From an uncultured Dehalococcoidia bacterium (GTDB lineage Bacteria; Chloroflexota; Dehalococcoidia; SZUA-161): a DNA stretch of 64,000 bases. The translations under genes and the position numbers were made by a program. Under the pieces are notes generated by a model. The model had not been told where the DNA came from and did not search any database. It saw only the letters and a list, made by a program, of their open reading frames with translations. Positions within the stretch are counted from its first letter, which is position 1. Every line of letters begins with the position of its first letter. This document shows, piece by piece, positions 1-64,000 of this stretch. The DNA is taken from contig CAZNOI010000004.1 in the NCBI GenBank assembly GCA_964574685.1, positions 64,930-128,929 on the forward strand. The letters are read 5' to 3'.

Positions 1-90
1 GGGCCACCTTGTTCCCATCAGCCGCAGACCGCGAGGATTATAGCATAGGGCACCGAAGTGGTTCAAGTCTCGATGTCCTTAGTGCTACGC

Positions 91-918
91 TCAGGAGCCA
101 TCATCTATCAGGCTACGGATCACGCCCGGGATGCACCGGCGGGCGATGGCGCGGCTGCTGCCCCCGCAGAGTATGGCCACGAGACCGCCGTGGCACGTCT
201 CGTCGGCCGCATCCCGGATCGCCCCGGCGATGGCCGGATGACAGTCTGGTGTCAGCCCCTTGTCGCCGTAGTCACCGCTCGTGGCATCGTAGCCGAACTC
301 CCAGAACACCATCTCAGGCCCGAAATCGATCAGGCGAGGGACGAGGGCATCCCTGAGCCTGCGCAGGTATTCATCGTCGGTTGTCCGGTACGGGACAGCG
401 ATGTCGACGTTGGTGCCGTCGTCGTAGTCCCGATGGCAGAGGCAGATGTGCAGCACGTCCCTGTCATCCTGGAAGATGTCCCTGGTGCCGTCGCCATGGT
501 GGCAATCGGTGTCCACAATGGCGAAGCGTCTTCCGGCATTGCTGCGGCGCAAGTGTTCAATGGCAAGGGCCGCCCCGTTGAAATGACAGCCGCCTCCGTA
601 GTAGTCCCTGCCCGCATGGTGATCGCCGGTGCCCGTGAAGACGAAGGCGTTCTTGATCTCGCCCTCGGCTATCTTCTGAGCCGCGAGGACCGTGCCGCCT
701 GTTGAGTATAGGGCGGTCTCATAGTATCGGTCGCGCCTGACTGCCTCGACCATCCTCGGAGTGTGCACCGCCAGAAGCAGTTGCTCGGGAGCAGGCCCGA
801 TCTCGTAGAAGGCCTCGTAGAAGCGGATGTCGTCCCGCTCAAGGATGCCTGCGAACTCCTCCGGGAAGTCGTTCAGGCGTTCGCCTATCAGGTACAGGAA
901 GAATATGCCGGTCGTCAC
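91..918 (-). CDS. Histone deacetylase / acetoin-utilisation (AcuC/HDAC-like) family deacetylase
   Basis: 275-aa ORF with the arginase/deacetylase-fold signature DTDCHHGDGT and the downstream HHGDG-type metal-binding region. Confidence 0.7.
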   Translation of the reverse strand: MTTGIFFLYLIGERLNDFPEEFAGILERDDIRFYEAFYEIGPAPEQLLLAVHTPRMVEAVRRDRYYETALYSTGGTVLAAQKIAEGEIKNAFVFTGTGDHHAGRDYYGGGCHFNGAALAIEHLRRSNAGRRFAIVDTDCHHGDGTRDIFQDDRDVLHICLCHRDYDDGTNVDIAVPYRTTDDEYLRRLRDALVPRLIDFGPEMVFWEFGYDATSGDYGDKGLTPDCHPAIAGAIRDAADETCHGGLVAILCGGSSRAIARRCIPGVIRSLIDDGS

Positions 919-935
919 TGGATTTGTGGGCAGTA

Positions 936-964
936 GGGGTATGCTGGTATGCCCGGCATACCCC
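936..964. repeat. GC-rich hairpin GGGGTATGC-N11-GCATACCCC (internal tandem GGTATGC)
   Basis: Perfect 9-bp inverted repeat immediately after the stop of the small ORF and 17 nt before the HDAC-like start (minus-strand reading). Confidence 0.45.
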
Positions 965-1125
965 TACTCGGTGTCCTTCTTTCGATTCTTGAGCATTGCG
1001 TTCTTGTATATGCGGACGAGGCTGCGGCCGTGTTGAGTCATGCGGTCACGCCTCCGGCGAAGCTTCTCGCTGCGCCTTTCCTGGCGGGTCTTGGTATGGT
1101 TCTGCGCATCTTCCCGATCGCTCAT
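964..1125 (-). CDS. Small highly basic hypothetical protein (53 aa, Arg/Lys-rich)
   Basis: ATG 7 nt after the uvrB stop, with GAGG 4 nt upstream. The ORF is uninterrupted: MSDREDAQNHTKTRQERRSEKLRRRRDRMTQHGRSLVRIYKNAMLKNRKKDTE. It is too short for the supplied ORF track and could be spurious. Confidence 0.25.
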   Translation of the reverse strand: MSDREDAQNHTKTRQERRSEKLRRRRDRMTQHGRSLVRIYKNAMLKNRKKDTE

Positions 1126-1131
1126 GATGCC

Positions 1132-3102
1132 TCAGACCACCTCTCGGCGAAGCTCGACGATCTGGTCCCGAAGCAGGGCCGCCTTCTCGAATTCCAGGTT
1201 CCTGGCAGCGGTCTTCATCTGGCTTTCCAGGGACTTGATGAGACGCGCGACCTCGTCCTTCGGTATCTCGCTGGACACAGTGTACGTCGCTTTGGTCTCA
1301 GCAACGGCCTTGAGCTGGTCGGTGATGCCCTTGATGGCCTTTCTGATGCCGAGTGGAGTTATGCCGTGCTCGAGGTTGTAAGCTTCCTGAATGCGCCGCC
1401 TGCGATAGGTCTCATCGATGGCGCGGCGCATCGACCCTGTGACTTCGTCGGCGTACATCATGACCTGCCCGTCGACATGGCGCGCGGCTCGGCCGATTGT
1501 CTGGATCAGCGCGCTCTCGGAGCGCAGGTATCCCTCCTTATCCGCATCGAGTATGGCGACAAGGCTTACCTCGGGCAAATCGAGTCCTTCCCGCAGCAGG
1601 TTGATCCCTACAACCACGTCGTAGACGCCGAGCCGGAGGTCCCGAAGTATCTCGACCCGCTCCAGGGTATCGACCTCGGAGTGGAGGTAGTGGGTCCTGA
1701 TCGCCATTTCCTTGAGGTAGTCGGCGAGCTGCTCCGCCATCCTCTTGGTGAGCGTGGTGACGAGACAGCGCTCGCCCCGCTCCGTCCTCGCCTTGATCTG
1801 ATCGAGGAGGTCGTCGATCTGGCCTCTGGTGGGCTTGACCTCGATAGCCGGGTCCAGCAGGCCGGTGGGCCTTACGACCTGTTCGACGACCTGCCGGCTG
1901 TGCTCGTACTCATAGGGCCCGGGCGTCGCCGATACGTAGATAACCTGGCTGAGATGATTCTCGAATTCTTCGAAGTTGAGTGGTCGATTGTCGAGGGCCG
2001 AGGGGAGGCGGAAACCATAGTCGACGAGCACTTCCTTGCGGGAGCGGTCCCCGTAGTACATGCCCCTGATCTGAGGCAGGGACATATGCGACTCGTCTAT
2101 GAACATCAGGAAGTCGTCGGGGAAGTAGTCGAGCAGCGTGAAGGGCGGGCTGCCAGCGGGACGACGCGCAAGATGACGAGAGTAGTTCTCCACGGCGGTA
2201 CAGTAGCCGACCTCACGAAGCATCTCCAGGTCGTAGTTGGTGCGGCTCTCCAGCCGCTCTGCTTCAAGTGGTTTGCCCTGGCTCTTGAACCAGGCGACCC
2301 TGTCCTCCATCTCTGACCTGATATCTTCAAGTGCGGCCGTCAGCTTGTCGAGCGACGTGACGAAGTGCTTGGCGGGGTAGATATCGATGTGCTCCCGGTC
2401 GGAAAGAAGCTCGCCGGTCAGTGGATCGATCTCGACGATGCGCTCGACCTCGTTGCCCCAGAACTGGATGCGGACCGCGAGTTCCTCATACGCAGGCTGT
2501 ATCTCGATCGTGTCCCCCCGAACCCTGAACTTCCCCCGGGTGAAGTCGTAGTCGTTCCGCTCGTACTGCATGTCGACTAGTTGGCGGACCGTGCGGTCGC
2601 GATTCCTCTTCTCGCCCTTGGAGAGATTCAGCACGAAGCTGTAATATTCCTCGGGGGAGCCTAGGCCGTATATGCACGAGACAGACGCCACAATGATGAC
2701 ATCGCGGCGGGACATGAGAGAGCGCGTGGCGGCGTGTCGCAGCTTGTCGATCTCGTCGTTGACATCGGTATCCTTCTCGATATAGGTGTCGGTGCGGGGC
2801 AAATAGGCCTCGGGCTGATAGTAGTCGTAGTAGCTCACGAAGTACTCGACTGCATTCTCGGGGAAGAAGTCTCGAAACTCGGAGCAGAGCTGGGCGGCAA
2901 GAGTCTTGTTGTGGGCCAGCACGAGAGTGGGTCTTTGCATCTGCTGGACGACGTTGGCCATGGTGAAGGTCTTACCGCTTCCCGTAACACCGAGAAGGGT
3001 TTGTTTGCCGTAGCCCTTCCGGAGCCCGTCGACGAGCTTCTCGACTGCCTGAGGCTGGTCTCCGGTCAGGCCGAACTCCGAATGTATGTTGAAGTATGAC
3101 AT
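1132..3102 (-). CDS. uvrB: Excinuclease ABC subunit B
   Basis: 656 aa with N-terminal GDQP..., a GSGKT Walker A helicase motif and a C-terminal UvrB/UvrC-interaction coiled coil. Confidence 0.95.
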
Positions 3103-3203
3103 GGCCGCGATTTGCCTGTCCCAACAACGATTCTAAGGCAGTGGTGTTATGGGCGCAACGACGTTACCTGGGCCGCGACGGTCGTGGTGTCGGAGGGGGC
3201 GAC

Positions 3204-4472
3204 CTACTCGGTACGAAGGGCCTCCACGGGGTCCATGCGGGAGGCGCGTAACGCGGGATAGAGTCCGGAGAGCATGCTGATTGCGAGGGAGATGCCCACG
3301 GCTATCACAACCCAGTCGAGCGGCAGCTCGCCCGGGACATCGAAAAGCATGGGCACTATGGTGTAGGTCCCCGCCGCCGCAATTGCAAGGCCGATCAACC
3401 CGCCCATGAAGCCGATGAACCCGGCCTCGAACAGGAAGGATATGAGGACCTGGTGGTTTCTAGCCCCGACAGCCTTCATCACGCCGATCTCGCGGGTGCG
3501 CTCGGCGACGGTAACGAGCATTACGTTGGCTATGCCGATGCCGCCCACCAGGAGGGATATACCGGCGATGGCGACGAGGGCGATCTGGATCATGCCGGTG
3601 ATATCCTCTGATATCTCCAGAACGTCCTCCTGTGTTGTGATGACGTATTCCTCGTCCCCGGTCGGCATGCCCATGTCGATGCCGAAGAACCCTTGAGATT
3701 GCTGGTCGTCTTCACCTATGGTCCTGTCAGGCTCGACCTGAAGTATCCTGTCCAGGGTCTCGCGGGCCCCGTCCTCGACCTTGTCTATGTCATCCACGTC
3801 GCTGGCGAAGAGAGTGATCTCGTCATACCCGTCTTCGCCCAGTATGGAGTTGAGAGTCCTGATGGGCACGTAGACCATGCCGACCTCGATGCCTACGTCG
3901 GGCTCCTCCACAATGCCCTTGATACGGAACCTCTCCGTGACGTCAATGTCGTCGGCGGAGATGGTGAGGTCGAAGTGGGTCATGAGTGCGGGGCGCGAAG
4001 ACGGCATCGTTGTGTCACCAATGACAGCGTTCCACGTGTCTTGAGGCCGGAGGGCCTCGCCGGCGACGAGGTCGCGGTTCCTGGCTTTCAGATAGCCGGG
4101 TTCAACGCCCACTATGAAAACGCTCGCCTCTTCACCGCTGTACTTCATGGTGCCGTACGTCGTCCTGCTGGCAGTGGCGTCCTGGACGTAGGGAAGCTGG
4201 CGCACTGAATCGAAGAGACGGGCGTCAAGGGTCTCGGTCTCGTCGAGCTGCGGGCCCATGACCCCGACGCTGGAGCCGGGCCTTATGGTGACGAAGTTGG
4301 AACCTAGGGCCTGCATCTGGTCCTCGAAGTACGCCCGAAAGCCCTCGACCATGGCCGCGTTGACGAGGACGGCGGTGATGCCGATGAGGATTCCCAGCGT
4401 CACCAGAAAGGAGCGCAGCTTATGGGCGGCTATAGATTCAACCGCCATTGAGAGGAGGGTTACTGGGTCCAC
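3204..4472 (-). CDS. ABC transporter permease, FtsX/MacB-like
   Basis: N-terminal TM helix with the KLRSFLT-like motif, a large extracytoplasmic domain and three C-terminal TM helices (FtsX fold). The start is either GTG at 4472 or ATG at 4448. Confidence 0.8.
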   Translation of the reverse strand: MDPVTLLSMAVESIAAHKLRSFLVTLGILIGITAVLVNAAMVEGFRAYFEDQMQALGSNFVTIRPGSSVGVMGPQLDETETLDARLFDSVRQLPYVQDATASRTTYGTMKYSGEEASVFIVGVEPGYLKARNRDLVAGEALRPQDTWNAVIGDTTMPSSRPALMTHFDLTISADDIDVTERFRIKGIVEEPDVGIEVGMVYVPIRTLNSILGEDGYDEITLFASDVDDIDKVEDGARETLDRILQVEPDRTIGEDDQQSQGFFGIDMGMPTGDEEYVITTQEDVLEISEDITGMIQIALVAIAGISLLVGGIGIANVMLVTVAERTREIGVMKAVGARNHQVLISFLFEAGFIGFMGGLIGLAIAAAGTYTIVPMLFDVPGELPLDWVVIAVGISLAISMLSGLYPALRASRMDPVEALRTE

Positions 4473-5944
4473 CGTCTTCGTCTCCGGACCAGCCAGATGA
4501 GCAACAGCAGGAGGACCACAACCACGGGTGGTACTATATATACGAGTGGACTGGACTCTTCGGGCTCAGTCAGATTGATGGTCACAGTGAGTGGCTCGGT
4601 TTCGAGAACTCCTCTCGAAACCCGGTAGACGACCTTAAACTGGAGATGGTCTCCGTTTTCCAGGTCATGCGTAGGGACTCTGAAATTGGCGGGCAGAAAG
4701 TCGTCAGGAGACATACCTCCTATGAAGAACTCGGAGGGCGTGATTCCCATGTTATTGAGAGGCACTACGCTGACGGACTGCACCTCAACGGGGAGGTTGT
4801 TCGCAACGTGCAGAGTGACGACTGCGTCGTCGCCGGCAACGGCTTCGATCCGCTCCGCCAGGATCAACTGGATAGAGGGAGCTTCCAGCACCAGTGTATC
4901 TACTCCGAACTCCTGCTCGACAAGCTTGCTGCCGAGTCTGTATGACATCAGGAAGTCTAGGGTCTGTGTCCCCACACTGGGCTCTCTGACCTCGAAGGTC
5001 AGTTCGCGACCGCGTACGGCGCGATCGAGTTCGTCTTCACCTTCGCCACCGGAGGAGCCTGTGAGCAGCGACTCGACCTCGAATTCCTCCAACTCCTCTT
5101 CGGCGGCTACGTCTCCGCCAAGGTAGTATCCGCCCGGCTGCACCACGCCGTTCAGCGCTCTCAGCTCGAGTTCCGCAATCTCGGCCTCTTCAGCGGCGGC
5201 GATGACTATGGACATCTCGAGCGTCTCAGGAAGGTAGGTGGATGAGCTTATCGAGCCGAGGTACGCCCGCACCGCTGAGGTGGCAGGAATGACCTCATAG
5301 GTGATGGTGACGGGAGGGGCAGTGCCGCGCTCGTGCTCGGCCACCAGCTCGAGCGTATTCGTTCCTATCTCGTAGTCTGTAAGCCGGAGGGCGATCTCGC
5401 GCACCTCATTGGCCTCCAGAGCCCCAACCTGATAGAGATTCCTGCCGCCGCTCTGGATGCGGGCGCCCGCGACGGAATCTAATCGCAAGTTCTGTATCTG
5501 CAACTGGGCTGTGTAGACCATACCTTCGAAGATTGACTCCGGGGACTCAATCACACGGAGGGTTACCGACTGCTCCGGGGGCCGGACGTCGAAGGTGACT
5601 GTCCAGGTAGGCGACTTGCCTTCGGTATACTCAGCGTAGATATCGACGCTGTTAGCTCCCAGGGTGTACTCCTTGAGATAGAAGGTAACCTCCTGCTGGC
5701 CCTCGGGGGCGATATCGCCCAGGGTCCTCTTCTCGTCGGTGGAGGACTTGATGACAACATTGGCTGCCTGATTCTCCCCAACGTTCAGGACCCTCACATT
5801 GATCGGAACGCGGTCACCGTCGAACACAAGCGACGGGTAGTCCAGGATTTCCAACTCGAGTGTGGTCGCCTGGGCGTGAGCAATCGGGACCTGGCCGAGC
5901 AACACAGCAATGGTGAGCACGAATATCAGCAGACTACGTCTCAT
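4460..5944 (-). CDS. Secreted CARDB/DUF11-like repeat protein with C-terminal membrane anchor, partner of the ABC transporter
   Basis: Signal peptide MRRSLLIFVLTIAVLLGQVPIAHA. Repeated VLNVGENQAANV-type beta-sandwich repeats. C-terminal hydrophobic helix followed by RRRRRW. Overlaps both flanking ABC genes. Confidence 0.6.
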   Translation of the reverse strand: MRRSLLIFVLTIAVLLGQVPIAHAQATTLELEILDYPSLVFDGDRVPINVRVLNVGENQAANVVIKSSTDEKRTLGDIAPEGQQEVTFYLKEYTLGANSVDIYAEYTEGKSPTWTVTFDVRPPEQSVTLRVIESPESIFEGMVYTAQLQIQNLRLDSVAGARIQSGGRNLYQVGALEANEVREIALRLTDYEIGTNTLELVAEHERGTAPPVTITYEVIPATSAVRAYLGSISSSTYLPETLEMSIVIAAAEEAEIAELELRALNGVVQPGGYYLGGDVAAEEELEEFEVESLLTGSSGGEGEDELDRAVRGRELTFEVREPSVGTQTLDFLMSYRLGSKLVEQEFGVDTLVLEAPSIQLILAERIEAVAGDDAVVTLHVANNLPVEVQSVSVVPLNNMGITPSEFFIGGMSPDDFLPANFRVPTHDLENGDHLQFKVVYRVSRGVLETEPLTVTINLTEPEESSPLVYIVPPVVVVLLLLLIWLVRRRRRWTQ

Positions 5945-6665
5945 TTTCGACGATCCTCCCGTCTCTTATACGTATGGTACGGTCAGCCCAACCGGCGATC
6001 TCCGGGTCATGCGTTACGACCACCAGCGTGCGACCCTGGTCATTCAGCCCTCTAAGGATCCCCATGATTTCAGACGAGCTGGCGGTGTCAAGGTTCCCTG
6101 TGGGCTCGTCAGCGATGATTATGGTCGGGTCGGCAACCAGGGCCCTTGCAATCGCCACGCGCTGCTGCTCGCCCCCGCTCATCTGAGAAGGCGTGTGCCC
6201 GACGCGATGACCGAGCCCGACTTCGTTGAGAAGTGCTGTCGCCCTGCTGGCGCGGTCAGCCGGAGAGACCCCCTGGAAGACAAGCGGAAGCTCAACGTTC
6301 TTCTGAGCTGTCTTCCTGGGCATCAGGTTGAACTTCTGGAAGATGAAACCTATCTTCCTGGCGCGTATCTCCGCAAGCTGGTCCTGCGACAGGTGGGATA
6401 TGTTGACCCCGTCTACGATGACCCGGCCGCGCGTGGGGCGCTCGAGACACCCCATGACGTGCATCAGGGTTGACTTGCCGCTGCCGCTGGGGCCGATGAT
6501 CGCGACGAACTCGCCTCGCCCGACGTCGAGGTTTATGCCGCGCAGCACTTCCACCTGTATCCTGGTGCCGTACACCTTCCAGACTTCGCTGGCCTGTAGC
6601 ACATGCTGGCCGGCTGTGTCAGTGCCCTGGGACTTCACCATATCTTCAGCACGGGAAGAGGCCAT
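5934..6665 (-). CDS. ABC transporter ATP-binding protein (MacB/LolD-like)
   Basis: Walker A GPSGSGKST, signature LSGGEQQRVAIARAL and Walker B IIADEPTGNLD. Start chosen at the ATG preceded by GGGGAG; the longer track ORF has no Shine-Dalgarno sequence. Confidence 0.85.
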   Translation of the reverse strand: MASSRAEDMVKSQGTDTAGQHVLQASEVWKVYGTRIQVEVLRGINLDVGRGEFVAIIGPSGSGKSTLMHVMGCLERPTRGRVIVDGVNISHLSQDQLAEIRARKIGFIFQKFNLMPRKTAQKNVELPLVFQGVSPADRASRATALLNEVGLGHRVGHTPSQMSGGEQQRVAIARALVADPTIIIADEPTGNLDTASSSEIMGILRGLNDQGRTLVVVTHDPEIAGWADRTIRIRDGRIVENET

Positions 6666-6790
6666 AGGCTCCCCGCCAGTATCATATCTTACGCCATGGA
6701 CGTTAGTGCCCCATAAGGACAGCATTAGAAAGGGACAAGACCTACAGGTCCATTATACACAGAAGGATTCGAGCGCGCTGCCCGAGGTGC

Positions 6791-7447
6791 CTACCAGCCG
6801 AGCCAGTTCCTTATGCCTTCAAAGAGACCGGCTCCGGCGAAGGCGAAACCGAAGGACTTGATGGTCTTGCCGGCCCAGCAGAAGAGGAAGAACCTCCACA
6901 GCGGATAGTGGAGGCTGCCGCTTGCGGTCGTTGCCAATCTTACCAGGAAGTTCGGTATCGCCGACACCAGGAAGATGGTCAGACCACCCCAGCGTCTCAT
7001 CCAGTTCTGGACCTTCACGTACCACTTCCAGCGCTCCGTTGGAAGCTGGGACATCCCACCGTAGCCGACCAGATAATAGGCTACCTCGCCTATGGGTTCT
7101 CCAAAGCCGGCCGCGAGCGCAATGAATACCGGGTTCAAGCCCAGTCCCGCGGCGATGAACGCCGCCCATGACCCTGGGAGCGGCCAGACAGGTGCTGCAC
7201 TTCCCATGATAGCCATCAAGAAGACACCAGAATAGCCCGCGCTTTCGAGATACTGTTCTGCATTGGTCGGCCTCTGCACCAGTATCGTAACCAGCAAGAT
7301 AACCACGGCGGCAACCGCCAGCATACCGAAGTACGCAAGGCGCTTCCTCCGGGTGATGGCTGGCGCGGGCGGCGTTGCTTCAAAGCACCCCCGGGGGGGT
7401 TCCGCGGGGTCTGGAGGCAGTGGTTTGTCGCTTTCACGGTAGCTCAC
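6791..7447 (-). CDS. DedA/VTT-domain family inner-membrane protein
   Basis: Polytopic membrane protein with DedA-like motifs (G..YYLVGYGG, and RLATTASG...FFLFCWAGKTI resembling RfiP.vR...G). Confidence 0.5.
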   Translation of the reverse strand: MSYRESDKPLPPDPAEPPRGCFEATPPAPAITRRKRLAYFGMLAVAAVVILLVTILVQRPTNAEQYLESAGYSGVFLMAIMGSAAPVWPLPGSWAAFIAAGLGLNPVFIALAAGFGEPIGEVAYYLVGYGGMSQLPTERWKWYVKVQNWMRRWGGLTIFLVSAIPNFLVRLATTASGSLHYPLWRFFLFCWAGKTIKSFGFAFAGAGLFEGIRNWLGW

Positions 7448-7537
7448 AGCCTAGCTAGGGTAAGCCGGGAAGGCCCCCAAGTCAACCCCATCGCGAGGGG
7501 GTGCTGCTCGCAGCGGTGGCAGGCCGGTGCACTCAGG

Positions 7538-9430
7538 TTGCGGCCGGTATGCGCCAAAGCTATAATCCGATACGTGTTTGGAGACAGGCTTGTGGACCTC
7601 GACCCGATCCTCAGGAGAGTGACGCGGCCCGCGCGCTACACCGGAGGCGAGTGGAACGCGGTTACGAAGGACTGGGAGGCGGCTTCTCTCAGAGTTGCAC
7701 TGGCGTATCCGGATACTTACGAAGTGGGGATGTGCAACCTCGGCCTTATGATCGTCTATGACCTGCTGAACCGGATGCCGGACGTATTGGCGGAGCGCGT
7801 CTTCGCGCCGTGGATCGATATGGAGGAGGAGATGAGGCGGCACGGTGTGCCCCTATTCGCCATCGAGTCGAGGCGGCCCGTGTCGTCGTTCGACGTGCTC
7901 GGGTTCTCGCTGGGCTACGAACTGACTTACACAAACGTCCTCAACATGCTCGACCTGGCTGGGCTGCCCGTCCTTAGCCGCGAGCGTGGTGAGGAGTGCC
8001 CTCTTGTGATTGCCGGTGGCAGCGATGCCATGAACCCCGAGCCGATGGCCGATTTCGTAGACCTGTTCGTGGTCGGTGATGGTGAGGAGGCAGTGCCGGA
8101 GCTTGTTGAAGTCCTGAAGTCGTGGAAGGCGGGCAGTATTCCGGACAGGGAGGGACTTCTATGTGAAGCGGCGGCGGTAGAAGGCGTCTACGTCCCCCGA
8201 TGCTATCGGGTCTCCTGCACCGAAGAAGGGGTTATCAGGTCTGTGGAACCCACGGCAGAAGGAGTGCCTCCAGTGGTCAGGCGGCGGATGGTCGATGCCC
8301 TTCCTCCTCCCGTGACCCGTCCGGTGGTGCCGTACGTCGAGGTGATTCACGACAGGGGAGCTGTCGAGATTCAGCGAGGTTGCTCCAAGGGTTGCCGGTT
8401 TTGCCAGGCTGGAATGATCTACCGTCCGGTGCGCGAGCGTCCCAGGGAAGAAGTGGTGCGAGCGGTCGATGAGATCATCAGGAACTGCGGCTACGAGGAG
8501 ATATCCCTCTTGTCTCTCAGCACAAGTGATTACGGCGAGATTGCGGAACTCGTGACCACGCTGTCGAGGAAGTACGGGAGCCGGTACCTGGCCCTATCCC
8601 TGCCCAGCCTGAGGTTGGACAGCTTCTCGGTTGCTCTGGCGAATTCGCTTCAGGAAGGGAAGAAGGCTGGATTCACGTTTGCACCGGAGGCGGGTACAGA
8701 AAGACTGCGCCGGGTGATCAACAAGAACGTGAGCGAAGACGAGATACTGCGGGCTGTGGAGACGGCATTCGAACGCGGATGGAAGAGCATCAAGCTGTAC
8801 TTCATGATCGGTCTTCCCACCGAAAAGATGGAAGACGCTGAGGCTGTTGTCGAACTCGTGAGGAGGATAAGGGCTGTCGGCAGGGGAAGGCTGAACGTCA
8901 GGGTTAATCTCTCAACCTTCGTGCCGAAACCGCACACGCCGTTCCAGTGGTGCGCACAGGCCTCAGAGGATGAGCTTGGAGAGAAGATAGCCCGCGTAAG
9001 GTCCGGACTTAAGCGAACAGGTGCGCAGTTGTCCTGGCATGACCCGAGGGTGAGCCTGCTCGAGGGAGTGCTGTCGCGGGGCGACCGAAGACTGGGGCAG
9101 GTGATACTGTCAGCCTGGCGGAATGGCTGCAGATTCGACGCGTGGAGCGAGCTGTACGACTGGGAGAAGTGGGCAGCAGCCTTCTCAGATTGCGCACTCG
9201 ACCCGGCCTTCTACGCGCAGCGGGAACGGGCGCTTGACGAGGTGCTTCCGTGGTGCCACATCGATGCCGGCATTGATGTCGAGTTCCTGCGAGACGAATA
9301 CCGCCGGGCCCTGTGCGAAGAGGAGACCGGCGATTGTCGGGCGGGCCCCTGCAACTACTGCGGCTTACAGGAGACGGCCCCTTGTCGAGAGAAGCTGCGT
9401 AGCACTGATCCCGGGACTACGAGTGGGTAG
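7538..9430 (+). CDS. B12-binding-domain radical SAM protein, uncharacterised family (TIGR03960-like)
   Basis: N-terminal Rossmann-like B12-binding region followed by a radical-SAM core with CxxxCxxC (GCSKGCRFCQAG) and a long C-terminal domain. Start uncertain; in-frame GTG/TTG candidates lie downstream. Confidence 0.75.
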   Translation: MRPVCAKAIIRYVFGDRLVDLDPILRRVTRPARYTGGEWNAVTKDWEAASLRVALAYPDTYEVGMCNLGLMIVYDLLNRMPDVLAERVFAPWIDMEEEMRRHGVPLFAIESRRPVSSFDVLGFSLGYELTYTNVLNMLDLAGLPVLSRERGEECPLVIAGGSDAMNPEPMADFVDLFVVGDGEEAVPELVEVLKSWKAGSIPDREGLLCEAAAVEGVYVPRCYRVSCTEEGVIRSVEPTAEGVPPVVRRRMVDALPPPVTRPVVPYVEVIHDRGAVEIQRGCSKGCRFCQAGMIYRPVRERPREEVVRAVDEIIRNCGYEEISLLSLSTSDYGEIAELVTTLSRKYGSRYLALSLPSLRLDSFSVALANSLQEGKKAGFTFAPEAGTERLRRVINKNVSEDEILRAVETAFERGWKSIKLYFMIGLPTEKMEDAEAVVELVRRIRAVGRGRLNVRVNLSTFVPKPHTPFQWCAQASEDELGEKIARVRSGLKRTGAQLSWHDPRVSLLEGVLSRGDRRLGQVILSAWRNGCRFDAWSELYDWEKWAAAFSDCALDPAFYAQRERALDEVLPWCHIDAGIDVEFLRDEYRRALCEEETGDCRAGPCNYCGLQETAPCREKLRSTDPGTTSG

Positions 9431-9459
9431 AAGCAGGTGGTAGCAGCCGTCTCCCCCAT

Positions 9460-10071
9460 CTATGCGATGTAGAGAAATCTGCCCGCCTTCAGGGCCAGAG
9501 AGGGGATTGGCTCTGTTCTGGGCATGAACAGCTTCGATATCAGCAGGGCGGTTGACACTCCGACCACAACCCCGGCCATAATGTCCACGGCGAAGTGTAT
9601 GCCTGCGTAGAAGCGCGCCACGGCCCAGATTGTGGCAAGAGCGTACAGCAGGAGCCCGGCCTTTCGATGGCCCAGGAAGACGCCCGTTGCGGCGGCGAAT
9701 GCTATTGTGGCGCCGTTGCTGGGGAAGGTCGGGTCGTGGGGGAAGTAGAAGACGATCTCGGCTGCCCGTGCGGCGCTGGCACTTATCAGGGAGTCGTCCA
9801 CCAGGAACGGGCGTGGCCAGAAGTCTCGCATGTTCAGGACCCTTACGGTCAGAGTGGAGATGCCGATCGCCACGGCGGCATTCATGATTGTCTTCTGCAG
9901 CGCCTCTCGTCGCACGGGGTCAGAGTGCCCCAGCCAGAGGCCGAGCATGACTAGGCAGATGCTCACGGGAATGAAGAAGTCGCTCACGAACAGGCTCATG
10001 GCCTCATCGAGGGCGGGCACCTTGCCGACGAACCCCGTGATCCAGAGGGTCCACCCAGAGAGCGGCGGCAT
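9460..10071 (-). CDS. PAP2-family membrane phosphatase (undecaprenyl-/lipid-phosphate phosphatase-like)
   Basis: Six-TM profile with PAP2 motif remnants (PSNGA, and YAGIHFAVDIMAG resembling SR..HxxxD). Confidence 0.6.
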   Translation of the reverse strand: MPPLSGWTLWITGFVGKVPALDEAMSLFVSDFFIPVSICLVMLGLWLGHSDPVRREALQKTIMNAAVAIGISTLTVRVLNMRDFWPRPFLVDDSLISASAARAAEIVFYFPHDPTFPSNGATIAFAAATGVFLGHRKAGLLLYALATIWAVARFYAGIHFAVDIMAGVVVGVSTALLISKLFMPRTEPIPSLALKAGRFLYIA

Positions 10072-10077
10072 TTCGTA

Positions 10078-10527
10078 CTACCTCCGCAGGCGCGGCCTGA
10101 TGCTGCCCAGTATGCCGCCTATCAATGTCGTGTGCTTCAAGGTTTCCATTCCCAGGTCCCACTGTGGCGTGTTGTCCGGCCTTCGTGCGAGGCGTGTCGC
10201 GCCAAACTGGATGAGCGAAGCCAGGATGCCGGTGACGATGTATGCTGTGACGATGCCGAACAGGAAGAGGCCGAGTTGCTGTGTACCTTCAACCGAATGC
10301 TGCAGGTGATTGCGGTTCGGTTCAGAGAGGAAGAACCAGACGAAGGCGCCCGCTATCAGGGCTGCACCAAGTAGCACCTGCGACCAGTGATTGTGGAGAA
10401 AGCCGATTCCCTTGAGTCCTGCGAAGACGGAGGCTATCTGATACAGGCCAATTGACGAGATGCCGACGAGTATCAAGTAGTCGAGGGTCCAGGACTCCGC
10501 CGTTGCCTGCGCAATCTCGGGAGGCAT
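10078..10527 (-). CDS. Small polytopic membrane protein of unknown function
   Basis: Four predicted TM helices. ATG at 10527 lies 1 nt after the upstream GT2 stop. The longer track ORF upstream is a low-complexity read-through. Confidence 0.45.
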   Translation of the reverse strand: MPPEIAQATAESWTLDYLILVGISSIGLYQIASVFAGLKGIGFLHNHWSQVLLGAALIAGAFVWFFLSEPNRNHLQHSVEGTQQLGLFLFGIVTAYIVTGILASLIQFGATRLARRPDNTPQWDLGMETLKHTTLIGGILGSIRPRLRR

Positions 10528-10528
10528 G

Positions 10529-11635
10529 CTAGAGCTCCCTCTCCTGCCAGGTCCAGTGGACATTGACAAAGAAATTCCAGAGCATCGCCGTGGCGATGGC
10601 GAGGATAGCAGAGAAGATGTAGAAGAGCCCGGCGACCTCCGTGAAGAAGGCAAGAATGGCCTCATGGATGCCCCAGCCCACAAGGCTGACGAGATTGAAC
10701 TTGACCGCACGAATAGGGATGGAGCCGCGAGCGGTCTTCCGCTTGTCCCCGAATGTCCACAACTCGTTGAGCGTGAAATTCGTGAGAATTGAGACCTCGT
10801 AGCCGATTGCCGCCGAAATGAGGTAGTGGATTCCGACCACTTCGGTAAGCAGAGTGAGCAGCCCGAAATACACCAGCGTCCCGCTGGCCCCGACCATGGA
10901 ATACTTGATGAAACGCTTGACCTGGCCGGATATCCATGCCAGGCGGGCGAGGTGGACCAGGTAGTTGATTTGCTCTCCGAGCGTTAGATTGCTCTGGCCG
11001 TGCTCGCGCCCTCGGAAGGTGAAGGGCACCTCGACAACCGACCTGGCGTTGGTGCGGATGAGGACTTCGAGCAGTATCTTGTACCCGATAGGCGACAGCG
11101 TGACCCCGTCGATCAGTTCACTCCGGAACAAGAAGAAGCCCGAAAGGGGATCACGGATGCCCGAAAGCGATGGAAAGAGAAGCGATGCTGGCAGCTTGGC
11201 GCCTCGCGACATGACCTCGCGCCACAGATTCCAGTCCTCGGTTCCGCCTCCGGGCACATAGCGGCTGGCTATGACGACGTCTGCTCCATCGGCGGCTGTC
11301 TTCACCATGTCCGGCAGCATCTCCGGCGGATGCTGAAGATCGGCGTCGATGACCCCGAGCAGCCGTCCACGTGCCTCGCGGAACCCTGCCACTACGGCCG
11401 AGGCCAAACCTCGCTCAGCCGTGCGCACGACTACTCGGACGGGGTATTGGGCTGAAAGCTTCCGGGCGATTTCGGCTGTGCCATCGGGGCTGTTATCGTC
11501 GACGACTATGACTTCGTAATCATAGCCGGACAGGGCTCTGTTCACCCTTTCGAGGAGCGAAGGAATGTTGTCAGCTTCGTTGTATGTGGGGACTATGAGG
11601 GAGAGGTCGGGGCCCGACGTGCTATCGGACGTCAT
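10529..11635 (-). CDS. GT2 polyprenol-phosphate glycosyltransferase (Dpm1/Ppm1-like) fused to a C-terminal GtrA-like membrane domain
   Basis: LSLIVPTYNEADNI, DDNSPDGT and a DAD-type DxD motif, followed by four TM helices with the GtrA signature RFIKYSMVGASGTLV...FTLNELWTFG. Confidence 0.8.
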   Translation of the reverse strand: MTSDSTSGPDLSLIVPTYNEADNIPSLLERVNRALSGYDYEVIVVDDNSPDGTAEIARKLSAQYPVRVVVRTAERGLASAVVAGFREARGRLLGVIDADLQHPPEMLPDMVKTAADGADVVIASRYVPGGGTEDWNLWREVMSRGAKLPASLLFPSLSGIRDPLSGFFLFRSELIDGVTLSPIGYKILLEVLIRTNARSVVEVPFTFRGREHGQSNLTLGEQINYLVHLARLAWISGQVKRFIKYSMVGASGTLVYFGLLTLLTEVVGIHYLISAAIGYEVSILTNFTLNELWTFGDKRKTARGSIPIRAVKFNLVSLVGWGIHEAILAFFTEVAGLFYIFSAILAIATAMLWNFFVNVHWTWQEREL

Positions 11636-11674
11636 CCTGCAAAATCCCGCTGTCTCTTCGCAACTCGTCAGCGG

Positions 11675-12607
11675 TCACGTTCTGGCCAGATTGGCGCAGA
11701 CAGGGGTGCACCACTCTATGTATTTCTTGTTTCTCCCCTGCTCCACCCCGAAGTAGATATCCTGAAGCTTGCGCGTTATCTTGCCGACGCTGCCGTCGCC
11801 GACTGTGCGATGGTCGATCTCAACAACAGGGGTGACGTGTGCAGCAGTGCCCGTCAGGAAACACTCGTCGGCAAGGTACAACTCGCTGCGGTCTACGTGA
11901 CGCTCGACGGTCTCGATGCCCAGTTCCTCTCTTGCCAGGGTAATGATGGTATCTCGCGTTATGCCCATCAGTATCCTGTCGTAGCTCGCCGGGGTTACCA
12001 GCCTGCCATCGATGACGAAGAATATGTTCTCACCGCTGCCTTCCGAGACATGCCCGTCGGCTGTGAGCATGATGGCCTCGTCATAGCCGTTCTCTATGGC
12101 TTCAGTCTTGGCGAGCGCATTGTTGACATAAAGCCCGCATATCTTCCCACGGGGCGGCATGGTCTGGTCGTCAGGCCGCCGCCAGGACGAGGTGCAGCAC
12201 CTTATCCCTGCACTGGAGTCGAGATACGGGCCAAACGTGGTGACCAGAATGCTCAGGTCGTCCTCAAGGTCGTGGACCCTGACGCCGAAGACCTCCGAGC
12301 TCTTATAGGCAATGGGGCGAAGGTAGACATCCTCGCGGTAGCCGGACTTCTGCACAAGCTCCACCGTGAGCCTGCACAGATCGTCTACGGAGAACGGCAC
12401 CGATATCTTCATCAGCTTGGCGCTCTGCATTAGCCGGCGGTAGTGATCGGGGCATCGGAAGATGTACATCTCCTCTTCGTCGGAGTTCCAGTTGGCGCGT
12501 ATGCCTTCGAAACAGGCGGTTCCGTAGTGGAGGGCGTGCGTCATTAGGCCTATCCTGGCTTCCACCATTGGAACCAACTTGCCCTTGAAGTAGGCGTAGG
12601 GTGGCAT
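11675..12607 (-). CDS. ilvE: Branched-chain amino acid aminotransferase
   Basis: Fold-type IV PLP enzyme; conserved GTACFEGIRA and LTGTAAHVTPV regions. Confidence 0.85.
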   Translation of the reverse strand: MPPYAYFKGKLVPMVEARIGLMTHALHYGTACFEGIRANWNSDEEEMYIFRCPDHYRRLMQSAKLMKISVPFSVDDLCRLTVELVQKSGYREDVYLRPIAYKSSEVFGVRVHDLEDDLSILVTTFGPYLDSSAGIRCCTSSWRRPDDQTMPPRGKICGLYVNNALAKTEAIENGYDEAIMLTADGHVSEGSGENIFFVIDGRLVTPASYDRILMGITRDTIITLAREELGIETVERHVDRSELYLADECFLTGTAAHVTPVVEIDHRTVGDGSVGKITRKLQDIYFGVEQGRNKKYIEWCTPVCANLART

Positions 12608-12736
12608 TGGCTTGCTCCCGGCAAGTGACTGATGCTAAGTATAACGGCCGCCTTCGGCAAAGACAAGCCTTGAGGAGCGCTGAGGTTGAACATGAAGCTG
12701 GTTGATGCTAGCATACACCCCAAAGGGACTGAACCA

Positions 12737-13925
12737 TATGAAGAGCAATCGATACGATGTCGTGGTGGTGGGTGCGGGTCCGATTGGCAGCTACCTCTCG
12801 TCGCGTCTGGCGGGCCTCGGCTATGAGGTAGCGGTCCTCGAGCGCTGCGCAGATGTCGGACACGGCGTTTGCTGTACCGGCATTGTCGGGAGGGAGTGCT
12901 TCGACAGGTTCGATCTTCCCAGAGAAACCGCCGTATTTGAGGGGAGGACGTGCAAGGTACACTCGCCCTCAGGTGGAATGATGAGCCTGGCGAGGGATGA
13001 CGTGCAGGCGTATGTGGTTGACCGTCCCGCTCTGGACAGGGAGTTGGCTTCCCGGGCGCAGCGTCAGGGTGTGGTGTACCATCTGTCTACAAAGGTGAGC
13101 GGGCTGCACGCCAACAACACCGGTGTTGACATAGGCGTTCAGCGAGACGGCCAAGAGGAGTGGATGGGAGCGCGCCTTGCCGTCGTCAGCAATGGATTTG
13201 GCTTTGCGCTGACCAGGCGTAGCGGCCTGGGACAGGTAGGTGACTACGTCCTGGGAGCACAGGCAGAGGTACGAGGCCGTGGGGTGCACGAGGTTGAGGT
13301 GTACCTGGGGAAGGACGTGGCGCCTGGTTTCTTCGCGTGGCTGGTGCCGAAGGCGGACGGCGCCGTCCTGGTAGGCGTACTGACAAGGCGCACACCGGGC
13401 GTGTATATGAAGAAGCTGCTGGCAAGGCTCGAAGACCAGGGACTGGTTGAGGCTGACCAGCCGAGGATAGCCTATGGCGGAATCCCCCTCAAGCCTCTGC
13501 CAAGGACCTACGCCGACAGGATGGTGGTGGTGGGAGACGCCGCCGGTCATGTCAAGCCCACCACCGGTGGCGGGATATACTACGGGCTGCTCGGTGCCGA
13601 TATTGCACTTGAGACCATTGACGGAGCCATGAAGGACGGCGATCTGTCGGCGAGAAGGCTGAAGAGGTATGAGAAGGGGTGGAGAGAGGCGCTCGGCAGG
13701 GAGTTGGAGACAGGCTACTGGGTTAGGCGCCTGTATGAGCGCGTATCGGACCAGCGTATCGACGAGGTATTCGAAATAGTCGAGCGGAATGGTGTGCACA
13801 AAGCCCTCCTCCAGGCAGACGACTTCTCGTTCGACTGGCACGGACGTTCAATTGCTAAGGCCCTGCGGCACAAGGAACTGCGCTCCGCCGTGTGGTCTGC
13901 CGCTCGCTCTCTGCTCATCCCCTGA
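12737..13925 (+). CDS. Geranylgeranyl reductase family FAD-dependent oxidoreductase
   Basis: N-terminal FAD dinucleotide-binding motif YDVVVVGAGPIGS, the GD...GGI region and ChlP/GGR-like length. ATG at 12737 preferred over the longer track ORF. Confidence 0.75.
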
Positions 13926-13997
13926 ATCGCAGGCTGGTGTCTACCTTCGTCCGCCTTGCGTTGACGGGGCGGACGGCGTCCGGTAAGATTGTTCACA

Positions 13998-14026
13998 AGG
14001 GGCGCCCTCGAGGCCCCTTTTCTTCT
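13998..14026 (+). terminator. Rho-independent terminator AGGGGC-N9-GCCCCT followed by TTTTCTTCT
   Basis: GC stem plus T-tract 73 nt after the reductase stop. Confidence 0.5.
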
Positions 14027-14057
14027 GCCCTTAATTCCTAGCAGGACTTGATGCGAT

Positions 14058-15323
14058 ATGTACGAGAGACATGTGCTTGACAACGGGCTCAGGCTGCTCA
14101 CCGCGTCTATGCCGCACACCAGGTCGGTGAGTGTCTGTTTCTTTGTGGGAGTAGGTTCGAGATACGAGTCAGAGAAACAGGCAGGCCTGTCGCATTTCGT
14201 CGAGCACGTCTGTTTCAAGGGCACGAAGCGCAGGTCCACGTCCAGGGAGATATCCGAGACAATTGACTCGGTTGGCGGTGTGCTGAACGGTGGAACCGAC
14301 AAGGAACTCACCGTATACTGGGCCAAGGTCGGACGGCAGCACCTGGAACTGGCGCTTGACCTTCTATCAGACATGCTGCGACAGTCCAGGGTTGAGCCCG
14401 TTGACGTAGAGAGAGAAAGGAAGGTCATCATCGAGGAGCTCAATATGTGTTTCGACCTGCCTCAGAGCCGGGTCGAGCTTCTGATCGATGAGGTCCTTTG
14501 GCCCGGTCAGCCGCTGGGTAGGGATGTAGCGGGCAATAGAGAGACAGTCAGTTCCTTCGATCGACAGGCCATCCTTGACTATATGACGGCCCACTACTCG
14601 CCCAACAACACAGTTGTGAGTATAGCAGGCGATCTGACCCAGGACGAGTCAGTTCATATGGTGGAGCGGTGTCTGGGCGACTGGCGCAGCAGGGATGGGC
14701 AGACCTGGGTCGCGGCCGACGGGCACCAGACGGAATCCAGGCTGTTTGTCGAGCGTCGCAATACGGAGCAGGCGCATATGTGTTTGGCTGTGCACGGAGT
14801 TGATGCACATCACCCCAAACGGTTCAGTCTGGAAGTGATGAACGTGCTCCTCGGCGAGGGCATGAGTAGCAGGCTGTTCATGGAGATACGGGAACGTCGA
14901 GGACTGGCGTATGAGGTTCAGAGCCACGTCAGCTACTTCCATGACTCAGGTGCCCTGACCGTCTACGCGGGCATAGACCCGGCGAATGTCGAGGCGACGG
15001 TTGAAGCAGTGTTGCACGAGCTTGTTCGACTGCGCGACGAGCCCGTTTCGGAGGGGGAACTGAACAAGGCAAAGGAACTGGGAAAGGGCAGGCTGATGCT
15101 GCGGATGGAGGATACCAGGAATGTCTCGGGCTGGCTTGGCGGACAGGAGTTGTTGACATGCCGCGTGCGTACTGTAGACGAGGTGCTGTCGCTGATAGAC
15201 GGTGTTACCCCAGGCGACCTGCAGGCTATGGCACGTGACCTTGTTCGCAGCGATGGGTTGAACCTGGCTGTCGTGGGACCGGTACCTGGTGAGGGACGCT
15301 TGAAGGACCTGCTATCGGTCTAG
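14058..15323 (+). CDS. M16-family zinc metallopeptidase (insulinase/PqqL-like)
   Basis: Inverted zinc-binding motif HFVEH and the downstream E, with two M16 lobes. Confidence 0.8.
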   Translation: MYERHVLDNGLRLLTASMPHTRSVSVCFFVGVGSRYESEKQAGLSHFVEHVCFKGTKRRSTSREISETIDSVGGVLNGGTDKELTVYWAKVGRQHLELALDLLSDMLRQSRVEPVDVERERKVIIEELNMCFDLPQSRVELLIDEVLWPGQPLGRDVAGNRETVSSFDRQAILDYMTAHYSPNNTVVSIAGDLTQDESVHMVERCLGDWRSRDGQTWVAADGHQTESRLFVERRNTEQAHMCLAVHGVDAHHPKRFSLEVMNVLLGEGMSSRLFMEIRERRGLAYEVQSHVSYFHDSGALTVYAGIDPANVEATVEAVLHELVRLRDEPVSEGELNKAKELGKGRLMLRMEDTRNVSGWLGGQELLTCRVRTVDEVLSLIDGVTPGDLQAMARDLVRSDGLNLAVVGPVPGEGRLKDLLSV

Positions 15324-15356
15324 TCGTGTCGTGCCGCAATGCGGACCTTCCTGCTT

Positions 15357-17549
15357 CTAGACAGGAGGAATCACTACTTCGATACCGGCCTCGTTCTCGC
15401 TGATGTCGAACCGAGTGACATCTCCTTTGCGGTCGAAGTGCAGATTGACTGTGCCCTCTCCAACCCGAAGTCCGCGCACTGTGGCCTGATGAAGCCATCT
15501 CGGCAGGCGTGGTGTCAGGTAGACTCTTCTGGCGTATGCATCGACCTGCAGGCCAAGCATCGACTGGAACAGCAGAAGGGCGCAACCGGCCGACCCGGCG
15601 TACGGACTGCAACTGACCGGATATTGAGCCGGAACAGAATATGCCTCTCTGTCTCTGGGGAAACCGCAGTACAGCTCGGGGAGGCGATTGTAGTCGAAGT
15701 GCTGGCTGGCCTCGAATATCTGGGTAACCAGCTCCTCGACTTCCCAGTGATAGCCGTACTGCTTCATGCCGGCGACGATAATCGAGTTGTCCGCGGGCCA
15801 GACGCTCCCCCAGCGGTAGCTCATCGCGTTGAATCTGGGTTCCTTTCGGCTGACGGTGGTAACACCCCATCCACAGGCCATGTCAGTGCTGCTGAGGCGT
15901 GCTGTGACGTAAGCGGCCTTCTGTTCATCGATCATCCCACAATAGAGGCCGTGGCCCGCCTTCGAGGTTACCACTGGGACCTGCCGGTGGTCGGAGTCCA
16001 GAGCCTGGGCGAAGTAGTGATGTCGGTCCATCCAGAAGTCGTCATTGAATCTGGCCTTGAGCGATGTCGCTCGTCGAAGAAGGCTATCGGCGAGTGCGGC
16101 CTCGCCCTTGCGACCGAAAAGCACCGCAGTCTCGGTCATGGCCTTGTATGCATATGCCTGCACCTGCATCAGCCTCACCGGCTGGTTGACAGGAGTGCCA
16201 TCGGGATAGAAGACGACGCCCCGGCTGTCCTTCCAGCCGTCGGGCTGGCTGTCGCTCTGCGATCGAGAGACATACTCGATATAGCCGTCGCCGTCTGAAT
16301 CGCCGTACTCCTCCATCCAGTTCAGAGCAGCCTTGACTGCCGGAAGCAGCTCCTGGTACAGCTCATTGTCGTCCAGCCAGTTCATTGTCTCTGCGAAGAG
16401 AATGAGGAACCACAGGGTGGAGTCTACGCTGCCGTAGAACGCCGAATGGGGGATTTCTCCGGCGCGTGACATTTCACCGAGCCTCATCTCATGGACGATC
16501 TTGCCCGGCTCCTCGTCGCGCGTTGGGTCGTCCCGATGCCCCTGATGCGCCGCAAGATGGCGAAGCGTATCAACCGCGATACTCGGGTTCAGGATCAGTG
16601 TCTGTATTCCACTGAGACAGGCGCTGGGGCCCTTCACACAGGCGTACCAGGGAATGCCCGCGAGGGGTATCTGCCCTTCCGGTGTGGGACTCATGAGCAT
16701 CTGGATGTCGAGTGTACTGCGCTGAAGAAGCTGATTGAAGAGCTCATTGTCCGTCTCCATGAAGGTGCATTCGTCGGTCCAGCGATCATACCTGCGGCAG
16801 GCAAAGGGGAACTGCTGTCCGAAGTCGGCCACCGCTTCCACCTGATGATCTTCGGTGGCGAACACGTGGAAAGTCAGATGGTGCGGTTCTCCGGGCTCGA
16901 GAGTGAGCTGCCATCTGGCCGTGGCTGTCGGCGGGTGAGACACCGTGACCGTAGCGACTTTGATGGACTCGGGCAGGAAGGTGGTCGGCCTGGTCAGAGA
17001 GGTGGTGGAGGGTTCCTGGATGTCCACATCGTGTGGAGCGTCGTCGAGAACGACCTCCGTTCTGCGTAGAACGCCGTCGAGACCCTCATAATCGAAGCGC
17101 ACGCGACCCTCTGAGAACACAGGCCTGTATGCGGTGCCGTGTTTGGGTCGTTCCAGGCCCCTGACCTCAAGCATGTCGAGGAAGTCGGCCCCGAAGGTGA
17201 TGGACAGCTCAAGAGGAACGGGAAACGCATTGTAGTTGTACAGAGTGATCCGTTCGTGGAGGCCTGCGCTGACAAAACGGCTCCGCTGTATGCTGATGGT
17301 TCTGGCCAGGGCGCTTCTACCGTCCGGAAGCTCTATGGTGCGGTTGGCCAGTTGCTTGTCGCAAAGGCAGTTCTGATGACACGAGGAGGCCATCAGTCTC
17401 GGCTTCTTCCCGTTTATCGCGATTTCGAAGACCGACAGGTGTCGCGTGTCTCTGTAGTAGAGTCCGAGCCTTCGCCTGGCCTCCGGTATGTCGCCAAGCT
17501 CATCGCTGACGACGAAGAGGTCATCTTCCTTGAGTACACGCTGTTCCAT
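15357..17549 (-). CDS. Glycogen debranching enzyme / amylo-alpha-1,6-glucosidase family protein (GDE N- and C-domains)
   Basis: 730 aa with an N-terminal GDE_N-like region and a C-terminal (alpha/alpha)6 barrel glucosidase-like domain. Confidence 0.65.
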   Translation of the reverse strand: MEQRVLKEDDLFVVSDELGDIPEARRRLGLYYRDTRHLSVFEIAINGKKPRLMASSCHQNCLCDKQLANRTIELPDGRSALARTISIQRSRFVSAGLHERITLYNYNAFPVPLELSITFGADFLDMLEVRGLERPKHGTAYRPVFSEGRVRFDYEGLDGVLRRTEVVLDDAPHDVDIQEPSTTSLTRPTTFLPESIKVATVTVSHPPTATARWQLTLEPGEPHHLTFHVFATEDHQVEAVADFGQQFPFACRRYDRWTDECTFMETDNELFNQLLQRSTLDIQMLMSPTPEGQIPLAGIPWYACVKGPSACLSGIQTLILNPSIAVDTLRHLAAHQGHRDDPTRDEEPGKIVHEMRLGEMSRAGEIPHSAFYGSVDSTLWFLILFAETMNWLDDNELYQELLPAVKAALNWMEEYGDSDGDGYIEYVSRSQSDSQPDGWKDSRGVVFYPDGTPVNQPVRLMQVQAYAYKAMTETAVLFGRKGEAALADSLLRRATSLKARFNDDFWMDRHHYFAQALDSDHRQVPVVTSKAGHGLYCGMIDEQKAAYVTARLSSTDMACGWGVTTVSRKEPRFNAMSYRWGSVWPADNSIIVAGMKQYGYHWEVEELVTQIFEASQHFDYNRLPELYCGFPRDREAYSVPAQYPVSCSPYAGSAGCALLLFQSMLGLQVDAYARRVYLTPRLPRWLHQATVRGLRVGEGTVNLHFDRKGDVTRFDISENEAGIEVVIPPV

Positions 17550-17602
17550 TGAGGACAGTCCTGCCTGTTAGCGGCCGATCGTGGTAGCAGCACCCCGGAT
17601 AG

Positions 17603-17634
17603 AGAGAAGCCGCGACCATTGTCGCAGCTTCTCT
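17603..17634 (-). terminator. Stem-loop downstream of groEL (14-bp stem, one mismatch, 4-nt loop); no clear U-tract
   Basis: AGAGAAGCCGCGAC-catt-GTCGCAGCTTCTCT, 50 nt after the groEL stop. Confidence 0.3.
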
Positions 17635-17683
17635 ACGAGCGTGCAAGTCTGACGCCGGCAGATGATGCCGACCGACGTTTGTT

Positions 17684-19318
<1,635 letters not shown>

Positions 19319-19343
19319 CTATGGTGTGTGTAAGGCTCTTCGC

Positions 19344-19640
19344 CTACTTGGACAGCTTTGCTAGGATGTCGCTCTCTCGCAGAATGAGATACTCCTCATC
19401 GCCCTGCTTCCACTCGGTCCCGGCGTACTTGGCGTAGATCACCTTGTCACCCTTCTTGATCTCCATCTCGGTCCGCGTGCCGTCCTCGGTGAGCTTCCCC
19501 GGTCCAACGGCGACGACCTCACCTTCCTGTGGCTTCTCCCTGGCCGTGTCGGGTAGTACGATGCCACCTTTGGTCACTTCCTCCTTGGTTATGGGCTTCA
19601 CTACCACCCGGTCAGCCAAGGGCTTCAAGTTGACTGCCAT
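19344..19640 (-). CDS. groS: Co-chaperonin GroES
   Basis: 98 aa beginning [16 protein letters not shown]..., with AGGAGG 6 nt upstream of the ATG. Confidence 0.95.
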
Positions 19641-19685
19641 CAGCAACCTCCTTCTGCACAAGTGTTCATCGCTTGTTACGCAGCA

Positions 19686-19712
19686 TTAGCACTCTCATCG
19701 AGAGAGTGCTAA
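19686..19712. promoter_or_regulatory. CIRCE operator (HrcA binding site) TTAGCACTC-N9-GAGTGCTAA
   Basis: Perfect match to the CIRCE consensus, 46 nt upstream of groES. Confidence 0.9.
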
Positions 19713-19723
19713 TGACCGCTAAC

Positions 19724-19751
19724 AAGATACCTCACACATGATCGCATAGCA
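19724..19751 (-). promoter_or_regulatory. Putative sigma-A promoter of groESL (TTGCTA-N16-TATCTT)
   Basis: -35 and -10-like hexamers immediately upstream of CIRCE on the minus strand. Confidence 0.35.
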
Positions 19752-19894
19752 AATCCATCTAGGGCGATGCATGTGAATTTAGGGCATTGGAGGGACATGT
19801 AGAGATATTTATGTCTTATTCTCAGCCGAAGTGCGTGAAGACACGATTACTTCGGAACACAGCCATGAGGTCTCGGCTGGAGTGATGTGGATAA

Positions 19895-20782
19895 TCAGTC
19901 CTTGCGGGCGACTATGCCGTGTGAGATGAGGAACTCGATTATCTCATCTGCCGCCTGCGCGGGTGGCTTCTTGACGACCTTGGAACCTTTGTCCTGGACG
20001 CCACCGGAGGCGATGAGCTTCATCCTCTCGTGAGTAGCGAAGAATCCTCCTCCGGCAGAACCACCGGTGGGAATTGACGCGGTCTTCTTGAGGCGCGGCT
20101 TCGGCTGGGTGACGGTCATCTCGCCGAAGGCAGGGGAAAGGCCGGATGCTACCTGCGTATCGGCACTCACATCCACCTTATCTATGGGCTTTCTGCGACC
20201 CGTGAGGATGGTACGCAGCTTGGGGTAGATGGGCTTGGAAAGGACGGTCTCGACGGTGAAGACGGCGGGCAGGGGCGTCTCGACTATCTCCCTGTTGCCG
20301 GCTTTGAGGCGCCTGTGCACGACTGCGGAGCGTGTGTCAGCGAAGATGTCGACCCTGGTGACGGCAGTGCAGACCGGAAGGCCGAGTTCCTCAGCGATAC
20401 CGACGCCCACGTAGCCGTTGCCTTGGTCCATCGACTGGTTCCCACAGAGAATGACATCATACGGCAACCGGCCGATATGCTTCGCCACTATGGCGGCGAT
20501 GGAGGTCGGATCGCGATGCTCTGCGTCCTCATCCAGAAGATGAATCGCCCGGTCTGCGCCCATCTTCAGGCATGTTCTGAGGACCTCCTCCGCTCTTCGG
20601 GGGCCCAGGGTTATTGCTGTGACCTCTCCTCCGTTCTTCTCCCTGATCCTGATGGCTTCGCTGAGTGCTATTTCGTCGATGGGGTCCAGTATGTAGCTGA
20701 CATTTGTCAGGGTCTTCGAAACGATATCGTATTTGACGACAGTGGAATCGGGAACTTGCTTGGCGCAGGTTACAACTCTCAT
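19895..20782 (-). CDS. etfB: Electron transfer flavoprotein beta subunit, with ~40-aa C-terminal extension
   Basis: MRVVTCAKQVPD... AMP-binding fold of EtfB, plus an extended Gly-rich, charged C-terminus. Confidence 0.85.
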   Translation of the reverse strand: MRVVTCAKQVPDSTVVKYDIVSKTLTNVSYILDPIDEIALSEAIRIREKNGGEVTAITLGPRRAEEVLRTCLKMGADRAIHLLDEDAEHRDPTSIAAIVAKHIGRLPYDVILCGNQSMDQGNGYVGVGIAEELGLPVCTAVTRVDIFADTRSAVVHRRLKAGNREIVETPLPAVFTVETVLSKPIYPKLRTILTGRRKPIDKVDVSADTQVASGLSPAFGEMTVTQPKPRLKKTASIPTGGSAGGGFFATHERMKLIASGGVQDKGSKVVKKPPAQAADEIIEFLISHGIVARKD

Positions 20783-20820
20783 CTTCTAGTCGGCCGTCTC
20801 TGTCGGTATCGTGGGAACCG

Positions 20821-21885
20821 TCAACTGGTCGACTTCGCGACCTCTCGCAGCTTCTTCACGAGTTCGGGGATCACCTTTTGCATGTCACCGACCACCATGA
20901 GGTCGGCCATACTGGATATGGGCGCCTTCTCGTCCGTGTTTATCGCGACCTTGAGCTGTGATCCCTTGATGCTTAGAGTGTGGTGGAAAGCACCGGAGAT
21001 GCCACACACGAGATAGAGCCTCGGCGCAATCGTCTTGCCGGTGAGGCCGATCCTGCGCTCGTCCGCCACCCATTTCTCATCGGTAGCACGCCGGCTGGCC
21101 CCGATGGAGGCCCCCAGCAGTCGGGCCAGTTCTTCCACGGCTTCGAGGTTCTCGGCGCTGCCCAGGCCCTTGCCGACTCCAATCACGACCTCTGCCTCGC
21201 TTGGGCAGACAGCGCACGGGTCTGCCTTCAGATAGTCGATCACCTTCGTCCTTGTCGACCGGGGTGAGATCGCTATCCTGGGCTCTATCAGGCAGGGTTC
21301 CTTCTCTTCTTTGGCCTTCTGCGTGGTGAGGGTCTGAGCGTCGATCGTAGCCACGAGCGGCTTTCGCAGTACAGGAGAGGTCGAGCTGGCGTTGCCGCCG
21401 TGAATGGACTTCCTGACGGACATGGATCTGTCCCTGGCAACCTCGATCTCGGTGTAGCACCCGGCGAAGGCGGCTCTCAGCCTGGCAGCGAGCCTCGGCG
21501 CCAGGTCGTTGCCGACAGTGGTCGCTGCAAACAGGACCACCGCCGGATTGCCTGCCCTTACGAGTTGGGCGAGGACGTCCGCGTACGCTTCCCCCGAGTA
21601 CTCGTATAGCTGACCATACTCGGCAACGAATGCATTATCGATTCCGTACGGGGCAAGACTGCCTGCGGTCTTCACGAGGTCGCCCCCTCCCACAAGCAGA
21701 GCGAAGGTAGTCCCACCGAGCTTGTCCGCCAGAGTCCTGGCCTCGGTGGCAAGCCTGAAGGCTGAGTCCTCCAGCTTGCCGTCCCTGTGCTCGGCAAAGA
21801 ACCAGACGTCGTTCCGAGCGTCCGAATCTGAGGCTTGGGCGGCTTTCCCCGTATCAGGGGCAGGGGCAGTGTCGCGTTCAGTCAT
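20821..21885 (-). CDS. etfA: Electron transfer flavoprotein alpha subunit, with ~28-aa N-terminal extension
   Basis: EtfA N-domain (VWFFAEHRDGKL...) and the C-terminal FAD-binding region (SIKGSQLKVAINTDEKAPI...MADLMVVGD). The weak Shine-Dalgarno sequence at the annotated ATG leaves the start uncertain. Confidence 0.85.
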   Translation of the reverse strand: MTERDTAPAPDTGKAAQASDSDARNDVWFFAEHRDGKLEDSAFRLATEARTLADKLGGTTFALLVGGGDLVKTAGSLAPYGIDNAFVAEYGQLYEYSGEAYADVLAQLVRAGNPAVVLFAATTVGNDLAPRLAARLRAAFAGCYTEIEVARDRSMSVRKSIHGGNASSTSPVLRKPLVATIDAQTLTTQKAKEEKEPCLIEPRIAISPRSTRTKVIDYLKADPCAVCPSEAEVVIGVGKGLGSAENLEAVEELARLLGASIGASRRATDEKWVADERRIGLTGKTIAPRLYLVCGISGAFHHTLSIKGSQLKVAINTDEKAPISSMADLMVVGDMQKVIPELVKKLREVAKSTS

Positions 21886-21948
21886 AACTCCGGCTTGCTA
21901 CACAGTGGCTGCCCCCGTCGAAGGAGATTGTTGGGCCAGCCGACGATA

Positions 21949-22030
21949 CAACAGGGACAGCCTGTCAACTACTCCATTCTAGACGACTTGGGCGCCTATG
22001 TCTATCGTAGCTCAAGGCTGTCCCTGTTGA
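21949..22030. repeat. Perfect 14-bp inverted repeat CAACAGGGACAGCC / GGCTGTCCCTGTTG separated by 54 nt, between the OYE-like gene stop and the etfA start
   Basis: Both arms read directly from the sequence, with an ACAGG-gacag-CCTGT sub-palindrome inside the left arm. Confidence 0.6.
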
Positions 22031-22048
22031 CCGCTATTCCATTTGGGA

Positions 22049-24052
22049 CTAGAGCAACCTCCCTATGAAGTGCCCGTCCCTGTTGGCGTCACCCATCTGG
22101 TGCGGGCAGCGGGCGTCGCCGATCTTGTATATCTCCTTCACCTTGCCCTGTAGTTCATTGTACAGGCTGTCGTTGGGTGTCTTGCCGCTGAGAAGCACCA
22201 CCGTGTCGACATCCGGGATCTCCCGCATTTCCATGCTGTGGATGTTGATCACGGTACAGGTCTTCTCGACGACCATGACCATGAAGGTCTGGGCATGTAC
22301 CCGAACACCCTTGTTGAGCATTCTCGGCATGACGTGGAACCAGGTCATGTCCTTGATCATGTCGATGCCACCATAGTTCGGATGTGGGGAGACCAGGTCA
22401 ACCTCCAGACCCTGGTCGGCCAGCATCTCGGCTAAAGCCGCGGCTGTCACGTCTCCCCTGGTGTCGAAGATGAGGGCCTTCTTGCCGAAGTCCTTGCCCT
22501 CGGCTATGCCCTTCACGATCTGATCGCCGGAGTAGACATGGTCCTGCTCCCAGCCGGTCACCTCCATCTGGCTGCCGCCGTTGTAACCGTTGCGCATCCA
22601 CGTTGACCCCGTTGCTATGACAACAGCATCGGGGTTCTGGTCGAGGATGGTCTGGGCGGTGGCTTCCGTACCGCTTATCGCCTTGACCCCAACCTGTGGC
22701 AACTGTATCTTCTGCCATCGGATGAGGCCGCCCATTTCCTCCCTGCCGGGCAACTGCTCGGCCAGCAGCGCCTGTCCGCCCAACTCTTCGGCCTTCTCGA
22801 AAAGGGTAACGTCATGTCCCTTCAGGGCGCACACGCGAGCGCACTCCATGCCCGCCGGTCCGCCGCCAACGATCACGACCTTCTTCTTCTGCGGGGCCTG
22901 CTTGTAGCCCCCAATGCCCCAGCCCCAGTGCTCCATACCGACTGTGGGGTTGGCGACGCATCGTATTGGGGCACCATCCATCATGAATTTGATGCAGTTC
23001 TGGTTACAGCCCTGGCAGGGACGGATGTCATCCAGCCGTCCCTCTCTTGCCTTGTTGGGCAACTCGGGGTCCGCGATAAGGGGTCTGGCCATGGCAATCA
23101 TGTCGGCCTTGCCCTCAGCAAGCGTGCTCTCCGCGATCATGGGGTCGTTGATCCTGCCGACTGCCACAATGGGTATGTTCTTGACGACTTCCTTGATCTG
23201 CTCAACGGCGTACATCTGATATGCCGGGGGCAGATACAGAGGGCCGAAGTACATATGCATGGACTGGGTCTCTCTACCGACGCCGCATATCAGCCAGTCG
23301 ACCTTTTTGTCCTGGTCAAGCAGCTTCGCGAGTTCGACGGCGTCCTCCGGGACAATGGAGCCGGGAAGCAGGTCGTCCACCGTGAGTGTGTAGCCGATGG
23401 CCATCTTGTCGCCGACCACCTTGCGCGCGACGTCGATGGACTCGAGGAGGAACTTGGCGCGCTTCTCCACTGTCCCGCCCCATTCGTCGGTACGGGAGTT
23501 GATCGTGGCCGAGAGGAAGTCTGCCACCAGGCCTGAGTGATTGTGGATATCTATGGCATCGACTCCGGCTTCCTTGAGATTCTCGCAGCAGATCGCCCAG
23601 TACTCGAAGAAGCGCTTGAAGTCCTCGTCGGTCATCTCCTCCCACATCTGGTCCCCGAAGTTCGGATCGGGCTTGACGGAGGGACCTCGCTTGTTTCCCA
23701 GACTCATACCCATGAACTGAAAGCTGCAATAGGCACCCTGCTCGTGGATGCCTTCGGCTATCCTCTTGAATCCGGGTACGATTTCCTTCTTCCAGGTCCA
23801 TATGTGCCTGTCGTAGTGGCCGCCGTTGTGCTTCATGAAGATGATGTCGCGTGGCTCCGTGTAGCCGACCGACATCCCCACCCAGCCTGCACCACCCTTC
23901 GCCTTCTCGATCTCATAGTGGATGAACTCATCTGTCGGTATCCCGTCATGGTTCATGAGCGGGCCATGCGGCGATACCATGATCCTGTTCTTGACCGTGA
24001 ACGGTCCTATCTGTATGGGAGTGAAGAGGTACTTGAACTGCTGGGCGCTCAT
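22049..24052 (-). CDS. Old-yellow-enzyme family FMN/FAD/[4Fe-4S] oxidoreductase (2,4-dienoyl-CoA reductase FadH-like / dienoyl-CoA:acceptor oxidoreductase-like)
   Basis: 667 aa with an N-terminal OYE TIM barrel, the CQGCNQNC iron-sulfur motif and a C-terminal FAD/NAD(P) Rossmann domain (VVIVGGGPAGMECA). Confidence 0.8.
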   Translation of the reverse strand: MSAQQFKYLFTPIQIGPFTVKNRIMVSPHGPLMNHDGIPTDEFIHYEIEKAKGGAGWVGMSVGYTEPRDIIFMKHNGGHYDRHIWTWKKEIVPGFKRIAEGIHEQGAYCSFQFMGMSLGNKRGPSVKPDPNFGDQMWEEMTDEDFKRFFEYWAICCENLKEAGVDAIDIHNHSGLVADFLSATINSRTDEWGGTVEKRAKFLLESIDVARKVVGDKMAIGYTLTVDDLLPGSIVPEDAVELAKLLDQDKKVDWLICGVGRETQSMHMYFGPLYLPPAYQMYAVEQIKEVVKNIPIVAVGRINDPMIAESTLAEGKADMIAMARPLIADPELPNKAREGRLDDIRPCQGCNQNCIKFMMDGAPIRCVANPTVGMEHWGWGIGGYKQAPQKKKVVIVGGGPAGMECARVCALKGHDVTLFEKAEELGGQALLAEQLPGREEMGGLIRWQKIQLPQVGVKAISGTEATAQTILDQNPDAVVIATGSTWMRNGYNGGSQMEVTGWEQDHVYSGDQIVKGIAEGKDFGKKALIFDTRGDVTAAALAEMLADQGLEVDLVSPHPNYGGIDMIKDMTWFHVMPRMLNKGVRVHAQTFMVMVVEKTCTVINIHSMEMREIPDVDTVVLLSGKTPNDSLYNELQGKVKEIYKIGDARCPHQMGDANRDGHFIGRLL

Positions 24053-24226
24053 CGAGACATCCTCCTAGGACTTGATATACGGAAAACGGACGGGTCTGGC
24101 GGGCGGACTACAAACAGCCTTCGCTGATTTGCGCCACTATAGCACCGGCCGTCCGAAGTTGTCAAGTTCAGGTGCCGGCGGCCGAACGGACGGGCGCGAG
24201 TGACACAACTGAGTGCGCCGAACGGC

Positions 24227-25201
24227 TCAGCGCAGCCAGGCTGCGGCATCCCTGGCGTGATAGGTTATCACGATATCGGCTCCAGCCCTTCTCATCGCCG
24301 TGAGGCTTTCCATCACCACGTTGCGCTCATCCACCCAGCCCTTTGCGGCGGCTGCCTTCACCATCGAGTACTCGCCGCTGACGTGGTAGGCAGCGAGCGG
24401 GTGCGGGAACGTGTCTCTGACCTGCCGTAGCACATCGAGGTACGGCAACGCTGGCTTCACGAGCACCATGTCTGCGCCCTCGGAGAGGTCCAGTTCCACT
24501 TCCCGGAGGGCTTCGCGGGCGTTGGCCGGGTCCATCTGGTAGCCGCACCTGTCGCCGAAACCCGGCCTGGATTCGGCGGCGTCGCGGAAGGGACCGTAGA
24601 ACGCGGACGCATACTTGGCGGCGTATGACATGATTGCGGTATCGTGGTAGCCCTCGTCGTCAAGCGCCTCGCGGATTGCGGCCACTCTGCCATCCATCAT
24701 GTCGGAGGGAGCAACGATGTCGGCCCCGGCTGCGGCGTGAGATACTGCTGTGCGGGCAAGCAATGCCAGGGTCTCGTCGTTGTCCACAGCATCGTCCACC
24801 ACCAGCCCGCAGTGCCCATGGCTCGTGTACTGACAGAGGCAGACATCGGTTATGACAGCCAGGTCCTCGACCTCACGCTTGATGGTGCGCACTGCCTCCT
24901 GTACGATGCCGGAGGGATCATAGGCGGTGGTGGCTGTATCGTCCTTTGACTCGGGCAGACCGAACAGGATGACAGCAGGTATCCCCAGGCCGAAGATATC
25001 GCGCGCCTCGTCAAGCAGGCGGTCGGTCGAAAGGTGGAATATGCCAGGCATCGAGGGGATTTCGCGCCTGACGTCAACTCCGGGCACTACAAACAGCGGC
25101 TGGACGATGTTGTCGACGCTTAGTGACGTCTCTCGTACCAATCTCCTCATGGACGGCGTCCGACGAAGCCGCCTCATCCTGATATCGGGGTACATCGCCA
25201 T
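24227..25201 (-). CDS. hemB: Porphobilinogen synthase (delta-aminolevulinate dehydratase)
   Basis: Conserved RRLRR...PLFV N-terminus, the active-site lysine region and 324 aa length. Confidence 0.9.
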
Positions 25202-25251
25202 TCCCGTGACCTCTGTTCTGCCCGAAGGCCTCTCGCTGAGTTGCAGTCGCT

Positions 25252-25809
25252 CTACTTGCTCTTGACCAGGGACAGGAACTCAGAGCGCGTGGCGGGGGTT
25301 CGCCTGAATAGCCCTCGCATCGCGGACGTTACTACAGTGCTGCCCGGCTTCTTGACCCCTCGCATTGTCATGCAAAGATGCTCGGCCTCAACCACAACCG
25401 CAGCTCCCTTTGGCTGCAGGACTTCGACGATTGTATCAGCTATCTGACTGGTTAGCCGCTCCTGAAGCTGCGGTCTCTTGGCCAGGACGTCGACGACTCT
25501 GGACATCTTGCTCGCGCCTACTACCCACCCGTTGGGTATGTAGCCAACATGGACCAGGCCGTGGAAGGGCAGCAGGTGATGCTCACACATGGAGTAGAAC
25601 GGAATGTCCTTGAATATGACCATCTCATGATGGTCTTCCTGAAAGCCTACCCGTAGATGCTCTCTGGGGTCGCTGTTTATGCCGCTGAATACCTCGGCGT
25701 ACATCTCTGCGATTCGTGCGGGGGTGCCCACCAGACCCTCGCGGTTCAGGTCCTCGCCTATGGCCTGGATGATGGATTCAACTGCCTTTCTGACTGTCTC
25801 CCGGTCCAC
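25252..25809 (-). CDS. folE: GTP cyclohydrolase I
   Basis: [22 protein letters not shown] and HLCMTMRG motifs. Start placed at the GTG preceded by GGAG; the longer upstream extension is rejected. Confidence 0.8.
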
Positions 25810-25856
25810 TGTGCTGATTCTCCTGACTGTAGCTGTGCGCGGACAGAGCCCTGCAG

Positions 25857-26906
25857 CTAGTTGCCGAGCATAATCCTCTCGACCGTATCGTAGTCGGCCG
25901 GTATCTCCTGGACCGATGGGGCCTGCCTGAGAGCGGTGTCGGGGTCCTTGAGTCCATTTCCGGTTATGATGCAGACCACAGTCTTGCCTGCCAGGTCCAG
26001 TCCCATACTGCAATGCTTGATCAGTCCCGCCACTGATGCGGCTGAGGCTGGCTCGCCGAAGACGCCTTCGCTCGACGCAAGCCGGGAATAGGCGCTTAGT
26101 ATCTCGTCATCGGTGACGCAGTCGATTACACCACCGGACTCATCGCGGGCCGCAACGGCCTGCTTCCAGCTCGCCGGATTGCCTATCCTGATAGCGGTTG
26201 CGACTGTCTCCGGATGCTCGACGACAGCATCGAGGACGATTGGCGCAGCACCGGCTGCCTCGAAAGCCATCATCCTGGGCAGGCTGCGGGATTGACCGGC
26301 GCGGTGGTACTCGGTGAAGCCTTTCCAGTATGCGGTGATGTTCCCGGCGTTGCCGAGCGGTATGAAGAGATAGTCGGGGGCCTTGCCGAGTGAATCTACG
26401 ATCTCGAATGCCGCGGTCTTCTGGCCCTCGATGCGGTACGGATTCAGGGAGTTGACCAGGGTGATCGGATGCTTCTCCGTCACCTGGCGTACCATCGTCA
26501 GCGCGCGGTCGAAATTGCCGTCGATGCTGATGACCTGCGCTCCGAAGATCATTGCCTGCGCCAGCTTCCCGAGAGCGATGTTGCCCTTGGGCACCAGGAC
26601 GAATACCCTCAGGCCGCAGCGCGCTCCATAGGCCGCTGCGGATGCGCTTGTGTTGCCCGTCGAAGCGCAGGTGAGAGCCTTGCTCCCCTCCTCTACGGCT
26701 TTGGCGACCGCAACGACCATTCCCCGGTCTTTGAACGACCCGGTCGGATTGCAGCCTTCGAGCTTGAAGTAGAGTTCGCCACACCCGACTTCATGTTCGA
26801 TATGATGCGACCGCACGAGGGGTGTGTCGGCTTCGCCTATGGTGAAGATGGGCGTGTCGGACGTTATGGGAAGGTAGTCGCGGTACCTGTCGAGTATGCA
26901 GCGCAT
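25857..26906 (-). CDS. thrC: Threonine synthase
   Basis: PLP lysine motif SFKDRG, a TGNTSAS-type glycine loop and ~350 aa length. Confidence 0.85.
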
Positions 26907-26911
26907 ACCAC

Positions 26912-28210
26912 TCAGTCCTCTACCCGGATGAGGTTGCTCACGTCCTTGACCACATCGAGTCGGCCGATTTGAGTGATAGCATGTTGCATGTTTCGCTCGC
27001 TCGACCGGTGGGTCATGATCACTATCTCGGCGGTCTGCGACTCTTCGTCAGTCTCCTTCTGGATCGCGGACGAGATGCTTATCTCCTTCTCACCCAGTAT
27101 TCGGGTGATGTTCGCAAGAACGCCGGGCTGGTCGGCTATCCTGAGGCGGATGTAGTAGCGGGTCCAGATGTTGTCAATCGGCTTGATCCGCCTGTCAAGG
27201 CCGGATGGCGGCTCGGGCTTCCCGCAACGACCCAGGACTATATTCTGCGCGATCTCTATGGCATCGGCGACGACAACGTTCGCCGTGGGCTCCGAGCCCG
27301 CGCCGCGACCGTAGAATATGACTCTGCCCGAAAGGTCACCCTCAACCTGCACCGCGTTGAACACCCCATCCACCTTTGCCAGGAGCATACTGTCGGGAAT
27401 CAGTACGGGGTGTACCCTTGCTTCCACGTCCCGGCCGTCGCTCTTGGCAATGCCGAGCAGCTTAATTGCATACCCCAACTCCCGTGCGTATCGGAAGTCC
27501 TGGGAGGCCGTGCGTGAGATCCCTTCTCTGTACACGTCCTCCGGGCGAACTTCCGTATTGAAGGCGATCGTCGCCAGTATCGCGATCTTGTATGCTGCGT
27601 CGAATCCTTCGACGTCGCTTGTGGGGTCGGCCTCGGCGTACCCGAGAGACTGCGCTTCACTCAAAGCGGCTGAGAACTCCAGCCCTTCAGAATCCATCTT
27701 GGTGAGGATGTAGTTAGTAGTGCCGTTGATAATGGCGTGGATCGCAGAGATGTCGTTGATCTGAAGGTTGCGCTTCAAAGGCGCTATGAGCGGTATGCCG
27801 CCCCCTACGCTTGCCTCGTACAATAGCCCCAGGCCCCGGGAGGAAGCCAGCCCCATCAGCTCAGGGCCGTGCTTGGATATGACCTCTTTGTTGGCGGTGA
27901 TGACGTGTTTGCCGCTCTTGAGGGCTTCTTGGATGTAGTGCAGGGCCGGTTTCTCTCCCCCTATCAACTCGATGAGGATATCGATGCTGTTGTCTTCGAT
28001 TATGTCCTCGGCGCGCGATGTGAAGCCGCCCGGTGGGATGTGGGGGGAGTTCTCCCTGGTGCGGTCGAGGTCGGCTACGGTCTTCAATCGGAGGGACGCC
28101 CCGACGTGCCGGGCAATGGTGTCGCTCTTCTGGGAGAGTATACTGGCTACCCCGCTGCCGATGACGCCGAGGCCGAGGAGACCGACGTTTACGCTCTCAC
28201 GGGAAGCCAT
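26912..28210 (-). CDS. hom: Homoserine dehydrogenase with C-terminal ACT domain
   Basis: N-terminal NAD(P) motif VGLLGLGVIGSGV, a catalytic domain and a C-terminal ACT domain; translationally coupled to thrC. Confidence 0.9.
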   Translation of the reverse strand: MASRESVNVGLLGLGVIGSGVASILSQKSDTIARHVGASLRLKTVADLDRTRENSPHIPPGGFTSRAEDIIEDNSIDILIELIGGEKPALHYIQEALKSGKHVITANKEVISKHGPELMGLASSRGLGLLYEASVGGGIPLIAPLKRNLQINDISAIHAIINGTTNYILTKMDSEGLEFSAALSEAQSLGYAEADPTSDVEGFDAAYKIAILATIAFNTEVRPEDVYREGISRTASQDFRYARELGYAIKLLGIAKSDGRDVEARVHPVLIPDSMLLAKVDGVFNAVQVEGDLSGRVIFYGRGAGSEPTANVVVADAIEIAQNIVLGRCGKPEPPSGLDRRIKPIDNIWTRYYIRLRIADQPGVLANITRILGEKEISISSAIQKETDEESQTAEIVIMTHRSSERNMQHAITQIGRLDVVKDVSNLIRVED

Positions 28211-28228
28211 AGTGCCTCGGTGCCGGGC

Positions 28229-29176
28229 TCATTTTGTCTTGTCGCGTGCCCACTGTATCTTGGATGAGTCGAGGTAGTCCTCAACCGTACTGGAGAGCCG
28301 GAAGTCTTCCAGCCAGTCGTCGAACTTCCTGTTTCCGAGGACGTTCCGATGTGCGTCGGTGATTTCCATGGCCTCATCGATCTCGACCACCTTAAGTACC
28401 TCGTAACCCCGGTCCGTACTGACCGGCCCACCCAGTTGGCCGGGCTGGAGATCGAAGGCGACAGGGTCAAGCTGCTCAAAGACCCCCTCGGGCACCCAGC
28501 CGATATCACCGGACTCCAGTTGCGCTATCGCGGTCTCGTTGCCAGCGTTGACCTGGTCGAGGAAGTCCTGCGCCTCCTCTTCCGTTGGTTTGGCAACCCG
28601 CTGGAGGTGTACATGCTTGGCTTCATCAGGGACCTTGTTCTCTCGGAAGTACCAGCGCAGTTCTCGGTTGAGGAGATCGGACTCAAAGATGGCTCTTGCC
28701 TCCGCGTCGGTGAGCCCGGTATAGTCAAGGAAGAAGGAGTACATGTCCGCGAGTTCTTCCTCGGTCGGGTCCGGGTTGCCCTGGCTTCCGTAGCTGCTGA
28801 TCAGGAAGTCCTCCACCGCGTCTGTCACGTTACCGGGTAGTACACTGATGCCGAGCTGTTCGGCGCCCTGCCGGAATAGCTCCTCCTCCTGGATGTTCTG
28901 GATAACCTCGTAGGGACTCGTGTCGGGTGACACGGTGCGCAGCCGCTTCACATAGTAGTCCATATCGAAGACCGTATCGTTGACTCGAACAGCGGGCTCG
29001 CGCCATGCCGCAACGTAGTTGTCGTAGGCCCAGTACCCGACCAGACCTGCCACGATGATGACCACAACGGGGATGATGATGGAGATGGCAAGAGATATGT
29101 TCCTGTCTCGCTGCCATCGGGGCGCCCGGCGCTTCGAGCCGGACGAATCGAAAGGCGTCTTGAGTTTCTTGCTCAC
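28229..29176 (-). CDS. Membrane-anchored PpiC/parvulin-type peptidyl-prolyl isomerase (PrsA/SurA-like foldase)
   Basis: N-terminal TM anchor, a SurA-N-like region and a parvulin motif (VAFDLQPGQLGGPVSTDRGYEVLKV). Confidence 0.6.
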   Translation of the reverse strand: MSKKLKTPFDSSGSKRRAPRWQRDRNISLAISIIIPVVVIIVAGLVGYWAYDNYVAAWREPAVRVNDTVFDMDYYVKRLRTVSPDTSPYEVIQNIQEEELFRQGAEQLGISVLPGNVTDAVEDFLISSYGSQGNPDPTEEELADMYSFFLDYTGLTDAEARAIFESDLLNRELRWYFRENKVPDEAKHVHLQRVAKPTEEEAQDFLDQVNAGNETAIAQLESGDIGWVPEGVFEQLDPVAFDLQPGQLGGPVSTDRGYEVLKVVEIDEAMEITDAHRNVLGNRKFDDWLEDFRLSSTVEDYLDSSKIQWARDKTK

Positions 29177-29235
29177 AACGAGTCAGTATCCAAAGGGGTC
29201 TCGGACTGCGCGACCGGGAACCGGCCTGCAGCCGG

Positions 29236-29703
29236 CTACTCGGCGGCCTGCTCCTGTTCTGTTTCTGTGCTGGTTGCGGCCTCGGCAGAGAGAGGTGGGC
29301 TTGATGCAGGCGCCGGGCTCGGAGCAGGGGCGGGAGTGGGGGGGGGACCGTGACTTCGCCCCGGACCTCCTCCTGACCTGGCGTACCTGTCCCCCGAGCG
29401 CTGGTATTCTCTGGAGGGCACGATGCCAGACTGCCGAGCGTGTTCATGGTTGTAAGGCAGGAGTGCCATGTAGCGGGCCCTCTTCAGCGCCTGGCTGAGA
29501 GTACGCTGATGCTTCGGACACACGCCTGTCTTGCGCCGGGGCTCTATCCGCCCACGGTCCGATATGAATCGCAGCAGCATCTGGACGTTCTTGTAGTCGA
29601 TGTACTGGCTCTTGTCGGCGCAGAAGATGCATACCTTCCGTTTCGGAAAGTACCTCCCTCGGCCTCGCCTGTCCCTGCCGCCCTTCCTCATAGGTCTCGG
29701 CAT
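29236..29703 (-). CDS. rpsR: 30S ribosomal protein S18 with ~70-aa Pro/Ala-rich C-terminal extension
   Basis: S18 core ([43 protein letters not shown]...ALLPY) followed by a low-complexity acidic tail. Confidence 0.85.
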
Positions 29704-29754
29704 TTAGCTGTCTTCCTCCAACTGGATGTCACCGGCTACGCCGGTGCGATATCG

Positions 29755-30162
29755 CTAAAAGGGAATGTCGCCTGGATCGATGTCTTCGTCTCCGGCGGGT
29801 TCGCTTCCGACTTCCGGCAGATTGCCAACCGGGCGCTTGTCCAGGAACAGAACACTGTTGGCGACAATCTCTACCCGTGTGTGCCTTTGCCCGTCCTGCC
29901 CTTCCCAGTTGCGGGTTCGCAATCTGCCCTCTACATAGGCGCGCTGGCCCTTCGTGAGATACTGGTTGCACGTCTCCGCGAGGCGGTTCCATGCGACCAC
30001 GTCGAACCAGTCAGTGTCCTGTCTTCTCTCACCGTCTGAGGTGGTGTAATTGCGATTCGTGGCGATGCGAAACGAAGTGACAGGATTTCCGTTCGGGGTG
30101 AACCTCATCTCAGGATCGGTACCAACGTTCCCGATGACCATTATCTTGTTCAGACCCACCAT
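29755..30162 (-). CDS. ssb: Single-stranded DNA-binding protein
   Basis: OB-fold (NKIMVIGNVGTDPEMRFTPNG...) and an acidic C-terminal tail DIPF. Confidence 0.9.
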   Translation of the reverse strand: MVGLNKIMVIGNVGTDPEMRFTPNGNPVTSFRIATNRNYTTSDGERRQDTDWFDVVAWNRLAETCNQYLTKGQRAYVEGRLRTRNWEGQDGQRHTRVEIVANSVLFLDKRPVGNLPEVGSEPAGDEDIDPGDIPF

Positions 30163-30185
30163 ACGGATACTCCTTCCACCGGCCC

Positions 30186-30473
30186 CTACTGGTCCTTTCG
30201 AACCAGCACGTGGCGGAGGACCTTCTCGAGAATCCTCAGATTGCCCTCTAGCTCTGAGATGCTTTCGGGCTCCAACTGCACCTGCTCGAGGATGTAGTTC
30301 CCTTCCCTGAAATGCTTGATGGGATATGCCAATCTGCGGATACCCCAGTGATTGGTCTCTGTGACAGCGCCACCCTTTGCGCTTATGTAGCCGTTGACCT
30401 TCTCAAGGGTATTCGGCAATTCCTCCTCGGTGACTTCAGGGCTGATTATCATCAGCAACTCGTAGTCCCGCAA
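30186..30473 (-). CDS. rpsF: 30S ribosomal protein S6 (TTG start)
   Basis: S6 family sequence; AGGAGA 5 nt upstream of the TTG. Confidence 0.9.
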   Translation of the reverse strand: MRDYELLMIISPEVTEEELPNTLEKVNGYISAKGGAVTETNHWGIRRLAYPIKHFREGNYILEQVQLEPESISELEGNLRILEKVLRHVLVRKDQ

Positions 30474-30518
30474 TAGCGCTCTCCTTTGTGTGGGATGCGT
30501 TTGGCCGAAAGTCGGCTC

Positions 30519-30547
30519 ATTATACCATGGAGCATCGACCGCAGCAA
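30519..30547 (-). promoter_or_regulatory. Putative promoter of rpsF-ssb-rpsR (TTGCTG-N17-TATAAT)
   Basis: Perfect -10 hexamer and a good -35 with 17-nt spacing, ~45 nt upstream of the rpsF start. Confidence 0.45.
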
Positions 30548-30558
30548 GATATTCGGAG

Positions 30559-31803
30559 CTAGCCCACGATGCCCGGGATAGGGAAGGCGGCTGTCATCTC
30601 AGCGACCTGAGCGGCTGCGCGTTCCCTGACCTGAGCACTCTCCGGATTCCCCAGCACGTCGACTACCAGTCGTGCGACCTGCCTTGTCTCGTCGACTCCG
30701 AACCCTCGTGTCGTGATAGCGGGTGTTCCAAGCCTGATTCCGCTGGCCACTCTGGGCGGCCTCGTGTCGAACGGGATGGCGTTTCTGTTGGACGAGATAC
30801 CCACCGATTCCAAGGCCAGTTCAGCGTCCCTGCCGGTAATTCCTGACCGGGTCAGGTCTACCAGTACTATGTGATTGTCGGTTCCGCCGGTGACAATACG
30901 GAAGCCTGCATGATGAAGCTCCTCTGCCAGCACCGAGGCGTTCTGGATTACGGCCTTCTGGTATTCGGCGAACGATGGACGAGAGGCCTCCATGAATGCC
31001 ACAGCCTTGGCCGCTATGACGTGCATAAGCGGGCCGCCCTGCATTCCGGGGAAGACGCTGGCGTCGATGCCCGAAGCGATGTCCGACCGGCATATGACAA
31101 AGCCGCCCCTTGGCCCTCTTAGCGTCTTATGCGTGGTGGACGTGACAACATCTGCGTGCGGGATGGGAGAAGGGTGCATTCCACCGGCGACTATACCGGC
31201 CAGGTGCGCCATGTCAATCATGAGTCTGGCGCCGACTTCGTCCGCGACCTCACGGAACCGGGCGAAGTCGATGACGCGCGGGTACGAGCTTGCACCGGCC
31301 ACGATCAGCCGCGGCCTCTCTTGCCTCGCCAGCCCGGCTATCGCGTCGTAGTCAAGGAGTTCCGTATCCCTGTCCACACCGTAAGTGGCAAACCTGTAGA
31401 GCTTGCCGGAGAAGTTGAACCCGCCACCGTGTGTCAGATGACCGCCATGGGCGAGGCTCATCGCAAGTACGGAATCGCCGGGTTGCAGCAGAGCGAAATA
31501 GGCGGCCATGTTCGCCTGCGCGCCGCTGTGCGGCTGTACGTTGGCGTGATCAGCCCCGAAGAGGTCTCTGGCGCGACTAACGCAAAGCCTTTCCACTTCG
31601 TCGACATGCTCGCAGCCGGCGTAGTAGCGCTTTCCGGGGTATCCTTCGGCGTACTTGTTCGTGAGAAGCGAGCCCTGGGCCTCCAGAACGGCAGCAGAGG
31701 CGTAGTTCTCGGCTGCAATGAGGTCGATCTGCCTCTCCTGGCGCAGCCGTTCCCTGTCGAGAGCAGCCGCCAACTCGCTATCGGTCTTCTTGAGTGGAGT
31801 CAT
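30559..31803 (-). CDS. glyA: Serine hydroxymethyltransferase
   Basis: TNKYAEGYPGKRYY and the PLP site TTHKTLRGPRGG. ATG at 31803 matches the N-terminal spacing of characterised SHMTs. Confidence 0.95.
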   Translation of the reverse strand: MTPLKKTDSELAAALDRERLRQERQIDLIAAENYASAAVLEAQGSLLTNKYAEGYPGKRYYAGCEHVDEVERLCVSRARDLFGADHANVQPHSGAQANMAAYFALLQPGDSVLAMSLAHGGHLTHGGGFNFSGKLYRFATYGVDRDTELLDYDAIAGLARQERPRLIVAGASSYPRVIDFARFREVADEVGARLMIDMAHLAGIVAGGMHPSPIPHADVVTSTTHKTLRGPRGGFVICRSDIASGIDASVFPGMQGGPLMHVIAAKAVAFMEASRPSFAEYQKAVIQNASVLAEELHHAGFRIVTGGTDNHIVLVDLTRSGITGRDAELALESVGISSNRNAIPFDTRPPRVASGIRLGTPAITTRGFGVDETRQVARLVVDVLGNPESAQVRERAAAQVAEMTAAFPIPGIVG

Positions 31804-31829
31804 GATAGTCAGCCTGCAGGCACTGTGGT

Positions 31830-31864
31830 ACAAAACAGAAGGCCACGTTCGACATGCGTGGCCT
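31830..31864 (-). terminator. Intrinsic terminator-like hairpin AGGCCACG-N9-CGTGGCCT followed by TTCTGTTTTGT, located in the glyA leader
   Basis: Perfect 8-bp GC stem plus U-tract on the minus strand, 27 nt upstream of the glyA ATG and ~150 nt after the ferredoxin stop. Confidence 0.5.
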
Positions 31865-31907
31865 TGACCTGTCGGTCTCGCCCGGAGCGGGAATCATCAC
31901 CGAACTG

Positions 31908-31936
31908 ACTGTACACCAGCCGTCAGGCAGTGTCAA
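31908..31936 (-). promoter_or_regulatory. Putative promoter TTGACA-N17-TACAGT upstream of the glyA leader hairpin
   Basis: Consensus -35 and acceptable -10 on the minus strand, ~40 nt upstream of the terminator-like hairpin. Confidence 0.4.
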
Positions 31937-32014
31937 CTCCGATGACGGTGCCGAGTATGGGGTCGCCGCTCCGGCATTCGCGGGTTGGAAGGTACTGACA
32001 AAGGTGTGGAGCAG

Positions 32015-32341
32015 TCACCATGAGTGTCGGATGGCGCCGGACGGGCATACTGTCACACACGGCAATTCAACCGGACCTGTTGTAGGCTTGCAGGGCGCGC
32101 AAACGTACTTCAGGTTCTTGCTGTGCTCTTCCCTGACGGTCACCACCATGTCACCATAGTCGTCCTCTATTACTTCGAGGACGTCCTGGGGACAGGCTTC
32201 GACGCACTTGCCGCAGCCGTCGCACTTGTCACTATCAAGGATTATGTAGTAGTCGCCGGAACCGTCGGTGTAGCCGTAGTTGGCAATGTACGACAGCGAC
32301 ACCATCAGCTTTCGTACCAGCCTATAGAGCATGAGTATCAC
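32015..32341 (-). CDS. 2x[4Fe-4S]-type ferredoxin, last gene of the BCR-like operon
   Basis: CDGCGKCVEACP and CAPCKP...CVTVCP cysteine clusters. The start may be the internal Met (MVSLSY...). Confidence 0.7.
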   Translation of the reverse strand: MILMLYRLVRKLMVSLSYIANYGYTDGSGDYYIILDSDKCDGCGKCVEACPQDVLEVIEDDYGDMVVTVREEHSKNLKYVCAPCKPTTGPVELPCVTVCPSGAIRHSW

Positions 32342-32353
32342 CGCACTCTCGTT

Positions 32354-33223
32354 CTACTTCCGCGACTTCAGCAGGAGGTCCTTCGCGAAGCAGGCAGCGC
32401 CAAGGGCACCTGCAATCTGCGCATCCGGCTTCAGGGGGATGGGATCCTCTATGCCGAGCTCCTTCAAGATTCGGCTCGTCACGCCGACGTTCTTGGAGAT
32501 GCCTCCTGTGATCGTGAAGTCCTTCTCGATGCCGATTCGCTCGAGGAGACCGACGACTCTGTGAGCCATCGCCGCGCAATAAGCTGCCAGCACCATGTTC
32601 TTGGTCCATCCACTGCGGAGCAGTCCAATGGCCTCTGACTTGGCGAAGATGACGCATGTGCTGCTGACCGGAGGAGGCTCTTCGGCTACGTCGAGGGACA
32701 TCTGCCCGACGTCCACAATCGGGATCTGGAGCAGCTCAGCCATGACCTCCATGCCACGGCCCGTACCGGCTGCGCACTTGTCATTCATCAGGAACTGGGT
32801 GACCTTGCCCTTCTCATCGCAGTGGATTCCCTTGAGGTCCTGGCCGCCCATATCCAGGATGGTCCTGATCGTGGGCCCGCCCATGAAGTTGGCGCCCCGT
32901 GCATGGCACGCGATCTCAGTTATGGCCTTTTTGGCCATAGGGATGTTGACCCTGCCGTATCCCGTGCCAACGATGAACTGGAGGTTCTCCTGCTTGATCT
33001 CGGTCTCGCCAAGGGCGATATTGAGGGCATTCGAAGCGCTGTCCGGGCTGTTGGACCCGGTTCGAGTATTGGAGTAGCAGTAGAGCTCGCCGTCCGCGAG
33101 AATCACCGCCTGGGAACTCACTGACCCGACGTCTATGCCGGCGACCAGTGTATCGGCCTTGCGCCAGTCGATGTCCGGGCTCTTCCAGGCGTACTCTGTC
33201 CACCTATAGTACTCAGTCGTCAT
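32354..33223 (-). CDS. BadF/BadG/BcrA/BcrD-type ATPase (HgdC-like activase), subunit 2 (BcrD/BzdP-like)
   Basis: ASKHA ATPase fold (LVAGIDVGSVSSQ) with both cluster-bridging Cys contexts (NDKCAAGTG and STCVIFAKSE). Confidence 0.8.
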   Translation of the reverse strand: MTTEYYRWTEYAWKSPDIDWRKADTLVAGIDVGSVSSQAVILADGELYCYSNTRTGSNSPDSASNALNIALGETEIKQENLQFIVGTGYGRVNIPMAKKAITEIACHARGANFMGGPTIRTILDMGGQDLKGIHCDEKGKVTQFLMNDKCAAGTGRGMEVMAELLQIPIVDVGQMSLDVAEEPPPVSSTCVIFAKSEAIGLLRSGWTKNMVLAAYCAAMAHRVVGLLERIGIEKDFTITGGISKNVGVTSRILKELGIEDPIPLKPDAQIAGALGAACFAKDLLLKSRK

Positions 33224-33244
33224 CTTTTCTCCCTCTCTACTCGG

Positions 33245-34009
33245 TTAAGCTGCCGCAGAAAGCGCGGCGCCCAGGGCACTGACGTATTGAGCGTTCTCGG
33301 GGATCAGGACGTCCGTGCCGAGGTGTTTCTTCATCACATCGACGATTGCTGCATTGTTAGCAACCCCGCCGATGAGAGCCACGTCATTCTGTACAGAAAG
33401 CCTTCGGACCATGGAAGAGACCCTGGATGCTATCGCATCGTGCACTGCGTGTGCTATGTCCGCCTTCGCGATCCCGGAGTGTATGAGCGATACAACCTCG
33501 GATTCTGCGAAGACCGCGCAGGTCGCGTTTATGGGAGCGTCCTGGGTGGACTTCAGCGACAGGTCGATCATCTCCGGGACCTTGATCTCGAGCGCTCTCG
33601 CCATGCTCTCTACGAAGGCTCCGGAACCGGCCGCGCACTTGTCGTTCTTGGCGAAGTCCAGCACCTTGCCCTGCTCGTCGGTGCTGATCCCACGGGCTTC
33701 CTCGGCACCAATATCTATGATTGTCCTGACGGAAGGATGGAGATGGGTGATGCCTCTGGCGTCGGCCGTTACCTCGGTAACTGTCTTGTTGGCCCAGGGG
33801 AGCGATTTGCGGCCCGCGCCGGTGGCGACGATTGCCTGCACGTCCTCGCTCTTGATACCGGCCTGATTCACTGCTTCCTTGTACAGCTTGTCAGCCGTTT
33901 CAACGGGCTCGAAGCCTGTGTAACCCACGGTGCGTGCCAGCACCTTGTCACCATCGAAGATGACAACCTTGATGGAGTGTGCTCCCATGTCTACGCCGGC
34001 AGATATCAT
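33245..34009 (-). CDS. BadF/BadG/BcrA/BcrD-type ATPase (HgdC-like activase), subunit 1 (BcrA/BzdQ-like)
   Basis: ASKHA fold (MISAGVDMGAHSIK) with the NDKCAAGSG and ATCAVFAESE Cys motifs. It is a paralog of, not identical to, the adjacent ATPase. Confidence 0.8.
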   Translation of the reverse strand: MISAGVDMGAHSIKVVIFDGDKVLARTVGYTGFEPVETADKLYKEAVNQAGIKSEDVQAIVATGAGRKSLPWANKTVTEVTADARGITHLHPSVRTIIDIGAEEARGISTDEQGKVLDFAKNDKCAAGSGAFVESMARALEIKVPEMIDLSLKSTQDAPINATCAVFAESEVVSLIHSGIAKADIAHAVHDAIASRVSSMVRRLSVQNDVALIGGVANNAAIVDVMKKHLGTDVLIPENAQYVSALGAALSAAA

Positions 34010-34046
34010 TTGGATCTCACCTCAATGTATTGTTAGGGGCCTTTCC

Positions 34047-35375
34047 CTAGACCGTCTCCACGAGCTTGGTTATGCCCTGACCTTCGAGGAATGCTTCCAG
34101 TCTGTCCAGAACTCCTGTCTCGTCGATGTCGCGGCAATCCGCGAAATTGCCCTCAAACATCGCGACAGGTATGCCGTGTGCCTGCATGTCTCTCTGGAAG
34201 TCATACATGTTCGTCGTCATGGGCACACAGCCGCGATTCAGAAGGAGCAGGTAGGAATTCGCCTGCCAGTGGTTGTACATGATGATGTACTCCTTCTTCC
34301 TCGTGTCCAGGTGCGACTGGAAGGGATGCTCGTAGCGCCATCTTGCCACCGTCCGGCAAAGATCCTCTCGTGTCTTCATCTCGGGCCAGCCGGGCCTCTC
34401 CTCGGGGACAGTGGCGGGTACGACCCTGTTCTCGTCGTAGAGGAACTTGACCTCACCGGAGTTAATCAGGTACACATACGTCCCTACGAACACCACTCCG
34501 AAATTCTCCAGATAGCGGAACACCTTGAGAAAGCTCCAGGGCGGCGGAGTGAGCATGCACATCCGATAGCGTTCGGTCGATACCGCCGCTATCTGGTTGT
34601 CGATGCGATCCTTCATCTCGTCCCTGAGTGCTGTCAGGAACCTCGTGCCTATCTCTTCGTGCCTCCTCAGCATCGATATGGGCATCAAGGCGAACATGCT
34701 CTTGATATCCAGTGGGGCCGGGATCGCTCCGTTGAGCAGGCATATCTCGCCCCACAGGGCCTCGTTGCGGAAGTAGTTCCGCATGGCGTTGATCGCCTTC
34801 TCATCATCGTACGTGCGTCCCGTGACTTTCTCCATCCATTCGATGGAGTCCATGTACTGTCCCGCGATGTAGTCAATGCGATGCTCATCATCCCCGGCCT
34901 CGGCGAGCATTGACTCGTCGTCGACATAGTTCATGGGCATGCCCTGATAGTCTGACACAATCTCGTGCCACTTGGGGTGCCCTGCCGGACAATGGCGCAC
35001 GCTCCAGGCGAAATCGAATTTGGGGAAGGATCCTCCTGTGAAGTAGTACTTGTCCAGATACATGGAGCCGAGGAAGTTGCGCATGTAGCCGCACATGTCG
35101 CGCGAGTACCCCTTGGCCTCGAAAGCCTCCATGCAGGGGATCGAGAACGGCGGGTCTGCGGCCACGCTCGCTCCGTAAGGTTCGCCCGCCAGGAACACGA
35201 AATCGCCCAGACCGGCGAGCATGCCGTATGGAGTTGCAGCACAGCCGAGGATCATGAGCTTGTCCTCTTCGTGGCCGGAGACCAGCTCCTGGTATGCCTC
35301 CAGCCTCAACTCCTTGCCCCACTGCCAGCAATCCAGGGGCTTGGTCTTGTACTTGTAGATGTCGGTCGTCGTCAT
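34047..35375 (-). CDS. 2-hydroxyacyl-CoA dehydratase / benzoyl-CoA reductase family large catalytic subunit (HgdA/BcrB-like)
   Basis: 442 aa of the PF06050 HGD-D type with a conserved Cys-containing core (RDMCGYMRNFLG). Its size matches BcrB/BzdO. Confidence 0.8.
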   Translation of the reverse strand: MTTTDIYKYKTKPLDCWQWGKELRLEAYQELVSGHEEDKLMILGCAATPYGMLAGLGDFVFLAGEPYGASVAADPPFSIPCMEAFEAKGYSRDMCGYMRNFLGSMYLDKYYFTGGSFPKFDFAWSVRHCPAGHPKWHEIVSDYQGMPMNYVDDESMLAEAGDDEHRIDYIAGQYMDSIEWMEKVTGRTYDDEKAINAMRNYFRNEALWGEICLLNGAIPAPLDIKSMFALMPISMLRRHEEIGTRFLTALRDEMKDRIDNQIAAVSTERYRMCMLTPPPWSFLKVFRYLENFGVVFVGTYVYLINSGEVKFLYDENRVVPATVPEERPGWPEMKTREDLCRTVARWRYEHPFQSHLDTRKKEYIIMYNHWQANSYLLLLNRGCVPMTTNMYDFQRDMQAHGIPVAMFEGNFADCRDIDETGVLDRLEAFLEGQGITKLVETV

Positions 35376-35420
35376 TGTTGAGATGCCTCCAGATGTATAT
35401 TGGGAAGAGTCAGAATCTGC

Positions 35421-36548
35421 TTAGAGTACCTCCAGTTCGGCCATCTCGATGAAGGCCTCTATTCGTGTTCGGAACTGGCCGAAGGGAACGGTCACGTCGA
35501 ATTCAAGGACCACCGTCGGTATGTCGTTCTCCTTAAACATCTCAACGAGCTTGGGGATATCGAACTCGTGAGGATCGCACCACTTCTGCTGATAGAGGAG
35601 GACACCCTGTACGTCCCACTCCTTGGCCATGTCCAGTATCCGCTGGAACCGGGCTCCGGGAGGTCGTCCTATAGCAGGGCACGGCCACCTTGTCACGTAC
35701 CGCTCTGCGATCGCAGCGACTCGATCATCCTGCGGCACGACTTCATCCCAGAAGTACCTGCTGCCGCTGCAGTGCTCGTCGGCGACAAAGGTGCAGTTGA
35801 GCTCCTCTACCTTGCGCACAAATGAGATGTCGGTCATCTCGCTGCCTACCATCATCAGGCGTACACCGACCTCGCGGTCCAGCTTGCGAGACGGCAGCTC
35901 CCGGAGCAGGTCGTCGAGCAGTTTGTTGTGCTCGGCGACGTCCATTATCTGCCCGGCTACCACCATCTCCATCGCTTCCGCGCCGGTAATGGGGGGCTCT
36001 TCCTGCTTGCGGAACTCGTACACCTGCTTCATCAGCCGACGTCGGGTGTTGTAGAGTTCTATGGCCTTGTCCAGATCGTCGTTGGAAAGCTTCTTTCCTG
36101 TGAGCTCCTCCAGGCCAGCGATGACGTCCCTGTACTCACCTGCGAGGCACGGCTGGGCCCGCTTGCTGTCCGTGTGACCCGGCATCCATATGTACTTCAT
36201 GTATGGGAGCGGCACATAGTTGCGCCAGTTGTCGTAGGTACCCTGAATATGCATGCACGTACGACCCATCATCAGGCCGTCCAGGTAGTCATATCTGCCC
36301 TTGAGCCCCTGCGCGAGCGTGTCACGGCAGAAAGGACACACTGTGGGAAACAGGTAGCGGTCCGTCATATCCTGGACCTCGTGTGAGCCGAGCACGCGTA
36401 CCGGCAGGATGCCGAAGGCGTAGAGCAGCTCTTCGGGGACGTAGGTGCAGAGCTCGCCAATTGCCTTGCCGCCGGTGCGTTGCTTCCAATCCTTGGCGTA
36501 CTGGTGTCGGTTCGCCAACACCTCCTGAAACTTCTCGATTGCGCCCAC
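35421..36548 (-). CDS. 2-hydroxyacyl-CoA dehydratase / benzoyl-CoA reductase family small catalytic subunit (HgdB/BcrC-like), GTG start
   Basis: 375 aa with the N-terminal ...AKDWKQRTGGKAIGELCTYVPEELLYAFGILPVRVLG typical of HgdB/HadC/BcrC. It is a paralog of the 58867 gene. Confidence 0.8.
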   Translation of the reverse strand: MGAIEKFQEVLANRHQYAKDWKQRTGGKAIGELCTYVPEELLYAFGILPVRVLGSHEVQDMTDRYLFPTVCPFCRDTLAQGLKGRYDYLDGLMMGRTCMHIQGTYDNWRNYVPLPYMKYIWMPGHTDSKRAQPCLAGEYRDVIAGLEELTGKKLSNDDLDKAIELYNTRRRLMKQVYEFRKQEEPPITGAEAMEMVVAGQIMDVAEHNKLLDDLLRELPSRKLDREVGVRLMMVGSEMTDISFVRKVEELNCTFVADEHCSGSRYFWDEVVPQDDRVAAIAERYVTRWPCPAIGRPPGARFQRILDMAKEWDVQGVLLYQQKWCDPHEFDIPKLVEMFKENDIPTVVLEFDVTVPFGQFRTRIEAFIEMAELEVL

Positions 36549-36580
36549 TAGTAGTTGCTCCTCCTTTTCTTCCTTGTCAT

Positions 36581-36629
36581 GAAGAGAGGCACTGTCAAGT
36601 CCGGCACTGGTCGACTGACATGCCTCTTC
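36581..36629. promoter_or_regulatory. Operator-like nested repeats upstream of the BCR-like operon (GGCACTG x2 direct; TGTCA-N18-TGACA; imperfect outer palindrome GAAGAG(AG)GCA/TGCCTCTTC)
   Basis: Read directly from the sequence, 33-80 nt upstream of the GTG start at 36548. Confidence 0.4.
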
Positions 36630-36885
36630 CTAGGTACATTCGCAAATGAGCATCTTCGGGCGACCCAAGTCTCCGTGCCTGCGTGCAACAGGCGAACAAC
36701 TGCGGGTGACAGCTTCCTCAAATCCAGTCTAGCGATGGCAAATAGGGCTGTCAAGCGCTAGCTTCGAAAATCGTCGGTGGTGGTGCATCCGTGCACGCCG
36801 CTCGGGTACGCGTGTCGGAGCGGCTTACGACGCGGGGGAGACTGCTGCGACGATTGGCACAGCCGAGTGCCACATCTGTTCGAAG

Positions 36886-36915
36886 TTGACGCCTCGCTCA
36901 TCAGTGGCCTAAAAT
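36886..36915 (+). promoter_or_regulatory. Putative promoter TTGACG-N18-TAAAAT upstream of ribF
   Basis: Hexamers with 18-nt spacing, followed by AAGGAG at 36924-36929. Confidence 0.35.
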
Positions 36916-36950
36916 ATAGGTTCGAAGGAGTTTGGTTCATCGCAGACAAG

Positions 36951-37898
36951 GTGCAGGTAGTCGACGAGCTGGCAAGGTACACCCCGGAGCGTGAGACGGT
37001 ACTCTCCATCGGGGTATTCGATGGTGTCCACTTGGGGCACCAGCGCCTGCTGTCTCGCCTTGTAGAGCGGGCGTCAGCGGCGGGACGCCTGAGCGGAGTT
37101 GTAACCTTCAGCAACCATCCCAAGAGCGTCTTGTCTCCAGACGGCAGGCTTGGGCGCTTGACCACTCCGGGCGAGCGGTCGACGCTGCTCAGACGACTTG
37201 GCGTGGACATAGTAGTCCCACTCACGTTCCATGAGAAGCTTGCCCATCTCACTGCTCGGGAGTTCGTTGAGTTGCTGATTCGGCATCTGAAGATGAGGGG
37301 TATGGTGGTGGGGCCGGATTTCGCTCTCGGCAGGGGACGAGAGGGCCATCACGCGATGTTGAAGCTGCTCGGCGATGAGCTAGGTTTCACAGTCGAGGTA
37401 GTGGAGCCAGTCACGCAAGACGGCACAATCGTGAGCAGCACGGCGGTCAGGCGCGCTATATCGGGCGGCGAAATGGCGGCGACGTCGAGACTGCTCGGCA
37501 GGCACTTCTCGCTAACGGGAAGGGTAATAGGCGGGACGCAGCGCGGACACTGGCTCGGCTATCCGACGGCCAATCTGAGCGTCGATGAAGAGCAGGCACT
37601 CCCACGGGATGGAGTGTACGCCACGATATGCCACCTCGGCGGCCGGGCGTATCCCTCTGTGACCAATATCGGATCGAGGCCCACCTTCAGCGAAAAGGGC
37701 AGAACCATTGAGGTATTCCTGATCGGTTTCGATGAAGAGATATATGGTGAGGAAATGACGATAGAGCTGGTCGAGCGGATGAGGGGTGTGCTAAAGTTCG
37801 ACAGCCCTGATGAACTGGCCCGACAGATAGGCAAGGATGTTGAGAAGGCCGGGCCGATCCTGCAGAGCGCTCTGGCAGGTGTTACCGACAATGGATAG
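36951..37898 (+). CDS. ribF: Bifunctional riboflavin kinase / FMN adenylyltransferase
   Basis: The VLSIGVFDGVHLGHQ nucleotidyltransferase motif and the C-terminal riboflavin kinase domain (PTANL...GVY). The GTG at 36951 gives E. coli-like N-terminal spacing; the long upstream track ORF is rejected. Confidence 0.8.
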   Translation: MQVVDELARYTPERETVLSIGVFDGVHLGHQRLLSRLVERASAAGRLSGVVTFSNHPKSVLSPDGRLGRLTTPGERSTLLRRLGVDIVVPLTFHEKLAHLTAREFVELLIRHLKMRGMVVGPDFALGRGREGHHAMLKLLGDELGFTVEVVEPVTQDGTIVSSTAVRRAISGGEMAATSRLLGRHFSLTGRVIGGTQRGHWLGYPTANLSVDEEQALPRDGVYATICHLGGRAYPSVTNIGSRPTFSEKGRTIEVFLIGFDEEIYGEEMTIELVERMRGVLKFDSPDELARQIGKDVEKAGPILQSALAGVTDNG

Positions 37899-39129
37899 TC
37901 ACCTGGAATACATCTTCAGGCGTGGTGTAACGGAGATCATAGTCCAGGATGAACTCCTTCGTATGCTTGCCTCCGGGAAGAAGCTCCGGTTGAAGATGGG
38001 TTTCGACCCGAGTCGTCCGGACATCCACCTCGGGCATGTGGTGGGTATGAGGAAGCTGCGCCAGTTCCAGGAGCTGGGCCACCAGGTAGTGCTCATAGTG
38101 GGAGACTGGACCGCGCAGATTGGTGATCCGAGCGGCGCATCTCAGACCAGGCCTATGCTGACGGCGGAAGAGGTGAGGGCAAACGCCGATACCTACATGG
38201 CGCAGTTCTTCAAGGTAGTGGACAGCGAGAAGACGGAGGTAAGGTGGCAGACCGAATGGTTCCGGGATTTCAGCCTGGCTGACGTCGTCAAGCTGACCAG
38301 CAAGTTCACGGTCGCACAGCTACTCGCGCGAGAGGACTTCAGCAAGAGGTACCAGGCGGGACGGCCGATAGCGGTGACAGAACTGCTGTACCCGCTGCTG
38401 CAGGCCTATGACTCGGTGATGATCGAGTCGGACGTCGAATTCGGCGGCATCGACCAGAAGTTCAACTGCCTGATGGGGCGGGAGTTGCAGGAGATGGTGG
38501 GCCAGCCCAGACAGCAGGTGTTTCTCATGCCGCTGCTCGTTGGTACCGAGGGCCGGCAGAAGATGAGCAAGAGCCTGGACAACTACATTGCAGTCGAGGA
38601 ACCCCCGAACCACATGTATGGGAAAGTGATGTCGGTCCCAGACCATGTGATGATGGACTACTTCGAGCTGCTCACGGATGTACCTGACGAGGAGTTGTCC
38701 GAAATGGGTCGGGCGATCCAATCCGGATCGTCGAACCCCATGGAATTCAAGAAGCGCCTGGCCGTGGAGATAGTGACTCAGTTTCACTCGGGGGACGCAG
38801 CCGCTGAGGCGGAAGAATTCTTCGAGAGCACGGTTCAGAGAAAGCAGATACCGGCAGACATCCGTGAGATCCCGTGTCTTCGTGAGGGCGGCAGGCAGAC
38901 TATCGACCTGCCGGGAGTACTGTGTATGAGCGGCCTCGTCAGAAGCAAGAGCGAAGCACGTTCGCTCATGAATACCGGCGCAATTCGGCTCTGGCCCGAT
39001 GGAGACACCACCACACAACCTGTGACCGCTCCGGACCGTCTGCTCGAAGCTGAAGTTGAGCCGGGGGCAGTGGTCAACAAGGGCAAGCTCGCCTGGTTGA
39101 GGCTCGTTGAGGCTTCAAGGCAGGACTAG
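37891..39129 (+). CDS. tyrS: Tyrosine--tRNA ligase
   Basis: Class I HIGH (HLGH) and KMSKS motifs, a GDPSG region and a C-terminal S4-like domain. The ATG overlaps the ribF stop (ATGGATAG). Confidence 0.9.
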   Translation: MDSHLEYIFRRGVTEIIVQDELLRMLASGKKLRLKMGFDPSRPDIHLGHVVGMRKLRQFQELGHQVVLIVGDWTAQIGDPSGASQTRPMLTAEEVRANADTYMAQFFKVVDSEKTEVRWQTEWFRDFSLADVVKLTSKFTVAQLLAREDFSKRYQAGRPIAVTELLYPLLQAYDSVMIESDVEFGGIDQKFNCLMGRELQEMVGQPRQQVFLMPLLVGTEGRQKMSKSLDNYIAVEEPPNHMYGKVMSVPDHVMMDYFELLTDVPDEELSEMGRAIQSGSSNPMEFKKRLAVEIVTQFHSGDAAAEAEEFFESTVQRKQIPADIREIPCLREGGRQTIDLPGVLCMSGLVRSKSEARSLMNTGAIRLWPDGDTTTQPVTAPDRLLEAEVEPGAVVNKGKLAWLRLVEASRQD

Positions 39130-39147
39130 GGATTCGATGCCCTTTGC

Positions 39148-39516
39148 CTAGTTCTCCACTCTTATCTCGACCACGCTCTGACGCGCTATGCTCCGCTCGT
39201 GGTCATCCTGACGGACCGTGACGTGCATAAGCCCCAACACCTCATAGTCTCCGTTCTCGAGACCCGAGGTGTCCCAGGTGACAGGAAAGTTGTTGGCCTT
39301 GTCGTCTGACTCCCCGATCTTGATCCAGGTGTCCGCGTGCGTAGCACGGTAGTACCACGGATTCGAGATCCGGACTATCGGCCCGGACAGGCCCAGAGCG
39401 GCCAACTCCCTCTGAAGCAGTTCCTCATCAAGGTTCTCACGCAGCTTCACGATGCCAGAGTACTTGGTCAACACTTCCGAAGGTACGATGAAATGGGGGC
39501 CCCAATCGTATGACAT
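39148..39516 (-). CDS. Hypothetical protein (122 aa), first gene of the small accessory insertion
   Basis: Intact ORF preceded by a 127-bp AT-richer intergenic region. No recognisable motifs. Confidence 0.5.
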   Translation of the reverse strand: MSYDWGPHFIVPSEVLTKYSGIVKLRENLDEELLQRELAALGLSGPIVRISNPWYYRATHADTWIKIGESDDKANNFPVTWDTSGLENGDYEVLGLMHVTVRQDDHERSIARQSVVEIRVEN

Positions 39517-39643
39517 GTGCGCCTCCTTCCCCTGAGAGCTCTACCTTACATATATACGACAGGCGCATTACGCTGTCATTGCAGCATTGTTACGTTGATG
39601 TGATATCTACGCCGTGGAGGTGGGGGAATGCCGGTGGGGGATG

Positions 39644-39898
39644 TCAATGCCGGTCGTGACTCTCTCGTATGGGCATCTCAAGGACCTCTTTCACGTCGTC
39701 GGCCTTGAACCTCCGGTCAGCCCTGGGGCCGATTCTGTAGGTCTTGATCAGACCCAGGTTGCTCCAGCGCCTTAGGGTACTCACGTGCACGTTCAGCATG
39801 CGGGCGGCCTGAGTCAACGTGAGCAGAGGCGAAGCCGTTGAACTGATCAACTCTTCGAGCCGCTCCTTGTCGTAAGGTCCTTTGTGTCGCACAGTCAC
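39644..39898 (-). CDS. Excisionase/MerR-type helix-turn-helix DNA-binding protein (HTH_17-like), GTG start
   Basis: LTLTQAARMLNVHVSTLRRWSNLGLI helix-turn-helix. The GTG start overlaps the stop of the upstream zinc-ribbon gene (GTGA). Confidence 0.6.
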   Translation of the reverse strand: MTVRHKGPYDKERLEELISSTASPLLTLTQAARMLNVHVSTLRRWSNLGLIKTYRIGPRADRRFKADDVKEVLEMPIRESHDRH

Positions 39899-40170
39899 GA
39901 GTTTTCCTCTTCCGTATCCGATTCAGGTTCCGCTAGCTCTTGGATCTGTCTTCCCCTGGCATGTGAATGCCGTTGCGTCTTCGACCCTATGGCCTTGTAT
40001 TCAATGTAGTTCTTGAACTCACACGTCAGCCCGCAATGCTTACAGACCCCCATGCTGACCGGGCCGTCGGCCTTTTCGATTATCCAGTGATGCCTGCAAG
40101 GCCTCTGCCGTGGCTTGGGCCTTGTTCCGGCATGCTTCCTTGCCTCGTTACCTGCCATGTCCAGCCTCAA
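39895..40170 (-). CDS. Small zinc-ribbon protein (CxHH-N14-CxxC)
   Basis: PCRHHW...GVCKHCG cysteine/histidine pattern; translationally coupled to the HTH gene. Confidence 0.45.
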   Translation of the reverse strand: MRLDMAGNEARKHAGTRPKPRQRPCRHHWIIEKADGPVSMGVCKHCGLTCEFKNYIEYKAIGSKTQRHSHARGRQIQELAEPESDTEEENS

Positions 40171-40306
40171 CTTGATAATACCTCCCGGCTCTGTTATAGG
40201 GTGTGACTTTTGTCACTGCGGTCGCCGAAACAGAGATACCGGCAGTGGTGGTAGAGACGGACGATACGCGCCGGATCGATAGGGGATGAAGAAGCGCGGG
40301 GGCTGA

Positions 40307-41335
40307 CTAGGCTTCTACCACTTCAATGGCCTCCTGGAGCACAAGCGGTGCCTTCCAGGGGGCTTCGTCGATATCGGTGATCTCGGCCACGCGACGCAGA
40401 AAACGTCTCAGGCTTATGTTGCCGAAGTGAGCCTCGAAAGCCGGTATCCCCCCACGAGAGGATTGGTCTTCCGGGAGTAATTCGTGCGCCGCGAGCAAAT
40501 CGAGACCTCGCTCACAGACATCGGCGTTGAGGGCGCAGGTAGAATACGCGTCGGGAAAGCAGATGCGGAGGCATGTGGCGAAGGTGTGAGCCCGCTCCCA
40601 CAGAGATGGTAGTTCGCCGGACAGGTCATCCGACTGGTAGGCCTCCGGCACGTGTCTGGGCTCTAGCGCGTTCAGCAGGCGTATCATCCGGCGCGGGTTG
40701 CCATCCGAGGCCGCGAGGAGCATGTTGATGTTGGGCTTTCGGAGTTGCAGCCGTTCCAGGCAATCCGAGTACGCTCCCAGAAGTCGGCTTTGGCTGATGG
40801 GAGGCATGTCGAATTGCTTCAGTACCAGGCGGTCGAGATACTGCCTGCCATAGGCCGCGATCGCCAACATGCCGAAGAACGACGAAATGGAGTGCTCGAG
40901 GTATGCCCTGTTACCGGCAAACACCGGAACGCACCTGTCTCGTACGGCGGGCTCTGTGCATACGTCAATGGCTGCAACAAGGTCAGCGGGAAGACATTGG
41001 TCCAGCTCGTCGACAAGCAGGAAGAGGCCCTTCTCTGCCGCTGACTCCTGGACGCGCTCGATCTTGCCCTTGAAGTGCCGCCGAACAGCCTCCGAATCAG
41101 CGCGGTTGCGTGCCGCCTGATTCGCGGATATCGCAACCACTGCCGCATCCAGCGCCTGCAGTTCCTCCGCCATGAAGTTCAGGAAGCAGGTCTTGCCTGT
41201 GCCGGCCGCGCCGAATACCGCCGCCGCGAACTGCTCGTTTGGAGCCGTGGCAATGGCCTGGGCGAAGGCCCTGGCGTGCGGAGCGAAGCCGAACAGGTCT
41301 TCCGCGCACGCCCTCTTTGGCCTGTCCTGAATCAT
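40307..41335 (-). CDS. KAP-family-like P-loop NTPase (compact, no TM insert)
   Basis: N-terminal DLFGF..ARAFAQAI followed by Walker A GAAGTGKT, Walker B LLVDELD and an NPRRMIRLLN motif resembling the KAP NPR..KR..N signature. Confidence 0.6.
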   Translation of the reverse strand: MIQDRPKRACAEDLFGFAPHARAFAQAIATAPNEQFAAAVFGAAGTGKTCFLNFMAEELQALDAAVVAISANQAARNRADSEAVRRHFKGKIERVQESAAEKGLFLLVDELDQCLPADLVAAIDVCTEPAVRDRCVPVFAGNRAYLEHSISSFFGMLAIAAYGRQYLDRLVLKQFDMPPISQSRLLGAYSDCLERLQLRKPNINMLLAASDGNPRRMIRLLNALEPRHVPEAYQSDDLSGELPSLWERAHTFATCLRICFPDAYSTCALNADVCERGLDLLAAHELLPEDQSSRGGIPAFEAHFGNISLRRFLRRVAEITDIDEAPWKAPLVLQEAIEVVEA

Positions 41336-41389
41336 TGTCGACTCCTACCGGCCCGCCCGGTCGGTGCGTCAATATGCTGGAGGTAGAGG

Positions 41390-41418
41390 ATACCGAAACG
41401 CCCTGCGTTTCGCAGCGT
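41390..41418 (-). terminator. Hairpin CGCCCTGCG-N11-CGCAGGGCG downstream of the EF-G paralog, followed by TTTCGGTAT on the minus strand
   Basis: 9-bp GC stem 33 nt after the EF-G stop. Confidence 0.35.
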
Positions 41419-41450
41419 CGCAGGGCGTCAGACGTGAATCACCTCGGAGT

Positions 41451-43493
41451 TCAGGACTTGTCGCCTTCCTTCTTGGACTCCTCGACTATCTTCTGCGCCA
41501 GATGTGCCGGCACTTCCTCGTAGTGGCTGAATTCCATGCTGTAGGTCCCTCGACCCTGTGTGATCGAGCGGAGGTCCACCGAGTATTTCTGCATCTCCTC
41601 TTGAGGTACCTGCGCATCTATTGTGTTCCGGCCGTCGCCCGGGTTCATGCCCAGAACGCGGGCGCGCTTGGAATTCAGGTCACTCATGACGTCGCCGGTG
41701 TACTGCTCCGGGACTGTGATATGGACGTTCATGATGGGCTCCAAGAGTACCGGCTGAGCCTGCAGGACGCCCTTCTTCGTCGCATGTAACGCAGCGAGCT
41801 TAAAGGCCATGTCGGAGGAGTCGACCGGATGAGAACTCCCGTCGTATAGGGTCACCTTCATGTCCGTCACAGGATAGCCCGCCATCACCCCATCGTTCAG
41901 GGCCTCCATCACGCCCTTCTCGACAGCCGGGATGTAGTTCTTGGGCACCGAGCCACCCACGACCCTCTCACCGAACTCGAAGCCGCTGCCGCGGGGGAGA
42001 GGCGCCAGCTCGATGAGTACATGGCCGTACTGACCGTGGCCCCCCGTCTGCTTCTTATGCTTGTACTCCGCGTTCGTCTGGGTCTTGATCGTCTCCTTGT
42101 ACGGTATCTTTGGAGTGGCGATGGTAACGTCGACCCCGAACTTCCTCTTGAGCCTGTCCACCGACACATCGAGATGAGTGTCGCCGACTCCAGTCAGGAC
42201 TGTTTCCGACGTGACCGGGTCCTTATGAACTGACAGCGTCAGGTCCTCCTCAACCAGCCTCTGGAGCGCGGGGCCCATCTTGTCCAGGTCTCCCTTGGTC
42301 TTGGGATATACGGCCACACTCAGATTCGGCGAAGGGAACTCCAGGCCTTCGAGTATGAGTGGGTGCTCCTTCGTGCAGAGGGTGTCGCCGGTGACGGTCT
42401 CGGCGAGTTTGGCCACAGCGCCGATATCACCGGCGGGTATTTGCGGCACGGCCTCCTGGTTCTTGCCTCGGATGAGGAAGAGTTGCCCTATCCTCTCACC
42501 AGTCTCTCTGTTCGCATTCCAGACGGTCGAATCGCTGCTGAGGGTTCCGCTGTAGACGCGCAGGTACGTAAGCTTGCCCACGTACGGGTCGGCGGTGGTC
42601 TTGAAGACAAGAGTTGCGAGCGGCCCGCTCTCATCGGCTTCGAGAGCCTCCTCCTTGCCCGTCTGGGGACTCTTCGCCTCAACGGGCCCCCGTCCCCTGG
42701 GGGAGGGCAGGTACTTGCATATGGCGTCCATGACGGCTTCGATGCCCTTGGACTGCGCGACCGAACCGACGAGTACCGGCACGATGCTGCCCTGTGTGGT
42801 CCCGGCAAACAGGCCGCGCCGGATTTCGTCCTCGGTGAGTTCCTCGCCTTCGAGATACTTCGTGGTCAATTCGTCGTCGGATTCGGCTATGGCCTCCATC
42901 AGCTTGTCATAATATCCGGACACCTTGTCGGCGACACCAGCCGGCGCTTCGCCGGACGACAACAAGTCGTAAGTCCCTTCGAAGCTGCTCTCAGCCCCGA
43001 CAGGCAACTGGATCGGTACGCATTTCCTGCCGAGGACCGACTCGATCTGGCCCATCGTCTTGTAGAAGTCTGCGTTCTCCCGGTCCATTTTGTTGACGAA
43101 TACCAGGCGGGGCAGTTGCTTCTCCTCTGCGAGCTTCCAGGCGAGTTCAGTTCCGACTTCCACACCAGACGCGGCGCAAACGACAATCACCAGGCCTTCC
43201 ACGACCCGGAGAGCAGCCTTCACCTCGCCGAGGAAGTCGGCATAGCCGGGGGTGTCGATGAGGTTGACCTTGGTCTGGTTCCATTCGAACGGCAGAAGGG
43301 AGACATTGATACTGATCTTCCTCTTCACCTCGTCAGGGTCATAGTCTGAAGTGGTGTTACCGTCTTCTACGCTGCCCAGCCTGCTGATGGCCTTGGTATG
43401 GGAGAGGATCGCCTCCGATAGCGAGGTCTTTCCGGCTCCGGAGTGTGACAGCATTGCGACGTTACGTATCTGGTCGCTCGTGTACTTCTTCAT
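41451..43493 (-). CDS. fusA: Elongation factor G paralog (EF-G2-like translational GTPase)
   Basis: G1 AMLSHSGAGKTS, DTPGYADF, NKMD and all five EF-G domains. No str-operon context, which suggests the second-copy type. Confidence 0.85.
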   Translation of the reverse strand: MKKYTSDQIRNVAMLSHSGAGKTSLSEAILSHTKAISRLGSVEDGNTTSDYDPDEVKRKISINVSLLPFEWNQTKVNLIDTPGYADFLGEVKAALRVVEGLVIVVCAASGVEVGTELAWKLAEEKQLPRLVFVNKMDRENADFYKTMGQIESVLGRKCVPIQLPVGAESSFEGTYDLLSSGEAPAGVADKVSGYYDKLMEAIAESDDELTTKYLEGEELTEDEIRRGLFAGTTQGSIVPVLVGSVAQSKGIEAVMDAICKYLPSPRGRGPVEAKSPQTGKEEALEADESGPLATLVFKTTADPYVGKLTYLRVYSGTLSSDSTVWNANRETGERIGQLFLIRGKNQEAVPQIPAGDIGAVAKLAETVTGDTLCTKEHPLILEGLEFPSPNLSVAVYPKTKGDLDKMGPALQRLVEEDLTLSVHKDPVTSETVLTGVGDTHLDVSVDRLKRKFGVDVTIATPKIPYKETIKTQTNAEYKHKKQTGGHGQYGHVLIELAPLPRGSGFEFGERVVGGSVPKNYIPAVEKGVMEALNDGVMAGYPVTDMKVTLYDGSSHPVDSSDMAFKLAALHATKKGVLQAQPVLLEPIMNVHITVPEQYTGDVMSDLNSKRARVLGMNPGDGRNTIDAQVPQEEMQKYSVDLRSITQGRGTYSMEFSHYEEVPAHLAQKIVEESKKEGDKS

Positions 43494-43677
43494 AGCGTCT
43501 CCCCGGCGTGATTATCGTCCTATTCTACTTTATAAGTCCATCGGGGTGCAAGGTGAGCGCTGCTTCGGCACCAGAGGGCATCCAGGCTGTGGGCGGCTTC
43601 GCCAGGGATAGAGCGTGAGTGCGCGATACTGACTCCCATAGTCGCCACGGAGGGACTGCACCGACCCCTCGTGCTCG

Positions 43678-43707
43678 TTGACAGTAAACCATCGGGTATC
43701 CTACAAT
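43678..43707 (+). promoter_or_regulatory. Promoter TTGACA-N18-TACAAT for the CoA-transferase/mutase operon
   Basis: Near-consensus hexamers ~100 nt upstream of the ATG at 43806, with AAGGAG 8 nt before the start. Confidence 0.5.
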
Positions 43708-43805
43708 ACTTCTGTTTTGCGTGCATTCGGGCCCGCTTCTCACCTGGACCGTCTGGAGAGCACATTGCGGCTCTGGAATCCCCTATAAGGAGAGTGAGAT
43801 AGCCT

Positions 43806-45596
43806 ATGACAGGTCACACGAAGCTAGGCAAGCTGAGTGACATCGGAGAGTTCATCAAGAACGGCAGTTTCGTCGCCATCGGAGGCGGCTGGAGTTGCAA
43901 CAAGCCCATGGCCATTGTGAGGGAGATCATCAGGCAGAAGATAGCCGACCTCAAGGTGATGTCCATCACGGGCGGGTGGGAGATGGAGTGGCTGCTGGCG
44001 GCTGGCGCAGTGGATCATCTGGTCTTCAGTTTCCTGAGCCTGGAAGCATTCGGATTACCTCCCAACTTCCGGCGTGTAGCGCAGGGCAGCCTTATCAAGC
44101 TCACCGAGATCGAAGGCTGCAGCATGATCAAGGGGCTGCAGGCAGCCGGTCGCGGCCTGCCGTTCGCCGCCTTTGCCGGCCCGCGAGGGTCGGACATAGT
44201 AGCGGAGGCGCCTGACCTCTACAAAACCGTCACATGTCCCTTCACGGGGAACGAGTTGACCGCGATCCAGGCCATCGCGCCGGACGTCGCCATCATCCAT
44301 GCGCAGAAGGCAGATGAGCGGGGCAATATCGAGCTGATAGGAACCTCGGCTTCTGATCTGGATATGGCGATGGCAGCAAAGTCCGTAGTCGTAACAGTCG
44401 AGGAGATAGTCTCGGCTGATAAGATCCGTGCAGAGAAGACAGCGACGCAGGTATTCCGGCCGGAGGTATCGCTTGTCATTCCCCAGCCGCTCGGCGCAAC
44501 TCCGTGTAGCTGCGTGCCCTACTACGCGCCTCACCTCACACAGATGATGAAGGACCTCCAGGGCATCGGAAGCCCCAAGACGGCGGGCGACTACATACCG
44601 GGCCTGATTGGGAAGAGCGAAGAGGAGTACCTGAACAATGTCGGTGGAGAGGACACCAGGAAGAAGCTCGCGAGCCTGGCGAAGAACACGAAGCGTGTCA
44701 GTATGCCGGCTTCCCGGACCGAGGAGCCTGCAACCGACTTCGATCAGTCGGCACAGATGGTTGCCAGCCTCGCCCGGACTGTAGACGATGGGGACTCGAT
44801 CATACTCGGGTCTTTCACTCCGCTGGCCTACGCCGCCTACATGCTCGCGAAGCTGACGCACGCCCCCAATGCCTTCGTGGTCGGATACAGCGGCGTCGAT
44901 CCGCTGCCTTTTCAGCTTAGCTTCCATTCATCGGAGGCGGCCTGCACGGAGTTCGCGGCAGGCCTCTGGTCGATGACCGAGTGCATCGAAGCCCTTCACC
45001 TGCGAGGGATGGGCGACGTTGAGGCTGTATCCAGCGCTCAGTTGGACGCCAACGGCGACATCAACATATCATGGCTGGCAACGCCGGTGAAGGACGCGGA
45101 AGGCAATCCAACCGGTGAGATGAATCCCAGGGGACTGAGGCTGCCGGGCGGCGCCGGCGCGCCGGTCGTCTACGGCCTGCACCGCAAGAGTGTTGCTTAC
45201 TTCGCGGCACACTCGAAGCAGGTCTTCGTTCCAAAGGTCAACTACATAACCGGCACACGCTACTACTTCACCGACGAGGAGAGGAAGGCACAGGGACTGC
45301 GGCCCGGGCCGATGACAGTCGTGACCAATCTCTGCGTCATGCAGATGGTTGAGCGAGGGAAGTGGAAGGTGCTCTCGCTGCACAGGGGCGCAACCGCGGA
45401 CGACGTCAGGAACAATACAGGCTTCGAAGTGGACGTGCCCGCGGACTGCCCGACCACGAAGCCTCCCACGAAACAGGAGCTGGAGCTGATCGAGCTGATA
45501 GACCCGCAGGGCATCAGGTTCCTGGACTTCATGAGCGGCAAAGAGCGGGCCGGCAAGCTTCCTTCAATCATACAGGCCGAGTGGGACGCGGCCTAG
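43806..45596 (+). CDS. Family I CoA-transferase with fused A and B subunits (glutaconate CoA-transferase GctA/GctB-like)
   Basis: 596 aa whose N-half resembles GctA (KLGKLSDIGEFIKNGSFVAIGG) and whose C-half resembles GctB. Confidence 0.8.
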   Translation: MTGHTKLGKLSDIGEFIKNGSFVAIGGGWSCNKPMAIVREIIRQKIADLKVMSITGGWEMEWLLAAGAVDHLVFSFLSLEAFGLPPNFRRVAQGSLIKLTEIEGCSMIKGLQAAGRGLPFAAFAGPRGSDIVAEAPDLYKTVTCPFTGNELTAIQAIAPDVAIIHAQKADERGNIELIGTSASDLDMAMAAKSVVVTVEEIVSADKIRAEKTATQVFRPEVSLVIPQPLGATPCSCVPYYAPHLTQMMKDLQGIGSPKTAGDYIPGLIGKSEEEYLNNVGGEDTRKKLASLAKNTKRVSMPASRTEEPATDFDQSAQMVASLARTVDDGDSIILGSFTPLAYAAYMLAKLTHAPNAFVVGYSGVDPLPFQLSFHSSEAACTEFAAGLWSMTECIEALHLRGMGDVEAVSSAQLDANGDINISWLATPVKDAEGNPTGEMNPRGLRLPGGAGAPVVYGLHRKSVAYFAAHSKQVFVPKVNYITGTRYYFTDEERKAQGLRPGPMTVVTNLCVMQMVERGKWKVLSLHRGATADDVRNNTGFEVDVPADCPTTKPPTKQELELIELIDPQGIRFLDFMSGKERAGKLPSIIQAEWDAA

Positions 45597-45633
45597 CGGC
45601 CTGCAATCGATAGAACCTCATTGAGGAGGCACT

Positions 45634-46428
45634 ATGGCATACAAGGTCTTCAAGGTAGAGAAGAAGGAAGGCAATATCGCTGTAATCACTTTCAATCGCC
45701 CGGACAAGTTCAATGCGGCCAATGACCAGATATTCAGAGAGCTGGCGGCGGCAGTAGAGGAGTTGGATGCCGACAAGGAAGTCGGCTGCATAATTCTGAC
45801 CGGGCAGACGTTCACACATCCCAAGAAGGGCACACCATACCCGGTGTTCTCAGCGGGTGCTGATGTGGAACAGTTCGCGGCGGTGGGCCAGACCGAGGCA
45901 GGCTTCGAGTTCATCAAGCTATGCTTCATGCCCTTCAAGGCGATTGAGCTCGCCGAGACGCCCATCATAGCGGCGGTTAACGGTTCGGCGTTCGGCTTCG
46001 GTTTCGAGATCGCCGGGTGCTGCGATATGTCGTTTGCATCCAGGAGCGCGAAGTTCGCGCTGAAGGAGATCAATCACGGTGCGGTGCCCGCCTGGACGAT
46101 TACCCGGGGGCTGGAGAAGTACGGAAAGGCCGTTGTGGCCTATCTCTGCCTATCGGCGAATGAGATAGAGCCCGAGGAAGCGAAACGCCTCGGCATCGTG
46201 ATAGACGTGTATGAGGATGCCGAGCTCCTTCCCAAGTGTGAAGAACTCGCCAGGAGGATCGCTGCAAACAGCTACATGGCCAAGACGTTCATCAAGACCA
46301 CGCTCAACCGGCGTGCCATCGAGGAATACCAGGATGCCGAGCGATTCATGCCCTCCGTCTTCGCAACGCAGTTCATGCAGGGGGCTTTCGCACGGTTCCT
46401 GAAGGGCGATACGCGAGGCAAGCAGTAA
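45634..46428 (+). CDS. Enoyl-CoA hydratase/isomerase (crotonase) family protein
   Basis: ITFNRPDKFNA... oxyanion-hole region with both catalytic Glu positions present. Confidence 0.85.
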   Translation: MAYKVFKVEKKEGNIAVITFNRPDKFNAANDQIFRELAAAVEELDADKEVGCIILTGQTFTHPKKGTPYPVFSAGADVEQFAAVGQTEAGFEFIKLCFMPFKAIELAETPIIAAVNGSAFGFGFEIAGCCDMSFASRSAKFALKEINHGAVPAWTITRGLEKYGKAVVAYLCLSANEIEPEEAKRLGIVIDVYEDAELLPKCEELARRIAANSYMAKTFIKTTLNRRAIEEYQDAERFMPSVFATQFMQGAFARFLKGDTRGKQ

Positions 46429-46487
46429 AAAGCCCCGTCCTTCTGTGAGTGCGCCGCTGCCTGGAAGGCTACTAAGGAGGAGACTGA

Positions 46488-48194
46488 ATGTTCGACGACA
46501 AGACCGTGGAAGCATGCCGGAAGATGATGGAGAAGCACGATGAGCTAATCCAGACCCGCTATCAGGGCAAGGATTTCTCTTCTGCTACCGGATCATCAGA
46601 GATACCTGTGAAGCCTTTCTATACCCCTGCCGACATCGAAGACGTCGATTTCGAGAAGGACATCGGGCTTCCAGGACAGTATCCGTATACTCGAAGCAAC
46701 TACCCCATCCACTATCAGTTCCAGCCCTGGATAAACCAGCCGGTTCACGGCTACGGGCTACCGGAGCACACCCGTGAGAGGATGGACATGCTGGCGAAGG
46801 CCGGTATGGAGGGCTACTTCGGTGGCAGGGCATACAACCTTGTCTGGGACGTGCCAACCTACTTCGGCGTCGATCCCGACGAGCCGGATGCTCAGGGCTA
46901 CCAGGGAAAGGACGGGGTCTGTTGCGTTACCGATGAGGACTTCGGGCGGATGCTCCATGACATCGACCTTTCCAAGACCAACATAGTGCTCATCAACGGC
47001 GATACACTGCCCATTCTAGCCCACTACATCGCCTACGCGGAGAGCCAGGGGGTGCCTCGCGACCAGCTTCGCGGCAACACCATGAACTGGGAGTTCACTG
47101 CGTGGTACGCACCCAACTTCCTCTGGGAGACGGAGGGGGCGCTGAAGCTCGCGACGGACTTGATTCACTTCTGCAGCAACGAGATGCCGAAGTGGAACCA
47201 CACGAACATCCAGGGGCACGGAATCTCGGAGACTGGGGCCGATGCAGTTCACCAGATGGCCTACTCGATAGCCTGTGCGCGCGCTGTGGCCGATTCCTGT
47301 GTGAAGGCGGGCATTGAGCCGGACGCATTCCTGCCTGGCATAGGGTTCCAGATTGCCCAGGGCAACGATTTCTTCGAGTACATCTGCATGTTCCGAGCCT
47401 GGCGAAAGCTCTGGGCCACGGTATGCCGCGAGCGGTTCGGGGCGAAGAAGCCGTCGTCTATGCAACTCAGGACGCACACTCATACGTCATGCTTCGAGCT
47501 GACGAAGCAGCAACCACTCGTCAATCTGATTCGGAGCGCCTACCATGCCCTCGGTGCTGCGCTTTCCGGGACGACCGCGATGGAGATTCCGGGGTACGAT
47601 GAGCCCATCGGCATCCCGACGGAGGAGTCCGCTGTGCTCGCTCTTCGGATCCAGCAGGTGCTCCGGCACGAGACGGGTATAACCAAGGTCGGCGACCCGC
47701 TGGCCGGGTCCTACTATGTGGAGTGGCTGACCAAGAGGATGGAGGAAGAGGGCGCGGCGATACTGAAGGAGATTGACGATGCCGGCGGATTCGTCAAGGC
47801 GCACAAGAGCGGTATGCTCATCAGCAACCTCCGCAAGAGGGCGAACGAGTGGCGGAAGAAGGTGGACAGCGGCGAGCTGACCATCGTCGGCTGGAACAAG
47901 TACATCGTGGAGGAGGAAGAGCCTATCCAGGCTTTCAAGCCGGACCCGGAGGTGGGCAGGATTGCGGCCGAGCGCATCAAAGAGTACAGGGCAAGACGAG
48001 ACCAGGCCAAGACGGACGCTGCGTTGAACGCTCTGGTGGCCGCAGCCGAGAAGCTGGACAAAGGCGAGTACGGGAACGTGATGCCCGCATGTGTCGAGGC
48101 TGCCAAGGCAAAGGCGACGGCCGGTGAGATCTCGAAGGCACTGCGCAAGGTGTTCAAGTGGGGGCCCGAGTACAGCGTCTCGCTGCCGCACTAG
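46488..48194 (+). CDS. B12-dependent acyl-CoA mutase large (substrate-binding) subunit, split HcmA/IcmA type
   Basis: 568-aa methylmalonyl-CoA-mutase-like TIM-barrel domain lacking its own B12 domain. The sizes match the split IcmA/HcmA + IcmB/HcmB architecture. Confidence 0.85.
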   Translation: MFDDKTVEACRKMMEKHDELIQTRYQGKDFSSATGSSEIPVKPFYTPADIEDVDFEKDIGLPGQYPYTRSNYPIHYQFQPWINQPVHGYGLPEHTRERMDMLAKAGMEGYFGGRAYNLVWDVPTYFGVDPDEPDAQGYQGKDGVCCVTDEDFGRMLHDIDLSKTNIVLINGDTLPILAHYIAYAESQGVPRDQLRGNTMNWEFTAWYAPNFLWETEGALKLATDLIHFCSNEMPKWNHTNIQGHGISETGADAVHQMAYSIACARAVADSCVKAGIEPDAFLPGIGFQIAQGNDFFEYICMFRAWRKLWATVCRERFGAKKPSSMQLRTHTHTSCFELTKQQPLVNLIRSAYHALGAALSGTTAMEIPGYDEPIGIPTEESAVLALRIQQVLRHETGITKVGDPLAGSYYVEWLTKRMEEEGAAILKEIDDAGGFVKAHKSGMLISNLRKRANEWRKKVDSGELTIVGWNKYIVEEEEPIQAFKPDPEVGRIAAERIKEYRARRDQAKTDAALNALVAAAEKLDKGEYGNVMPACVEAAKAKATAGEISKALRKVFKWGPEYSVSLPH

Positions 48195-48232
48195 GCCCGG
48201 CCCAATCCGAGCTACTTAGGAGGTAATGACAA

Positions 48233-48631
48233 TTGAGTTCGAACGACAAGCCCAAGGTATTGCTCGTCAAGCACTGGATGGAGATTCACGATCGGGGCGT
48301 GAAGAGCGTCGTCGCGAGGTTGAGGGACGCCGGCTTCGAGGTCATATACATGGTGTACATGCGCCCCGAGGAAATCGTGGCCGCCGCACAGCAGGAGGAC
48401 GCCAAGGTCATCGGAATGAGCTTCTCCACGGGAGCGTATGATGCTCACGTGCCCGAGGTAATGCGTCTGCTGAAGGAAAAGGGCATGGGCGACGTGACCG
48501 TAGTGCTGGGCGGCCTGATTCCCGACGAGGATGTGCCTAGTCTGAAGGCACAGGGAGTCAAGGAGGTCTTCGGAGCCGGCTCAAACCTTGACGAGTTGAT
48601 CGATCTTCTGAGCGCGATTCCGGCGGGCTAG
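48233..48631 (+). CDS. Acyl-CoA mutase small subunit, B12-binding domain
   Basis: 132 aa with a ...EIHDRG... variant of the DxHxxG cobalamin His-ligand motif and a Rossmann-like fold. Confidence 0.8.
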   Translation: MSSNDKPKVLLVKHWMEIHDRGVKSVVARLRDAGFEVIYMVYMRPEEIVAAAQQEDAKVIGMSFSTGAYDAHVPEVMRLLKEKGMGDVTVVLGGLIPDEDVPSLKAQGVKEVFGAGSNLDELIDLLSAIPAG

Positions 48632-48676
48632 AGCCATCGCTTGTGGCTCAGGCCCAATCCATATAGGGAGGAGAAC

Positions 48677-49477
48677 ATGCACCACTACGAGACCATCCTT
48701 TTCGAGAAGAGCGATGGTGTTGGCAAGATCACCTTCAACCGTCCCGACAAGCTCAACGCCTTCAATCCTCAGATGTCTCAGGAATTGAGAGACTGTGTCC
48801 GGCAGGTCGCCGGAGACGCAGAGGTCAGAGTGCTCATACTGACCGGGTCCGGCGACAGGGCGTTCATGGCAGGTGCCGATATCGACAAGACGATTCTGGC
48901 ATGGGTGGAGATGACCCGAAAGGGCGGCAGGGTCCTGGATGATCACCGGGAGTTCTTCTCCCCGACTATGCTGGAGGACCTGCCCCAGCCGGTCATCGGA
49001 GCCATCAATGGAATCGCCTTCGGGATGGGCTGTGAGATAGCCCTGGGTTGCGACGTCAGGATCGCTTCGGAGGCGGCCCAGTTCGGCCAGCCTGAGATCA
49101 AGCTCGGTATCATGTGCGGCGGAGGCGGCAGTGTCAGGCTCACCCGGCTGGTCGGCAAGGGCAAGGCAATGGAGATGTGCCTGACAGGTGACCCCATCGA
49201 TGCTCAGGAGGCTTACCGCGTCGGCTTGGCCAACCAGGTGGTTCCGGCTGCCGAGCTCGAGAATGCCGTGGCTGCGATGGTGAAGAAGCTGATGGCCAAG
49301 GGTGCTGTGGCTGTGGACTACACGAAGCGGTCAGTCAACGGGGCCATGAATATGGGCCTTCACGACGCGATAGAGAATGAAGCCAGACTCTTCTCCGAGG
49401 TATTCAGGACTGAGGATGCCCTGGAAGGAGCCAACGCATTCCTGGAGAAGAGAAAGCCCAACTTCCAGCACAAGTAG
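48677..49477 (+). CDS. Enoyl-CoA hydratase/isomerase (crotonase) family protein
   Basis: ITFNRPDKLNAF and GAINGIAFGMGCEIAL motifs. ATG at 48677 preceded by AGGGAGGAG. Confidence 0.85.
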   Translation: MHHYETILFEKSDGVGKITFNRPDKLNAFNPQMSQELRDCVRQVAGDAEVRVLILTGSGDRAFMAGADIDKTILAWVEMTRKGGRVLDDHREFFSPTMLEDLPQPVIGAINGIAFGMGCEIALGCDVRIASEAAQFGQPEIKLGIMCGGGGSVRLTRLVGKGKAMEMCLTGDPIDAQEAYRVGLANQVVPAAELENAVAAMVKKLMAKGAVAVDYTKRSVNGAMNMGLHDAIENEARLFSEVFRTEDALEGANAFLEKRKPNFQHK

Positions 49478-49506
49478 TGTCAGGACGAGCTGAAGCATTA
49501 GGAGAA

Positions 49507-49534
49507 GGGGCCTCGACGAGGCCCCTTCTCGTTT
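49507..49534. terminator. Bidirectional intrinsic terminator GGGGCCTC-gac-GAGGCCCC + TTCTCGTTT between convergent operons
   Basis: GC hairpin flanked by T-tract on the plus strand and A-rich/GAGAA on the other side; lies between the crotonase stop and the abfD-like stop. Confidence 0.55.
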
Positions 49535-49554
49535 GACGCGGAACTGGTTCCAGG

Positions 49555-51063
49555 CTAGGCGCAGCGGAAGTCCTTGAAGTACTCGTCCTCGGTCTTGCCG
49601 GTTATGCCCTCGAAGTGCCTGTCTTCCTTGATCCCTACTATGGTCTCGGCTATTTCCTTCTTCTTGTCGAGGGCGGCGCGCCGGCCGATCATCATCTTCT
49701 GAGCCTGGGGCGACCCCGCTCCGTGGAGGGCCTCGGGGAGGCCGGCTCCCACGGCCATGTTCTCAATGAGTCGCACCATGTGTATCCTGTCTCGCGTCGC
49801 GCTGCCTTCTTTGCCGCAGAAGTACTTCTCGATGTATGGGCCGACTTCCGGGTTCATGCAGTCTTTCTCCGACGGCAGAGTAATGAGCAGGCCCCCGGCG
49901 ATGTCTTGAGCCAGACGCATCCACTCATAGGTGTTTCGGGTAATGTTCAGCTTGACGACGTTCGCCAGAAGGGGGCTGATCGTATAGGCTCCGGAATTCG
50001 TCTTGGTACCCTCGTAAGAGCACGCCAGCGAGCATGACCAGCAGGTCTCAGCCATGCCGACCATCTCGGCCAGCAGGTCGCGTATGTAGGGGGCCTTCTC
50101 AATGCCGTTGTTCTCGGCTACCCAGTAAGCGGCCCCCGTCACGACGTCGGCAAGGCCGACCTTGCATCCACCGTAGTTGCTGCGGTGGAAGCCCGCAAAG
50201 GTCTCTACGAGTTGGCCGGTGAAATCGTACTCGCCACACATGAACACCCGGTCCCAGGGCACGAAGACGTTGTCGAATATGATCAATGTCTCCCCGCCGA
50301 CTATACCGTACTTCGCATTCCCGCAGTCGATCTCGCCGTCAAGCCGACGGGTATCGTTCGTCTGGCGGCCGAACACAAGGGTGACGCCCTCGGCATCTAC
50401 CGGGACGGCGAAGCATACGGAGTAGTCCTTGTCCTCTTCGCCCATTGTTCTCGTCGGCATTGCCAGTATCTCGTGCGAATTCACAGTCCCGGTGATATGG
50501 GCCTTGGCGCCCCGCACAACGATCCCGTCGTCTCTTCGCTCCACTACGTGAACGTATACGTCGGGGTCCGGCTGCTGGTGGGGCCGCAGGCTGCGGTCTC
50601 CCTTGGGGTCCGACATGGCGCCTGCCAGCATGAGATCGTTGTCCTGTACGTACTTCAGGTAGTTCTTGAAGCGCTGGTGATAGTCCGTGCCGTGCTTCTT
50701 GTCCATGTCATAGGTGGTGATGTAGACGGCGTTTAGCCCGTCCAGTCCCACACATCGTTGGAAGCACGTGCCTGTCTTCTGGCCGAGCAGCCTCATCATC
50801 CTGACCTTGTTCACCAGGTCGTCGATGCTGTGATGTATGTGGGTGAACCTGTTCACCTTCTCTCCGGTGAGGCTCGAAGTAGCAGTCATGGTCTCGGTGT
50901 GCTCAGGGTCGTTTGCCAGCTCGTAGGTCATGGCCGCCGCGTTGATATGCGGCTGGAACAGGGGATAGTCGACAACGTTCTCCACCAGTTCACCGAAGGC
51001 GTAGACCTTCGGGTGGAGCTTTCGGAGACTCTCAATGTACTCTTTGCCCGAGTTGATTCCCAT
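49555..51063 (-). CDS. 4-hydroxybutyryl-CoA dehydratase / vinylacetyl-CoA delta-isomerase (AbfD-type, HpaB fold)
   Basis: 502 aa. Cys100/Cys104 (CFQRC) and His293/Cys300 (HRSNYGGC) align with the C99/C103/H292/C299 [4Fe-4S] ligands of characterised AbfD. Confidence 0.8.
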   Translation of the reverse strand: MGINSGKEYIESLRKLHPKVYAFGELVENVVDYPLFQPHINAAAMTYELANDPEHTETMTATSSLTGEKVNRFTHIHHSIDDLVNKVRMMRLLGQKTGTCFQRCVGLDGLNAVYITTYDMDKKHGTDYHQRFKNYLKYVQDNDLMLAGAMSDPKGDRSLRPHQQPDPDVYVHVVERRDDGIVVRGAKAHITGTVNSHEILAMPTRTMGEEDKDYSVCFAVPVDAEGVTLVFGRQTNDTRRLDGEIDCGNAKYGIVGGETLIIFDNVFVPWDRVFMCGEYDFTGQLVETFAGFHRSNYGGCKVGLADVVTGAAYWVAENNGIEKAPYIRDLLAEMVGMAETCWSCSLACSYEGTKTNSGAYTISPLLANVVKLNITRNTYEWMRLAQDIAGGLLITLPSEKDCMNPEVGPYIEKYFCGKEGSATRDRIHMVRLIENMAVGAGLPEALHGAGSPQAQKMMIGRRAALDKKKEIAETIVGIKEDRHFEGITGKTEDEYFKDFRCA

Positions 51064-51128
51064 TCCGTCTTCCTGCCTTTCCAGCTCCCCCGCCGATTTC
51101 CGTTTGGCCCCAAGCCCTTACACGGGGC

Positions 51129-51989
51129 CTACTTCTTAGTATAGTCGTAGAAGCCCTTTCCTGTCTTGCGCCCCAGATGCCCGGCTCTTACCATCTGCCG
51201 CAGAAGCAGGGCGGGCCGATACTTGGGATCCCCATATTCCTCGTAGAGGTGCTCCATGCAGTAGAGGAGCGTATCCAGCCCCACGAAGTCGGCAAGCTCG
51301 AGTGGCCCCATCGGATGGTTCATGCCCAGTCTCATGCCCTTGTCGATATCCTCTGCGCTTGCGATGCCCTCAGCGAAGGCGCATATCGCCTCGTTCTGAA
51401 GCACCCCTATAAGTCTCGTCGTAGCGAACCCGGGGGTGTCATCAACCACGATAGCTTCTTTCGCCATTTTGGAGGAAACGGACCGGATCACATCGATCGT
51501 ATCCTGTGATGTACTGTAGCCACGCACGATCTCAACCAGAGGCATCATCGGCACGGGATTGAAGAAATGCATGCCTGCGAACCTGTCCGGACGACTCGTG
51601 CACGAGGCCATCTGCGTGATGCTGAGCCCGGAGGTGTTAGAAGCGAAAATCACGCTCTCCGGGCAGACTTTGTCGATTGCCTCGTAGGTCTGCTTCTTGA
51701 GATCGAAACTCTCCGGTATCGCTTCGATCACCAGGTCTACGTCCTTGACAGCCTCGGCCAGGTCTGTCGTCGCCTTGATCCTGGCGACCGCAGCATCGGC
51801 ATCAGCCTGGCCCATCTTTTCCTTCTTGACGAAACGCGCCAGGCTCTGCTTGATGGTGTCCATGCCCTTCTCGACGAACTTGTCCTCAATGTCGCGCATT
51901 CGCACTTCCAGGCCTACCTGTCCGGCGACCTGCGCGATTCCCGCCCCCATGATGCCGGCCCCGAGGACCCCGACTCGCTTCACCTCCAT
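51129..51989 (-). CDS. hbd: 3-hydroxybutyryl-CoA dehydrogenase
   Basis: NAD Rossmann motif [14 protein letters not shown] and a 3-hydroxyacyl-CoA dehydrogenase C-domain. Confidence 0.9.
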
Positions 51990-52031
51990 GCTACAAGGAC
52001 CTCCTCGAATATGAATTCCACGAATACCGCA

Positions 52032-52784
52032 TCAGACGGCCATCCAGCCGCCATCGACGAATATCGTCTGACCGGTAATGAAGTTCGAGTCGCTTGAAGC
52101 GAGGAAGACCGCTGCACCGACTATCTCCTCCGGCTGTGCGAACCTCTTCATCGGGTTCATGTTCTTCAGGCTCTCGTAGATTCGCTCGTTGTCGCGTAGT
52201 CCGGTGGTGAACTCCGTCTCGACGTAAGACGGGCCGATGCCGTTCACCTGGATATTGTGTTCGGCCCACTCGGCAGCCAGCACCTTCGTGACCAGAACGA
52301 TACCCCCCTTGCTGGCACAGTAGGCGACCAGTCTGGGCAGGGCCACTTCACCGCCGACGGAGGTCATGTTGATGATCTTGCCGCTCTTCTGCTGGATCAT
52401 GACTCGTCCGGCAGCCTGGCAGCACAGAAAGGTCCCGGTGAGGTTCGTCCGCATGATCTGGTCCCACGTCTCCAGCGGCGTGTCCTCGGCCCTCTTGTAG
52501 ATCGGACTGATGCCCGCGTTGTTGACGAGTATGTCGATGCGCCCGAATCGCGCAACCACTTCGTCGAACACCTGGGCTATGCTGTCACCATCAGCGACAT
52601 CGAGCCGCATTGCCAGTGCCTTCTTGCCCTGGTTGGTCAGTTCCTCGGCAAGGGCATTCGCGAGGTCGACCGACCGTCCGCATACCACGACGGTTGCCCC
52701 CTCGTTCGCGTAACCTTCGGCGATGGCTCTCCCGATCCCTTTTGTGGAACCGGTAACGACGGCTATCTTGTCCTTGAGTCTCAC
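52032..52784 (-). CDS. Short-chain dehydrogenase/reductase (FabG-like 3-oxoacyl reductase)
   Basis: TGSTKGIGRA coenzyme-binding motif, NNAG and the YxxxK catalytic motif. Confidence 0.85.
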   Translation of the reverse strand: MRLKDKIAVVTGSTKGIGRAIAEGYANEGATVVVCGRSVDLANALAEELTNQGKKALAMRLDVADGDSIAQVFDEVVARFGRIDILVNNAGISPIYKRAEDTPLETWDQIMRTNLTGTFLCCQAAGRVMIQQKSGKIINMTSVGGEVALPRLVAYCASKGGIVLVTKVLAAEWAEHNIQVNGIGPSYVETEFTTGLRDNERIYESLKNMNPMKRFAQPEEIVGAAVFLASSDSNFITGQTIFVDGGWMAV

Positions 52785-52898
52785 TGGCGGCCCCCTCCCA
52801 GTGTGGAGCGTTCCTCTATGAGTGGCAGATGGAGAACAAGTTGCATTCGTGTGGCTAGTCAGTAGCAGGCAGTACGTTCAGTCGCTGTCGCTCGGAAC

Positions 52899-52974
<76 letters not shown>

Positions 52975-53068
52975 TCGCGGTGTATCTTACTACATCGGAG
53001 TTGACCAATCAACACGCAGCGGCAGTCAGTACGCGCACGCAACCGCAATACCCTGCTGTTCCCTAATG

Positions 53069-53098
53069 TTGACACTCCAGACTGGCCTACGATATACT
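53069..53098 (+). promoter_or_regulatory. Promoter TTGACA-N18-TATACT for the 2-hydroxyacid dehydrogenase-POR-ligase-dehydratase-ACAD operon
   Basis: Consensus -35 and a strong -10, ~160 nt upstream of the ATG at 53256. Confidence 0.5.
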
Positions 53099-53131
53099 AT
53101 CCTGCGAGAATGACCAGCTCATGCGGCCATA

Positions 53132-53173
53132 AATGCGGGTAGGCTTCGTCCAAAACAGGACGCTACCCGCATT
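53132..53173. promoter_or_regulatory. Perfect 11-bp inverted repeat AATGCGGGTAG-N20-CTACCCGCATT in the leader of the 53-64 kb operon
   Basis: Read directly from the sequence, lying between the predicted promoter and the start codon. Confidence 0.55.
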
Positions 53174-53255
53174 CTGATGTCCGAAGGCTATCCGCAAGGC
53201 GCTGACACCACGGGAACCCGATTTCCGCCCAGGCGTCCGCATGGAAGGGGGTGTC

Positions 53256-54242
53256 ATGGAAAAGCGAGATCACTACCGGATACTCATCACGGACCCGCTG
53301 GTGAACCGGATGGTGGAGGAGGCGAAGCAGAAGTTCCCAGAGGAAAGCAAGAAGGTGGAGTTTCTGCTGGTGGACAAAGGAGACGAGCAGGAGCTGGCAG
53401 GGAAGGTTACCGGAGTTGACATCCTTGTGGGGGCCAGGAATCGGATGTCCCGCGCCGTACTGGAGAAAGCCGACCGGGCAATCTTCATCCAGCAGTGCAG
53501 CGCAGGCTATGATAACATAGATATGAAGGCAGCGACCGAGAAGGGCATCAAGGTGTCCAATGCCGGCGGTGCGGGTGTCATACCGGTTGCCGAGCATACC
53601 ATCATGTTGATGCTGGCTGTCTCGAAGAACCTGCCCAGAGCGCACAACACTATGAAGCAGGGCGAGTGGATATTCGGGGAGTGTGTGGGCAAGGTCTATG
53701 AACTGCGTGACAAAACACTGGGCGTGGTGGGACTCGGCAAGATAGGCGCACAGGTGGCGCGCCTCGCGCATGCCTTCGGCATGAAGCTGCAGTACTTTGA
53801 CCCCTATCGGAAGGAAACCAGCGATCTGGAGTTCCCGATAGCCAGTGTATCGCTGGACGAGCTGCTGAAGACCTCGGACTACGTCACCATACACTCGCTT
53901 CTCACTCCCGAGACCAGGGGCATGATCGGAAGGAAGCAACTCGAGATGATGAAGGAGACCGCATACCTCATCAACACGTCGAGGGGCGCGGTAGTGGACG
54001 AGGAAGCTCTGGCCGAGATACTGGCGGCAGGGAAGATAAGGGGCGCCGGGCTGGATGTGTTCGGCGACCATGGAGACCCGCCGGACAAGTCAAGCGGGCT
54101 GCTCAAGTTGGACAACGTGGTACTGACACCCCACGTAGGTGGTGTGACCGCAGAGGACATCTACCGCAACTTCTACGTGACGTCCCTGGGAAACATAATG
54201 TCCGTTGTCAGGGGCGAAGAACCCAAGTACGTTTTGAACTGA
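53256..54242 (+). CDS. D-isomer-specific 2-hydroxyacid dehydrogenase (NAD-dependent; PGDH/HicDH/FldH-like)
   Basis: NAD motif VGLGKIGAQVARLA and the catalytic R...E...H triad region (LTPHVGG). ATG at 53256 preceded by GGAAGGGGG. Confidence 0.85.
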   Translation: MEKRDHYRILITDPLVNRMVEEAKQKFPEESKKVEFLLVDKGDEQELAGKVTGVDILVGARNRMSRAVLEKADRAIFIQQCSAGYDNIDMKAATEKGIKVSNAGGAGVIPVAEHTIMLMLAVSKNLPRAHNTMKQGEWIFGECVGKVYELRDKTLGVVGLGKIGAQVARLAHAFGMKLQYFDPYRKETSDLEFPIASVSLDELLKTSDYVTIHSLLTPETRGMIGRKQLEMMKETAYLINTSRGAVVDEEALAEILAAGKIRGAGLDVFGDHGDPPDKSSGLLKLDNVVLTPHVGGVTAEDIYRNFYVTSLGNIMSVVRGEEPKYVLN

Positions 54243-54304
54243 GGACTCGGGACCGGCCCGACGGGTCAGTGTCTACTACCGCTTTGATGTAAGGTGCTTG
54301 GACT

Positions 54305-54844
54305 ATGGTCAAGATAAGGGTACACGGCAGAGGAGGGGAGGGCGCTGTCACCTTTGCCCACATTTTGGCAGCGTCGGCCACCTATGACGGAAAGTGGGGC
54401 CAGTCCTGCATGGGGGCGGCGGTCGAGAGGCGGGGGGCGCCGGTGGAGGCATATGCAAGGATTGACGGCCGCAGGGTCGCGGAACGCGGGACCATTACCA
54501 GGCCCGACATCGTCGTGGTGCTGAATCCATCTCTGGCGGGCACGGTGAACCTTGAGGCCGGCATGAACGATAAGGGCGAGCTGGTGGTGAATTCGCCAAA
54601 GGGGCTGGACCTGAAGCACCCTGCCAGGTACGTTGACGCCACATCGATTGCCAGACAGATACTGAAAGTCCCCATCACCAATACGGTGATGCTGGGCGCA
54701 TTCGCGGCGGCAACCGGACTCGTCACTCTGGAATCGCTGGAGAAAGGCGCTCGGCTGTTGCTTGCGCCTCGCTTTAGTGAAGACAAGCTGCAGCGCAACT
54801 TCGAGGCGATCAGAGCGGGATACGAAGGAGTCAAGGGTGGCTAA
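54305..54844 (+). CDS. 2-oxoacid:ferredoxin oxidoreductase gamma subunit
   Basis: PorG-like sequence with the GRGGEGAVTFAHILA motif. Confidence 0.85.
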   Translation: MVKIRVHGRGGEGAVTFAHILAASATYDGKWGQSCMGAAVERRGAPVEAYARIDGRRVAERGTITRPDIVVVLNPSLAGTVNLEAGMNDKGELVVNSPKGLDLKHPARYVDATSIARQILKVPITNTVMLGAFAAATGLVTLESLEKGARLLLAPRFSEDKLQRNFEAIRAGYEGVKGG

Positions 54845-55133
54845 GACATATATCAGAGGCTCGGGTATCCACGCCGGTGGCACCATAGCGCTGGTCAACA
54901 AGACCGGGACCTGGCGCATCTACGATCCCGTCGTAGACCAGGAGAAGTGCATCGGCTGCAAGATATGCTCGCAGTTCTGTCCTGATGACTGCATCAGGAG
55001 GCTGGGGGTTGACAAGTCGGCTCCGGCGGGAACACCGCGCATCGAGATCGACATGGTTTACTGCAAGGGGTGCGGCATATGTGCCCAGGAGTGCCCCAAG
55101 GGCGCTATTCAGATGGTGTTGTGTGAGGCCTAA
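54837..55133 (+). CDS. 2-oxoacid:ferredoxin oxidoreductase delta subunit (2x[4Fe-4S] ferredoxin)
   Basis: CIGCKICSQFCP and CKGCGICAQECP clusters. The GTG start overlaps the porG stop, and GAAGGAG lies 7 nt upstream. Confidence 0.8.
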   Translation: MAKTYIRGSGIHAGGTIALVNKTGTWRIYDPVVDQEKCIGCKICSQFCPDDCIRRLGVDKSAPAGTPRIEIDMVYCKGCGICAQECPKGAIQMVLCEA

Positions 55134-55135
55134 CT

Positions 55136-57214
55136 ATGGACATGTTCCTTTCAGGTAACCAGTGTATTGCACAGGGCGCCAAGCTCTCCAAGGTTGAGGT
55201 GATAAGCGCCTATCCGATTACTCCTGCAACCCCGGCTTCGGAAGAACTCCACGACATGGTAGCAAGGGGGGAACTGGACGCCGATATAGTGAATGCCGAG
55301 TCAGAGCTGGGGGCAATGGGTATTTGCACCGGGGCTGCCGCCGGCGGGTGCCGTACCTTCAGTTGTACGTGTTCGCAGGGTTTCGCCCTCATGCGTGAGA
55401 TGCTGTGGGCTGCTTCGGGCATGGCTCTGCCGGTCGTGCTGGCGCTTGACAGTCGCGAGATCGGTCTGCCGCAGGGGCTGTTGAGCGACCACTCGGATGC
55501 TCTTTCGGAAAGGGATGCCAGCTTTCTGCAGTTCTACGTGGAGAACGGGCAGGAGATCATAGACTCGATCATTATGGCCTACAGAATCGCGGAGGACGAC
55601 AGGGTCCTGCTGCCCGCGCTGGTAGTGGCCGAGGGCCACCGGATGAGCCACAGCTTTGAGCCTGTGGAAGTGCCCGATCAGGCGAGGGTGGACAAGTTCC
55701 TGCCCAGATACAATCCGAAGCACGTCTTCATTGATCCCGACTATCCTCAGACCCAGGGCCCGGCCGTGATGGCGCAGTACCCCTGGATGAAGATGCAGCA
55801 GTACCAGGCGCAGCAAGAGGCGAAGAAGGTCATCAAGGAAGTCTGCGAGGAGTTCGCCAGGGAGTTCGGGCGTGAGTACGGACTGATCGAGGCCTACCGG
55901 ACCGAGGATGCGGAGATGGTCATGGTGGGAATGGGCAGCGCCGTCAGTATCATGCGCGAGAAGGTCGATGAGTACAGGGAGAAGGGACACAAGGTCGGTC
56001 TTCTCAAGATCCGGGCGTTCAGGCCGTTCCCGGAGGAGGAAGTCAGGAAGGCGCTGTCGGGAGCCAGGAAGGTCCTGGTGATTGAGCGGGCATGCTCGCC
56101 GGGCAACACCTACGGCGTAGCCTGCATAGAGGTTCGATGCGCCCTGCAGAAGTCCCCCACGACCATATCGAATGTCATCATCAGCGGCAAGGACATCGGT
56201 GGCGACGATATCGATGACATATTCGAACAGTGGCTGGCACGGGACGATGACTACGTTGAGTGGTACAAGATGGAGTATGACCAGCAGGCGGCGACCATGT
56301 GTGGCTATGACAACTGGGCCGGGCTGCTTGCTGGGGAGAAAGTGAACCGGGACGTCATAGCGCATGGCGAGGGATGTCTGAGCAAGGGAACGGCTTCCTG
56401 CGCAGGTTGCATAAGCCTCGGGGTCATCCGGGAGGCCTTAAGCGTCTTCGGCAAGGATGTCGCGGTTGTTGCGAACGCTGGCTGCCTGATGGCGGTAGGT
56501 ACGTTCTTCCCGCTGACAGCCTGGAAGGTCCCGTTCTTCTACTATACCTACAGTCACGCCGGTGCCGCGGCAAGCGGCATGGAAGTTGCGATGAAGAGGA
56601 AGGGCGTCAAGGCTGACCTCGTGCTGGTGGCTGGAGACGGCGCCATCTTCGACATCGGCCTCCAGACGTTCTCGGCGGCTCTTGAACGGGGTCATCGTAT
56701 CATATACCTCTGCTACGACAACCAGGGCTATATGAACACGGGAGTGCAGCGAAGCGGGTCCACGCCGCACGGCGCTCGGACCAAGACAACCCCCGAGGGT
56801 CGTACCGGGCGAATCAAAGATATCGAGCAGATAGTCGCGGCGCACGGAGATGTGTATATCGCGACAGCTTCGCCGGCCTATCCTGACGACCTGATCAAGA
56901 AGATGAAGAAGGCAAGGAGCCTGGACAAGCCGTCATTCATCCACGTGGTGTGCCCGTGCCCGCCGGGATGGGAATACGATCCGGCGATCGGTATTGAGAT
57001 CGCTCGGCTGGGGGTCGAAACGGGGGCTATCGTCCTGTATGAGTGGGAAGACGGGCAGGTCAAGCTGAGCCGGGTGCCGAAGGAAAGGAAGCCGGTGCGC
57101 GAGTACCTGGCGAAGCAGGGTCGCTTCGACCATCTGTCTGAGGCTGACTTGCAGTATATCCAGGAAGAGGTGGATCGGGAATTTGCCAGGCTGACTGCCG
57201 GAAATCCATCGTAG
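55136..57214 (+). CDS. 2-oxoacid:ferredoxin oxidoreductase, fused alpha-beta subunits
   Basis: 692 aa whose N-half is PorA-like and whose C-half is PorB-like, with the TPP-binding GDG (VLVAGDGAIFDIG) and the cluster cysteines CLSKGTASCAGC. Confidence 0.85.
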   Translation: MDMFLSGNQCIAQGAKLSKVEVISAYPITPATPASEELHDMVARGELDADIVNAESELGAMGICTGAAAGGCRTFSCTCSQGFALMREMLWAASGMALPVVLALDSREIGLPQGLLSDHSDALSERDASFLQFYVENGQEIIDSIIMAYRIAEDDRVLLPALVVAEGHRMSHSFEPVEVPDQARVDKFLPRYNPKHVFIDPDYPQTQGPAVMAQYPWMKMQQYQAQQEAKKVIKEVCEEFAREFGREYGLIEAYRTEDAEMVMVGMGSAVSIMREKVDEYREKGHKVGLLKIRAFRPFPEEEVRKALSGARKVLVIERACSPGNTYGVACIEVRCALQKSPTTISNVIISGKDIGGDDIDDIFEQWLARDDDYVEWYKMEYDQQAATMCGYDNWAGLLAGEKVNRDVIAHGEGCLSKGTASCAGCISLGVIREALSVFGKDVAVVANAGCLMAVGTFFPLTAWKVPFFYYTYSHAGAAASGMEVAMKRKGVKADLVLVAGDGAIFDIGLQTFSAALERGHRIIYLCYDNQGYMNTGVQRSGSTPHGARTKTTPEGRTGRIKDIEQIVAAHGDVYIATASPAYPDDLIKKMKKARSLDKPSFIHVVCPCPPGWEYDPAIGIEIARLGVETGAIVLYEWEDGQVKLSRVPKERKPVREYLAKQGRFDHLSEADLQYIQEEVDREFARLTAGNPS

Positions 57215-57223
57215 GGGGAGAGC

Positions 57224-58864
57224 ATGCTGGAACTTAAGCAGGGTGATACGCTGGCGAGTATCATCAACAGGATGGCAGAGCAGTTTCCGAATCAGGAGGC
57301 GGTGGTCTGCGGCGCGCAAAGGATCAAGTACAGCGACTACCAGGACAAGATCAACTCGATGGCTGACGCCCTTGTGAAGCTAGGCGTCAAGAAGGGCGAC
57401 AAGGTCGCGATATGGATGAGTAACATTCCCGAGTGGCTTTACGCCCACTTCGCATGCATCAAGATTGGTGCTCCGGTGGTGCCTCTGAATACGAGATACA
57501 GGACGCACGAACTCGAGTACATACTAAGGCAGTCTGACAGCACTACACTGGTCATGATGGACAGGTTCTTGAAGATTGACTTCATCCCTATGATCTACGA
57601 AGTCCTGCCGGAACTGAACGAATGCAAGCCGGGCGAACTGAAGTCGAAGGCACTGCCTCAACTCAAGCGCGTGATCATGGTTGGCGAGAAGGAGTATCCG
57701 GGCACCTTGCCCTTCAACCAGGTTCTCGAATCCGGTAGAGGCGATACTGATGCGGTCAAGAAGGCTGAGCAGGCAGTGAAGCCTGAAGATGTTTACATAA
57801 TACCCTTTACATCGGGTACCACTGGATTTCCAAAGGGAGTGGTGACTACGCACTACCAGTACGTGCGCACGATTGAGGCGTTCAGTCGCCGATTCGAGAT
57901 GACCGAGAAGGACCGCATACTCGTTGTGTCGCCCTTCAACCACAACATGGGGAACATGACCGGGATGACGCTCGGTGCCTGTCATGCGGCCTGCATTCTG
58001 CCGATGGAGCAGTTCGACCCGGGCGAGGCGCTGCGCCTGATCGAGGAGGAGAAGGTAACGAACTTCACCGGCTCCCCGACGATGTACATCATGATGATGG
58101 ACCATCCCGATTTCCCGAACCGTGACACCACCTCCATAAGGAGTTGCATCATAGGCGGCGCCGATGTCAATCCGGACCTTGTCAGGGCCATCATGGAGAA
58201 GATGGGAATCAAGGATGTCATCTCGGCGTATGGAATGACGGAGAACACGGGCATCAGCACGTATTCCCGTCCGGGCGACTCGGTCGATCGGATTGCTCAT
58301 ACCGCTGGCAAGCTGATCCACGACGACTGCGACATGAAGGTGCTCGACCCCGAGACGGGGGAGGAAGTACCGCGCGGCACGCAGGGCGAGATATGTACCA
58401 AGGGCTGGTTTGTGATGAAGGAGTACTACAAGCAGCCCGACGAGACTGCCAGGGCGTTCGACAAGAACGGCTGGTTCCGTACCGGAGACCTCGGCGTCAT
58501 GGACGAGGACGGCTATATCAAGATCACCGGTCGATTGAAGGACATGTTCATAACCGGCGGTGTGAACGCCTACCCGGCTGAGATCGAGAACTTCCTGATG
58601 ACCCATCCCAAGGTCGCGATGGCGTCCGTCACAGGGGTCCCCGACAGGCGCATGGGTGAGGTAGCGATGGCTTTCATAAAGCTGAAGGAGGGCCAGGAGG
58701 CTACTGCCGAGGAGATCATCCAGTTCTCCCGAGAGAAGATGGCGAACTACAAGGCACCCAAGTACGTCAAGTTCGTGGATGACTTCCCCATGACGGCGAC
58801 CGGCAAGATACAGAAGTTCGTGCTCAGAGATGAGGCGGTGAAGGAACTCGGACTAGAGCAGTAG
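57224..58864 (+). CDS. AMP-forming acyl-CoA synthetase (FadD/MenE-like ligase)
   Basis: AMP-binding motif FTSGTTGFPKGV and the C-terminal PKTATGKIQK lysine motif. Confidence 0.85.
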   Translation: MLELKQGDTLASIINRMAEQFPNQEAVVCGAQRIKYSDYQDKINSMADALVKLGVKKGDKVAIWMSNIPEWLYAHFACIKIGAPVVPLNTRYRTHELEYILRQSDSTTLVMMDRFLKIDFIPMIYEVLPELNECKPGELKSKALPQLKRVIMVGEKEYPGTLPFNQVLESGRGDTDAVKKAEQAVKPEDVYIIPFTSGTTGFPKGVVTTHYQYVRTIEAFSRRFEMTEKDRILVVSPFNHNMGNMTGMTLGACHAACILPMEQFDPGEALRLIEEEKVTNFTGSPTMYIMMMDHPDFPNRDTTSIRSCIIGGADVNPDLVRAIMEKMGIKDVISAYGMTENTGISTYSRPGDSVDRIAHTAGKLIHDDCDMKVLDPETGEEVPRGTQGEICTKGWFVMKEYYKQPDETARAFDKNGWFRTGDLGVMDEDGYIKITGRLKDMFITGGVNAYPAEIENFLMTHPKVAMASVTGVPDRRMGEVAMAFIKLKEGQEATAEEIIQFSREKMANYKAPKYVKFVDDFPMTATGKIQKFVLRDEAVKELGLEQ

Positions 58865-58866
58865 AC

Positions 58867-59967
58867 ATGGTTTCCGAATTCGCCGAGGCGTACAACAGAA
58901 GACACGAGCTTGCCCAGGAGTGGAAGAATCAGGGAAAGAGGATACTCGGCTACTTCTGCAACTACAGTCCGGAAGAGATCATATACGCGGCGGACATCAT
59001 TCCGGTGCGTGTCAGGGGCGGGACAGAGAACGTAGAACTCGTTGACGCGCATCTGCCCGCCTATTGCTGTTCCTTCATCAGGACGGCACTGGAGCAGGCG
59101 CTGAAGGGCAAGTACAGCTATCTGGACGGCGCCGTGTTTCCGAAATCCTGCGACATGACCCGCGTGCTTCCCAGCATATGGAAGCGCAATATGAACCCCA
59201 GCTTCGAGTACTTCATACCCGTCCCGGGCAGGATCAGCGACGAGGCTGTGGACTTTCTGGAGCACGAGTTGGGCGTGTTCAAGGAAGCGCTCGAAGCCTA
59301 TGCCGGCAGGAGGATCGAGGAGGCGGAGCTCCGGCAGGCAATTCGAGCCTACAACACCAACCGAGAGTTGATGTCGAGAGTCTACGAGCTGACTCTGTCT
59401 GACGCCCCACATTTCAAGGGCAGTGACCTCTTGGCAATCGAGTTGTCGGGACTCATCATGCCCAAGGACCAGCATAACGAAATGCTGCGCCGACTGCTCG
59501 ACAACCCGCCTCGTACGGAACAAGGTGATGGGTTCAAGCGCCTCATGCTGGTTGGCAATACCTTCGAGACGATTGAGATGCTGAAGGTGATCGAAGGCGC
59601 AGGTGGAAACATGGTGATCGACGACCTAGACATCGGCACGAGGTACTACACCACGCTTGTTGACGAGAGCAAGCCGCCCCTGAGGGCGCTGGCGGAGAGG
59701 TACGTCCGCAAGGTGCCGTGCCCGTGCAAGCATCCGACTCAGGCTCGAATGGAGCACATCCTGAAGCTGGCCGGGGAATACCGTGTGCAGGGCGTGATCC
59801 TCGTGAATCAGAAGTACTGTGACAGTCATTTGTACGACCGGCCCTGGATTGAGGGGACGCTGAAGGAGCACGGCTTTCCGGTGCTGTTCGTAGAGCACTC
59901 GGACATCGGGTGGGCCGGCGGGAAGTTCAGGACGATGGCCGAGGCTTTCATGGAGATGATGGGGTAG
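58867..59967 (+). CDS. 2-hydroxyacyl-CoA dehydratase / BCR family small catalytic subunit (HgdB/HadC/BcrC-like), paralog of 35421-36548
   Basis: N-terminal EWKNQGKRILGYFCNYSPEEIIYAADIIPVRVRG is co-linear with the cluster-1 subunit; 366 aa. Confidence 0.8.
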   Translation: MVSEFAEAYNRRHELAQEWKNQGKRILGYFCNYSPEEIIYAADIIPVRVRGGTENVELVDAHLPAYCCSFIRTALEQALKGKYSYLDGAVFPKSCDMTRVLPSIWKRNMNPSFEYFIPVPGRISDEAVDFLEHELGVFKEALEAYAGRRIEEAELRQAIRAYNTNRELMSRVYELTLSDAPHFKGSDLLAIELSGLIMPKDQHNEMLRRLLDNPPRTEQGDGFKRLMLVGNTFETIEMLKVIEGAGGNMVIDDLDIGTRYYTTLVDESKPPLRALAERYVRKVPCPCKHPTQARMEHILKLAGEYRVQGVILVNQKYCDSHLYDRPWIEGTLKEHGFPVLFVEHSDIGWAGGKFRTMAEAFMEMMG

Positions 59968-59974
59968 CGACTTC

Positions 59975-61228
59975 ATGGAGAAGAAGCAGGACAAACCGGA
60001 AGGTCAGGCCAAGCCCCCGAGGCTGGCGTCCGCGGCGGCACTCGGCCCGATAAACGAAGAGTATTACCGTGATCTGGCGAACGCCAGAGAACAGGGACGT
60101 CCCGTATTCTGGATCACGTCCATGGCTCCGATAGAGCTTGTCTATGCCTTCGACGGCATAGCTTTCTTTCCCGAGAACTATGCCGCGCTGTGCTCCTCCC
60201 GCAAGGTCGCCCCTGAGTTCGTGGATGCGGGCATCGCCCAGGGCTACGCCGCCGGGATATGCTCTTACGCTCTCAACACGTTCGGCTTCATTGAACTGGG
60301 GCGCGGGGCTTTCGGCGACCAGGCGCCTGCACCGCCGGACATCCTTCTTGCTACCGAGGGGGCGTGTATTACGCATCCCAAGTGGTGGGAGGCTTTGCAG
60401 CGCATCTACAACTGCCCACTTGTGATAGTCGATGCTGCCTATACCGTGGATACCGACACCCTGTCAGAGCACCAGAGACGGTACATGGCCTCGGAACTCG
60501 AGAGGGCTGGCAAGGAAATCGGCCGGCATCTGGGGAAGGAGTTCGATCTGGACAAGCTCCAGGAAGTCGTCAGGCTGTCGGATCGCGCAAGCGAGCTCTG
60601 GGACGAAATCGATGCCATGAGGGCCGCCGTGCCGTCACCTATCAGCCAGATCGACGTCTTCACGCTGCAGTTCCCTCTTGTGACTCTTAAGGGCTCCCGG
60701 ACTGCCGCTGAGTTCTACGAACCGGTGCGCGACGAAGTTAAGCAGCGCGTGGACAACGGCGTAGGATTCCTCCAGGACGAAAGGTTCCGTCTTATGTGGG
60801 ACCTGTTTCCCGTGTTTCACAATCTGCGTCTCTTCAACTACTTCGCCGAGTACGGGGCCGCATTCGTCACGGACCTGTACGGCAACGCTTTCAGCGGTCG
60901 GCTCGATCTGGCAGACCCCCTGGGCAGCATGGCTGCCCGCTACCAGAGCTTCTTCATGCGGTCCGCCTCGTGGGGCAAGGCGGAGATATACAAGGAACGC
61001 GCGAAGAGGTATAGGGTTGACGGTATGGTATTTCATGCAAACCGCTGCTGCCGATGCTTCTCAGCCGAGCAGCCGGAGGTCGGCCAGATACTCAGGCAGG
61101 AACTGGGAATACCGTGTATGTCCTTCGAGGCCGATATGGTCGACGTGAGGGCGTACGATGATGTTCAGGTCAAGGCACGAATTGATGCCTTCATAGAGTT
61201 GCTCGAATCCAGGAAGTATCCGAAGTAG
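59975..61228 (+). CDS. 2-hydroxyacyl-CoA dehydratase / BCR family large catalytic subunit (HgdA/HadB/BcrB-like)
   Basis: 417 aa of the HGD-D family with the AAGICSYALNTFG Cys region. It is a distant paralog of 34047-35375. Confidence 0.8.
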   Translation: MEKKQDKPEGQAKPPRLASAAALGPINEEYYRDLANAREQGRPVFWITSMAPIELVYAFDGIAFFPENYAALCSSRKVAPEFVDAGIAQGYAAGICSYALNTFGFIELGRGAFGDQAPAPPDILLATEGACITHPKWWEALQRIYNCPLVIVDAAYTVDTDTLSEHQRRYMASELERAGKEIGRHLGKEFDLDKLQEVVRLSDRASELWDEIDAMRAAVPSPISQIDVFTLQFPLVTLKGSRTAAEFYEPVRDEVKQRVDNGVGFLQDERFRLMWDLFPVFHNLRLFNYFAEYGAAFVTDLYGNAFSGRLDLADPLGSMAARYQSFFMRSASWGKAEIYKERAKRYRVDGMVFHANRCCRCFSAEQPEVGQILRQELGIPCMSFEADMVDVRAYDDVQVKARIDAFIELLESRKYPK

Positions 61229-61260
61229 TCGGCGTCCAAACATACAAGGAGGACAGGATA

Positions 61261-62382
61261 GTGGATTTCAATCTGACCCAGGAACAGGAGATCTTCCAGA
61301 AGGAGGTCAGGAAGTTCGCGGATAGCGAACTGGCGCCCTTCGTGGAAGTGATGGATGTCCAGAACGAGTTCCCGCAAGAAATCCGGCCGAAGCTGGCCGC
61401 AATGAACCTCTATGGGGTCCCATGGGACCCGAAGTACGGAGGTGCGGGCTCTGATCACTTCCACCTTGTGCTCGCTCTGGAGGAGATCGCCAAAGTACTG
61501 GCTGCTGTCGCGATTCACATTCAGCTTCAGCACGTCGTCGGCGACAGGTTCAACAAGCTGGCCACCGAGGAGCAGAAGCTCAAGTGGATGGTGCCGATCT
61601 GCGAGGGCACAAAGGTCGGCTGTTTCGGATTCACGGAGCCCGATACCGGCTCGAACCCGAAGATGATCAGGACCACCGCAGTGGAAGAGGCCGATTGCTA
61701 CGTGATCAATGGCACGAAGCGGTTCATCACCAATGCCCCGTTCGCGGACGTCATGTGCGTTTTTGCGAAGCTGGAGGGCGATATCAGTCTGTTCTTCATA
61801 GAGGCGGACAAGCCCGGTTTTTCAACCGACAAGAAGATGGACAAGCTCGGGCTGAGGGGTACCGACCTCTCCGACGTCATATTCGAGGATGTGCGCGTCC
61901 CGAAGGATCACCTGATGGGCGGCAAGGGCGGCAAGTTCGACGCTCTCAAGGACGCCATGACCATCGGCAAGCTCTGCCTGAGCGCTCAGTGCGTAGGTCT
62001 GATGCAGGCCTCTCTGGAAGAGGCGATCAAGTACTCCGTGAACCGAATGCACTTCGATGAGCCCATATTCGACCTTCAGGCTATTCACTGGCTTCTGGGA
62101 GAGATGGCGTCGCGGCTGGAGGCAAGCCGGTGGCTGACCTATAGGGCTGCGTTTCTGAAAGACCAGGGTATGGACACGATCAAGGACATGGCAATCACCA
62201 AGCTGTTCGTCACCCAGACAGCAGTCGACGTGTGCAGGTTCGGAATGCAGGTCCACGGTGCGTACGGCATAAGCAAGGAGTACAAGATAGAGCGACTGTT
62301 CAGGGACGCCAAGATGTACGAGTTGCTGGAAGGTACGTCCGAGATACAGCGTGAGCTGGTTGTCAAGAGGCTTCCGCGATAG
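61261..62382 (+). CDS. Acyl-CoA dehydrogenase (short/medium-chain, butyryl-CoA dehydrogenase-like)
   Basis: ACAD N/M/C domains with a catalytic Glu near the C-terminus (YELLEGTSEIQR). Confidence 0.9.
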   Translation: MDFNLTQEQEIFQKEVRKFADSELAPFVEVMDVQNEFPQEIRPKLAAMNLYGVPWDPKYGGAGSDHFHLVLALEEIAKVLAAVAIHIQLQHVVGDRFNKLATEEQKLKWMVPICEGTKVGCFGFTEPDTGSNPKMIRTTAVEEADCYVINGTKRFITNAPFADVMCVFAKLEGDISLFFIEADKPGFSTDKKMDKLGLRGTDLSDVIFEDVRVPKDHLMGGKGGKFDALKDAMTIGKLCLSAQCVGLMQASLEEAIKYSVNRMHFDEPIFDLQAIHWLLGEMASRLEASRWLTYRAAFLKDQGMDTIKDMAITKLFVTQTAVDVCRFGMQVHGAYGISKEYKIERLFRDAKMYELLEGTSEIQRELVVKRLPR

Positions 62383-62445
62383 CACTACTTGATCAAGTGA
62401 AGTCCCAGTGATAGCTGGATTTGGAGAAGGCAAATGTCCCACAGT

Positions 62446-62480
62446 CACAGGGCCGGGGTCGCGAGACTTCTGGCCCTGTG
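62446..62480. repeat. Stem-loop CACAGGGCC-N17-GGCCCTGTG between two ACAD genes
   Basis: Perfect 9-bp inverted repeat with no U-tract. Confidence 0.4.
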
Positions 62481-62512
62481 TACTGTCTGATGCTCCAGGA
62501 AGGAGGGCGTAG

Positions 62513-63700
62513 ATGGACTTCAGACTCACGGATGAACAGAAGAAGCTGCGTCAGGAGTTCTTCAATGTGTGTGAGGAGCTCGCGAAAAAGCGGCCAGAGG
62601 GGTTCACCGGCCTGGAAGGGTGCTACGACACTGACGAGGGCTGGGAGTATCACCTGAGTTGCGCAAAGGAGTTTGCCAAGAGGAATTGGCTCGCACTCGG
62701 ATGGGACAAGGAGTATGGCGGGCAGGGCACCATCATGGACAAGGTGTTCCTTTCCGAGGCCACGGGATACTACGACGTTCCGGGCGTCGATATCTTCGGT
62801 GTTGACATGCTGGCGCCCACCTTGCATGCGGCGGCCAGCGACGAAATCAAGCGCGAGTACCTGCCGAGCATCAGGTCGGGTGAGCGCATGTGGTGCGAAC
62901 TCTGGAGTGAGCCGAACGCGGGCTCAGACCTGGCGGCGCTGACATCCTCCGCCGTCAGGAAGGGTGACGAGTACGTCATCAACGGCCAGAAGATATGGAG
63001 CACCGGTGCCCATAGAGGTCACTGGGCATTCGCGCTTGTCAGGACGGACCCGCATGCGGACCGGAAGCAGAAGGGTATCACCTTCATATTGATGGATATG
63101 AAGACCCCGGGCATAACGGTGAATCCGCTGCACTATATGGATGGGGGGCACCTGTACAACGAGGTATTCCTCGATGATGTGAAGGTGCCTGTGGACCAGG
63201 TAGTGGGCAAGGAGAACGAGGGCTGGGCTGTGACCCAGACCCTGGCGAACTTCGAGAGGTCGAGCCTGGGAGCAATCATGGCAATGCACCGGCAGCTCGA
63301 GGAGCTGGTGCAGTACTGCAACGAGACCAAGGTGGCCGGTGAACCGATCGCCAGAAAGCCACTGGTGCGGAACAAGCTCGCCGAACTGGCCTGCGAGCTG
63401 TGGGCGGCGCACTCACTGGCCTACAAGATCGTAGACGCTCAGAGCCGACATGAAATGGCCGCGTTCGACGCGTCGGCCGTCAAGGTGATCTCGGGCGAAC
63501 TGCAGGCCAAGTTTGGTCAGGTCGGTTGCGAGATACTCGGGCCCTACGGTCAGGTAAAGCACTCCAGGTGGTCGGAGTTCGAGGGCTTCTTCGAGAAATG
63601 GTACCAGCAGTCCTTCATCCTCAACGTAGCGATGGGCACCAACGAGATCCAGCGGAACATCATTGCCTGGTACGGACTCGGCCTCCCGAGGATGAAGTAA
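62513..63700 (+). CDS. Acyl-CoA dehydrogenase family protein
   Basis: ACAD fold with the YLPSIRSGERMWCELWSEPNAGSDLA FAD/substrate region. AGGAAGGAGGG ribosome-binding site. Confidence 0.85.
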   Translation: MDFRLTDEQKKLRQEFFNVCEELAKKRPEGFTGLEGCYDTDEGWEYHLSCAKEFAKRNWLALGWDKEYGGQGTIMDKVFLSEATGYYDVPGVDIFGVDMLAPTLHAAASDEIKREYLPSIRSGERMWCELWSEPNAGSDLAALTSSAVRKGDEYVINGQKIWSTGAHRGHWAFALVRTDPHADRKQKGITFILMDMKTPGITVNPLHYMDGGHLYNEVFLDDVKVPVDQVVGKENEGWAVTQTLANFERSSLGAIMAMHRQLEELVQYCNETKVAGEPIARKPLVRNKLAELACELWAAHSLAYKIVDAQSRHEMAAFDASAVKVISGELQAKFGQVGCEILGPYGQVKHSRWSEFEGFFEKWYQQSFILNVAMGTNEIQRNIIAWYGLGLPRMK

Positions 63701-63730
63701 GGCGTATTCCCAGCGAGAAGGAGCGTTGAG

Positions 63731-64000
63731 ATGGACATAAAGTTCACCGAAGAACAGGAGATGCTGCAGAAGACGGCATTCGATTTCCTTTCGACGGAGC
63801 TTCCCAAGACCAAGGTAATTGAGCTGGAAGACGACGAGAAGGGCTACTCACCGGATATCTGGAAGAAGATGGCCGAACTGGGCTGGCAGGGCCTCATGAT
63901 CCCGGAGGACTACGGTGGCATGGGAATGACATTCCAGGACCTCACTGTCCTGCTCGAGCAGATGGGCAGGAACGTAACGCCGGGCCCGTTCTTCTGCACT
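63731..64000 (+). CDS. Acyl-CoA dehydrogenase family protein (N-terminal part; runs off the window end)
   Basis: MDIKFTEEQEMLQKTAFDF... typical ACAD N-terminus. The ORF is open at 64000. Confidence 0.7.
   Translation, partial: MDIKFTEEQEMLQKTAFDFLSTELPKTKVIELEDDEKGYSPDIWKKMAELGWQGLMIPEDYGGMGMTFQDLTVLLEQMGRNVTPGPFFCT

Follow-up and report, generated by a model that had tools for sequence, protein, structure and literature searches.

No enzymes other than the class I aryl-CoA reductases are known to spend ATP on taking electrons below the normal biological redox window (Birch-like chemistry), and the only substrates we know of for them are benzoyl-CoA, methylbenzoyl-CoA, and tetrahydronaphthoyl-CoA. 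Several described systems offer points of comparison for an operon found in a 64-kb stretch of Dehalococcoidia DNA (hereafter, the window). First, BzdNOPQ(M) of the Azoarcus/Aromatoleum type (PDB 8S02; Fuchs et al. 2025, PMC11971306) is like the window operon in its gene order, in the double-cubane residue set of N, and in a Q subunit that passes the BzdQ cut-off; the O subunits share their cluster cysteines, Glu65, His131, Tyr97, and the CoA channel. Second, Thn, likened here by description, is an ATP-dependent reductase of the Bzd type with four subunits and a linked ferredoxin, and its CoA-ester substrate is not benzoyl-CoA. It is thus a precedent for substrate diversification within the Bzd type, although its genes are described as lying inside a 22-gene beta-oxidation-like operon, unlike those of the window. 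Third, the MbdONQP and BcrCBAD class I reductases (PDB 9G87, 9GAI) have the same enzymatic logic and superfamily as the window operon, but they are permanent heterotetramers with larger A-type ATPases, and MbdO is far more distant from the window O subunit (E 1e-5, 17% identity, TM 0.77). Fourth, the (R)-2-hydroxyisocaproyl-CoA dehydratase HadBC and its activator HadI (PDB 3O3M, 4EHT) fall in one superfamily with the window enzyme and have its fold (TM 0.77–0.85); the two have in common a [4Fe-4S] cluster with an open site and a conserved Glu, and the HadI ATPase has the same two cluster cysteines. The dehydratase differs in having one homodimeric activator, no double cubane, and Ala in HadB in place of His131, and its HMM scores are two to three times below those of the Bzd models.

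A five-gene operon of the Bzd type

A sequence-only reading of the window had proposed a five-gene minus-strand operon with the architecture of a benzoyl-CoA reductase (BCR). All five ORFs are present at the coordinates first given, as follows:

35421..36548, minus strand: BzdN-like electron-transfer subunit N, 375 aa (HGD-D by Pfam; best NCBIfam model TIGR03190 bzdN)
34047..35375, minus strand: BzdO-like catalytic subunit O, 442 aa, with an altered acyl pocket (HGD-D by Pfam; TIGR03191 bzdO)
33245..34009, minus strand: ATPase P in the BzdP position, 254 aa, one half of a predicted heterodimeric electron activator (BcrAD_BadFG by Pfam)
32354..33223, minus strand: BzdQ ATPase Q, 289 aa (BcrAD_BadFG by Pfam; TIGR03192 bzdQ equivalog)
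32015..32341, minus strand: BzdM-like 2x[4Fe-4S] ferredoxin, 108 aa from a GTG start (Fer4, Fer4_9, and Fer4_7 by Pfam)

The order is thus N, O, two differing HgdC-type ATPases, and ferredoxin, with intergenic spacings of 45 (N-O), 37 (O-P), 21 (P-Q), and 12 nt (Q-ferredoxin). The same order is found in more than 20 canonical loci, including L041, L051, L053, L060, L065, and L072–L088, and orthologues of P and Q hold the same places there. Bzd-model scores exceed Had-model scores, and Q lies above the BzdQ cut-off. Judged by these genes, the operon is a real five-gene set for what would be an ATP-driven, ferredoxin-fed Fe-S reductase of the Bzd type.

The electron-delivery parts look canonical. 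N has TIGR03190 bzdN as its best NCBIfam match, at 393.8 bits against a cut-off of 453.8, and so fails as an equivalog. Its closest solved structure is BzdN of Aromatoleum (8s02_B, E 1e-112), with which it shares 45% identity, and it retains all seven family cysteines (CIB C36, 73, 76, 100, 263, 293, and 327). Arg53, Arg267, Arg290, His330, Ser239, and Gln324 are also retained; the Arg/His residues that form the environment of the double cubane were taken from PMC11971306. N is therefore predicted to hold a double-cubane [8Fe-9S] cluster. A double-cubane cluster protein (DCCP) was considered separately: the scores against NF040772 are 179 and 30 bits (cut-off 350), the operon encodes a heterodimer, and O has just three cluster cysteines plus Cys45, where the DCCP homodimer has six Cys ligands per subunit for its [8Fe-9S] cluster.

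P scores 221.6 bits against TIGR00241 (acyl-CoA dehydratase activase), and its orthologues, 48–53% identical, fill the P position of the canonical loci. Its best solved relative is HadI (190 bits), a comparison in which no BzdP structure exists to compete. Q passes the BzdQ equivalog model (TIGR03192, 420.9 bits; cut-off 380.2). The claim that each ATPase carries both cluster-bridging Cys motifs was borne out: P has DKC125AAG and TC164A (Cys125, Cys164), and Q has DKC150AAG and TC190V (Cys150, Cys190). P and Q are only 36.6% identical and therefore not recent duplicates of a homodimeric HgdC. The ferredoxin has the expected eight cysteines, at positions 40, 43, 46, and 50 (CxxCxxCxxxC) and 81, 84, 95, and 99 (CxxCx10CxxxC), and it occupies the same operon position in clade and canonical loci, with 47–82% identity.

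The acyl pocket of O

O is the subunit that departs from the canonical enzyme. It scores 297.4 bits against TIGR03191 bzdO, below the equivalog cut-off of 448.6. Its closest solved structure is nonetheless BzdO of Aromatoleum (8s02_A, E 4e-81, 36% identity), and the fold of its AF2 model is nearer to 8s02 (TM 0.90–0.92) than to HadB (0.77–0.85). O keeps the cluster ligands Cys95, Cys128, and Cys380, the acid/base pair Glu65/His131, and the CoA-channel residues W16, K20, R23, Y27, GEPYGAS, D220, K222, PPW, and FRYLE. Residues were mapped by the 36%-identity alignment and the AF2 model, with a single Bzd-type structure standing for “canonical”; on this mapping, only Tyr97 remains among the benzoyl-thioester contacts Trp46, Tyr97, Gln274, Tyr298, Leu302, and Leu383. 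The replacements are Ser44 to Cys, Trp46 to Ala, Gln274 to Pro, Tyr298 to Val, Leu302 to Asn, and Glu381-Gly382-Leu383 to Val-Pro-Met. In BzdO, the residues from Trp46 onward contact the benzoyl thioester or the cluster, with Glu381 and Gly382 adjacent to the cluster. Two of the three hydrogen-bond donors to the thioester oxygen are lost, as is Leu302, which sandwiches the ring. The new residues include Cys45, at the Ser44 position beside the open iron site, and Asn305. Taken together, the modelled pocket appears to be rebuilt, and enlarged by the change of Trp46 to Ala. Residues such as Asn305, Tyr300, or Tyr302 might make up for the lost thioester binding.

These changes are not peculiar to one sequence. 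O belongs to a separate Dehalococcoidia clade, apart from canonical BzdO. The “CAA…PVN” replacement is invariant across this clade, whereas ~90 canonical sequences keep G/S-A-W…Q-Y-L…E-G-L. Eight positions in O discriminate the clade stringently; three are direct substrate contacts and two more adjoin contacts. A 16-position signature (canonical G/S-A-W…Q-Y-L…E-G-L versus C-A-A…P-V-N…V-P-M) is a simple separator of canonical from clade sequences.

Is the enzyme nevertheless a bona fide benzoyl-CoA reductase, whose clade binds benzoyl-CoA by means of other pocket residues? The bzdNOPQM gene set and order, the Q score, and the retained catalytic Cys, Glu, His, and CoA channel are consistent with this. 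In addition, JGI labels relatives “benzoyl-CoA reductase subunit B”, and class I BCRs have been reported from Chloroflexi (PMC5736913). However, N and O both fall under their equivalog cut-offs, whereas the proteins of a canonical Dehalococcoidales control locus (L081) lie above them (BzdN 481.7 bits, BzdO 528.7 bits). Two of the three thioester hydrogen-bond donors, Leu302, and Trp46 are replaced, and PGAP names a relative in a complete genome “2-hydroxyacyl-CoA dehydratase”. The canonical locus is also flanked by Had and Oah, both of which pass their model cut-offs, and the window is not, as set out below. We consider a true benzoyl-CoA reductase unlikely. “Class I benzoyl-CoA reductase”, as first proposed, stands as a mechanism class and not as a substrate assignment, because N and O miss the Bzd cut-offs and O has lost most benzoyl contacts. 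The earlier decision to leave the substrate open was sound, and the pocket changes and equivalog failures push it further. What was first seen is a divergent form of a known kind of enzyme, Bzd, with an altered pocket.

The wider window and a second HGD-D pair

A model search of the window proteins found no match to Dch, Had, or Oah within the 64 kb. Unlike BzdNOPQ(M), the operon lies among housekeeping genes, with dch, had, oah, a benzoate-CoA ligase gene, and a regulator gene all absent from its flanks. The remark that nothing nearby points to aromatic catabolism is thus strictly true, because none of these three enzymes is matched, but it overlooked a large CoA-ester cluster at 43.8–63.7 kb. 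Downstream pathway genes could lie outside the window.

The CoA-ester cluster includes a second HGD-D pair (58867–61228), which has no dedicated ATPase. For the alpha subunit of this pair, HadB is the closest match (205 bits, PDB E 6e-54), and the surrounding genes encode a D-2-hydroxyacid dehydrogenase, a CoA ligase, a 2-oxoacid:ferredoxin oxidoreductase, and acyl-CoA dehydrogenases. This arrangement allows for a different role of the operon: a 2-hydroxyacyl-CoA dehydratase-like enzyme that performs redox-neutral radical dehydration with a heterodimeric activator, or a P/Q pair that mainly activates the second, HAD-like pair. Such a role would suit the HadI-like best structural match of P, the C-V-P-M of O after the third cluster cysteine, which ends in Met like the C-K-L-M of HadB, and the prediction that the ATPase and catalytic modules of BZD-type enzymes associate only transiently (PMC11971306). 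The family placement argues otherwise. The Bzd and Had models give 394 versus 183 bits for N and 297 versus 108 bits for O, so the proteins do not all group with dehydratases and their activators; the scores on the HadB (107.7 bits) and HadC (183.4 bits) models are far under the cut-offs of 750 and 700. O retains His131, which is Ala in HadB, and N has the full BzdN cysteine set, whereas HAD beta subunits lack the double cubane and have a [4Fe-5S] remnant. Dehydratases have a single homodimeric activator gene; here, there are two ATPase genes, which in 15 species are inherited together with the clade N and O. The stoichiometric operon order of two ATPases and a dedicated ferredoxin is in keeping with a net reductase. 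A dehydratase-like role is improbable.

Conservation, synteny, and paralogues

Fifteen other Dehalococcoidia species have the operon between ribF-tyrS and glyA-rpsF. Its conservation exceeds that of glyA, hom, and thrC, among which it lies in the window; O and Q are 84–85% identical among species, compared with 66% for GlyA. Two groups of relatives share the pocket of O. Orphan O paralogues, 82% identical, occur amid genes for acyl-CoA dehydrogenase, thiolase/DUF35, CoA-transferase, and enoyl-CoA hydratase. A paralogous subclade, 58% identical, is embedded in cysteine/methionine and Fe-S assembly genes; its cluster, conserved in five MAGs, contains Rrf2, N, O, CysK, CysE, cystathionine gamma-synthase/lyase, ThrC-like, NIL, AIRS, a BzdQ-like ATPase, MOSC, Fdx, NifS, and NifU, a neighbourhood that does not obviously fit CoA-ester catabolism.

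The latter neighbourhood, the conserved housekeeping setting of the window operon, and Cys45 beside the open iron site could each be read as signs that the clade has a housekeeping or biosynthetic role, with a non-CoA substrate (a sulfur compound, for example). However, the clade conserves the residues of the CoA channel, the orphan paralogues are located in CoA-ester beta-oxidation clusters, and neighbourhood by itself is weak evidence. A non-CoA substrate seems highly improbable.

A leader hairpin upstream of N

Three features precede the operon:

36726..36754, minus strand: predicted promoter-like site TTGACA-17-TAGACT (consensus scan, 10 of 12 matches)
36571..36638, minus strand: conserved leader hairpin, 3′ of the promoter-like site and 5′ of the ribosome-binding site (RNAalifold, covariance model)
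36558..36566, minus strand: Shine-Dalgarno sequence AAGGAGGAG, 9 nt ahead of the N start codon GTG (direct sequence reading)

The “operator-like repeats” first noted at 36581–36629 are real as the arms of this hairpin, but a leader hairpin showing some compensatory changes describes them better, and they are placed downstream of the promoter-like site rather than in the promoter region. A repeat search reported nothing for that interval, the arms being too short to stand out as plain repeats. RNAalifold gives 16 pairs, four of which have changes on both sides, and 93.3% of cells are paired, compared with 36–50% when the partners are slid. Sixteen other loci with the orthologous operon have the hairpin ahead of it: a covariance-model search of 826 kb gave a single copy 5′ of N in each of the 17 loci and no further hits. 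No Rfam family matched the hairpin. At the Shine-Dalgarno site of N, GGAGGAGCA is conserved in the alignment of relatives.

Proposed mechanism and substrate

We favor a Bzd-type, ATP-dependent, ferredoxin-fed radical reductase that probably works after the manner of BzdNOPQ. The cofactors, electron path, reductase chemistry, and CoA-ester substrate are inferred as follows. The 2x[4Fe-4S] ferredoxin would reduce the [4Fe-4S] cluster bridging the P/Q heterodimer, and ATP hydrolysis by P/Q would lower the potential of that cluster. Electrons would then pass to the double-cubane cluster of N and on to the water-bearing [4Fe-4S] cluster of O, where Glu65 and His131 may support the transfer of hydrogen atoms and protons to a CoA thioester. 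Benzoyl-CoA is most likely not the substrate, given that O lies in a Dehalococcoidia clade of its own whose acyl pocket is rebuilt; with most benzoyl-binding residues replaced, O probably reduces a different CoA ester.

A broader picture is conceivable, and we offer it tentatively. In one Dehalococcoidia lineage, N, P, Q, and the ferredoxin may form a vertically inherited core for electron activation, a hub with a fixed place among housekeeping genes and its own conserved leader RNA. The resident O and interchangeable orphan O subunits, with their rebuilt pocket and new active-site cysteine, would then reduce CoA esters other than benzoyl-CoA in a low-potential reaction not described so far, for instance those of bulky alicyclic or substituted aromatic acids derived from recalcitrant organic matter. 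The P/Q pair of such a hub might also activate the HAD-like second HGD-D pair of the window.

Implications

What are the implications for Dehalococcoidia? First, new ATP-dependent reduction chemistry has a defined candidate in this clade: the electron-activation machinery and the putative Glu/His/[4Fe-4S]-OH2 site are kept, and the acyl pocket appears rebuilt. Second, the genes of the clade at present go under the names “benzoyl-CoA reductase” or “2-hydroxyacyl-CoA dehydratase” and are taken as evidence that Dehalococcoidia degrade aromatic compounds anaerobically. Judging by the pocket signature, inferring aromatic degradation from these genes in metagenomes seems unsafe.

The five genes and their family

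The five open reading frames that the sequence-only reading had called in this operon were recovered with the same coordinates, all on the minus strand:

35421-36548, minus strand: N, BzdN-like, 375 aa, Pfam HGD-D
34047-35375, minus strand: O, BzdO-like, 442 aa, Pfam HGD-D
33245-34009, minus strand: P, ATPase, 254 aa, Pfam BcrAD_BadFG
32354-33223, minus strand: Q, ATPase, 289 aa, Pfam BcrAD_BadFG
32015-32341, minus strand: Fdx, ferredoxin, 108 aa, Pfam Fer4

The successive gaps from N to Fdx are 45, 37, 21 and 12 nt, and a strong Shine-Dalgarno sequence, AAGGAGGAG, lies 9 nt 5' of the GTG start codon of N. P and Q each carry both cluster-bridging cysteine motifs, and the ferredoxin has two motifs with eight cysteines in total. 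At only 36.6% identity to each other, P and Q are not recent duplicates, an origin that the earlier reading had listed as an argument against itself. The 64-kb window contains no further ATPase of this family.

To which family does the operon belong? NCBIfam scores clearly tell the families apart. N scores 394 bits with bzdN, 183 with HadC and 141 with BcrC; O scores 297 bits with bzdO, 108 with HadB and 32 with BcrB; and Q scores 420.9 bits with BzdQ, above the cut-off of 380.2. Thus, for both N and O the Bzd models outscore the Had models, and neither protein is placed with the 2-hydroxyacyl-CoA dehydratases. The closest solved structures in a PDB search are Aromatoleum sp. CIB BzdN (E 1e-112) and BzdO (E 4e-81), and an AlphaFold model of O (pLDDT 83, pTM 0.87) gives TM-scores of 0.90-0.92 to BzdO, 0.77-0.85 to HadB, 0.77 to MbdO and 0.65 to DCCP. 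The order N-O-P-Q-Fdx also occurs in more than 20 canonical loci from Dehalococcoidales, Anaerolineae, Gemmatimonadota and Desulfobacterales, where orthologues of the 254-aa and 289-aa ATPases occupy the P position (48-53% identical) and the Q position (55-70% identical). Family scores, closest structures, the fold of the O model and this shared gene order together bear out the architecture first proposed, bzdNOPQ plus ferredoxin.

Retained catalytic residues and a different pocket

The functional residues considered here come from the crystal structure of BzdNO (PMC11971306). N keeps all seven family cysteines, as well as six residues located around the [8Fe-9S] double cubane in BzdN (PMC11971306): Arg53, Arg267, Arg290, His330, Ser239 and Gln324. 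In O, the three cysteines of the aqua-[4Fe-4S] cluster (Cys95, Cys128, Cys380) are present, and so are Tyr97 and Glu65/His131, the acid/base pair. The CoA-channel segments (W16, K20, R23, Y27, G64-S70, D220, K222, P275-W277, F283-E287) are common to canonical BzdO and to the clade of window O and its relatives. A double cubane in O was also considered, as Cys45 of window O aligns with BzdN Cys36; it was rejected because the remaining ligand positions are Pro, Val and Gly-Glu-Pro, not Cys.

We think it reasonably likely that the operon encodes a Bzd-type ATP-dependent reductase. By homology, the ferredoxin would reduce the cluster bridging a P/Q heterodimer, and hydrolysis of ATP would lower the potential of that cluster. 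Electrons would then pass to the double cubane of N and on to the aqua-[4Fe-4S] cluster of O, where a CoA thioester would be bound and Glu65 and His131 may help to transfer hydrogen atoms and protons to it. In these common parts, the window system would work as BzdNOPQ does.

The residues that hold the benzoyl thioester in BzdO are not retained in window O. Trp46 is replaced by Ala, Leu383 by Met, and the cluster-adjacent Glu381 and Gly382 by Val and Pro. In BzdO the thioester oxygen accepts hydrogen bonds from three donors (PMC11971306); two of these, Gln274 and Tyr298, are Pro and Val in window O. Leu302, which sandwiches the ring (PMC11971306), is Asn, and Ser44, 3.6-4 Å from ring C3 (PMC11971306), is Cys. 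Under stringent criteria, eight positions are fixed for one residue in canonical loci and for another in the clade (Y228M, Q274P, S296T, Y298V, L302N, E389D, L392R, M408F); three of them are direct substrate contacts and two more adjoin such contacts. A further 109 conserved columns are common to both.

As a control, a canonical locus with a GAW-type pocket from a complete Dehalococcoidales genome was scored on the same models. Its N (481.7 bits) and O (528.7 bits) exceed the equivalog cut-offs, and its flanking genes encode a CoA ligase together with Had and Oah, which score 465 (cut-off 339) and 479 (cut-off 464), respectively. Window N (393.8 bits) and O (297.4 bits) both fall below the cut-offs that the control passes, and no window protein, its enoyl-CoA hydratases and dehydrogenases included, matches the Dch, Had or Oah models. 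The substrate is probably something other than benzoyl-CoA. That the enzyme is simply a benzoyl-CoA reductase which binds its substrate in another way is rather unlikely: the window shares the working parts of BzdNOPQ but lacks its marks of substrate identity, namely N and O above the equivalog cut-offs, the benzoyl-contact residues, and dch, had and oah linked within the window. There is a precedent for a Bzd-type enzyme with another substrate, tetrahydronaphthoyl-CoA reductase (PMC12016498).

A separate clade of O subunits

The placement draws on HMM scores, on PDB searches and, for 119 homologues of O, on UPGMA clustering. The clustering gives two main groups, one of ~90 sequences that includes Aromatoleum BzdO and one of 28 that includes the window. 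Every member of the window's group has the signature C-A-A...P-V-N...[V/P]-x-M, in place of the G/S-A-W...Q-Y-L...E-G-L/T of canonical loci. Chloroflexota frequently have other pocket variants (GTE, SAN, SGD, GEY and more), nearly all of which retain Tyr298, Leu302 and Glu381. Judged by sequence, the window's group is best described as a distinct clade rather than phylogenetic drift. A 50%-identity library of 1.84 billion representatives holds only two full-length representatives at least 50% identical to window O, and the nearest public locus, in an uncultured Dehalococcoidia MAG, has an O that is 93% identical. Class I benzoyl-CoA reductase genes have been reported in Chloroflexi (PMC5736913; PMC10570749); beyond such general reports, our literature search found no description of this clade or of a Bzd paralogue expansion in Dehalococcoidia.

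Inheritance and genomic context

Fifteen further Dehalococcoidia species have the operon at the same place, flanked by divergent ribF-tyrS on one side and glyA-rpsF-ssb-rpsR on the other, a synteny that suggests vertical inheritance.

Mean identity to the window protein across the 15 species
Operon: Q 84.9%, O 84.3%, P 72.4%, N 72.3%, Fdx 69.9%
Neighbours: TyrS 68.6%, GlyA 66.0%, RpsF 59.3%, RibF 58.9%

O and Q are thus more tightly constrained than the adjoining housekeeping genes.

Can the neighbourhood identify the substrate? Clade members occur in several settings. First, some O copies are orphans without N, P and Q (L008/L025, L018, L020); they are 82% identical to window O and share its pocket. 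The L008 copy lies among genes for acyl-CoA dehydrogenases, SCP-x-type thiolases with DUF35 partners, CoA-transferases and an enoyl-CoA hydratase, and its MAG also has the core operon (L012). Second, a 58%-identical paralogous N-O subclade with the same pocket signature occurs in Dehalococcoidia MAGs (L005, L031, L034, L035) within a conserved cluster: an Rrf2 regulator, N, O, CysK, CysE, MetB (cystathionine gamma-synthase/lyase), a ThrC-like gene, NIL, AIRS, a BzdQ-like ATPase (343 aa, with a Cys-rich insertion), MOSC, Fdx, NifS and NifU. The link of this subclade to sulfur amino-acid and Fe-S metabolism suggests a non-CoA, sulfur-related role, which we consider very improbable for the window operon. 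Third, a 52%-identical member in a Chloroflexota MAG (L007 1-10866, JBHOXT010000012.1) has the order N-Fdx-O, followed by an aldehyde:ferredoxin-oxidoreductase-family (AFOR) protein and an HdrD/TfrB-like CCG protein. This locus also encodes an HdrA-like protein of 1033 aa whose CSM*IL motif contains an in-frame TGA, probably selenocysteine; a further ORF that likewise has an in-frame stop comes next, and then glyA and rpsF. The 10 kb downstream contain no ATPase, and it is possible that an Hdr-like bifurcating system, not ATP, drives this Bzd-type catalytic module. One complete genome likewise has a clade N-O pair without an adjacent ATPase. Because these contexts differ (housekeeping; Cys/Met and Fe-S assembly; AFOR and Hdr-like; beta-oxidation) and share no single pathway, the neighbourhood was rejected as a guide to the substrate.

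A conserved hairpin in the leader

Alignment of orthologous leaders, the only means by which it was recognised, revealed a conserved hairpin at 36571-36638, AGAGGC-N-TGTCGG...CCGACA-TA-GCCTCT followed by ATTCTTGG, between a promoter-like TTGACA-17-TAGACT (36754-36726) and the ribosome-binding site. Four of its 16 predicted pairs show changes on both sides, and 93.3% of alignment cells are paired, against 36-50% with the partners slid. A covariance model finds exactly one hairpin upstream of N in each of 17 loci, of which four had not contributed to the seed alignment; everywhere else in the 826 kb, including the remainder of the window, it finds no copy. Rfam offers no credible match to the leader; its sole hit, HIV-1_SD (E 4.5), is due to chance. 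The whole 176-nt window leader folds no better than shuffles (z = 0), so a larger riboswitch-like fold is not supported and support is limited to the hairpin. The "operator-like repeats" earlier proposed at 36581-36629 are too short for significance as repeats, and hold up as part of this hairpin. A repeat search of 36500-36800 found nothing notable inside that interval; its only hits, further upstream, were a direct repeat (8 nt, TTGACAG) and an inverted one. The hairpin could stabilise the mRNA, act as an attenuator or bind a protein.

Other genes in the window

A second HGD-D pair, N2/O2, lies in the region 55136-63700, followed by two acyl-CoA dehydrogenases:

55136-57214, plus strand: fused PorA/PorB-like 2-oxoacid:ferredoxin oxidoreductase
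57224-58864: acyl-CoA ligase
58867-59967, plus strand: N2, 366 aa
59975-61228, plus strand: O2, 417 aa, closest to HadB (205 bits; PDB E 6e-54)

N2/O2 has no ATPase of its own, so P/Q, 23 kb away, is the sole candidate activator in the window. That P/Q mainly activates this HAD-like pair, or that the operon itself encodes a dehydratase-like enzyme, is quite improbable.

The remaining observations are as follows:

43806-54242: CoA-ester metabolism cluster with a fused CoA-transferase, two enoyl-CoA hydratases, a methylmalonyl-CoA-mutase-like large subunit and B12-binding subunit, an HpaB/4-hydroxybutyryl-CoA-dehydratase-family protein, a 3-hydroxyacyl-CoA dehydrogenase, an SDR and a D-2-hydroxyacid dehydrogenase; none match the Dch, Had or Oah models
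19895-24052, minus strand: OYE/FadH-type Fe-S flavoenzyme of 667 aa, which scores best with the mycofactocin-system FadH/OYE 2 model but does not reach its cut-off, then EtfA- and EtfB-like genes; OYE-family reductases adjoin class I BCR-like genes in naphthalene degraders (PMC12016498)
39148-41335, minus strand: island between tyrS and an EF-G-like gene, with a KAP-family P-loop NTPase, a MerR/HTH_17 protein and two small ORFs without a family match; also in the closest relative (L002)
4460-5944, minus strand: 494-aa ORF without a Pfam or NCBIfam match, between a MacB/FtsX-like permease and an ABC ATPase
7538-9430, plus strand: TIGR03960-family B12-binding radical SAM protein (756.8 bits), apparently ordinary
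12702-13925, plus strand: geranylgeranyl-reductase-family protein, apparently ordinary

Expansion of O subunits in Chloroflexota

Bzd-type O subunits are greatly expanded in some Chloroflexota (loci L037, L038, L043, L052, L057 and L065; MAGs BS2bin.63 and NC_groundwater_1423), with more than 10 such loci in a single MAG. N-O-O and N-O-O-O arrays occur, and the pocket signature differs from one O to the next (GTE, SAN, SGD, SAT, GEY, DSGH and others). This expansion suggests that O subunits serve as interchangeable substrate-binding subunits on a common N/P/Q machinery.

What the first reader, a model, noticed from the sequence alone, without database searches (positions are those of the whole stretch)
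39148..41335. Compact four-gene insertion (KAP-like P-loop NTPase, zinc-ribbon protein, Xis/MerR HTH protein, DUF) between the EF-G paralog and tyrS - candidate uncharacterised defence or mobile-element remnant module
The segment is flanked on both sides by conserved housekeeping genes and has its own AT-richer promoter region at 39517-39643. A zinc-ribbon gene is translationally coupled to an excisionase-type HTH gene through a GTGA overlap. The module is headed by a 342-aa P-loop NTPase with KAP-like N-terminal and NPR motifs, Walker A and Walker B, but no membrane insert. KAP NTPases and small HTH/zinc-ribbon partners recur in bacterial immunity islands. No integrase or direct repeats are visible, so it may be a degraded island or a stand-alone system.
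Basis: inference. Interest (0 to 1): 0.6.

Follow-up and report, generated by a model that had tools for sequence, protein, structure and literature searches.

The report
Three unrelated small gene units
The four small genes between the EF-G paralog and tyrS of this uncultured Dehalococcoidia bacterium are real, but they look like three separate units rather than one defence module: a rare compact KAP ATPase, a zinc-ribbon/HTH regulator pair, and a widely conserved Chloroflexota protein.

Summary
The 342-aa protein passes Pfam KAP_NTPase. The 84-aa protein passes HTH_17 and the TIGR01764 excisionase model. The 91-aa protein has a conserved CHCC zinc-ribbon core.

The "four-gene insertion/module" reading is only partly supported.
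- A sister species (EF-G2 82% identical) has the same four genes in the same place, so the cluster is inherited, not recent.
- 79 other EF-G2 loci carry none of the four genes and no tyrS nearby, so no empty site exists to show an insertion.
- Composition and codon usage are native. There is no integrase and there are no att-like repeats.
- The 122-aa gene belongs to a family of more than 630 clusters, conserved in Chloroflexota, that occurs elsewhere without the other three genes.
- Zinc-ribbon relatives occur alone on chromosomes or in viral contigs, one directly upstream of an integrase.
- The nearest KAP relatives are remote. They lack these partners but sit beside a DUF4145 gene or a Type ISP restriction enzyme.

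Most likely there are three units: an orphan KAP ATPase of conflict-system ancestry, a mobile-element-derived ZnR–HTH regulator pair, and an independent core gene. The core gene's upstream region carries conserved 11-bp-phased direct repeats.

This is a new member of known kinds, of modest interest.

The parts
41391..41429 (-). Terminator-like hairpin after the EF-G paralog: an 11-bp G+C-rich stem followed by UUUCGGU. It separates EF-G2 from the KAP gene.
   Evidence: minimum free energy -28 kcal/mol, z = -3.0 against shuffles. The sequence was read. The consensus terminator scan did not call it.
40307..41335 (-). Compact soluble KAP-family P-loop NTPase, 342 aa. It has an ATPase core, a helical lid and a C-terminal helical domain, with no transmembrane insert and no fused effector domain.
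   Evidence: Pfam PF07693 33.9 bits against a gathering score of 20. AlphaFold2 model pLDDT 92; the best PDB folds are RFC, ORC, ClpX and RuvB AAA+ subunits. No transmembrane segment. Only one other species has a close homologue, at 47% identity.
40203..40216 (-). Palindrome GTGAC-AAAA-GTCAC inside a conserved non-coding island, 33 nt upstream of the ZnR start codon. It is a candidate operator or promoter element for the ZnR-HTH unit.
   Evidence: GACAAAAGTCACAC is the longest identical non-coding run in the window/sister alignment of this spacer. The exact palindrome occurs once in the window. Binding is inferred, not shown.
39895..40170 (-). 91-aa zinc-ribbon protein with core CRHHWIIE..GP.S.G.C..C...EF.NY, a basic N-terminal tail and an acidic C-terminal tail.
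   Evidence: Invariant C25, H27, H28, C43 and C46 in six homologues. Only four other proteins were found in the 5.8-billion-protein search. Relatives occur in five viral contigs.
39644..39898 (-). 84-aa HTH_17 / excisionase-type, BldC-like winged-helix protein. Its GTG start overlaps the ZnR stop codon by 4 nt.
   Evidence: Pfam HTH_17 40.8 bits against 27; TIGR01764 33.7 against 28.8; phrog_66 3.7e-10; PDB 6ama (deposited as 'Putative DNA-binding protein', BldC by my identification) 5.8e-4. The N-terminus MT.R.K is conserved with the sister species.
39567..39594 (-). Three direct repeats at 11-bp phasing (CGTAAC-N5-TGCAAT-N5-CGTAAT) between the HTH stop codon and the p122 start. They overlap the putative -35 hexamer and are a candidate site for head-to-tail binding by the HTH protein.
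   Evidence: One match in the window against 0 in 100 shuffles. The sister species has three perfect CGTAAY repeats at 11-bp spacing at the same place. The repeats are absent upstream of p122 homologues elsewhere. Function is inferred by analogy with BldC (PMC5859096).
39551..39579 (-). Promoter-like ATGACA-17 nt-TATATA upstream of p122, followed by a GGAGG ribosome-binding site.
   Evidence: Read directly. The consensus scan did not call it and it is poorly conserved in the sister species. This is weak evidence.
39148..39516 (-). 122-aa beta-sandwich protein of a widely conserved Chloroflexota family. It is an independent gene, not part of a module with the other three.
   Evidence: At least 631 clusters at 64-76% identity, nearly all 122 aa. 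Other contexts lack KAP, ZnR and HTH. AlphaFold2 pLDDT 83, with no significant PDB fold match.

Best explanation
The interval is a genus-level, vertically inherited patch made of three separate units, not a single four-gene system.

Unit 1 is a compact soluble KAP-family ATPase. It has an AAA+-like core, a lid and a conserved helical C-terminal domain, with no membrane insert and no fused effector. It descends from the conflict-system KAP radiation. It most likely acts as a nucleotide-dependent oligomeric switch or sensor, either alone or with partners encoded elsewhere.

Unit 2 is a bicistron. It encodes a CHCC zinc-ribbon protein and a BldC/Xis-type winged-helix protein. These are small DNA-binding proteins of mobile-element ancestry that now serve as a local transcription regulator. 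They probably autoregulate through the conserved GTGAC-N4-GTCAC box. They probably also bind head-to-tail on the three 11-bp-phased CGTAAY repeats that overlap the promoter region of the next gene.

Unit 3 is a 122-aa beta-sandwich protein that is core to Chloroflexota. In this genus it has come to lie under that repeat element.

Shown: the genes, their family assignments, their distribution, the lack of co-occurrence elsewhere, the native composition, and the conserved cis elements.

Inferred: DNA binding by the HTH and ZnR proteins at those elements, any regulation of p122, and any role of the KAP protein in defence.
For: ORFs and domains.

Inheritance and synteny:
- The sister species has the same order. 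Identities are KAP 47%, ZnR 57%, HTH 63% and p122 76%, against EF-G2 82% and TyrS 74%.
- None of the four genes, and no tyrS, lies next to EF-G2 in 79 other loci. In the closest of these with readable flanks, two convergent ORFs that I read as etfA/etfB-like by eye (no family search was run) follow EF-G2 instead.

p122 is independent:
- Its family has at least 631 clusters of uniform length.
- In other genomes it lies upstream of glutamate-synthase operons or stands alone.
- It has its own spacer and ribosome-binding site.

No co-occurrence elsewhere:
- ZnR relatives stand alone between trkH and an F420-ligase gene in three genomes.
- ZnR relatives also occur in five viral contigs. One lies 3 nt upstream of a Phage_integrase ORF.
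- Profile searches over all 109 loci find no second locus that combines any two of the four families.

KAP:
- It belongs to a superfamily of 15,390 representatives, but only 8 score at or below 1e-30.
- The nearest relatives lie beside a DUF4145/PD-T7-4-like gene or a Type ISP restriction-modification enzyme.
- The fold is a generic three-tier AAA+ architecture with no effector domain.

No sign of a recent mobile element:
- GC3 and codon usage are native.
- There are no att-like repeats and no integrase hit.
- The KAP protein has no phage match, and its only plasmid-collection match is one weak partial hit (28% identity over 41% of the query) in an Acinetobacter record.

Cis elements:
- The palindrome is conserved.
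- The phased repeats are conserved and statistically unexpected.
- BldC-type proteins bind phased direct repeats head-to-tail (PMC5859096). The HTH hits PDB entry 6ama, deposited as 'Putative DNA-binding protein' and identified by me as BldC.

A terminator-like hairpin separates EF-G2 from the KAP gene.
Against: - Only two species carry the cluster. The conserved order KAP, ZnR, HTH across that divergence could reflect functional coupling rather than inheritance alone.
- No convincing terminator lies between the KAP gene and ZnR in the window, so co-transcription is possible.
- Context is known for only two remote KAP relatives and eight ZnR relatives.
A recurrent ZnR-HTH or KAP-HTH pairing elsewhere is therefore not excluded.
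- The p122 promoter is an eye-read that the scan tool did not call.
- The repeat motif (CGTAAY) differs from the BldC consensus AATTNNNN(C).
- The HTH scores far below the BldC family cut-off (28.9 against 77).
Confidence: 0.5

Rival explanations
1. KAP, ZnR and HTH form one three-gene conflict (antiphage) system restricted to this genus. The ZnR/HTH pair acts as the transcriptional regulator or sensor and the KAP ATPase as the executor. p122 is a bystander.
For: Order and orientation are conserved in both species despite 47-63% protein identity. There is no clear terminator between the KAP gene and ZnR in the window. Remote KAP relatives lie in defence-type neighbourhoods. KAP proteins have been validated as antiphage proteins (PMC13552941). 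The HTH hits PADLOC mad1 at 1.3e-10.
Against: No other locus combines these families. The KAP model shows no effector domain, whereas validated KAP defences need a large fused C-terminal region (PMC13552941). PADLOC hits are partial domain matches only. The sister species has a G+C-rich hairpin insert right after the KAP stop codon, which suggests separate transcription there.
Confidence: 0.2
2. The cluster is the degraded remnant of an old integrative element. A cargo KAP gene and the element's small DNA-binding accessory genes (a ZnR and an Xis-like HTH) were left behind after the integrase and att sites were lost, before the two species split.
For: The HTH passes the excisionase domain model and matches phrog_66. 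ZnR relatives occur in viral contigs, and one sits immediately upstream of an integrase. Distant KAP-family relatives are common on plasmids: the remote relative P0129 matches 259 plasmid records. In the sister species a tRNA-Ala gene lies directly upstream of EF-G2, and that junction is rearranged between the two species.
Against: There is no integrase and there are no att repeats. Composition is native. EF-G2, a conserved Chloroflexota gene, lies between the tRNA and the cluster. All genes are intact, and their conserved motifs indicate continued selection. This rival overlaps with the best explanation on ancestry and differs only on present function.
Confidence: 0.2
3. All four genes form one co-functional defence or mobile module inserted between EF-G2 and tyrS.
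For: The layout is compact and same-strand, and the cluster is conserved in the sister species.
Against: p122 is a widely conserved Chloroflexota gene found without the others. It has its own spacer and repeat element. EF-G2 and tyrS are not neighbours in any other lineage sampled. Composition is native.
Confidence: 0.05

Closest known systems
KAP-family P-loop NTPases (Pfam PF07693), including the antiphage KAP proteins EF_KAP, PifA and QatA
   Same: It scores above the Pfam gathering threshold. Walker A, Walker B and the NPR motif are present. The fold is an AAA+-like core plus lid. Remote relatives lie next to defence genes.
   Different: It is much shorter (342 aa) and has no transmembrane insert. 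It has no large C-terminal 'effector' region like the one required in EF_KAP (PMC13552941). It lacks the family-typical Trp in GxWGSGKT and the AW.YD motif. It scores 37.6 bits against a 600-bit cut-off for QatA, and no QatB, QatC or QatD genes are nearby. Only the first 69 residues match PifA.
BldC / Xis-type small MerR-like winged-helix proteins (HTH_17, TIGR01764)
   Same: It is a single-domain HTH protein of about 80 aa. It passes HTH_17 and the 'excise' model. Its weak PDB sequence hits include entry 6ama, deposited as 'Putative DNA-binding protein' (BldC by my identification). Conserved 11-bp-phased direct repeats lie next to the gene, which is the type of site BldC binds head-to-tail (PMC5859096).
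   Different: It scores below the BldC family cut-off (28.9 against 77). There is no integrase partner, so it is not a demonstrable excisionase. It is paired with an upstream zinc-ribbon gene, which is not a feature of BldC or lambda-type Xis. The repeat sequence differs from the BldC consensus.
Small phage or prophage zinc-ribbon proteins (weak matches to phrog_27296 and DUF5817)
   Same: It is a short CHCC zinc-ribbon protein with relatives in five viral contigs, one directly upstream of a tyrosine recombinase.
   Different: It reaches no curated family threshold. Here and in three other genomes it is chromosomal with no mobile-element genes attached. Its function is unknown.
MADS (methylation-associated defence system) components mad1 and mad8
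   Same: The HTH hits the PADLOC mad1 model (1.3e-10). The KAP P-loop weakly hits mad8 (1.4e-3).
   Different: No methyltransferase or other mad genes are present. The hits are generic HTH_17 and P-loop similarity.

Membership tests
KAP family P-loop NTPase (PF07693) | Pfam model score above the gathering threshold | tested here: met
   33.9 bits against 20, in two stretches covering residues 80-225. The sister protein and the relatives P0129-P0131 also carry PF07693.
KAP family P-loop NTPase (PF07693) | Walker A, Walker B and the downstream NPR (sensor) motif | tested here: met
   GAAGTGKT, LLVDELDQC and DGNPRRMIRLLN. G45, G47, K48, D109, D112 and N213 are invariant, and P214 and R215 nearly so, across 41 clade members.
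KAP family P-loop NTPase (PF07693) | Transmembrane insert within the NTPase domain (typical of many but not all KAP proteins; from my own knowledge of the family's original description, supported by PMC13552941 for EF_KAP) | tested here: not met
   Maximum Kyte-Doolittle 19-residue mean is 1.24. Only about 55 residues separate Walker A from Walker B.
KAP family P-loop NTPase (PF07693) | Clade-typical GxWGSGKT and AW.YD motifs | tested here: not met
   These Trp residues are nearly invariant in the 41-sequence clade alignment. They are replaced in the window protein and its sister.
QatABCD defence system | QatA equivalog score, plus neighbouring QatB, QueC-like QatC and TatD-like QatD genes | tested here: not met
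   NF041923 scores 37.6 bits against a 600-bit cut-off, with a partial match over residues 86-182. The neighbours are EF-G2 and the ZnR gene.
PifA | Full-length similarity to PifA (720-position model) | tested here: not met
   Only residues 2-69 match model positions 6-77.
Excisionase / recombination directionality factor | HTH_17 / TIGR01764 DNA-binding domain | tested here: met
   40.8 bits against 27, and 33.7 against 28.8.
Excisionase / recombination directionality factor | A cognate integrase and att sites in the same element | tested here: not met
   No integrase-like ORF was found in the 64-kb window, by single-sequence phmmer only. There are no flanking repeats.
BldC family regulators | NCBIfam NF033787 score above cut-off | tested here: not met
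   28.9 bits against 77. PDB entry 6ama (deposited as 'Putative DNA-binding protein'; BldC by my identification) is hit at E = 5.8e-4 only.
BldC family regulators | Head-to-tail binding to phased direct repeats | not testable with these tools
   Conserved 11-bp-phased CGTAAY repeats lie beside the gene. Binding itself needs EMSA or footprinting.
Genomic island / integrative element | Atypical composition, integrase, att repeats, and an empty site in relatives | tested here: not met
   GC3 is 0.66-0.75 against 0.753 +/- 0.037 for the window's genes, and codon log-likelihood is within about 2 sd. There are no repeats and no integrase. No relative has an EF-G2/tyrS junction to serve as an empty site.
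Multi-gene defence system (any PADLOC system) | Recurrent co-occurrence of the component genes across genomes | tested here: not met
   Profile searches of all 109 fetched loci show co-occurrence only in the window species and its sister. The sample is limited: contexts for two KAP relatives, eight ZnR relatives and five p122 relatives.

The most novel reading that the evidence does not exclude
The compact KAP ATPase, the CRHHW-type zinc-ribbon protein and the BldC/Xis-like HTH form a previously undescribed three-component conflict or regulatory system. In it, the ZnR-HTH pair assembles on phased direct repeats and the effector-less KAP ATPase remodels or senses that nucleoprotein complex. That would be a domesticated excision-type complex coupled to a KAP switch.
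Probability: 0.1. Interest if true: 0.55.

Novelty: new member of a known kind. Interest (0 to 1): 0.25.

Why it matters
If the cautious reading is right, the practical lesson is about annotation. A tidy same-strand run of small genes between housekeeping genes is not a module. Here comparative context splits it into three units.

Three pieces could be worth following up on their own.
- An effector-less, soluble, minimal KAP ATPase could be a tractable model for what the KAP core does by itself.
- The CRHHW zinc-ribbon family has no name yet. It is shared between Chloroflexota chromosomes and viral contigs, and in one case it sits where the DNA-binding domain of an integrase would be.
- The 122-aa beta-sandwich family is conserved across Chloroflexota and has no assigned function.

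None of this changes current understanding of bacterial immunity.

Tried and rejected
- Exact-sequence look-up of the window KAP protein found nothing on record.
- Metagenome and viral scans with the KAP alignment found only the sister species or nothing. The tool picked N-terminal peptide patterns, which limits their reach.
- tblastn of the KAP protein found no phage match and only one weak partial hit (28% identity, 41% of the query) in the plasmid collection.
- tblastn of the ZnR protein against phage genomes found nothing.
- The viral scan with the HTH gave only 32%-identity hits, which are uninformative.
- Sequence searches of solved structures gave nothing useful for KAP, ZnR or p122.
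- Foldseek of p122 against PDB gave only generic Ig-like sandwiches with TM-scores of 0.5 or below.
- Rfam found no RNA element in the spacers.
- No att-like direct or inverted repeats flank the cluster.
- The consensus promoter and terminator scan found nothing on the coding strand.
- I considered QatABCD, PifA and MADS membership and rejected all three. The hits are partial domain matches only and the partner genes are missing.
- I considered recent horizontal insertion and rejected it, because composition is native and the sister species shares the arrangement.
Full report
**What is there**

The window comes from an uncultured Dehalococcoidia bacterium, judging by the record titles of the related loci. 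On the minus strand, one search lists four ORFs at exactly the reported coordinates:
- 40307-41335 (342 aa)
- 39895-40170 (91 aa)
- 39644-39898 (84 aa)
- 39148-39516 (122 aa)

They lie between an EF-G paralog (41451-43493, minus strand) and tyrS (37837-39129, plus strand, convergent).

The 342-aa protein passes Pfam KAP_NTPase (33.9 bits against 20). It has Walker A GAAGTGKT, Walker B LLVDELDQC and an NPR motif. It has no hydrophobic segment.

The 84-aa protein passes HTH_17 and the TIGR01764 excisionase-type domain model.

The 91-aa protein fits no curated family. Its core, C-R-H-H-W-I-I-E...G-P-x-S-x-G-x-C-x-x-C...E-F-x-N-Y, is invariant in six homologues, which fits a CHCC zinc ribbon.

The 122-aa protein fits nothing in Pfam, NCBIfam, PADLOC or PHROGs.

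The GTGA stop/start overlap is real. The 'AT-richer' spacer is only 54.3% GC against 59.1% for the window. The consensus scan called no promoter on the coding strand.

**Is it an insertion?**

A sister species was recovered repeatedly from metagenome assemblies and from one MAG (L001-L007, L092). It has the same genes in the same order between the same neighbours. Protein identities to the window are:

| Protein | Identity |
|---|---|
| EF-G2 | 82% |
| TyrS | 74% |
| p122 | 76% |
| HTH | 63% |
| ZnR | 57% |
| KAP | 47% |

So the cluster predates the split of the two species.

Among 79 further EF-G2 loci from Chloroflexota and beyond, none has any of the four genes, and none has tyrS downstream of EF-G2. 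In the nearest of these with readable flanks, two convergent ORFs follow EF-G2; I read them as etfA/etfB-like by eye, and no family search was run. EF-G2 and tyrS are therefore not an ancestral pair that was split. No empty site is available, and 'insertion' cannot be shown.

GC3 and synonymous codon usage of the four genes lie within about 1-2.5 sd of the window's genes. No att-like repeats flank the cluster. No integrase-like ORF was found in the window (a weak test). No Rfam element lies in the spacers.

**Is it one module?**

The evidence says no.

*p122.* This protein belongs to a family of at least 631 clusters (at 90% identity). Nearly all members are exactly 122 aa and 64-76% identical, and those that carry a name are labelled Chloroflexota, apart from one Thorarchaeota-labelled record. 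In three other genomes it stands alone or directly upstream of a Pyr_redox_2/glutamate-synthase operon, with no KAP, ZnR or HTH nearby. Its AlphaFold2 model (pLDDT 83) is a small beta-sandwich with no significant PDB match.

*ZnR.* Only four other relatives turned up in the 5.8-billion-protein search. In three genomes the relative is a lone gene between trkH and an F420-ligase gene. Relatives also occur in five viral contigs. In L103 the relative lies 3 nt upstream of a 184-aa catalytic-domain-only Phage_integrase ORF.

*KAP.* The word-based search found only the sister protein. A full HMMER pass over 1.84 billion representatives places it in the KAP superfamily, with 15,390 hits at or below 1e-3 but only 8 at or below 1e-30. 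Two of the three nearest relatives with any context are informative:
- P0130 overlaps an upstream DUF4145 gene that matches PADLOC PD-T7-4.
- P0131 lies beside a Type ISP restriction-modification enzyme.

Neither has a ZnR or HTH partner. Profile searches with all four families over all 109 fetched loci find co-occurrence only in the window species and its sister.

**The KAP protein itself**

With a 41-sequence alignment the AlphaFold2 model is confident (pLDDT 92). It shows a P-loop core, a helical lid and a helical C-terminal domain. Foldseek returns clamp-loader, ORC, ClpX and RuvB subunits at E of about 1e-5 and TM-scores below 0.5. This is generic AAA+ architecture with no recognisable effector domain.

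Compared with its clade, it and its sister have lost the Trp of GxWGSGKT and the AW.YD motif. The ATPase core is only 36% identical between the two species, against 62% for the C-terminal half.

Experimentally validated antiphage KAP proteins need both a large fused C-terminal region and Walker B (PMC13552941). QatA is an accessory DNA-binding oligomer (PMC13279940). The window protein matches QatA, PifA and PDC-S20 only partially and scores far below the QatA cut-off. I therefore file it as a KAP-family member but not as a member of any named defence system.

**Cis elements and a mechanism**

A terminator-like hairpin follows EF-G2 (z = -3.0).

Upstream of ZnR, the only long conserved non-coding run between the two species is GACAAAAGTCACAC. 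In the window it forms the palindrome GTGAC-AAAA-GTCAC at 40203-40216, which is unique in the window.

Between the HTH stop codon and the p122 start lie three direct repeats at 11-bp phasing: CGTAAC-N5-TGCAAT-N5-CGTAAT (39567-39594). The window has one match where 0 of 100 shuffles have any. The sister species has three perfect CGTAAY repeats with the same phasing at the same place. p122 homologues elsewhere lack them.

Among solved structures, the HTH has only weak sequence hits. The relevant one is PDB entry 6ama, deposited as 'Putative DNA-binding protein', which I identify as BldC (E = 5.8e-4). BldC is a small MerR/Xis-like protein that oligomerises head-to-tail on phased direct repeats (PMC5859096).

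My best reading is that ZnR-HTH is a domesticated, mobile-element-derived DNA-binding pair. It would autoregulate at the palindrome and, in this genus, act on the p122 promoter region through the repeats. This reading is inferred and needs EMSA to test. The KAP gene would be a separate orphan of conflict-system ancestry.

**Rivals**

- A three-gene KAP+ZnR+HTH system remains possible (about 0.2). The order is conserved and no clear terminator separates the KAP gene from ZnR in the window.
- A decayed integrative element remains possible (about 0.2). This rests on the excisionase-type HTH, the phage-borne ZnR relatives, and the tRNA-Ala gene that sits directly upstream of EF-G2 in the sister species at a rearranged junction.
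- The original four-gene module is contradicted for p122 (about 0.05).

**Verdict**

The cluster holds new members of known kinds: a KAP NTPase, an HTH_17 protein, an unnamed zinc-ribbon family and a conserved hypothetical protein. Interest is modest (0.25). The most novel reading not excluded is a KAP switch coupled to an Xis/BldC-like nucleoprotein complex. I give it about 10%.

Noticed in passing
window 39567-39594 (minus strand); L001 11820-11847: Three direct repeats of CGTAAY at exact 11-bp phasing lie between the HTH stop codon and the p122 start. They are conserved in position in the sister species, unique in the window (0 expected by chance), and absent upstream of p122 homologues elsewhere.
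   Followed up: partly
window 43806-52974; L001 3389-7836: The region upstream of EF-G2 is rearranged relative to the sister species. The ECH-HpaB-3HCDH-adh_short-tRNA-Ala block is inverted. Three window genes (43806-48194) have no counterpart next to EF-G2 in the sister, where tRNA-Ala lies directly upstream of EF-G2.
   Followed up: partly
window 39148-39516; L087, L089 and L091 at 6001-6369: The 122-aa protein defines a large, length-invariant Chloroflexota family (at least 631 clusters, 64-76% identity) with a beta-sandwich fold and no annotation. In two of three other contexts it sits directly upstream of a Pyr_redox_2/glutamate-synthase (GATase_2, Glu_synthase, GXGXG) operon.
   Followed up: partly
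L103 4926-5780 (IMGVR_UViG_2654588087_000001): A CRHHW-type zinc-ribbon ORF (98 aa) lies 3 nt upstream of a 184-aa ORF that is only the catalytic domain of a tyrosine recombinase (Pfam Phage_integrase, 4e-32). The zinc ribbon may supply the missing DNA-binding module of a split integrase.
   Followed up: partly
L097 6352-8239; L098 1590-3477: The remote KAP relative P0130 overlaps by 8 nt an upstream DUF4145 gene that matches PADLOC PD-T7-4 (9.5e-11). This is a possible two-gene DUF4145-KAP defence candidate in a different organism.
   Followed up: no
window 36777-39129: The longest tyrS ORF (start 37837) overlaps the ribF ORF by 62 nt. The alignment with the sister TyrS starts at residue 16, so the true tyrS start is probably near 37882. 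The ribF ORF is likewise about 55 codons longer than in the sister.
   Followed up: no
window 40307-41335: The KAP protein evolves unevenly. The ATPase core (residues 1-160) is 36% identical to the sister protein, against 62% for the lid and C-terminal helical domain. Both proteins have lost the clade-typical Trp residues near Walker A.
   Followed up: partly
window 32018-36548: A benzoyl-CoA-reductase / 2-hydroxyacyl-CoA-dehydratase-type cluster (two HGD-D subunits, two BcrAD/BadFG ATPases and a ferredoxin) is 83-93% identical to the sister species. A second, diverged HGD-D paralog lies at 58861-59958.
   Followed up: no
L093 and L095, about 7.7-10.8 kb: In two of the three genomes where the ZnR relative sits between trkH and the F420-ligase gene, transposases (IS110, DDE_Tnp_1, Transposase_mut) and a HEPN_Swt1 gene lie a few kb downstream. 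The third genome (L094) has none, so that site looks like a local hotspot for insertions.
   Followed up: no

Follow-up and report, generated by a model that had tools for sequence, protein, structure and literature searches.

The window analysed here is a stretch of 64,000 nucleotides from an uncultured Dehalococcoidia bacterium. It holds an eight-gene cassette whose coordinates, families and sizes, as given in an earlier note on this DNA, are all confirmed by ORF and profile checks. The cassette and associated features are:

43678-43707, plus strand: promoter-like site TTGACA-18-TACAAT, 11 of 12 consensus positions (sequence match only)
43806-45596, plus strand: CoA_trans protein with fused alpha and beta parts (596 aa; Pfam CoA_trans in two stretches), here called the GCT-like protein
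45634-46428, plus strand: ECH1 (264 aa; ECH_1)
46488-48194, plus strand: mutase large subunit, MutL (568 aa; MM_CoA_mutase PF01642, E = 7.5e-145)
48233-48631, plus strand: small B12-binding subunit, MutS (132 aa; TIGR00640, 110 bits against a cutoff of 57)
48641-49477, plus strand: ECH2 (278 aa; ECH_1; NF004475 short-chain enoyl-CoA hydratase, 252 bits)
49555-51063, minus strand: AbfD, 4-hydroxybutyryl-CoA dehydratase/vinylacetyl-CoA isomerase (502 aa; HpaB_N/HpaB)
51129-51989, minus strand: Hbd-type 3-hydroxybutyryl-CoA dehydrogenase (286 aa; 3HCDH; NF004474, 398 bits, slightly below the cutoff of 408)
52032-52784, minus strand: SDR, short-chain dehydrogenase/reductase (250 aa)
57224-58864, plus strand: AMP-forming acyl-CoA ligase
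61261-62382, plus strand: short-chain acyl-CoA dehydrogenase ACAD1, AcrC/Bcd-like

The promoter-like site lies about 100 bp 5' of the first gene of the cassette; 43678 is its first base, and no start codon is found there. The true start of ECH2 is probably the ATG at 48677. The plus-strand operon closes at 49477 and its minus-strand neighbour at 49555, an arrangement that is convergent and not, as had been proposed, divergent. That the eight genes belong together is borne out by their recurrence as a set: it accompanies mutase relatives in many Chloroflexota MAGs, forms a single co-directional operon in MAGs of Desulfosarcina and Desulfuromonadales, and is met again in cultured actinomycetes. 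We conclude that the cassette is a genuine gene cluster, conserved in three phyla, that would reshape small branched acyl-CoAs. Two further genes of the window are probable partners: orthologues of the ligase (70-76% identity) stand divergently beside type A cassettes in Dehalococcoidia MAGs (L010-L016) and occur also in L001, L002 and L043, and in L010-L012 and L014-L016, again beside type A cassettes, orthologues of ACAD1 (71-80% identity) adjoin the ligase.

By sequence, the large subunit is predicted to be the substrate-binding subunit of an adenosylcobalamin acyl-CoA mutase of a divergent, uncharacterised clade, part of a large uncharacterised superclade with rebuilt active-site motifs. 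It is 32-36% identical to solved mutases (36% to HcmA, 34% to human methylmalonyl-CoA mutase (MCM), 32% to P. shermanii MutB), and HcmA is both its best solved relative (E = 3.2e-97) and its nearest neighbour in a tree in which it occupies a long branch outside every characterised family. The pair had been described as HcmAB/IcmAB-like, with specificity left to an alignment; we find Val, Val, Met and Pro at the specificity positions, matching neither, with Val at HcmA Ile90 (MCM Tyr89, ICM Phe80), Val at HcmA Asp117 and Pro at MCM Arg207 (HCM Gln208, ICM Gln198). MCM His244, which HcmA keeps, is Gly, and on these positions we reject assignment of the mutase to MCM, ICM or HCM proper. Hydrophobic residues dominate the aligned pocket (Val, Val, Met, Pro, Trp), and the aligned first-shell positions include neither Arg nor Lys; a 6-residue insertion carries a conserved Arg/Lys, which the alignment would place before the N-terminal end of a strand, towards the CoA entry side. 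The replacement of the carboxylate-binding Tyr89 and Arg207 of MCM by Val and Pro, together with the absence of a first-shell cation, argues for an uncharged acyl group. The subunit sizes of 568 and 132 aa stand as reported, but as an argument against MCM they are weak, because split MCMs also exist.

The small subunit carries the motif E17-x-H19-x-x-G22, which keeps the His ligand, whose loss would have spoken against the proposed mutase, and has Glu in place of the Asp of DxHxxG. A tblastn search with three MeaB proteins gives no match in the window, in agreement with the earlier note, and the sole P-loop candidate there (40307-41335) is KAP/QatA-like.

The label of fused CoA-transferase does not survive inspection of the active site. 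The GCT-like protein belongs to the same family as glutaconate CoA-transferase but lacks the catalytic beta-subunit glutamate, the position of Gct beta-Glu54 (AibB Cys56) being Gly360. Its best solved relatives are AibA/AibB (5mzw), GctAB (1poi) and IpdAB (6co6); the equivalent of AibB Glu72, E376, is conserved, and IpdA Glu105 aligns with a Gly. The protein resembles AibAB, itself no transferase, and these residues suggest that it is probably not a CoA-transferase and more likely an AibAB-like enzyme that cleaves a C-C bond via a thioester enolate; it may act through such an enolate as a decarboxylase, lyase or epimerase. It is 70-84% identical across phyla, and no other gene accompanies the mutase so constantly: of 27 loci with sufficient upstream sequence, 23 have it, and three of the remaining four belong to a subclade in which Thr stands at the Tyr89 position.

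A C4 acyl-CoA hub around crotonyl-CoA, as first suggested, is a reasonable description, with the active-site residues of AbfD and the catalytic glutamates of both crotonases intact. AbfD aligns with C. aminobutyricum AbfD (1u8v, E = 1.4e-175) and with 6vjr (E = 1.2e-159), has the four ligands already assigned to it (C100, C104, H293, C300), and conserves the residues aligned to Tyr296, Lys300, Glu257, Glu455 and Thr190. It keeps the catalytic residues found in the genuine C4 enzyme. ECH1, a short-chain enoyl-CoA hydratase, retains its two catalytic glutamates and has an insertion of 9 residues; the solved proteins most closely related to it are C. acetobutylicum Crt (5z7r) and a 3-hydroxypropionyl-CoA dehydratase (5zai), and it is 80% identical to the ECH encoded after the GCT gene in a Desulfosarcina locus (L064). 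ECH2 is a canonical crotonase that also keeps both glutamates, and both proteins are closest to short-chain crotonases. An SDR gene adjoins the mutase or GCT gene in every phylum, and the window SDR, 42% identical to SDRa of L064 and 37% to SDR1 of an actinomycete locus (L066), is the counterpart of the SDR adjoining the GCT gene in other phyla.

Of 21 tight-clade loci with more than 4 kb of downstream DNA, 9, of types B and A', have AbfD no more than 9 kb from the mutase. In L004, MutS is directly followed on the same strand by an AbfD paralogue and an SDR, and in L064 an AbfD homologue (53% identity) lies inside the same operon and overlaps an AMP-ligase gene, an overlap that could make AbfD a separate entry branch for free 4-hydroxy acids. 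Type A loci, L065, L067 and several type B loci have no AbfD. Locus L066, from the cultured actinomycete Sphaerisporangium sp. NBC_01403, contains MeaB, a mutase of the same superclade, Glu-less GCT-A/B, ECHs, SDRs and Hbd, with no AbfD in the core cluster; instead it encodes a kinase that matches the kinase domain of ACAD11 (E = 1.4e-53) and an ACAD that matches the ACAD domain of ACAD11 (E = 1.5e-61), a pair that looks like a non-orthologous replacement of AbfD. ACAD10/11 convert 4-hydroxyacyl-CoA to 2-enoyl-CoA (bioRxiv 10.1101/2024.01.09.574893), and the presence of such a pair where AbfD would stand suggests 4-hydroxyacyl-CoA as a pathway intermediate. A VOC-family gene of the methylmalonyl-CoA-epimerase type in L066 fits a substrate bearing a 2-methyl stereocentre.

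The best explanation of the module, which we offer tentatively, at less than even odds, is that it would feed short, methyl-branched, uncharged acyl-CoA into the crotonyl-CoA/acetoacetyl-CoA pool. The two-subunit mutase would shift the CoA-thioester group from C2 onto the neighbouring methyl carbon of a substrate with an oxygen function at C3; that it makes an uncharged, oxygenated 2-methyl acyl-CoA linear, the prototype being the conversion of 3-hydroxyisobutyryl-CoA to 4-hydroxybutyryl-CoA, is likewise possible and somewhat doubtful. ECH1 would hydrate methacrylyl-CoA to 3-hydroxyisobutyryl-CoA, the mutase would convert this to 4-hydroxybutyryl-CoA (or, in a variant, a 3-oxo to a 4-oxo form, with SDRs acting on either side), AbfD would dehydrate it to crotonyl-CoA, and ECH2 and Hbd would hydrate and then oxidise the product to acetoacetyl-CoA. 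What the substrate is, which way flux runs and what the GCT-like protein does are inferred from synteny and alignment. The AbfD linkage and the ACAD11-like replacement support this reading; the SDR partners, and the hydroxyacyl-CoA on which the studied mutase-MeaB-SDR set of D. biacutus and D. cetonica acts (PMC7888143), suggest oxygenated intermediates, and the C4 residues of AbfD, the short-chain type of ECH1 and ECH2 and the AcrC/Bcd-like ACAD1 suggest a short chain. Several observations count against the prototype: it gives the GCT-like protein, so constant a partner, no necessary role; no obvious partner for a hydroxyl group is seen among the aligned, mostly hydrophobic pocket positions; AbfD is missing from the loci named above and in L064 could serve a separate entry branch; and a literature search found no named 3-hydroxyisobutyryl-CoA or 4-hydroxybutyryl-CoA mutase and no biochemical precedent. 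AbfD is found near the Val subclade and not near the Thr subclade, the opposite of the naive expectation, which also speaks against this reading.

An HCM/RCM-like reaction, interconverting 2-hydroxyisobutyryl-CoA (or a homologous 2-hydroxy-2-methylacyl-CoA) and 3-hydroxybutyryl-CoA, with SDR or Hbd leading to acetoacetyl-CoA in the manner of the Desulfococcus biacutus acetone pathway, is unlikely, and yet it draws on the kinship with HcmA and the conservative change of Ile90 to Val. The order MeaB-MutL-MutS-SDR in actinomycete loci L066 and L067 resembles the closest experimentally studied cluster, the induced SDR-MeaB-mutase set of D. biacutus and D. cetonica, which acts on hydroxyacyl-CoA (PMC7888143); in L063 the mutase is followed by Hbd, with an adjacent thiolase gene, and the 2-hydroxyacyl-CoA dehydratases encoded next to the mutase (window, L001/L002, L032 and L033) could make 2-hydroxyisobutyryl-CoA from methacrylyl-CoA. 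Against this, Asp117, Gln208 and His244 of HcmA are lost, identity is only 36%, AbfD and the ACAD11-like pair are left unexplained, and no locus contains a TDP-dependent acetone-activating enzyme or a 2-hydroxyisobutyryl-CoA lyase. An ICM/PCM-like conversion of isobutyryl-CoA to butyryl-CoA or pivalyl-CoA to isovaleryl-CoA, with the product passing through ACAD, crotonases and Hbd, we hold equally improbable: ICM Phe80 and Gln198 are absent (Val, Pro), and the constant SDRs and the AbfD or ACAD11-like genes would have no role. It would suit the hydrophobic pocket, the several relatives whose company is limited to ACAD, ECH, Hbd, MeaB and Liv-type transporters (L006, L062), the AMP-ligase and Bcd/AcrC-like ACAD adjoining type A cassettes, the duplicate ACAD, ECH, Hbd and thiolase genes of L064 and L065, as for two rounds of beta-oxidation around an isomerisation, and the VOR-type OFOR, Had-like dehydratase and branched-chain aminotransferase of the window. 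AibAB, the nearest characterised relative of the GCT-like protein, binds a 3-methyl-branched C5 acyl-CoA, and ECH1 and the GCT-like protein might form a hydratase-lyase pair on 3-methylcrotonyl-CoA, a speculative role.

A dicarboxylyl-CoA mutase would fit every type A gene (ligase, mutase, ACAD, GCT-like, ECH1, Hbd) into one linear pathway, for example 2-methylsuccinyl-CoA to glutaryl-CoA, oxidised by ACAD to glutaconyl-CoA and decarboxylated by a soluble, AibAB-type GCT-like enzyme to crotonyl-CoA for crotonase and Hbd, similar in logic to the E. coli sbm operon with its mutase and decarboxylase. The closest GCT-like relatives, AibAB and glutaconate CoA-transferase, bind glutaconyl-type CoA esters, and, as in hydroxyglutarate operons, there are genes for HGD-type dehydratase and D-2-hydroxyacid dehydrogenase in the vicinity. 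We nevertheless consider this scheme decidedly improbable, as the first shell offers no Arg or Lys, that of the insertion would point to the CoA entry side, and AbfD and the ACAD11-like pair are unexplained. An ordinary split MCM of propionate/succinate metabolism that merely lies near C4 genes is scarcely credible: the public annotation ('methylmalonyl-CoA mutase N-terminal domain/subunit') and the domain-level model TIGR00641, which the mutase passes, favour it, but Tyr89, Arg207, Gln197 and His244 are all substituted and the insertion is present, the MCM equivalog NF006944 scores 372 bits against a cutoff of 876, identity to MCMs (32-34%) is below that between HcmA and MCM (42%), residues and tree place the mutase outside MCM, and neither an epimerase nor a carboxyltransferase is encoded in the window. 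Hosts of the cassette include Sphaerisporangium and Acrocarpospora, and the cultured hosts make it testable.

Two operons make up the cassette, listed here in window coordinates with the neighbouring tRNA gene:

43806–45596, plus strand, glutaconate-CoA-transferase-family protein (GCT; 596 aa), gene 1 of the plus-strand operon
45634–46428, plus strand, crotonase ECH1, gene 2 of that operon
46488–48194, plus strand, mutase large subunit (MutL), gene 3
48233–48631, plus strand, small B12-binding subunit (MutS), gene 4
48641–49477, plus strand, crotonase ECH2, gene 5
49555–51063, minus strand, 4-hydroxybutyryl-CoA dehydratase (AbfD), minus-strand operon
51129–51989, minus strand, 3-hydroxybutyryl-CoA dehydrogenase (Hbd), minus-strand operon
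52032–52784, minus strand, SDR, minus-strand operon
52899–52974, minus strand, tRNA-Ala (GGC), between the SDR-Hbd-AbfD operon and a 2-hydroxyacid operon, upstream of the former

We find that the operons and gene families that an earlier note had placed at 43678–52784 are borne out, with unambiguous family calls for the cassette genes (Pfam E = 4e-18 to 7.5e-145), but that the two operons converge rather than diverge as that note had it. The plus-strand genes are separated by gaps of 9–59 bp, and a near-consensus promoter-like site lies at 43678–43707, its first base being the start coordinate of the region described earlier. A scan of 41000–56000 for RNA elements returned only the tRNA, with no B12 riboswitch or other RNA upstream. 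No MeaB was found in the 64-kb window, in agreement with the earlier reading; a 342-aa P-loop ORF at 40307–41335 (minus strand) was considered for this role and rejected as KAP/QatA-like, and this ATPase gene adjoins several small ORFs without a family match and may have a role in defence. Among the compared loci that carry mutase relatives (L001–L067), MeaB genes adjoin the mutase in L005, L024, L032 and L062–L067.

MutL belongs to the AdoCbl acyl-CoA mutase superfamily (PF01642, E = 7.5e-145; TIGR00641, 440 bits with the cutoff at 304). Among solved structures HcmA is its closest relative (E = 3.2e-97), followed by human methylmalonyl-CoA mutase (MCM; E = 1.3e-89). Across 560 trimmed columns its identity is 36% with HcmA, 34% with human MCM and 32% with P. 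shermanii MutB, compared with 42% between HcmA and the MCMs. The carboxylate of the MCM substrate is bound by Tyr89 and Arg207, with His244 in contact with the thioester carbonyl; we take Phe80 and Gln198, with MCM-like spacing, to be the ICM counterparts of the first two, and Ile90, Asp117 (the substrate hydroxyl contact) and Gln208 to be the HCM signature. Residues were mapped on solved chains, with HCM positions read from 4r3u_A and the His244 column marked by 1e1c, which has GYAMQEAG where wild-type MCMs have GYHMQEAG.

Residues of the window MutL at specificity-determining positions of known mutases
MCM Tyr89 / HCM Ile90 / ICM Phe80: Val
HCM Asp117: Val
MCM Gln197: Met
MCM Arg207 / HCM Gln208 / ICM Gln198: Pro
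MCM Tyr243-His244: His-Gly

The MCM residues are thus replaced by Val, Pro and Gly (Tyr89, Arg207, His244), and the protein reaches 372 bits on the MCM equivalog NF006944, which has a cutoff of 876; Val and Pro occupy the Phe80 and Gln198 columns, as placed through the aligned MCM and HCM chains, and the IcmF model NF045497 gives 160 bits where its cutoff is 1500; of the three HCM positions (Val, Val, Pro), only the first is a conservative change. Alignment and tree together rule out canonical MCM, ICM or HCM membership. The HcmAB/IcmAB-like assignment of the earlier note does not survive this comparison, since neither signature is present; the outcome that the note named as refuting, a firm place within methylmalonyl-CoA mutase, is contradicted by both the residues and the position outside MCM in the tree; an ordinary MCM is, on these alignments, effectively excluded. 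The window enzyme and HcmAB (Aquincola tertiaricarbonis, 4r3u) are both two-subunit AdoCbl mutases of ≈565 + 135 aa, with a small hydrophobic residue at the Ile90 position of the window protein and HcmA as its nearest tree neighbour, but the window enzyme differs at Asp117, Gln208 and His244, carries a 6-residue insertion (GYFGGRAY) between the Tyr89- and Arg207-equivalent columns, and has GNTMNW for GTxQxDILKE and GFQIAQxNDFFE for LxFFxxxxxxFFEE; NQPVHGYGLPE and HTHTS are further motifs of the rebuilt site. With MCM (P. shermanii 1req, human 2xij) and IcmAB/IcmF it shares the Pfam domain, a B12 partner with a His ligand and a presumed 1,2-shift of a CoA-thioester, but IcmF aligns to it only over residues 212–480. 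The B12 subunit retains its His ligand, the loss of which would have counted against the earlier reading, in the motif E17-I-H19-D-R-G22 (DxHxxG type), the histidine being invariant in at least 60 relatives; the motif Asp is Glu in the MutS of type A cassettes and is kept in type B, the two cassette types described below. The window mutase, by its family placement, is predicted to work like the known AdoCbl acyl-CoA mutases of its superfamily. No aligned first-shell position of MutL is cationic, from which we infer an uncharged acyl substrate.

The rebuilt architecture recurs in all of the best 120 database matches to MutL, which fall into a tight clade at 59–100% identity and a second tier at ≈45–50%, and likewise in relatives of the type found in L064, a Desulfosarcina MAG, which share 39% identity with the window MutL; when one of them served as query, 6931 proteins matched at E ≤ 1e-50. 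Neighbour joining places the superclade outside MCM, on a long branch as the sister group of HcmA. A profile scan of species-representative genomes shows that the tight clade is almost confined to MAGs of Dehalococcoidia and other Chloroflexota, with one match each from Syntrophorhabdus, Desulfovirgula and Desulfobacteraceae MAGs; the nearest relative of the window mutase is in an uncultured Chloroflexia MAG (86% identity). Almost all superclade proteins are named methylmalonyl-CoA mutase in public sources, yet they depart from MCM, ICM/IcmF, ECM, HCM/RCM and PCM at every specificity-predicting residue and at the catalytic histidine, so that the propionate/B12 annotation of these genes is probably wrong in Chloroflexota, Desulfobacterota and some actinomycetes. 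To our knowledge, these few types are the only acyl-CoA mutase specificities on record, each of them valuable for metabolism and engineering. A full-text search of the literature available to us returned no published account of the superclade, of the gene cluster or of a 4-hydroxybutyryl-/3-hydroxyisobutyryl-CoA mutase. A third, more divergent mutase pair (31–34% identity), with the motifs RRQITGCS and INVICDQPT and a long insertion at the MCM GTIQNDILKE site, lies downstream of type A cassettes and converges on them in five Dehalococcoidia MAG loci (L008, L011, L012, L014 and L015). In the second-tier locus L062, a PFL-like glycyl-radical enzyme (821 aa; 1–546, minus strand) and an IclR regulator lie ≈9 kb from the mutase and MeaB genes, which hints that some superclade members take part in fumarate-addition (alkylsuccinate) pathways.

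The first gene of the plus-strand operon encodes an alpha+beta fusion, as the earlier note had recognised, but its designation as a CoA-transferase fails at the catalytic residue. The GCT fold is known mainly for CoA transfer, and the best solved relatives of the window protein are AibA/AibB (a decarboxylase), glutaconate CoA-transferase and IpdAB (a ring hydrolase). In AibB, the position of the catalytic transferase glutamate is taken by Cys56 (PMC7756340). This column, located through PDB variants at the Cys56 site, holds Gly360 in the window protein, and homologues from type B, where GCT is split into GCT-A and GCT-B, and from actinomycetes have Ala or Gly there; a true CoA-transferase is rejected on this missing nucleophile. 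An IpdAB-like hydrolase is likewise rejected, as the IpdA Glu105 column, located by comparing 6co6 with 6coj (Ala there), is not conserved, with Gly in the window protein and Thr-Gly at the two positions in type B. E376 aligns with AibB Glu72(B), the AibAB proton source, and is kept in both types A and B, so that the protein resembles AibAB of Myxococcus xanthus (5mzw) in combining a GCT fold lacking the catalytic Glu with a retained Glu72(B) equivalent. The adjacent crotonase gene also parallels LiuC/AibAB logic, but the window subunits are fused and Gly takes the place of Cys56. IpdAB and EchA20 of M. tuberculosis (6co6) offer a second parallel, a Glu-less GCT pair in the order ECH, GCT-A, GCT-B (echA20-ipdA-ipdB in that organism) with SDR and ACAD (acyl-CoA dehydrogenase) partners, but Glu105 is lost in the window protein and the window has no steroid-catabolic context. 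The GCT-like protein is 70–84% identical across Chloroflexota, Thermodesulfobacteriota and Desulfuromonadales, and ECH1, the next gene, is 80% identical between the window and the Desulfosarcina MAG. It is probably not a CoA-transferase, and we conclude that it is likely to act on a CoA ester by non-covalent catalysis, perhaps as a decarboxylase, a retro-aldol/retro-Claisen enzyme or an epimerase. A Glu-less partner of this kind would bring a third function to the GCT fold.

AbfD and both crotonases keep their catalytic residues. AbfD is an oxygen-sensitive radical enzyme, and the window protein matches that of C. aminobutyricum (1u8v) with E = 1.4e-175; C100, C104, H293 and C300, all present as claimed earlier, correspond to the [4Fe-4S] ligands Cys99, Cys103, His292 and Cys299, and the catalytic Tyr296, Glu257 and Glu455 are conserved in the alignment along with a Lys and a Thr. 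It thus looks like a true C4 enzyme and appears to be a true AbfD orthologue. Both crotonases carry the two hydratase glutamates equivalent to rat ECH Glu144/Glu164 (GFGFE125 and LKE144I in ECH1; GMGCE132 and QPE152I in ECH2). The E. coli sbm operon (scpA-argK-scpB-scpC) combines a mutase with crotonase-family, CoA-transferase-family and MeaB-type chaperone genes, the first three of which have counterparts in the window and the last in its relatives, but in the window both crotonases retain the glutamates of a hydratase, the nucleophile is missing from the transferase-like protein, and the mutase is without a carboxylate site.

Many MAGs hold two paralogous cassettes. Type A comprises the fused GCT, ECH1, MutL and MutS, with an AMP-ligase and a Bcd/AcrC-like ACAD running divergently from them, and the window cassette is a subtype with an added ECH2; type B runs OYE-type flavoprotein, amine-oxidase-like flavoprotein, GCT-A, GCT-B, ECH1, MutL, MutS, ECH2, converges on AbfD, Hbd and SDR, and has a thiolase complex upstream. 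Where the sequence upstream of a tight-clade mutase exceeds 3.5 kb, 23 of 27 loci contain a GCT gene, three of the four exceptions belonging to a subclade with Thr at the Tyr89 position; where the sequence downstream exceeds 4 kb, 9 of 21 loci have AbfD within 9 kb. Some type A cassettes (L008, L009, L016) lack ECH1 and have the mutase directly after GCT; ECH1 thus seems dispensable to the GCT-mutase pair. Behind a TRAP transporter, L004 carries GCT-A, GCT-B, ECH, MutL, MutS, an AbfD paralogue, SDR, MaoC, SDR and ACAD on one strand. In Desulfosarcina/Desulfuromonadales MAGs the genes form a single operon, beginning ECH, ACAD, MeaB, MutL, MutS, ECH, SDR, GCT, ECH1, continuing with thiolase and/or Hbd, then in L064 only with an AMP-ligase and an AbfD homologue (53%), and ending with ACAD and Hbd; the GCT and ECH1 of this operon type are 72% and 80% identical to the window proteins. 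In two cultured actinomycetes, Sphaerisporangium sp. NBC_01403 (CP109534.1) and Acrocarpospora macrocephala, MeaB-MutL-MutS-SDR is divergent from ECH-GCT-A-GCT-B-SDR. The core common to all phyla is therefore ECH, Glu-less GCT and SDR, with the mutase and a second SDR.

An AIB/HMG-CoA route (HMG-CoA to 3-methylglutaconyl-CoA to 3-methylcrotonyl-CoA) was considered for type B and rejected. The upstream gene is barely over the NCBIfam HMG-CoA synthase cutoff (244.5 vs 244), and its product, probably no HMG-CoA synthase, is PhlA-like, with Lys for the catalytic Cys and a DUF35 fusion, so that support for the route is lost, and with it a further parallel to AibAB; the protein probably belongs to the thiolase complex. 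This fusion is paired with an SCPx-type thiolase upstream of type B in L017, L019–L021, L023 and L025, and also in L039 and L054, so that it repeatedly neighbours superclade mutases.

One actinomycete locus gives the main clue to the pathway. AbfD is missing from the Sphaerisporangium locus, and in its stead a kinase and an ACAD are encoded, corresponding to the two ACAD11 domains (E = 1.4e-53 and 1.5e-61); in Acrocarpospora a kinase homologue lies ≈9 kb away. ACAD10/11 convert 4-hydroxyacyl-CoA to 2-enoyl-CoA via 4-phosphorylation (bioRxiv 10.1101/2024.01.09.574893). Two unrelated solutions to one reaction beside the same core, in anaerobe and aerobe, argue that a 4-hydroxyacyl-CoA is a pathway intermediate, an argument drawn mainly from one actinomycete locus. 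The cassette recalls both the C. aminobutyricum 4-aminobutyrate/4-hydroxybutyrate pathway, through its apparent AbfD orthologue, and ACAD10/11 or Lva-type 4-hydroxy-acid catabolism, where the actinomycete pair takes the place of AbfD, but neither has a B12 mutase or a GCT-like protein.

We propose, on the basis of the uncharged pocket, the universal SDR partners, the upstream hydratase, the downstream 4-hydroxyacyl-CoA dehydration and the short-chain types of crotonase, Hbd and ACAD, that the mutase would catalyse an MCM-type shift on a substrate bearing CH2OH or a carbonyl in place of the carboxylate. For a valine-type skeleton, ECH1 would hydrate methacrylyl-CoA to 3-hydroxyisobutyryl-CoA, the mutase would convert this to 4-hydroxybutyryl-CoA, AbfD would give crotonyl-CoA, ECH2 3-hydroxybutyryl-CoA, and Hbd acetoacetyl-CoA. 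This scheme is the likeliest of the readings considered, but taken as a whole it is tentative and somewhat unlikely. It leaves no necessary role for the GCT-like protein, and our literature search found no biochemical precedent for a 3-hydroxyisobutyryl-/4-hydroxybutyryl-CoA mutase.

Three other reactions are live alternatives. An HCM/RCM-like reaction followed by the SDR has a precedent in the mutase-MeaB-SDR cluster of Desulfococcus biacutus and Desulfosarcina cetonica, and SDR and MeaB genes adjoin the mutase in relatives of the window cassette; the HCM hydroxyl contact is replaced by Val. An ICM/PCM-like reaction on an unfunctionalised acyl-CoA draws support from relatives accompanied by ACAD, ECH, Hbd and MeaB only, with Val and Pro again occupying the ICM signature columns. 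A dicarboxylyl-CoA mutase could instead supply an AibAB-type glutaconyl-CoA decarboxylase, a role that matches the residues of the GCT-like protein; its partner would be a mutase with no carboxylate-binding Tyr89 or Arg207.

In its widest form, the 3-hydroxyisobutyryl-CoA proposal would make the mutase the first natural enzyme to interconvert 2-methyl-3-hydroxy(oxo)acyl-CoA and 4-hydroxy(oxo)acyl-CoA (prototype, 3-hydroxyisobutyryl-CoA to 4-hydroxybutyryl-CoA), representing a very large superclade without His244, Tyr89 and Arg207, partnered by a new kind of non-transferase GCT-family enzyme, and turning valine-type skeletons into two acetyl-CoA without carboxylase or hydrolase in organisms from subsurface Chloroflexota to soil actinomycetes. 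That all of this holds jointly we consider unlikely. If true, the mutase activity would account for the disposal of valine-type skeletons by anaerobes and would be useful to methacrylate and butanediol chemistry. The system is of interest for a large, mis-annotated clade whose active site has been rebuilt, for the possibility of a new mutase reaction and for its cultured test hosts, and the question is directly testable because close relatives of the complete cluster occur in cultured, genetically tractable actinomycetes.

Several other gene sets in the window merit description. Behind a promoter-like site at 53069–53098, a plus-strand operon at 53241–63700 opens with a D-2-hydroxyacid dehydrogenase, a POR-gamma-sized ORF, a fused PorA-PorB-type 2-oxoacid:ferredoxin oxidoreductase and an AMP-ligase, and continues with a HadB/HadC-like 2-hydroxyacyl-CoA dehydratase pair without an activator gene, an AcrC-like ACAD and a PimC-like ACAD; these genes recur in L001 and L002, where they run divergently from the cassette. 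On the minus strand, 32354–36548 encodes two BcrAD-type ATPases and two HGD-D proteins resembling class I benzoyl-CoA reductase of the Bzd type (394 bits with the BzdN model, whose cutoff is 454); comparable sets directly adjoin the tight-clade mutases of Syntrophorhabdus (L032) and Desulfovirgula (L033). EtfB, EtfA and a 667-aa OYE/FadH-type Fe-S flavoprotein are encoded at 19895–24052 (minus strand), and the flavoprotein that heads type B cassettes is just 29% identical to the latter. A TIGR03960-family B12-binding radical SAM protein (757 bits) at 7538–9430 (plus strand) adds a second cobalamin-dependent enzyme to the window.
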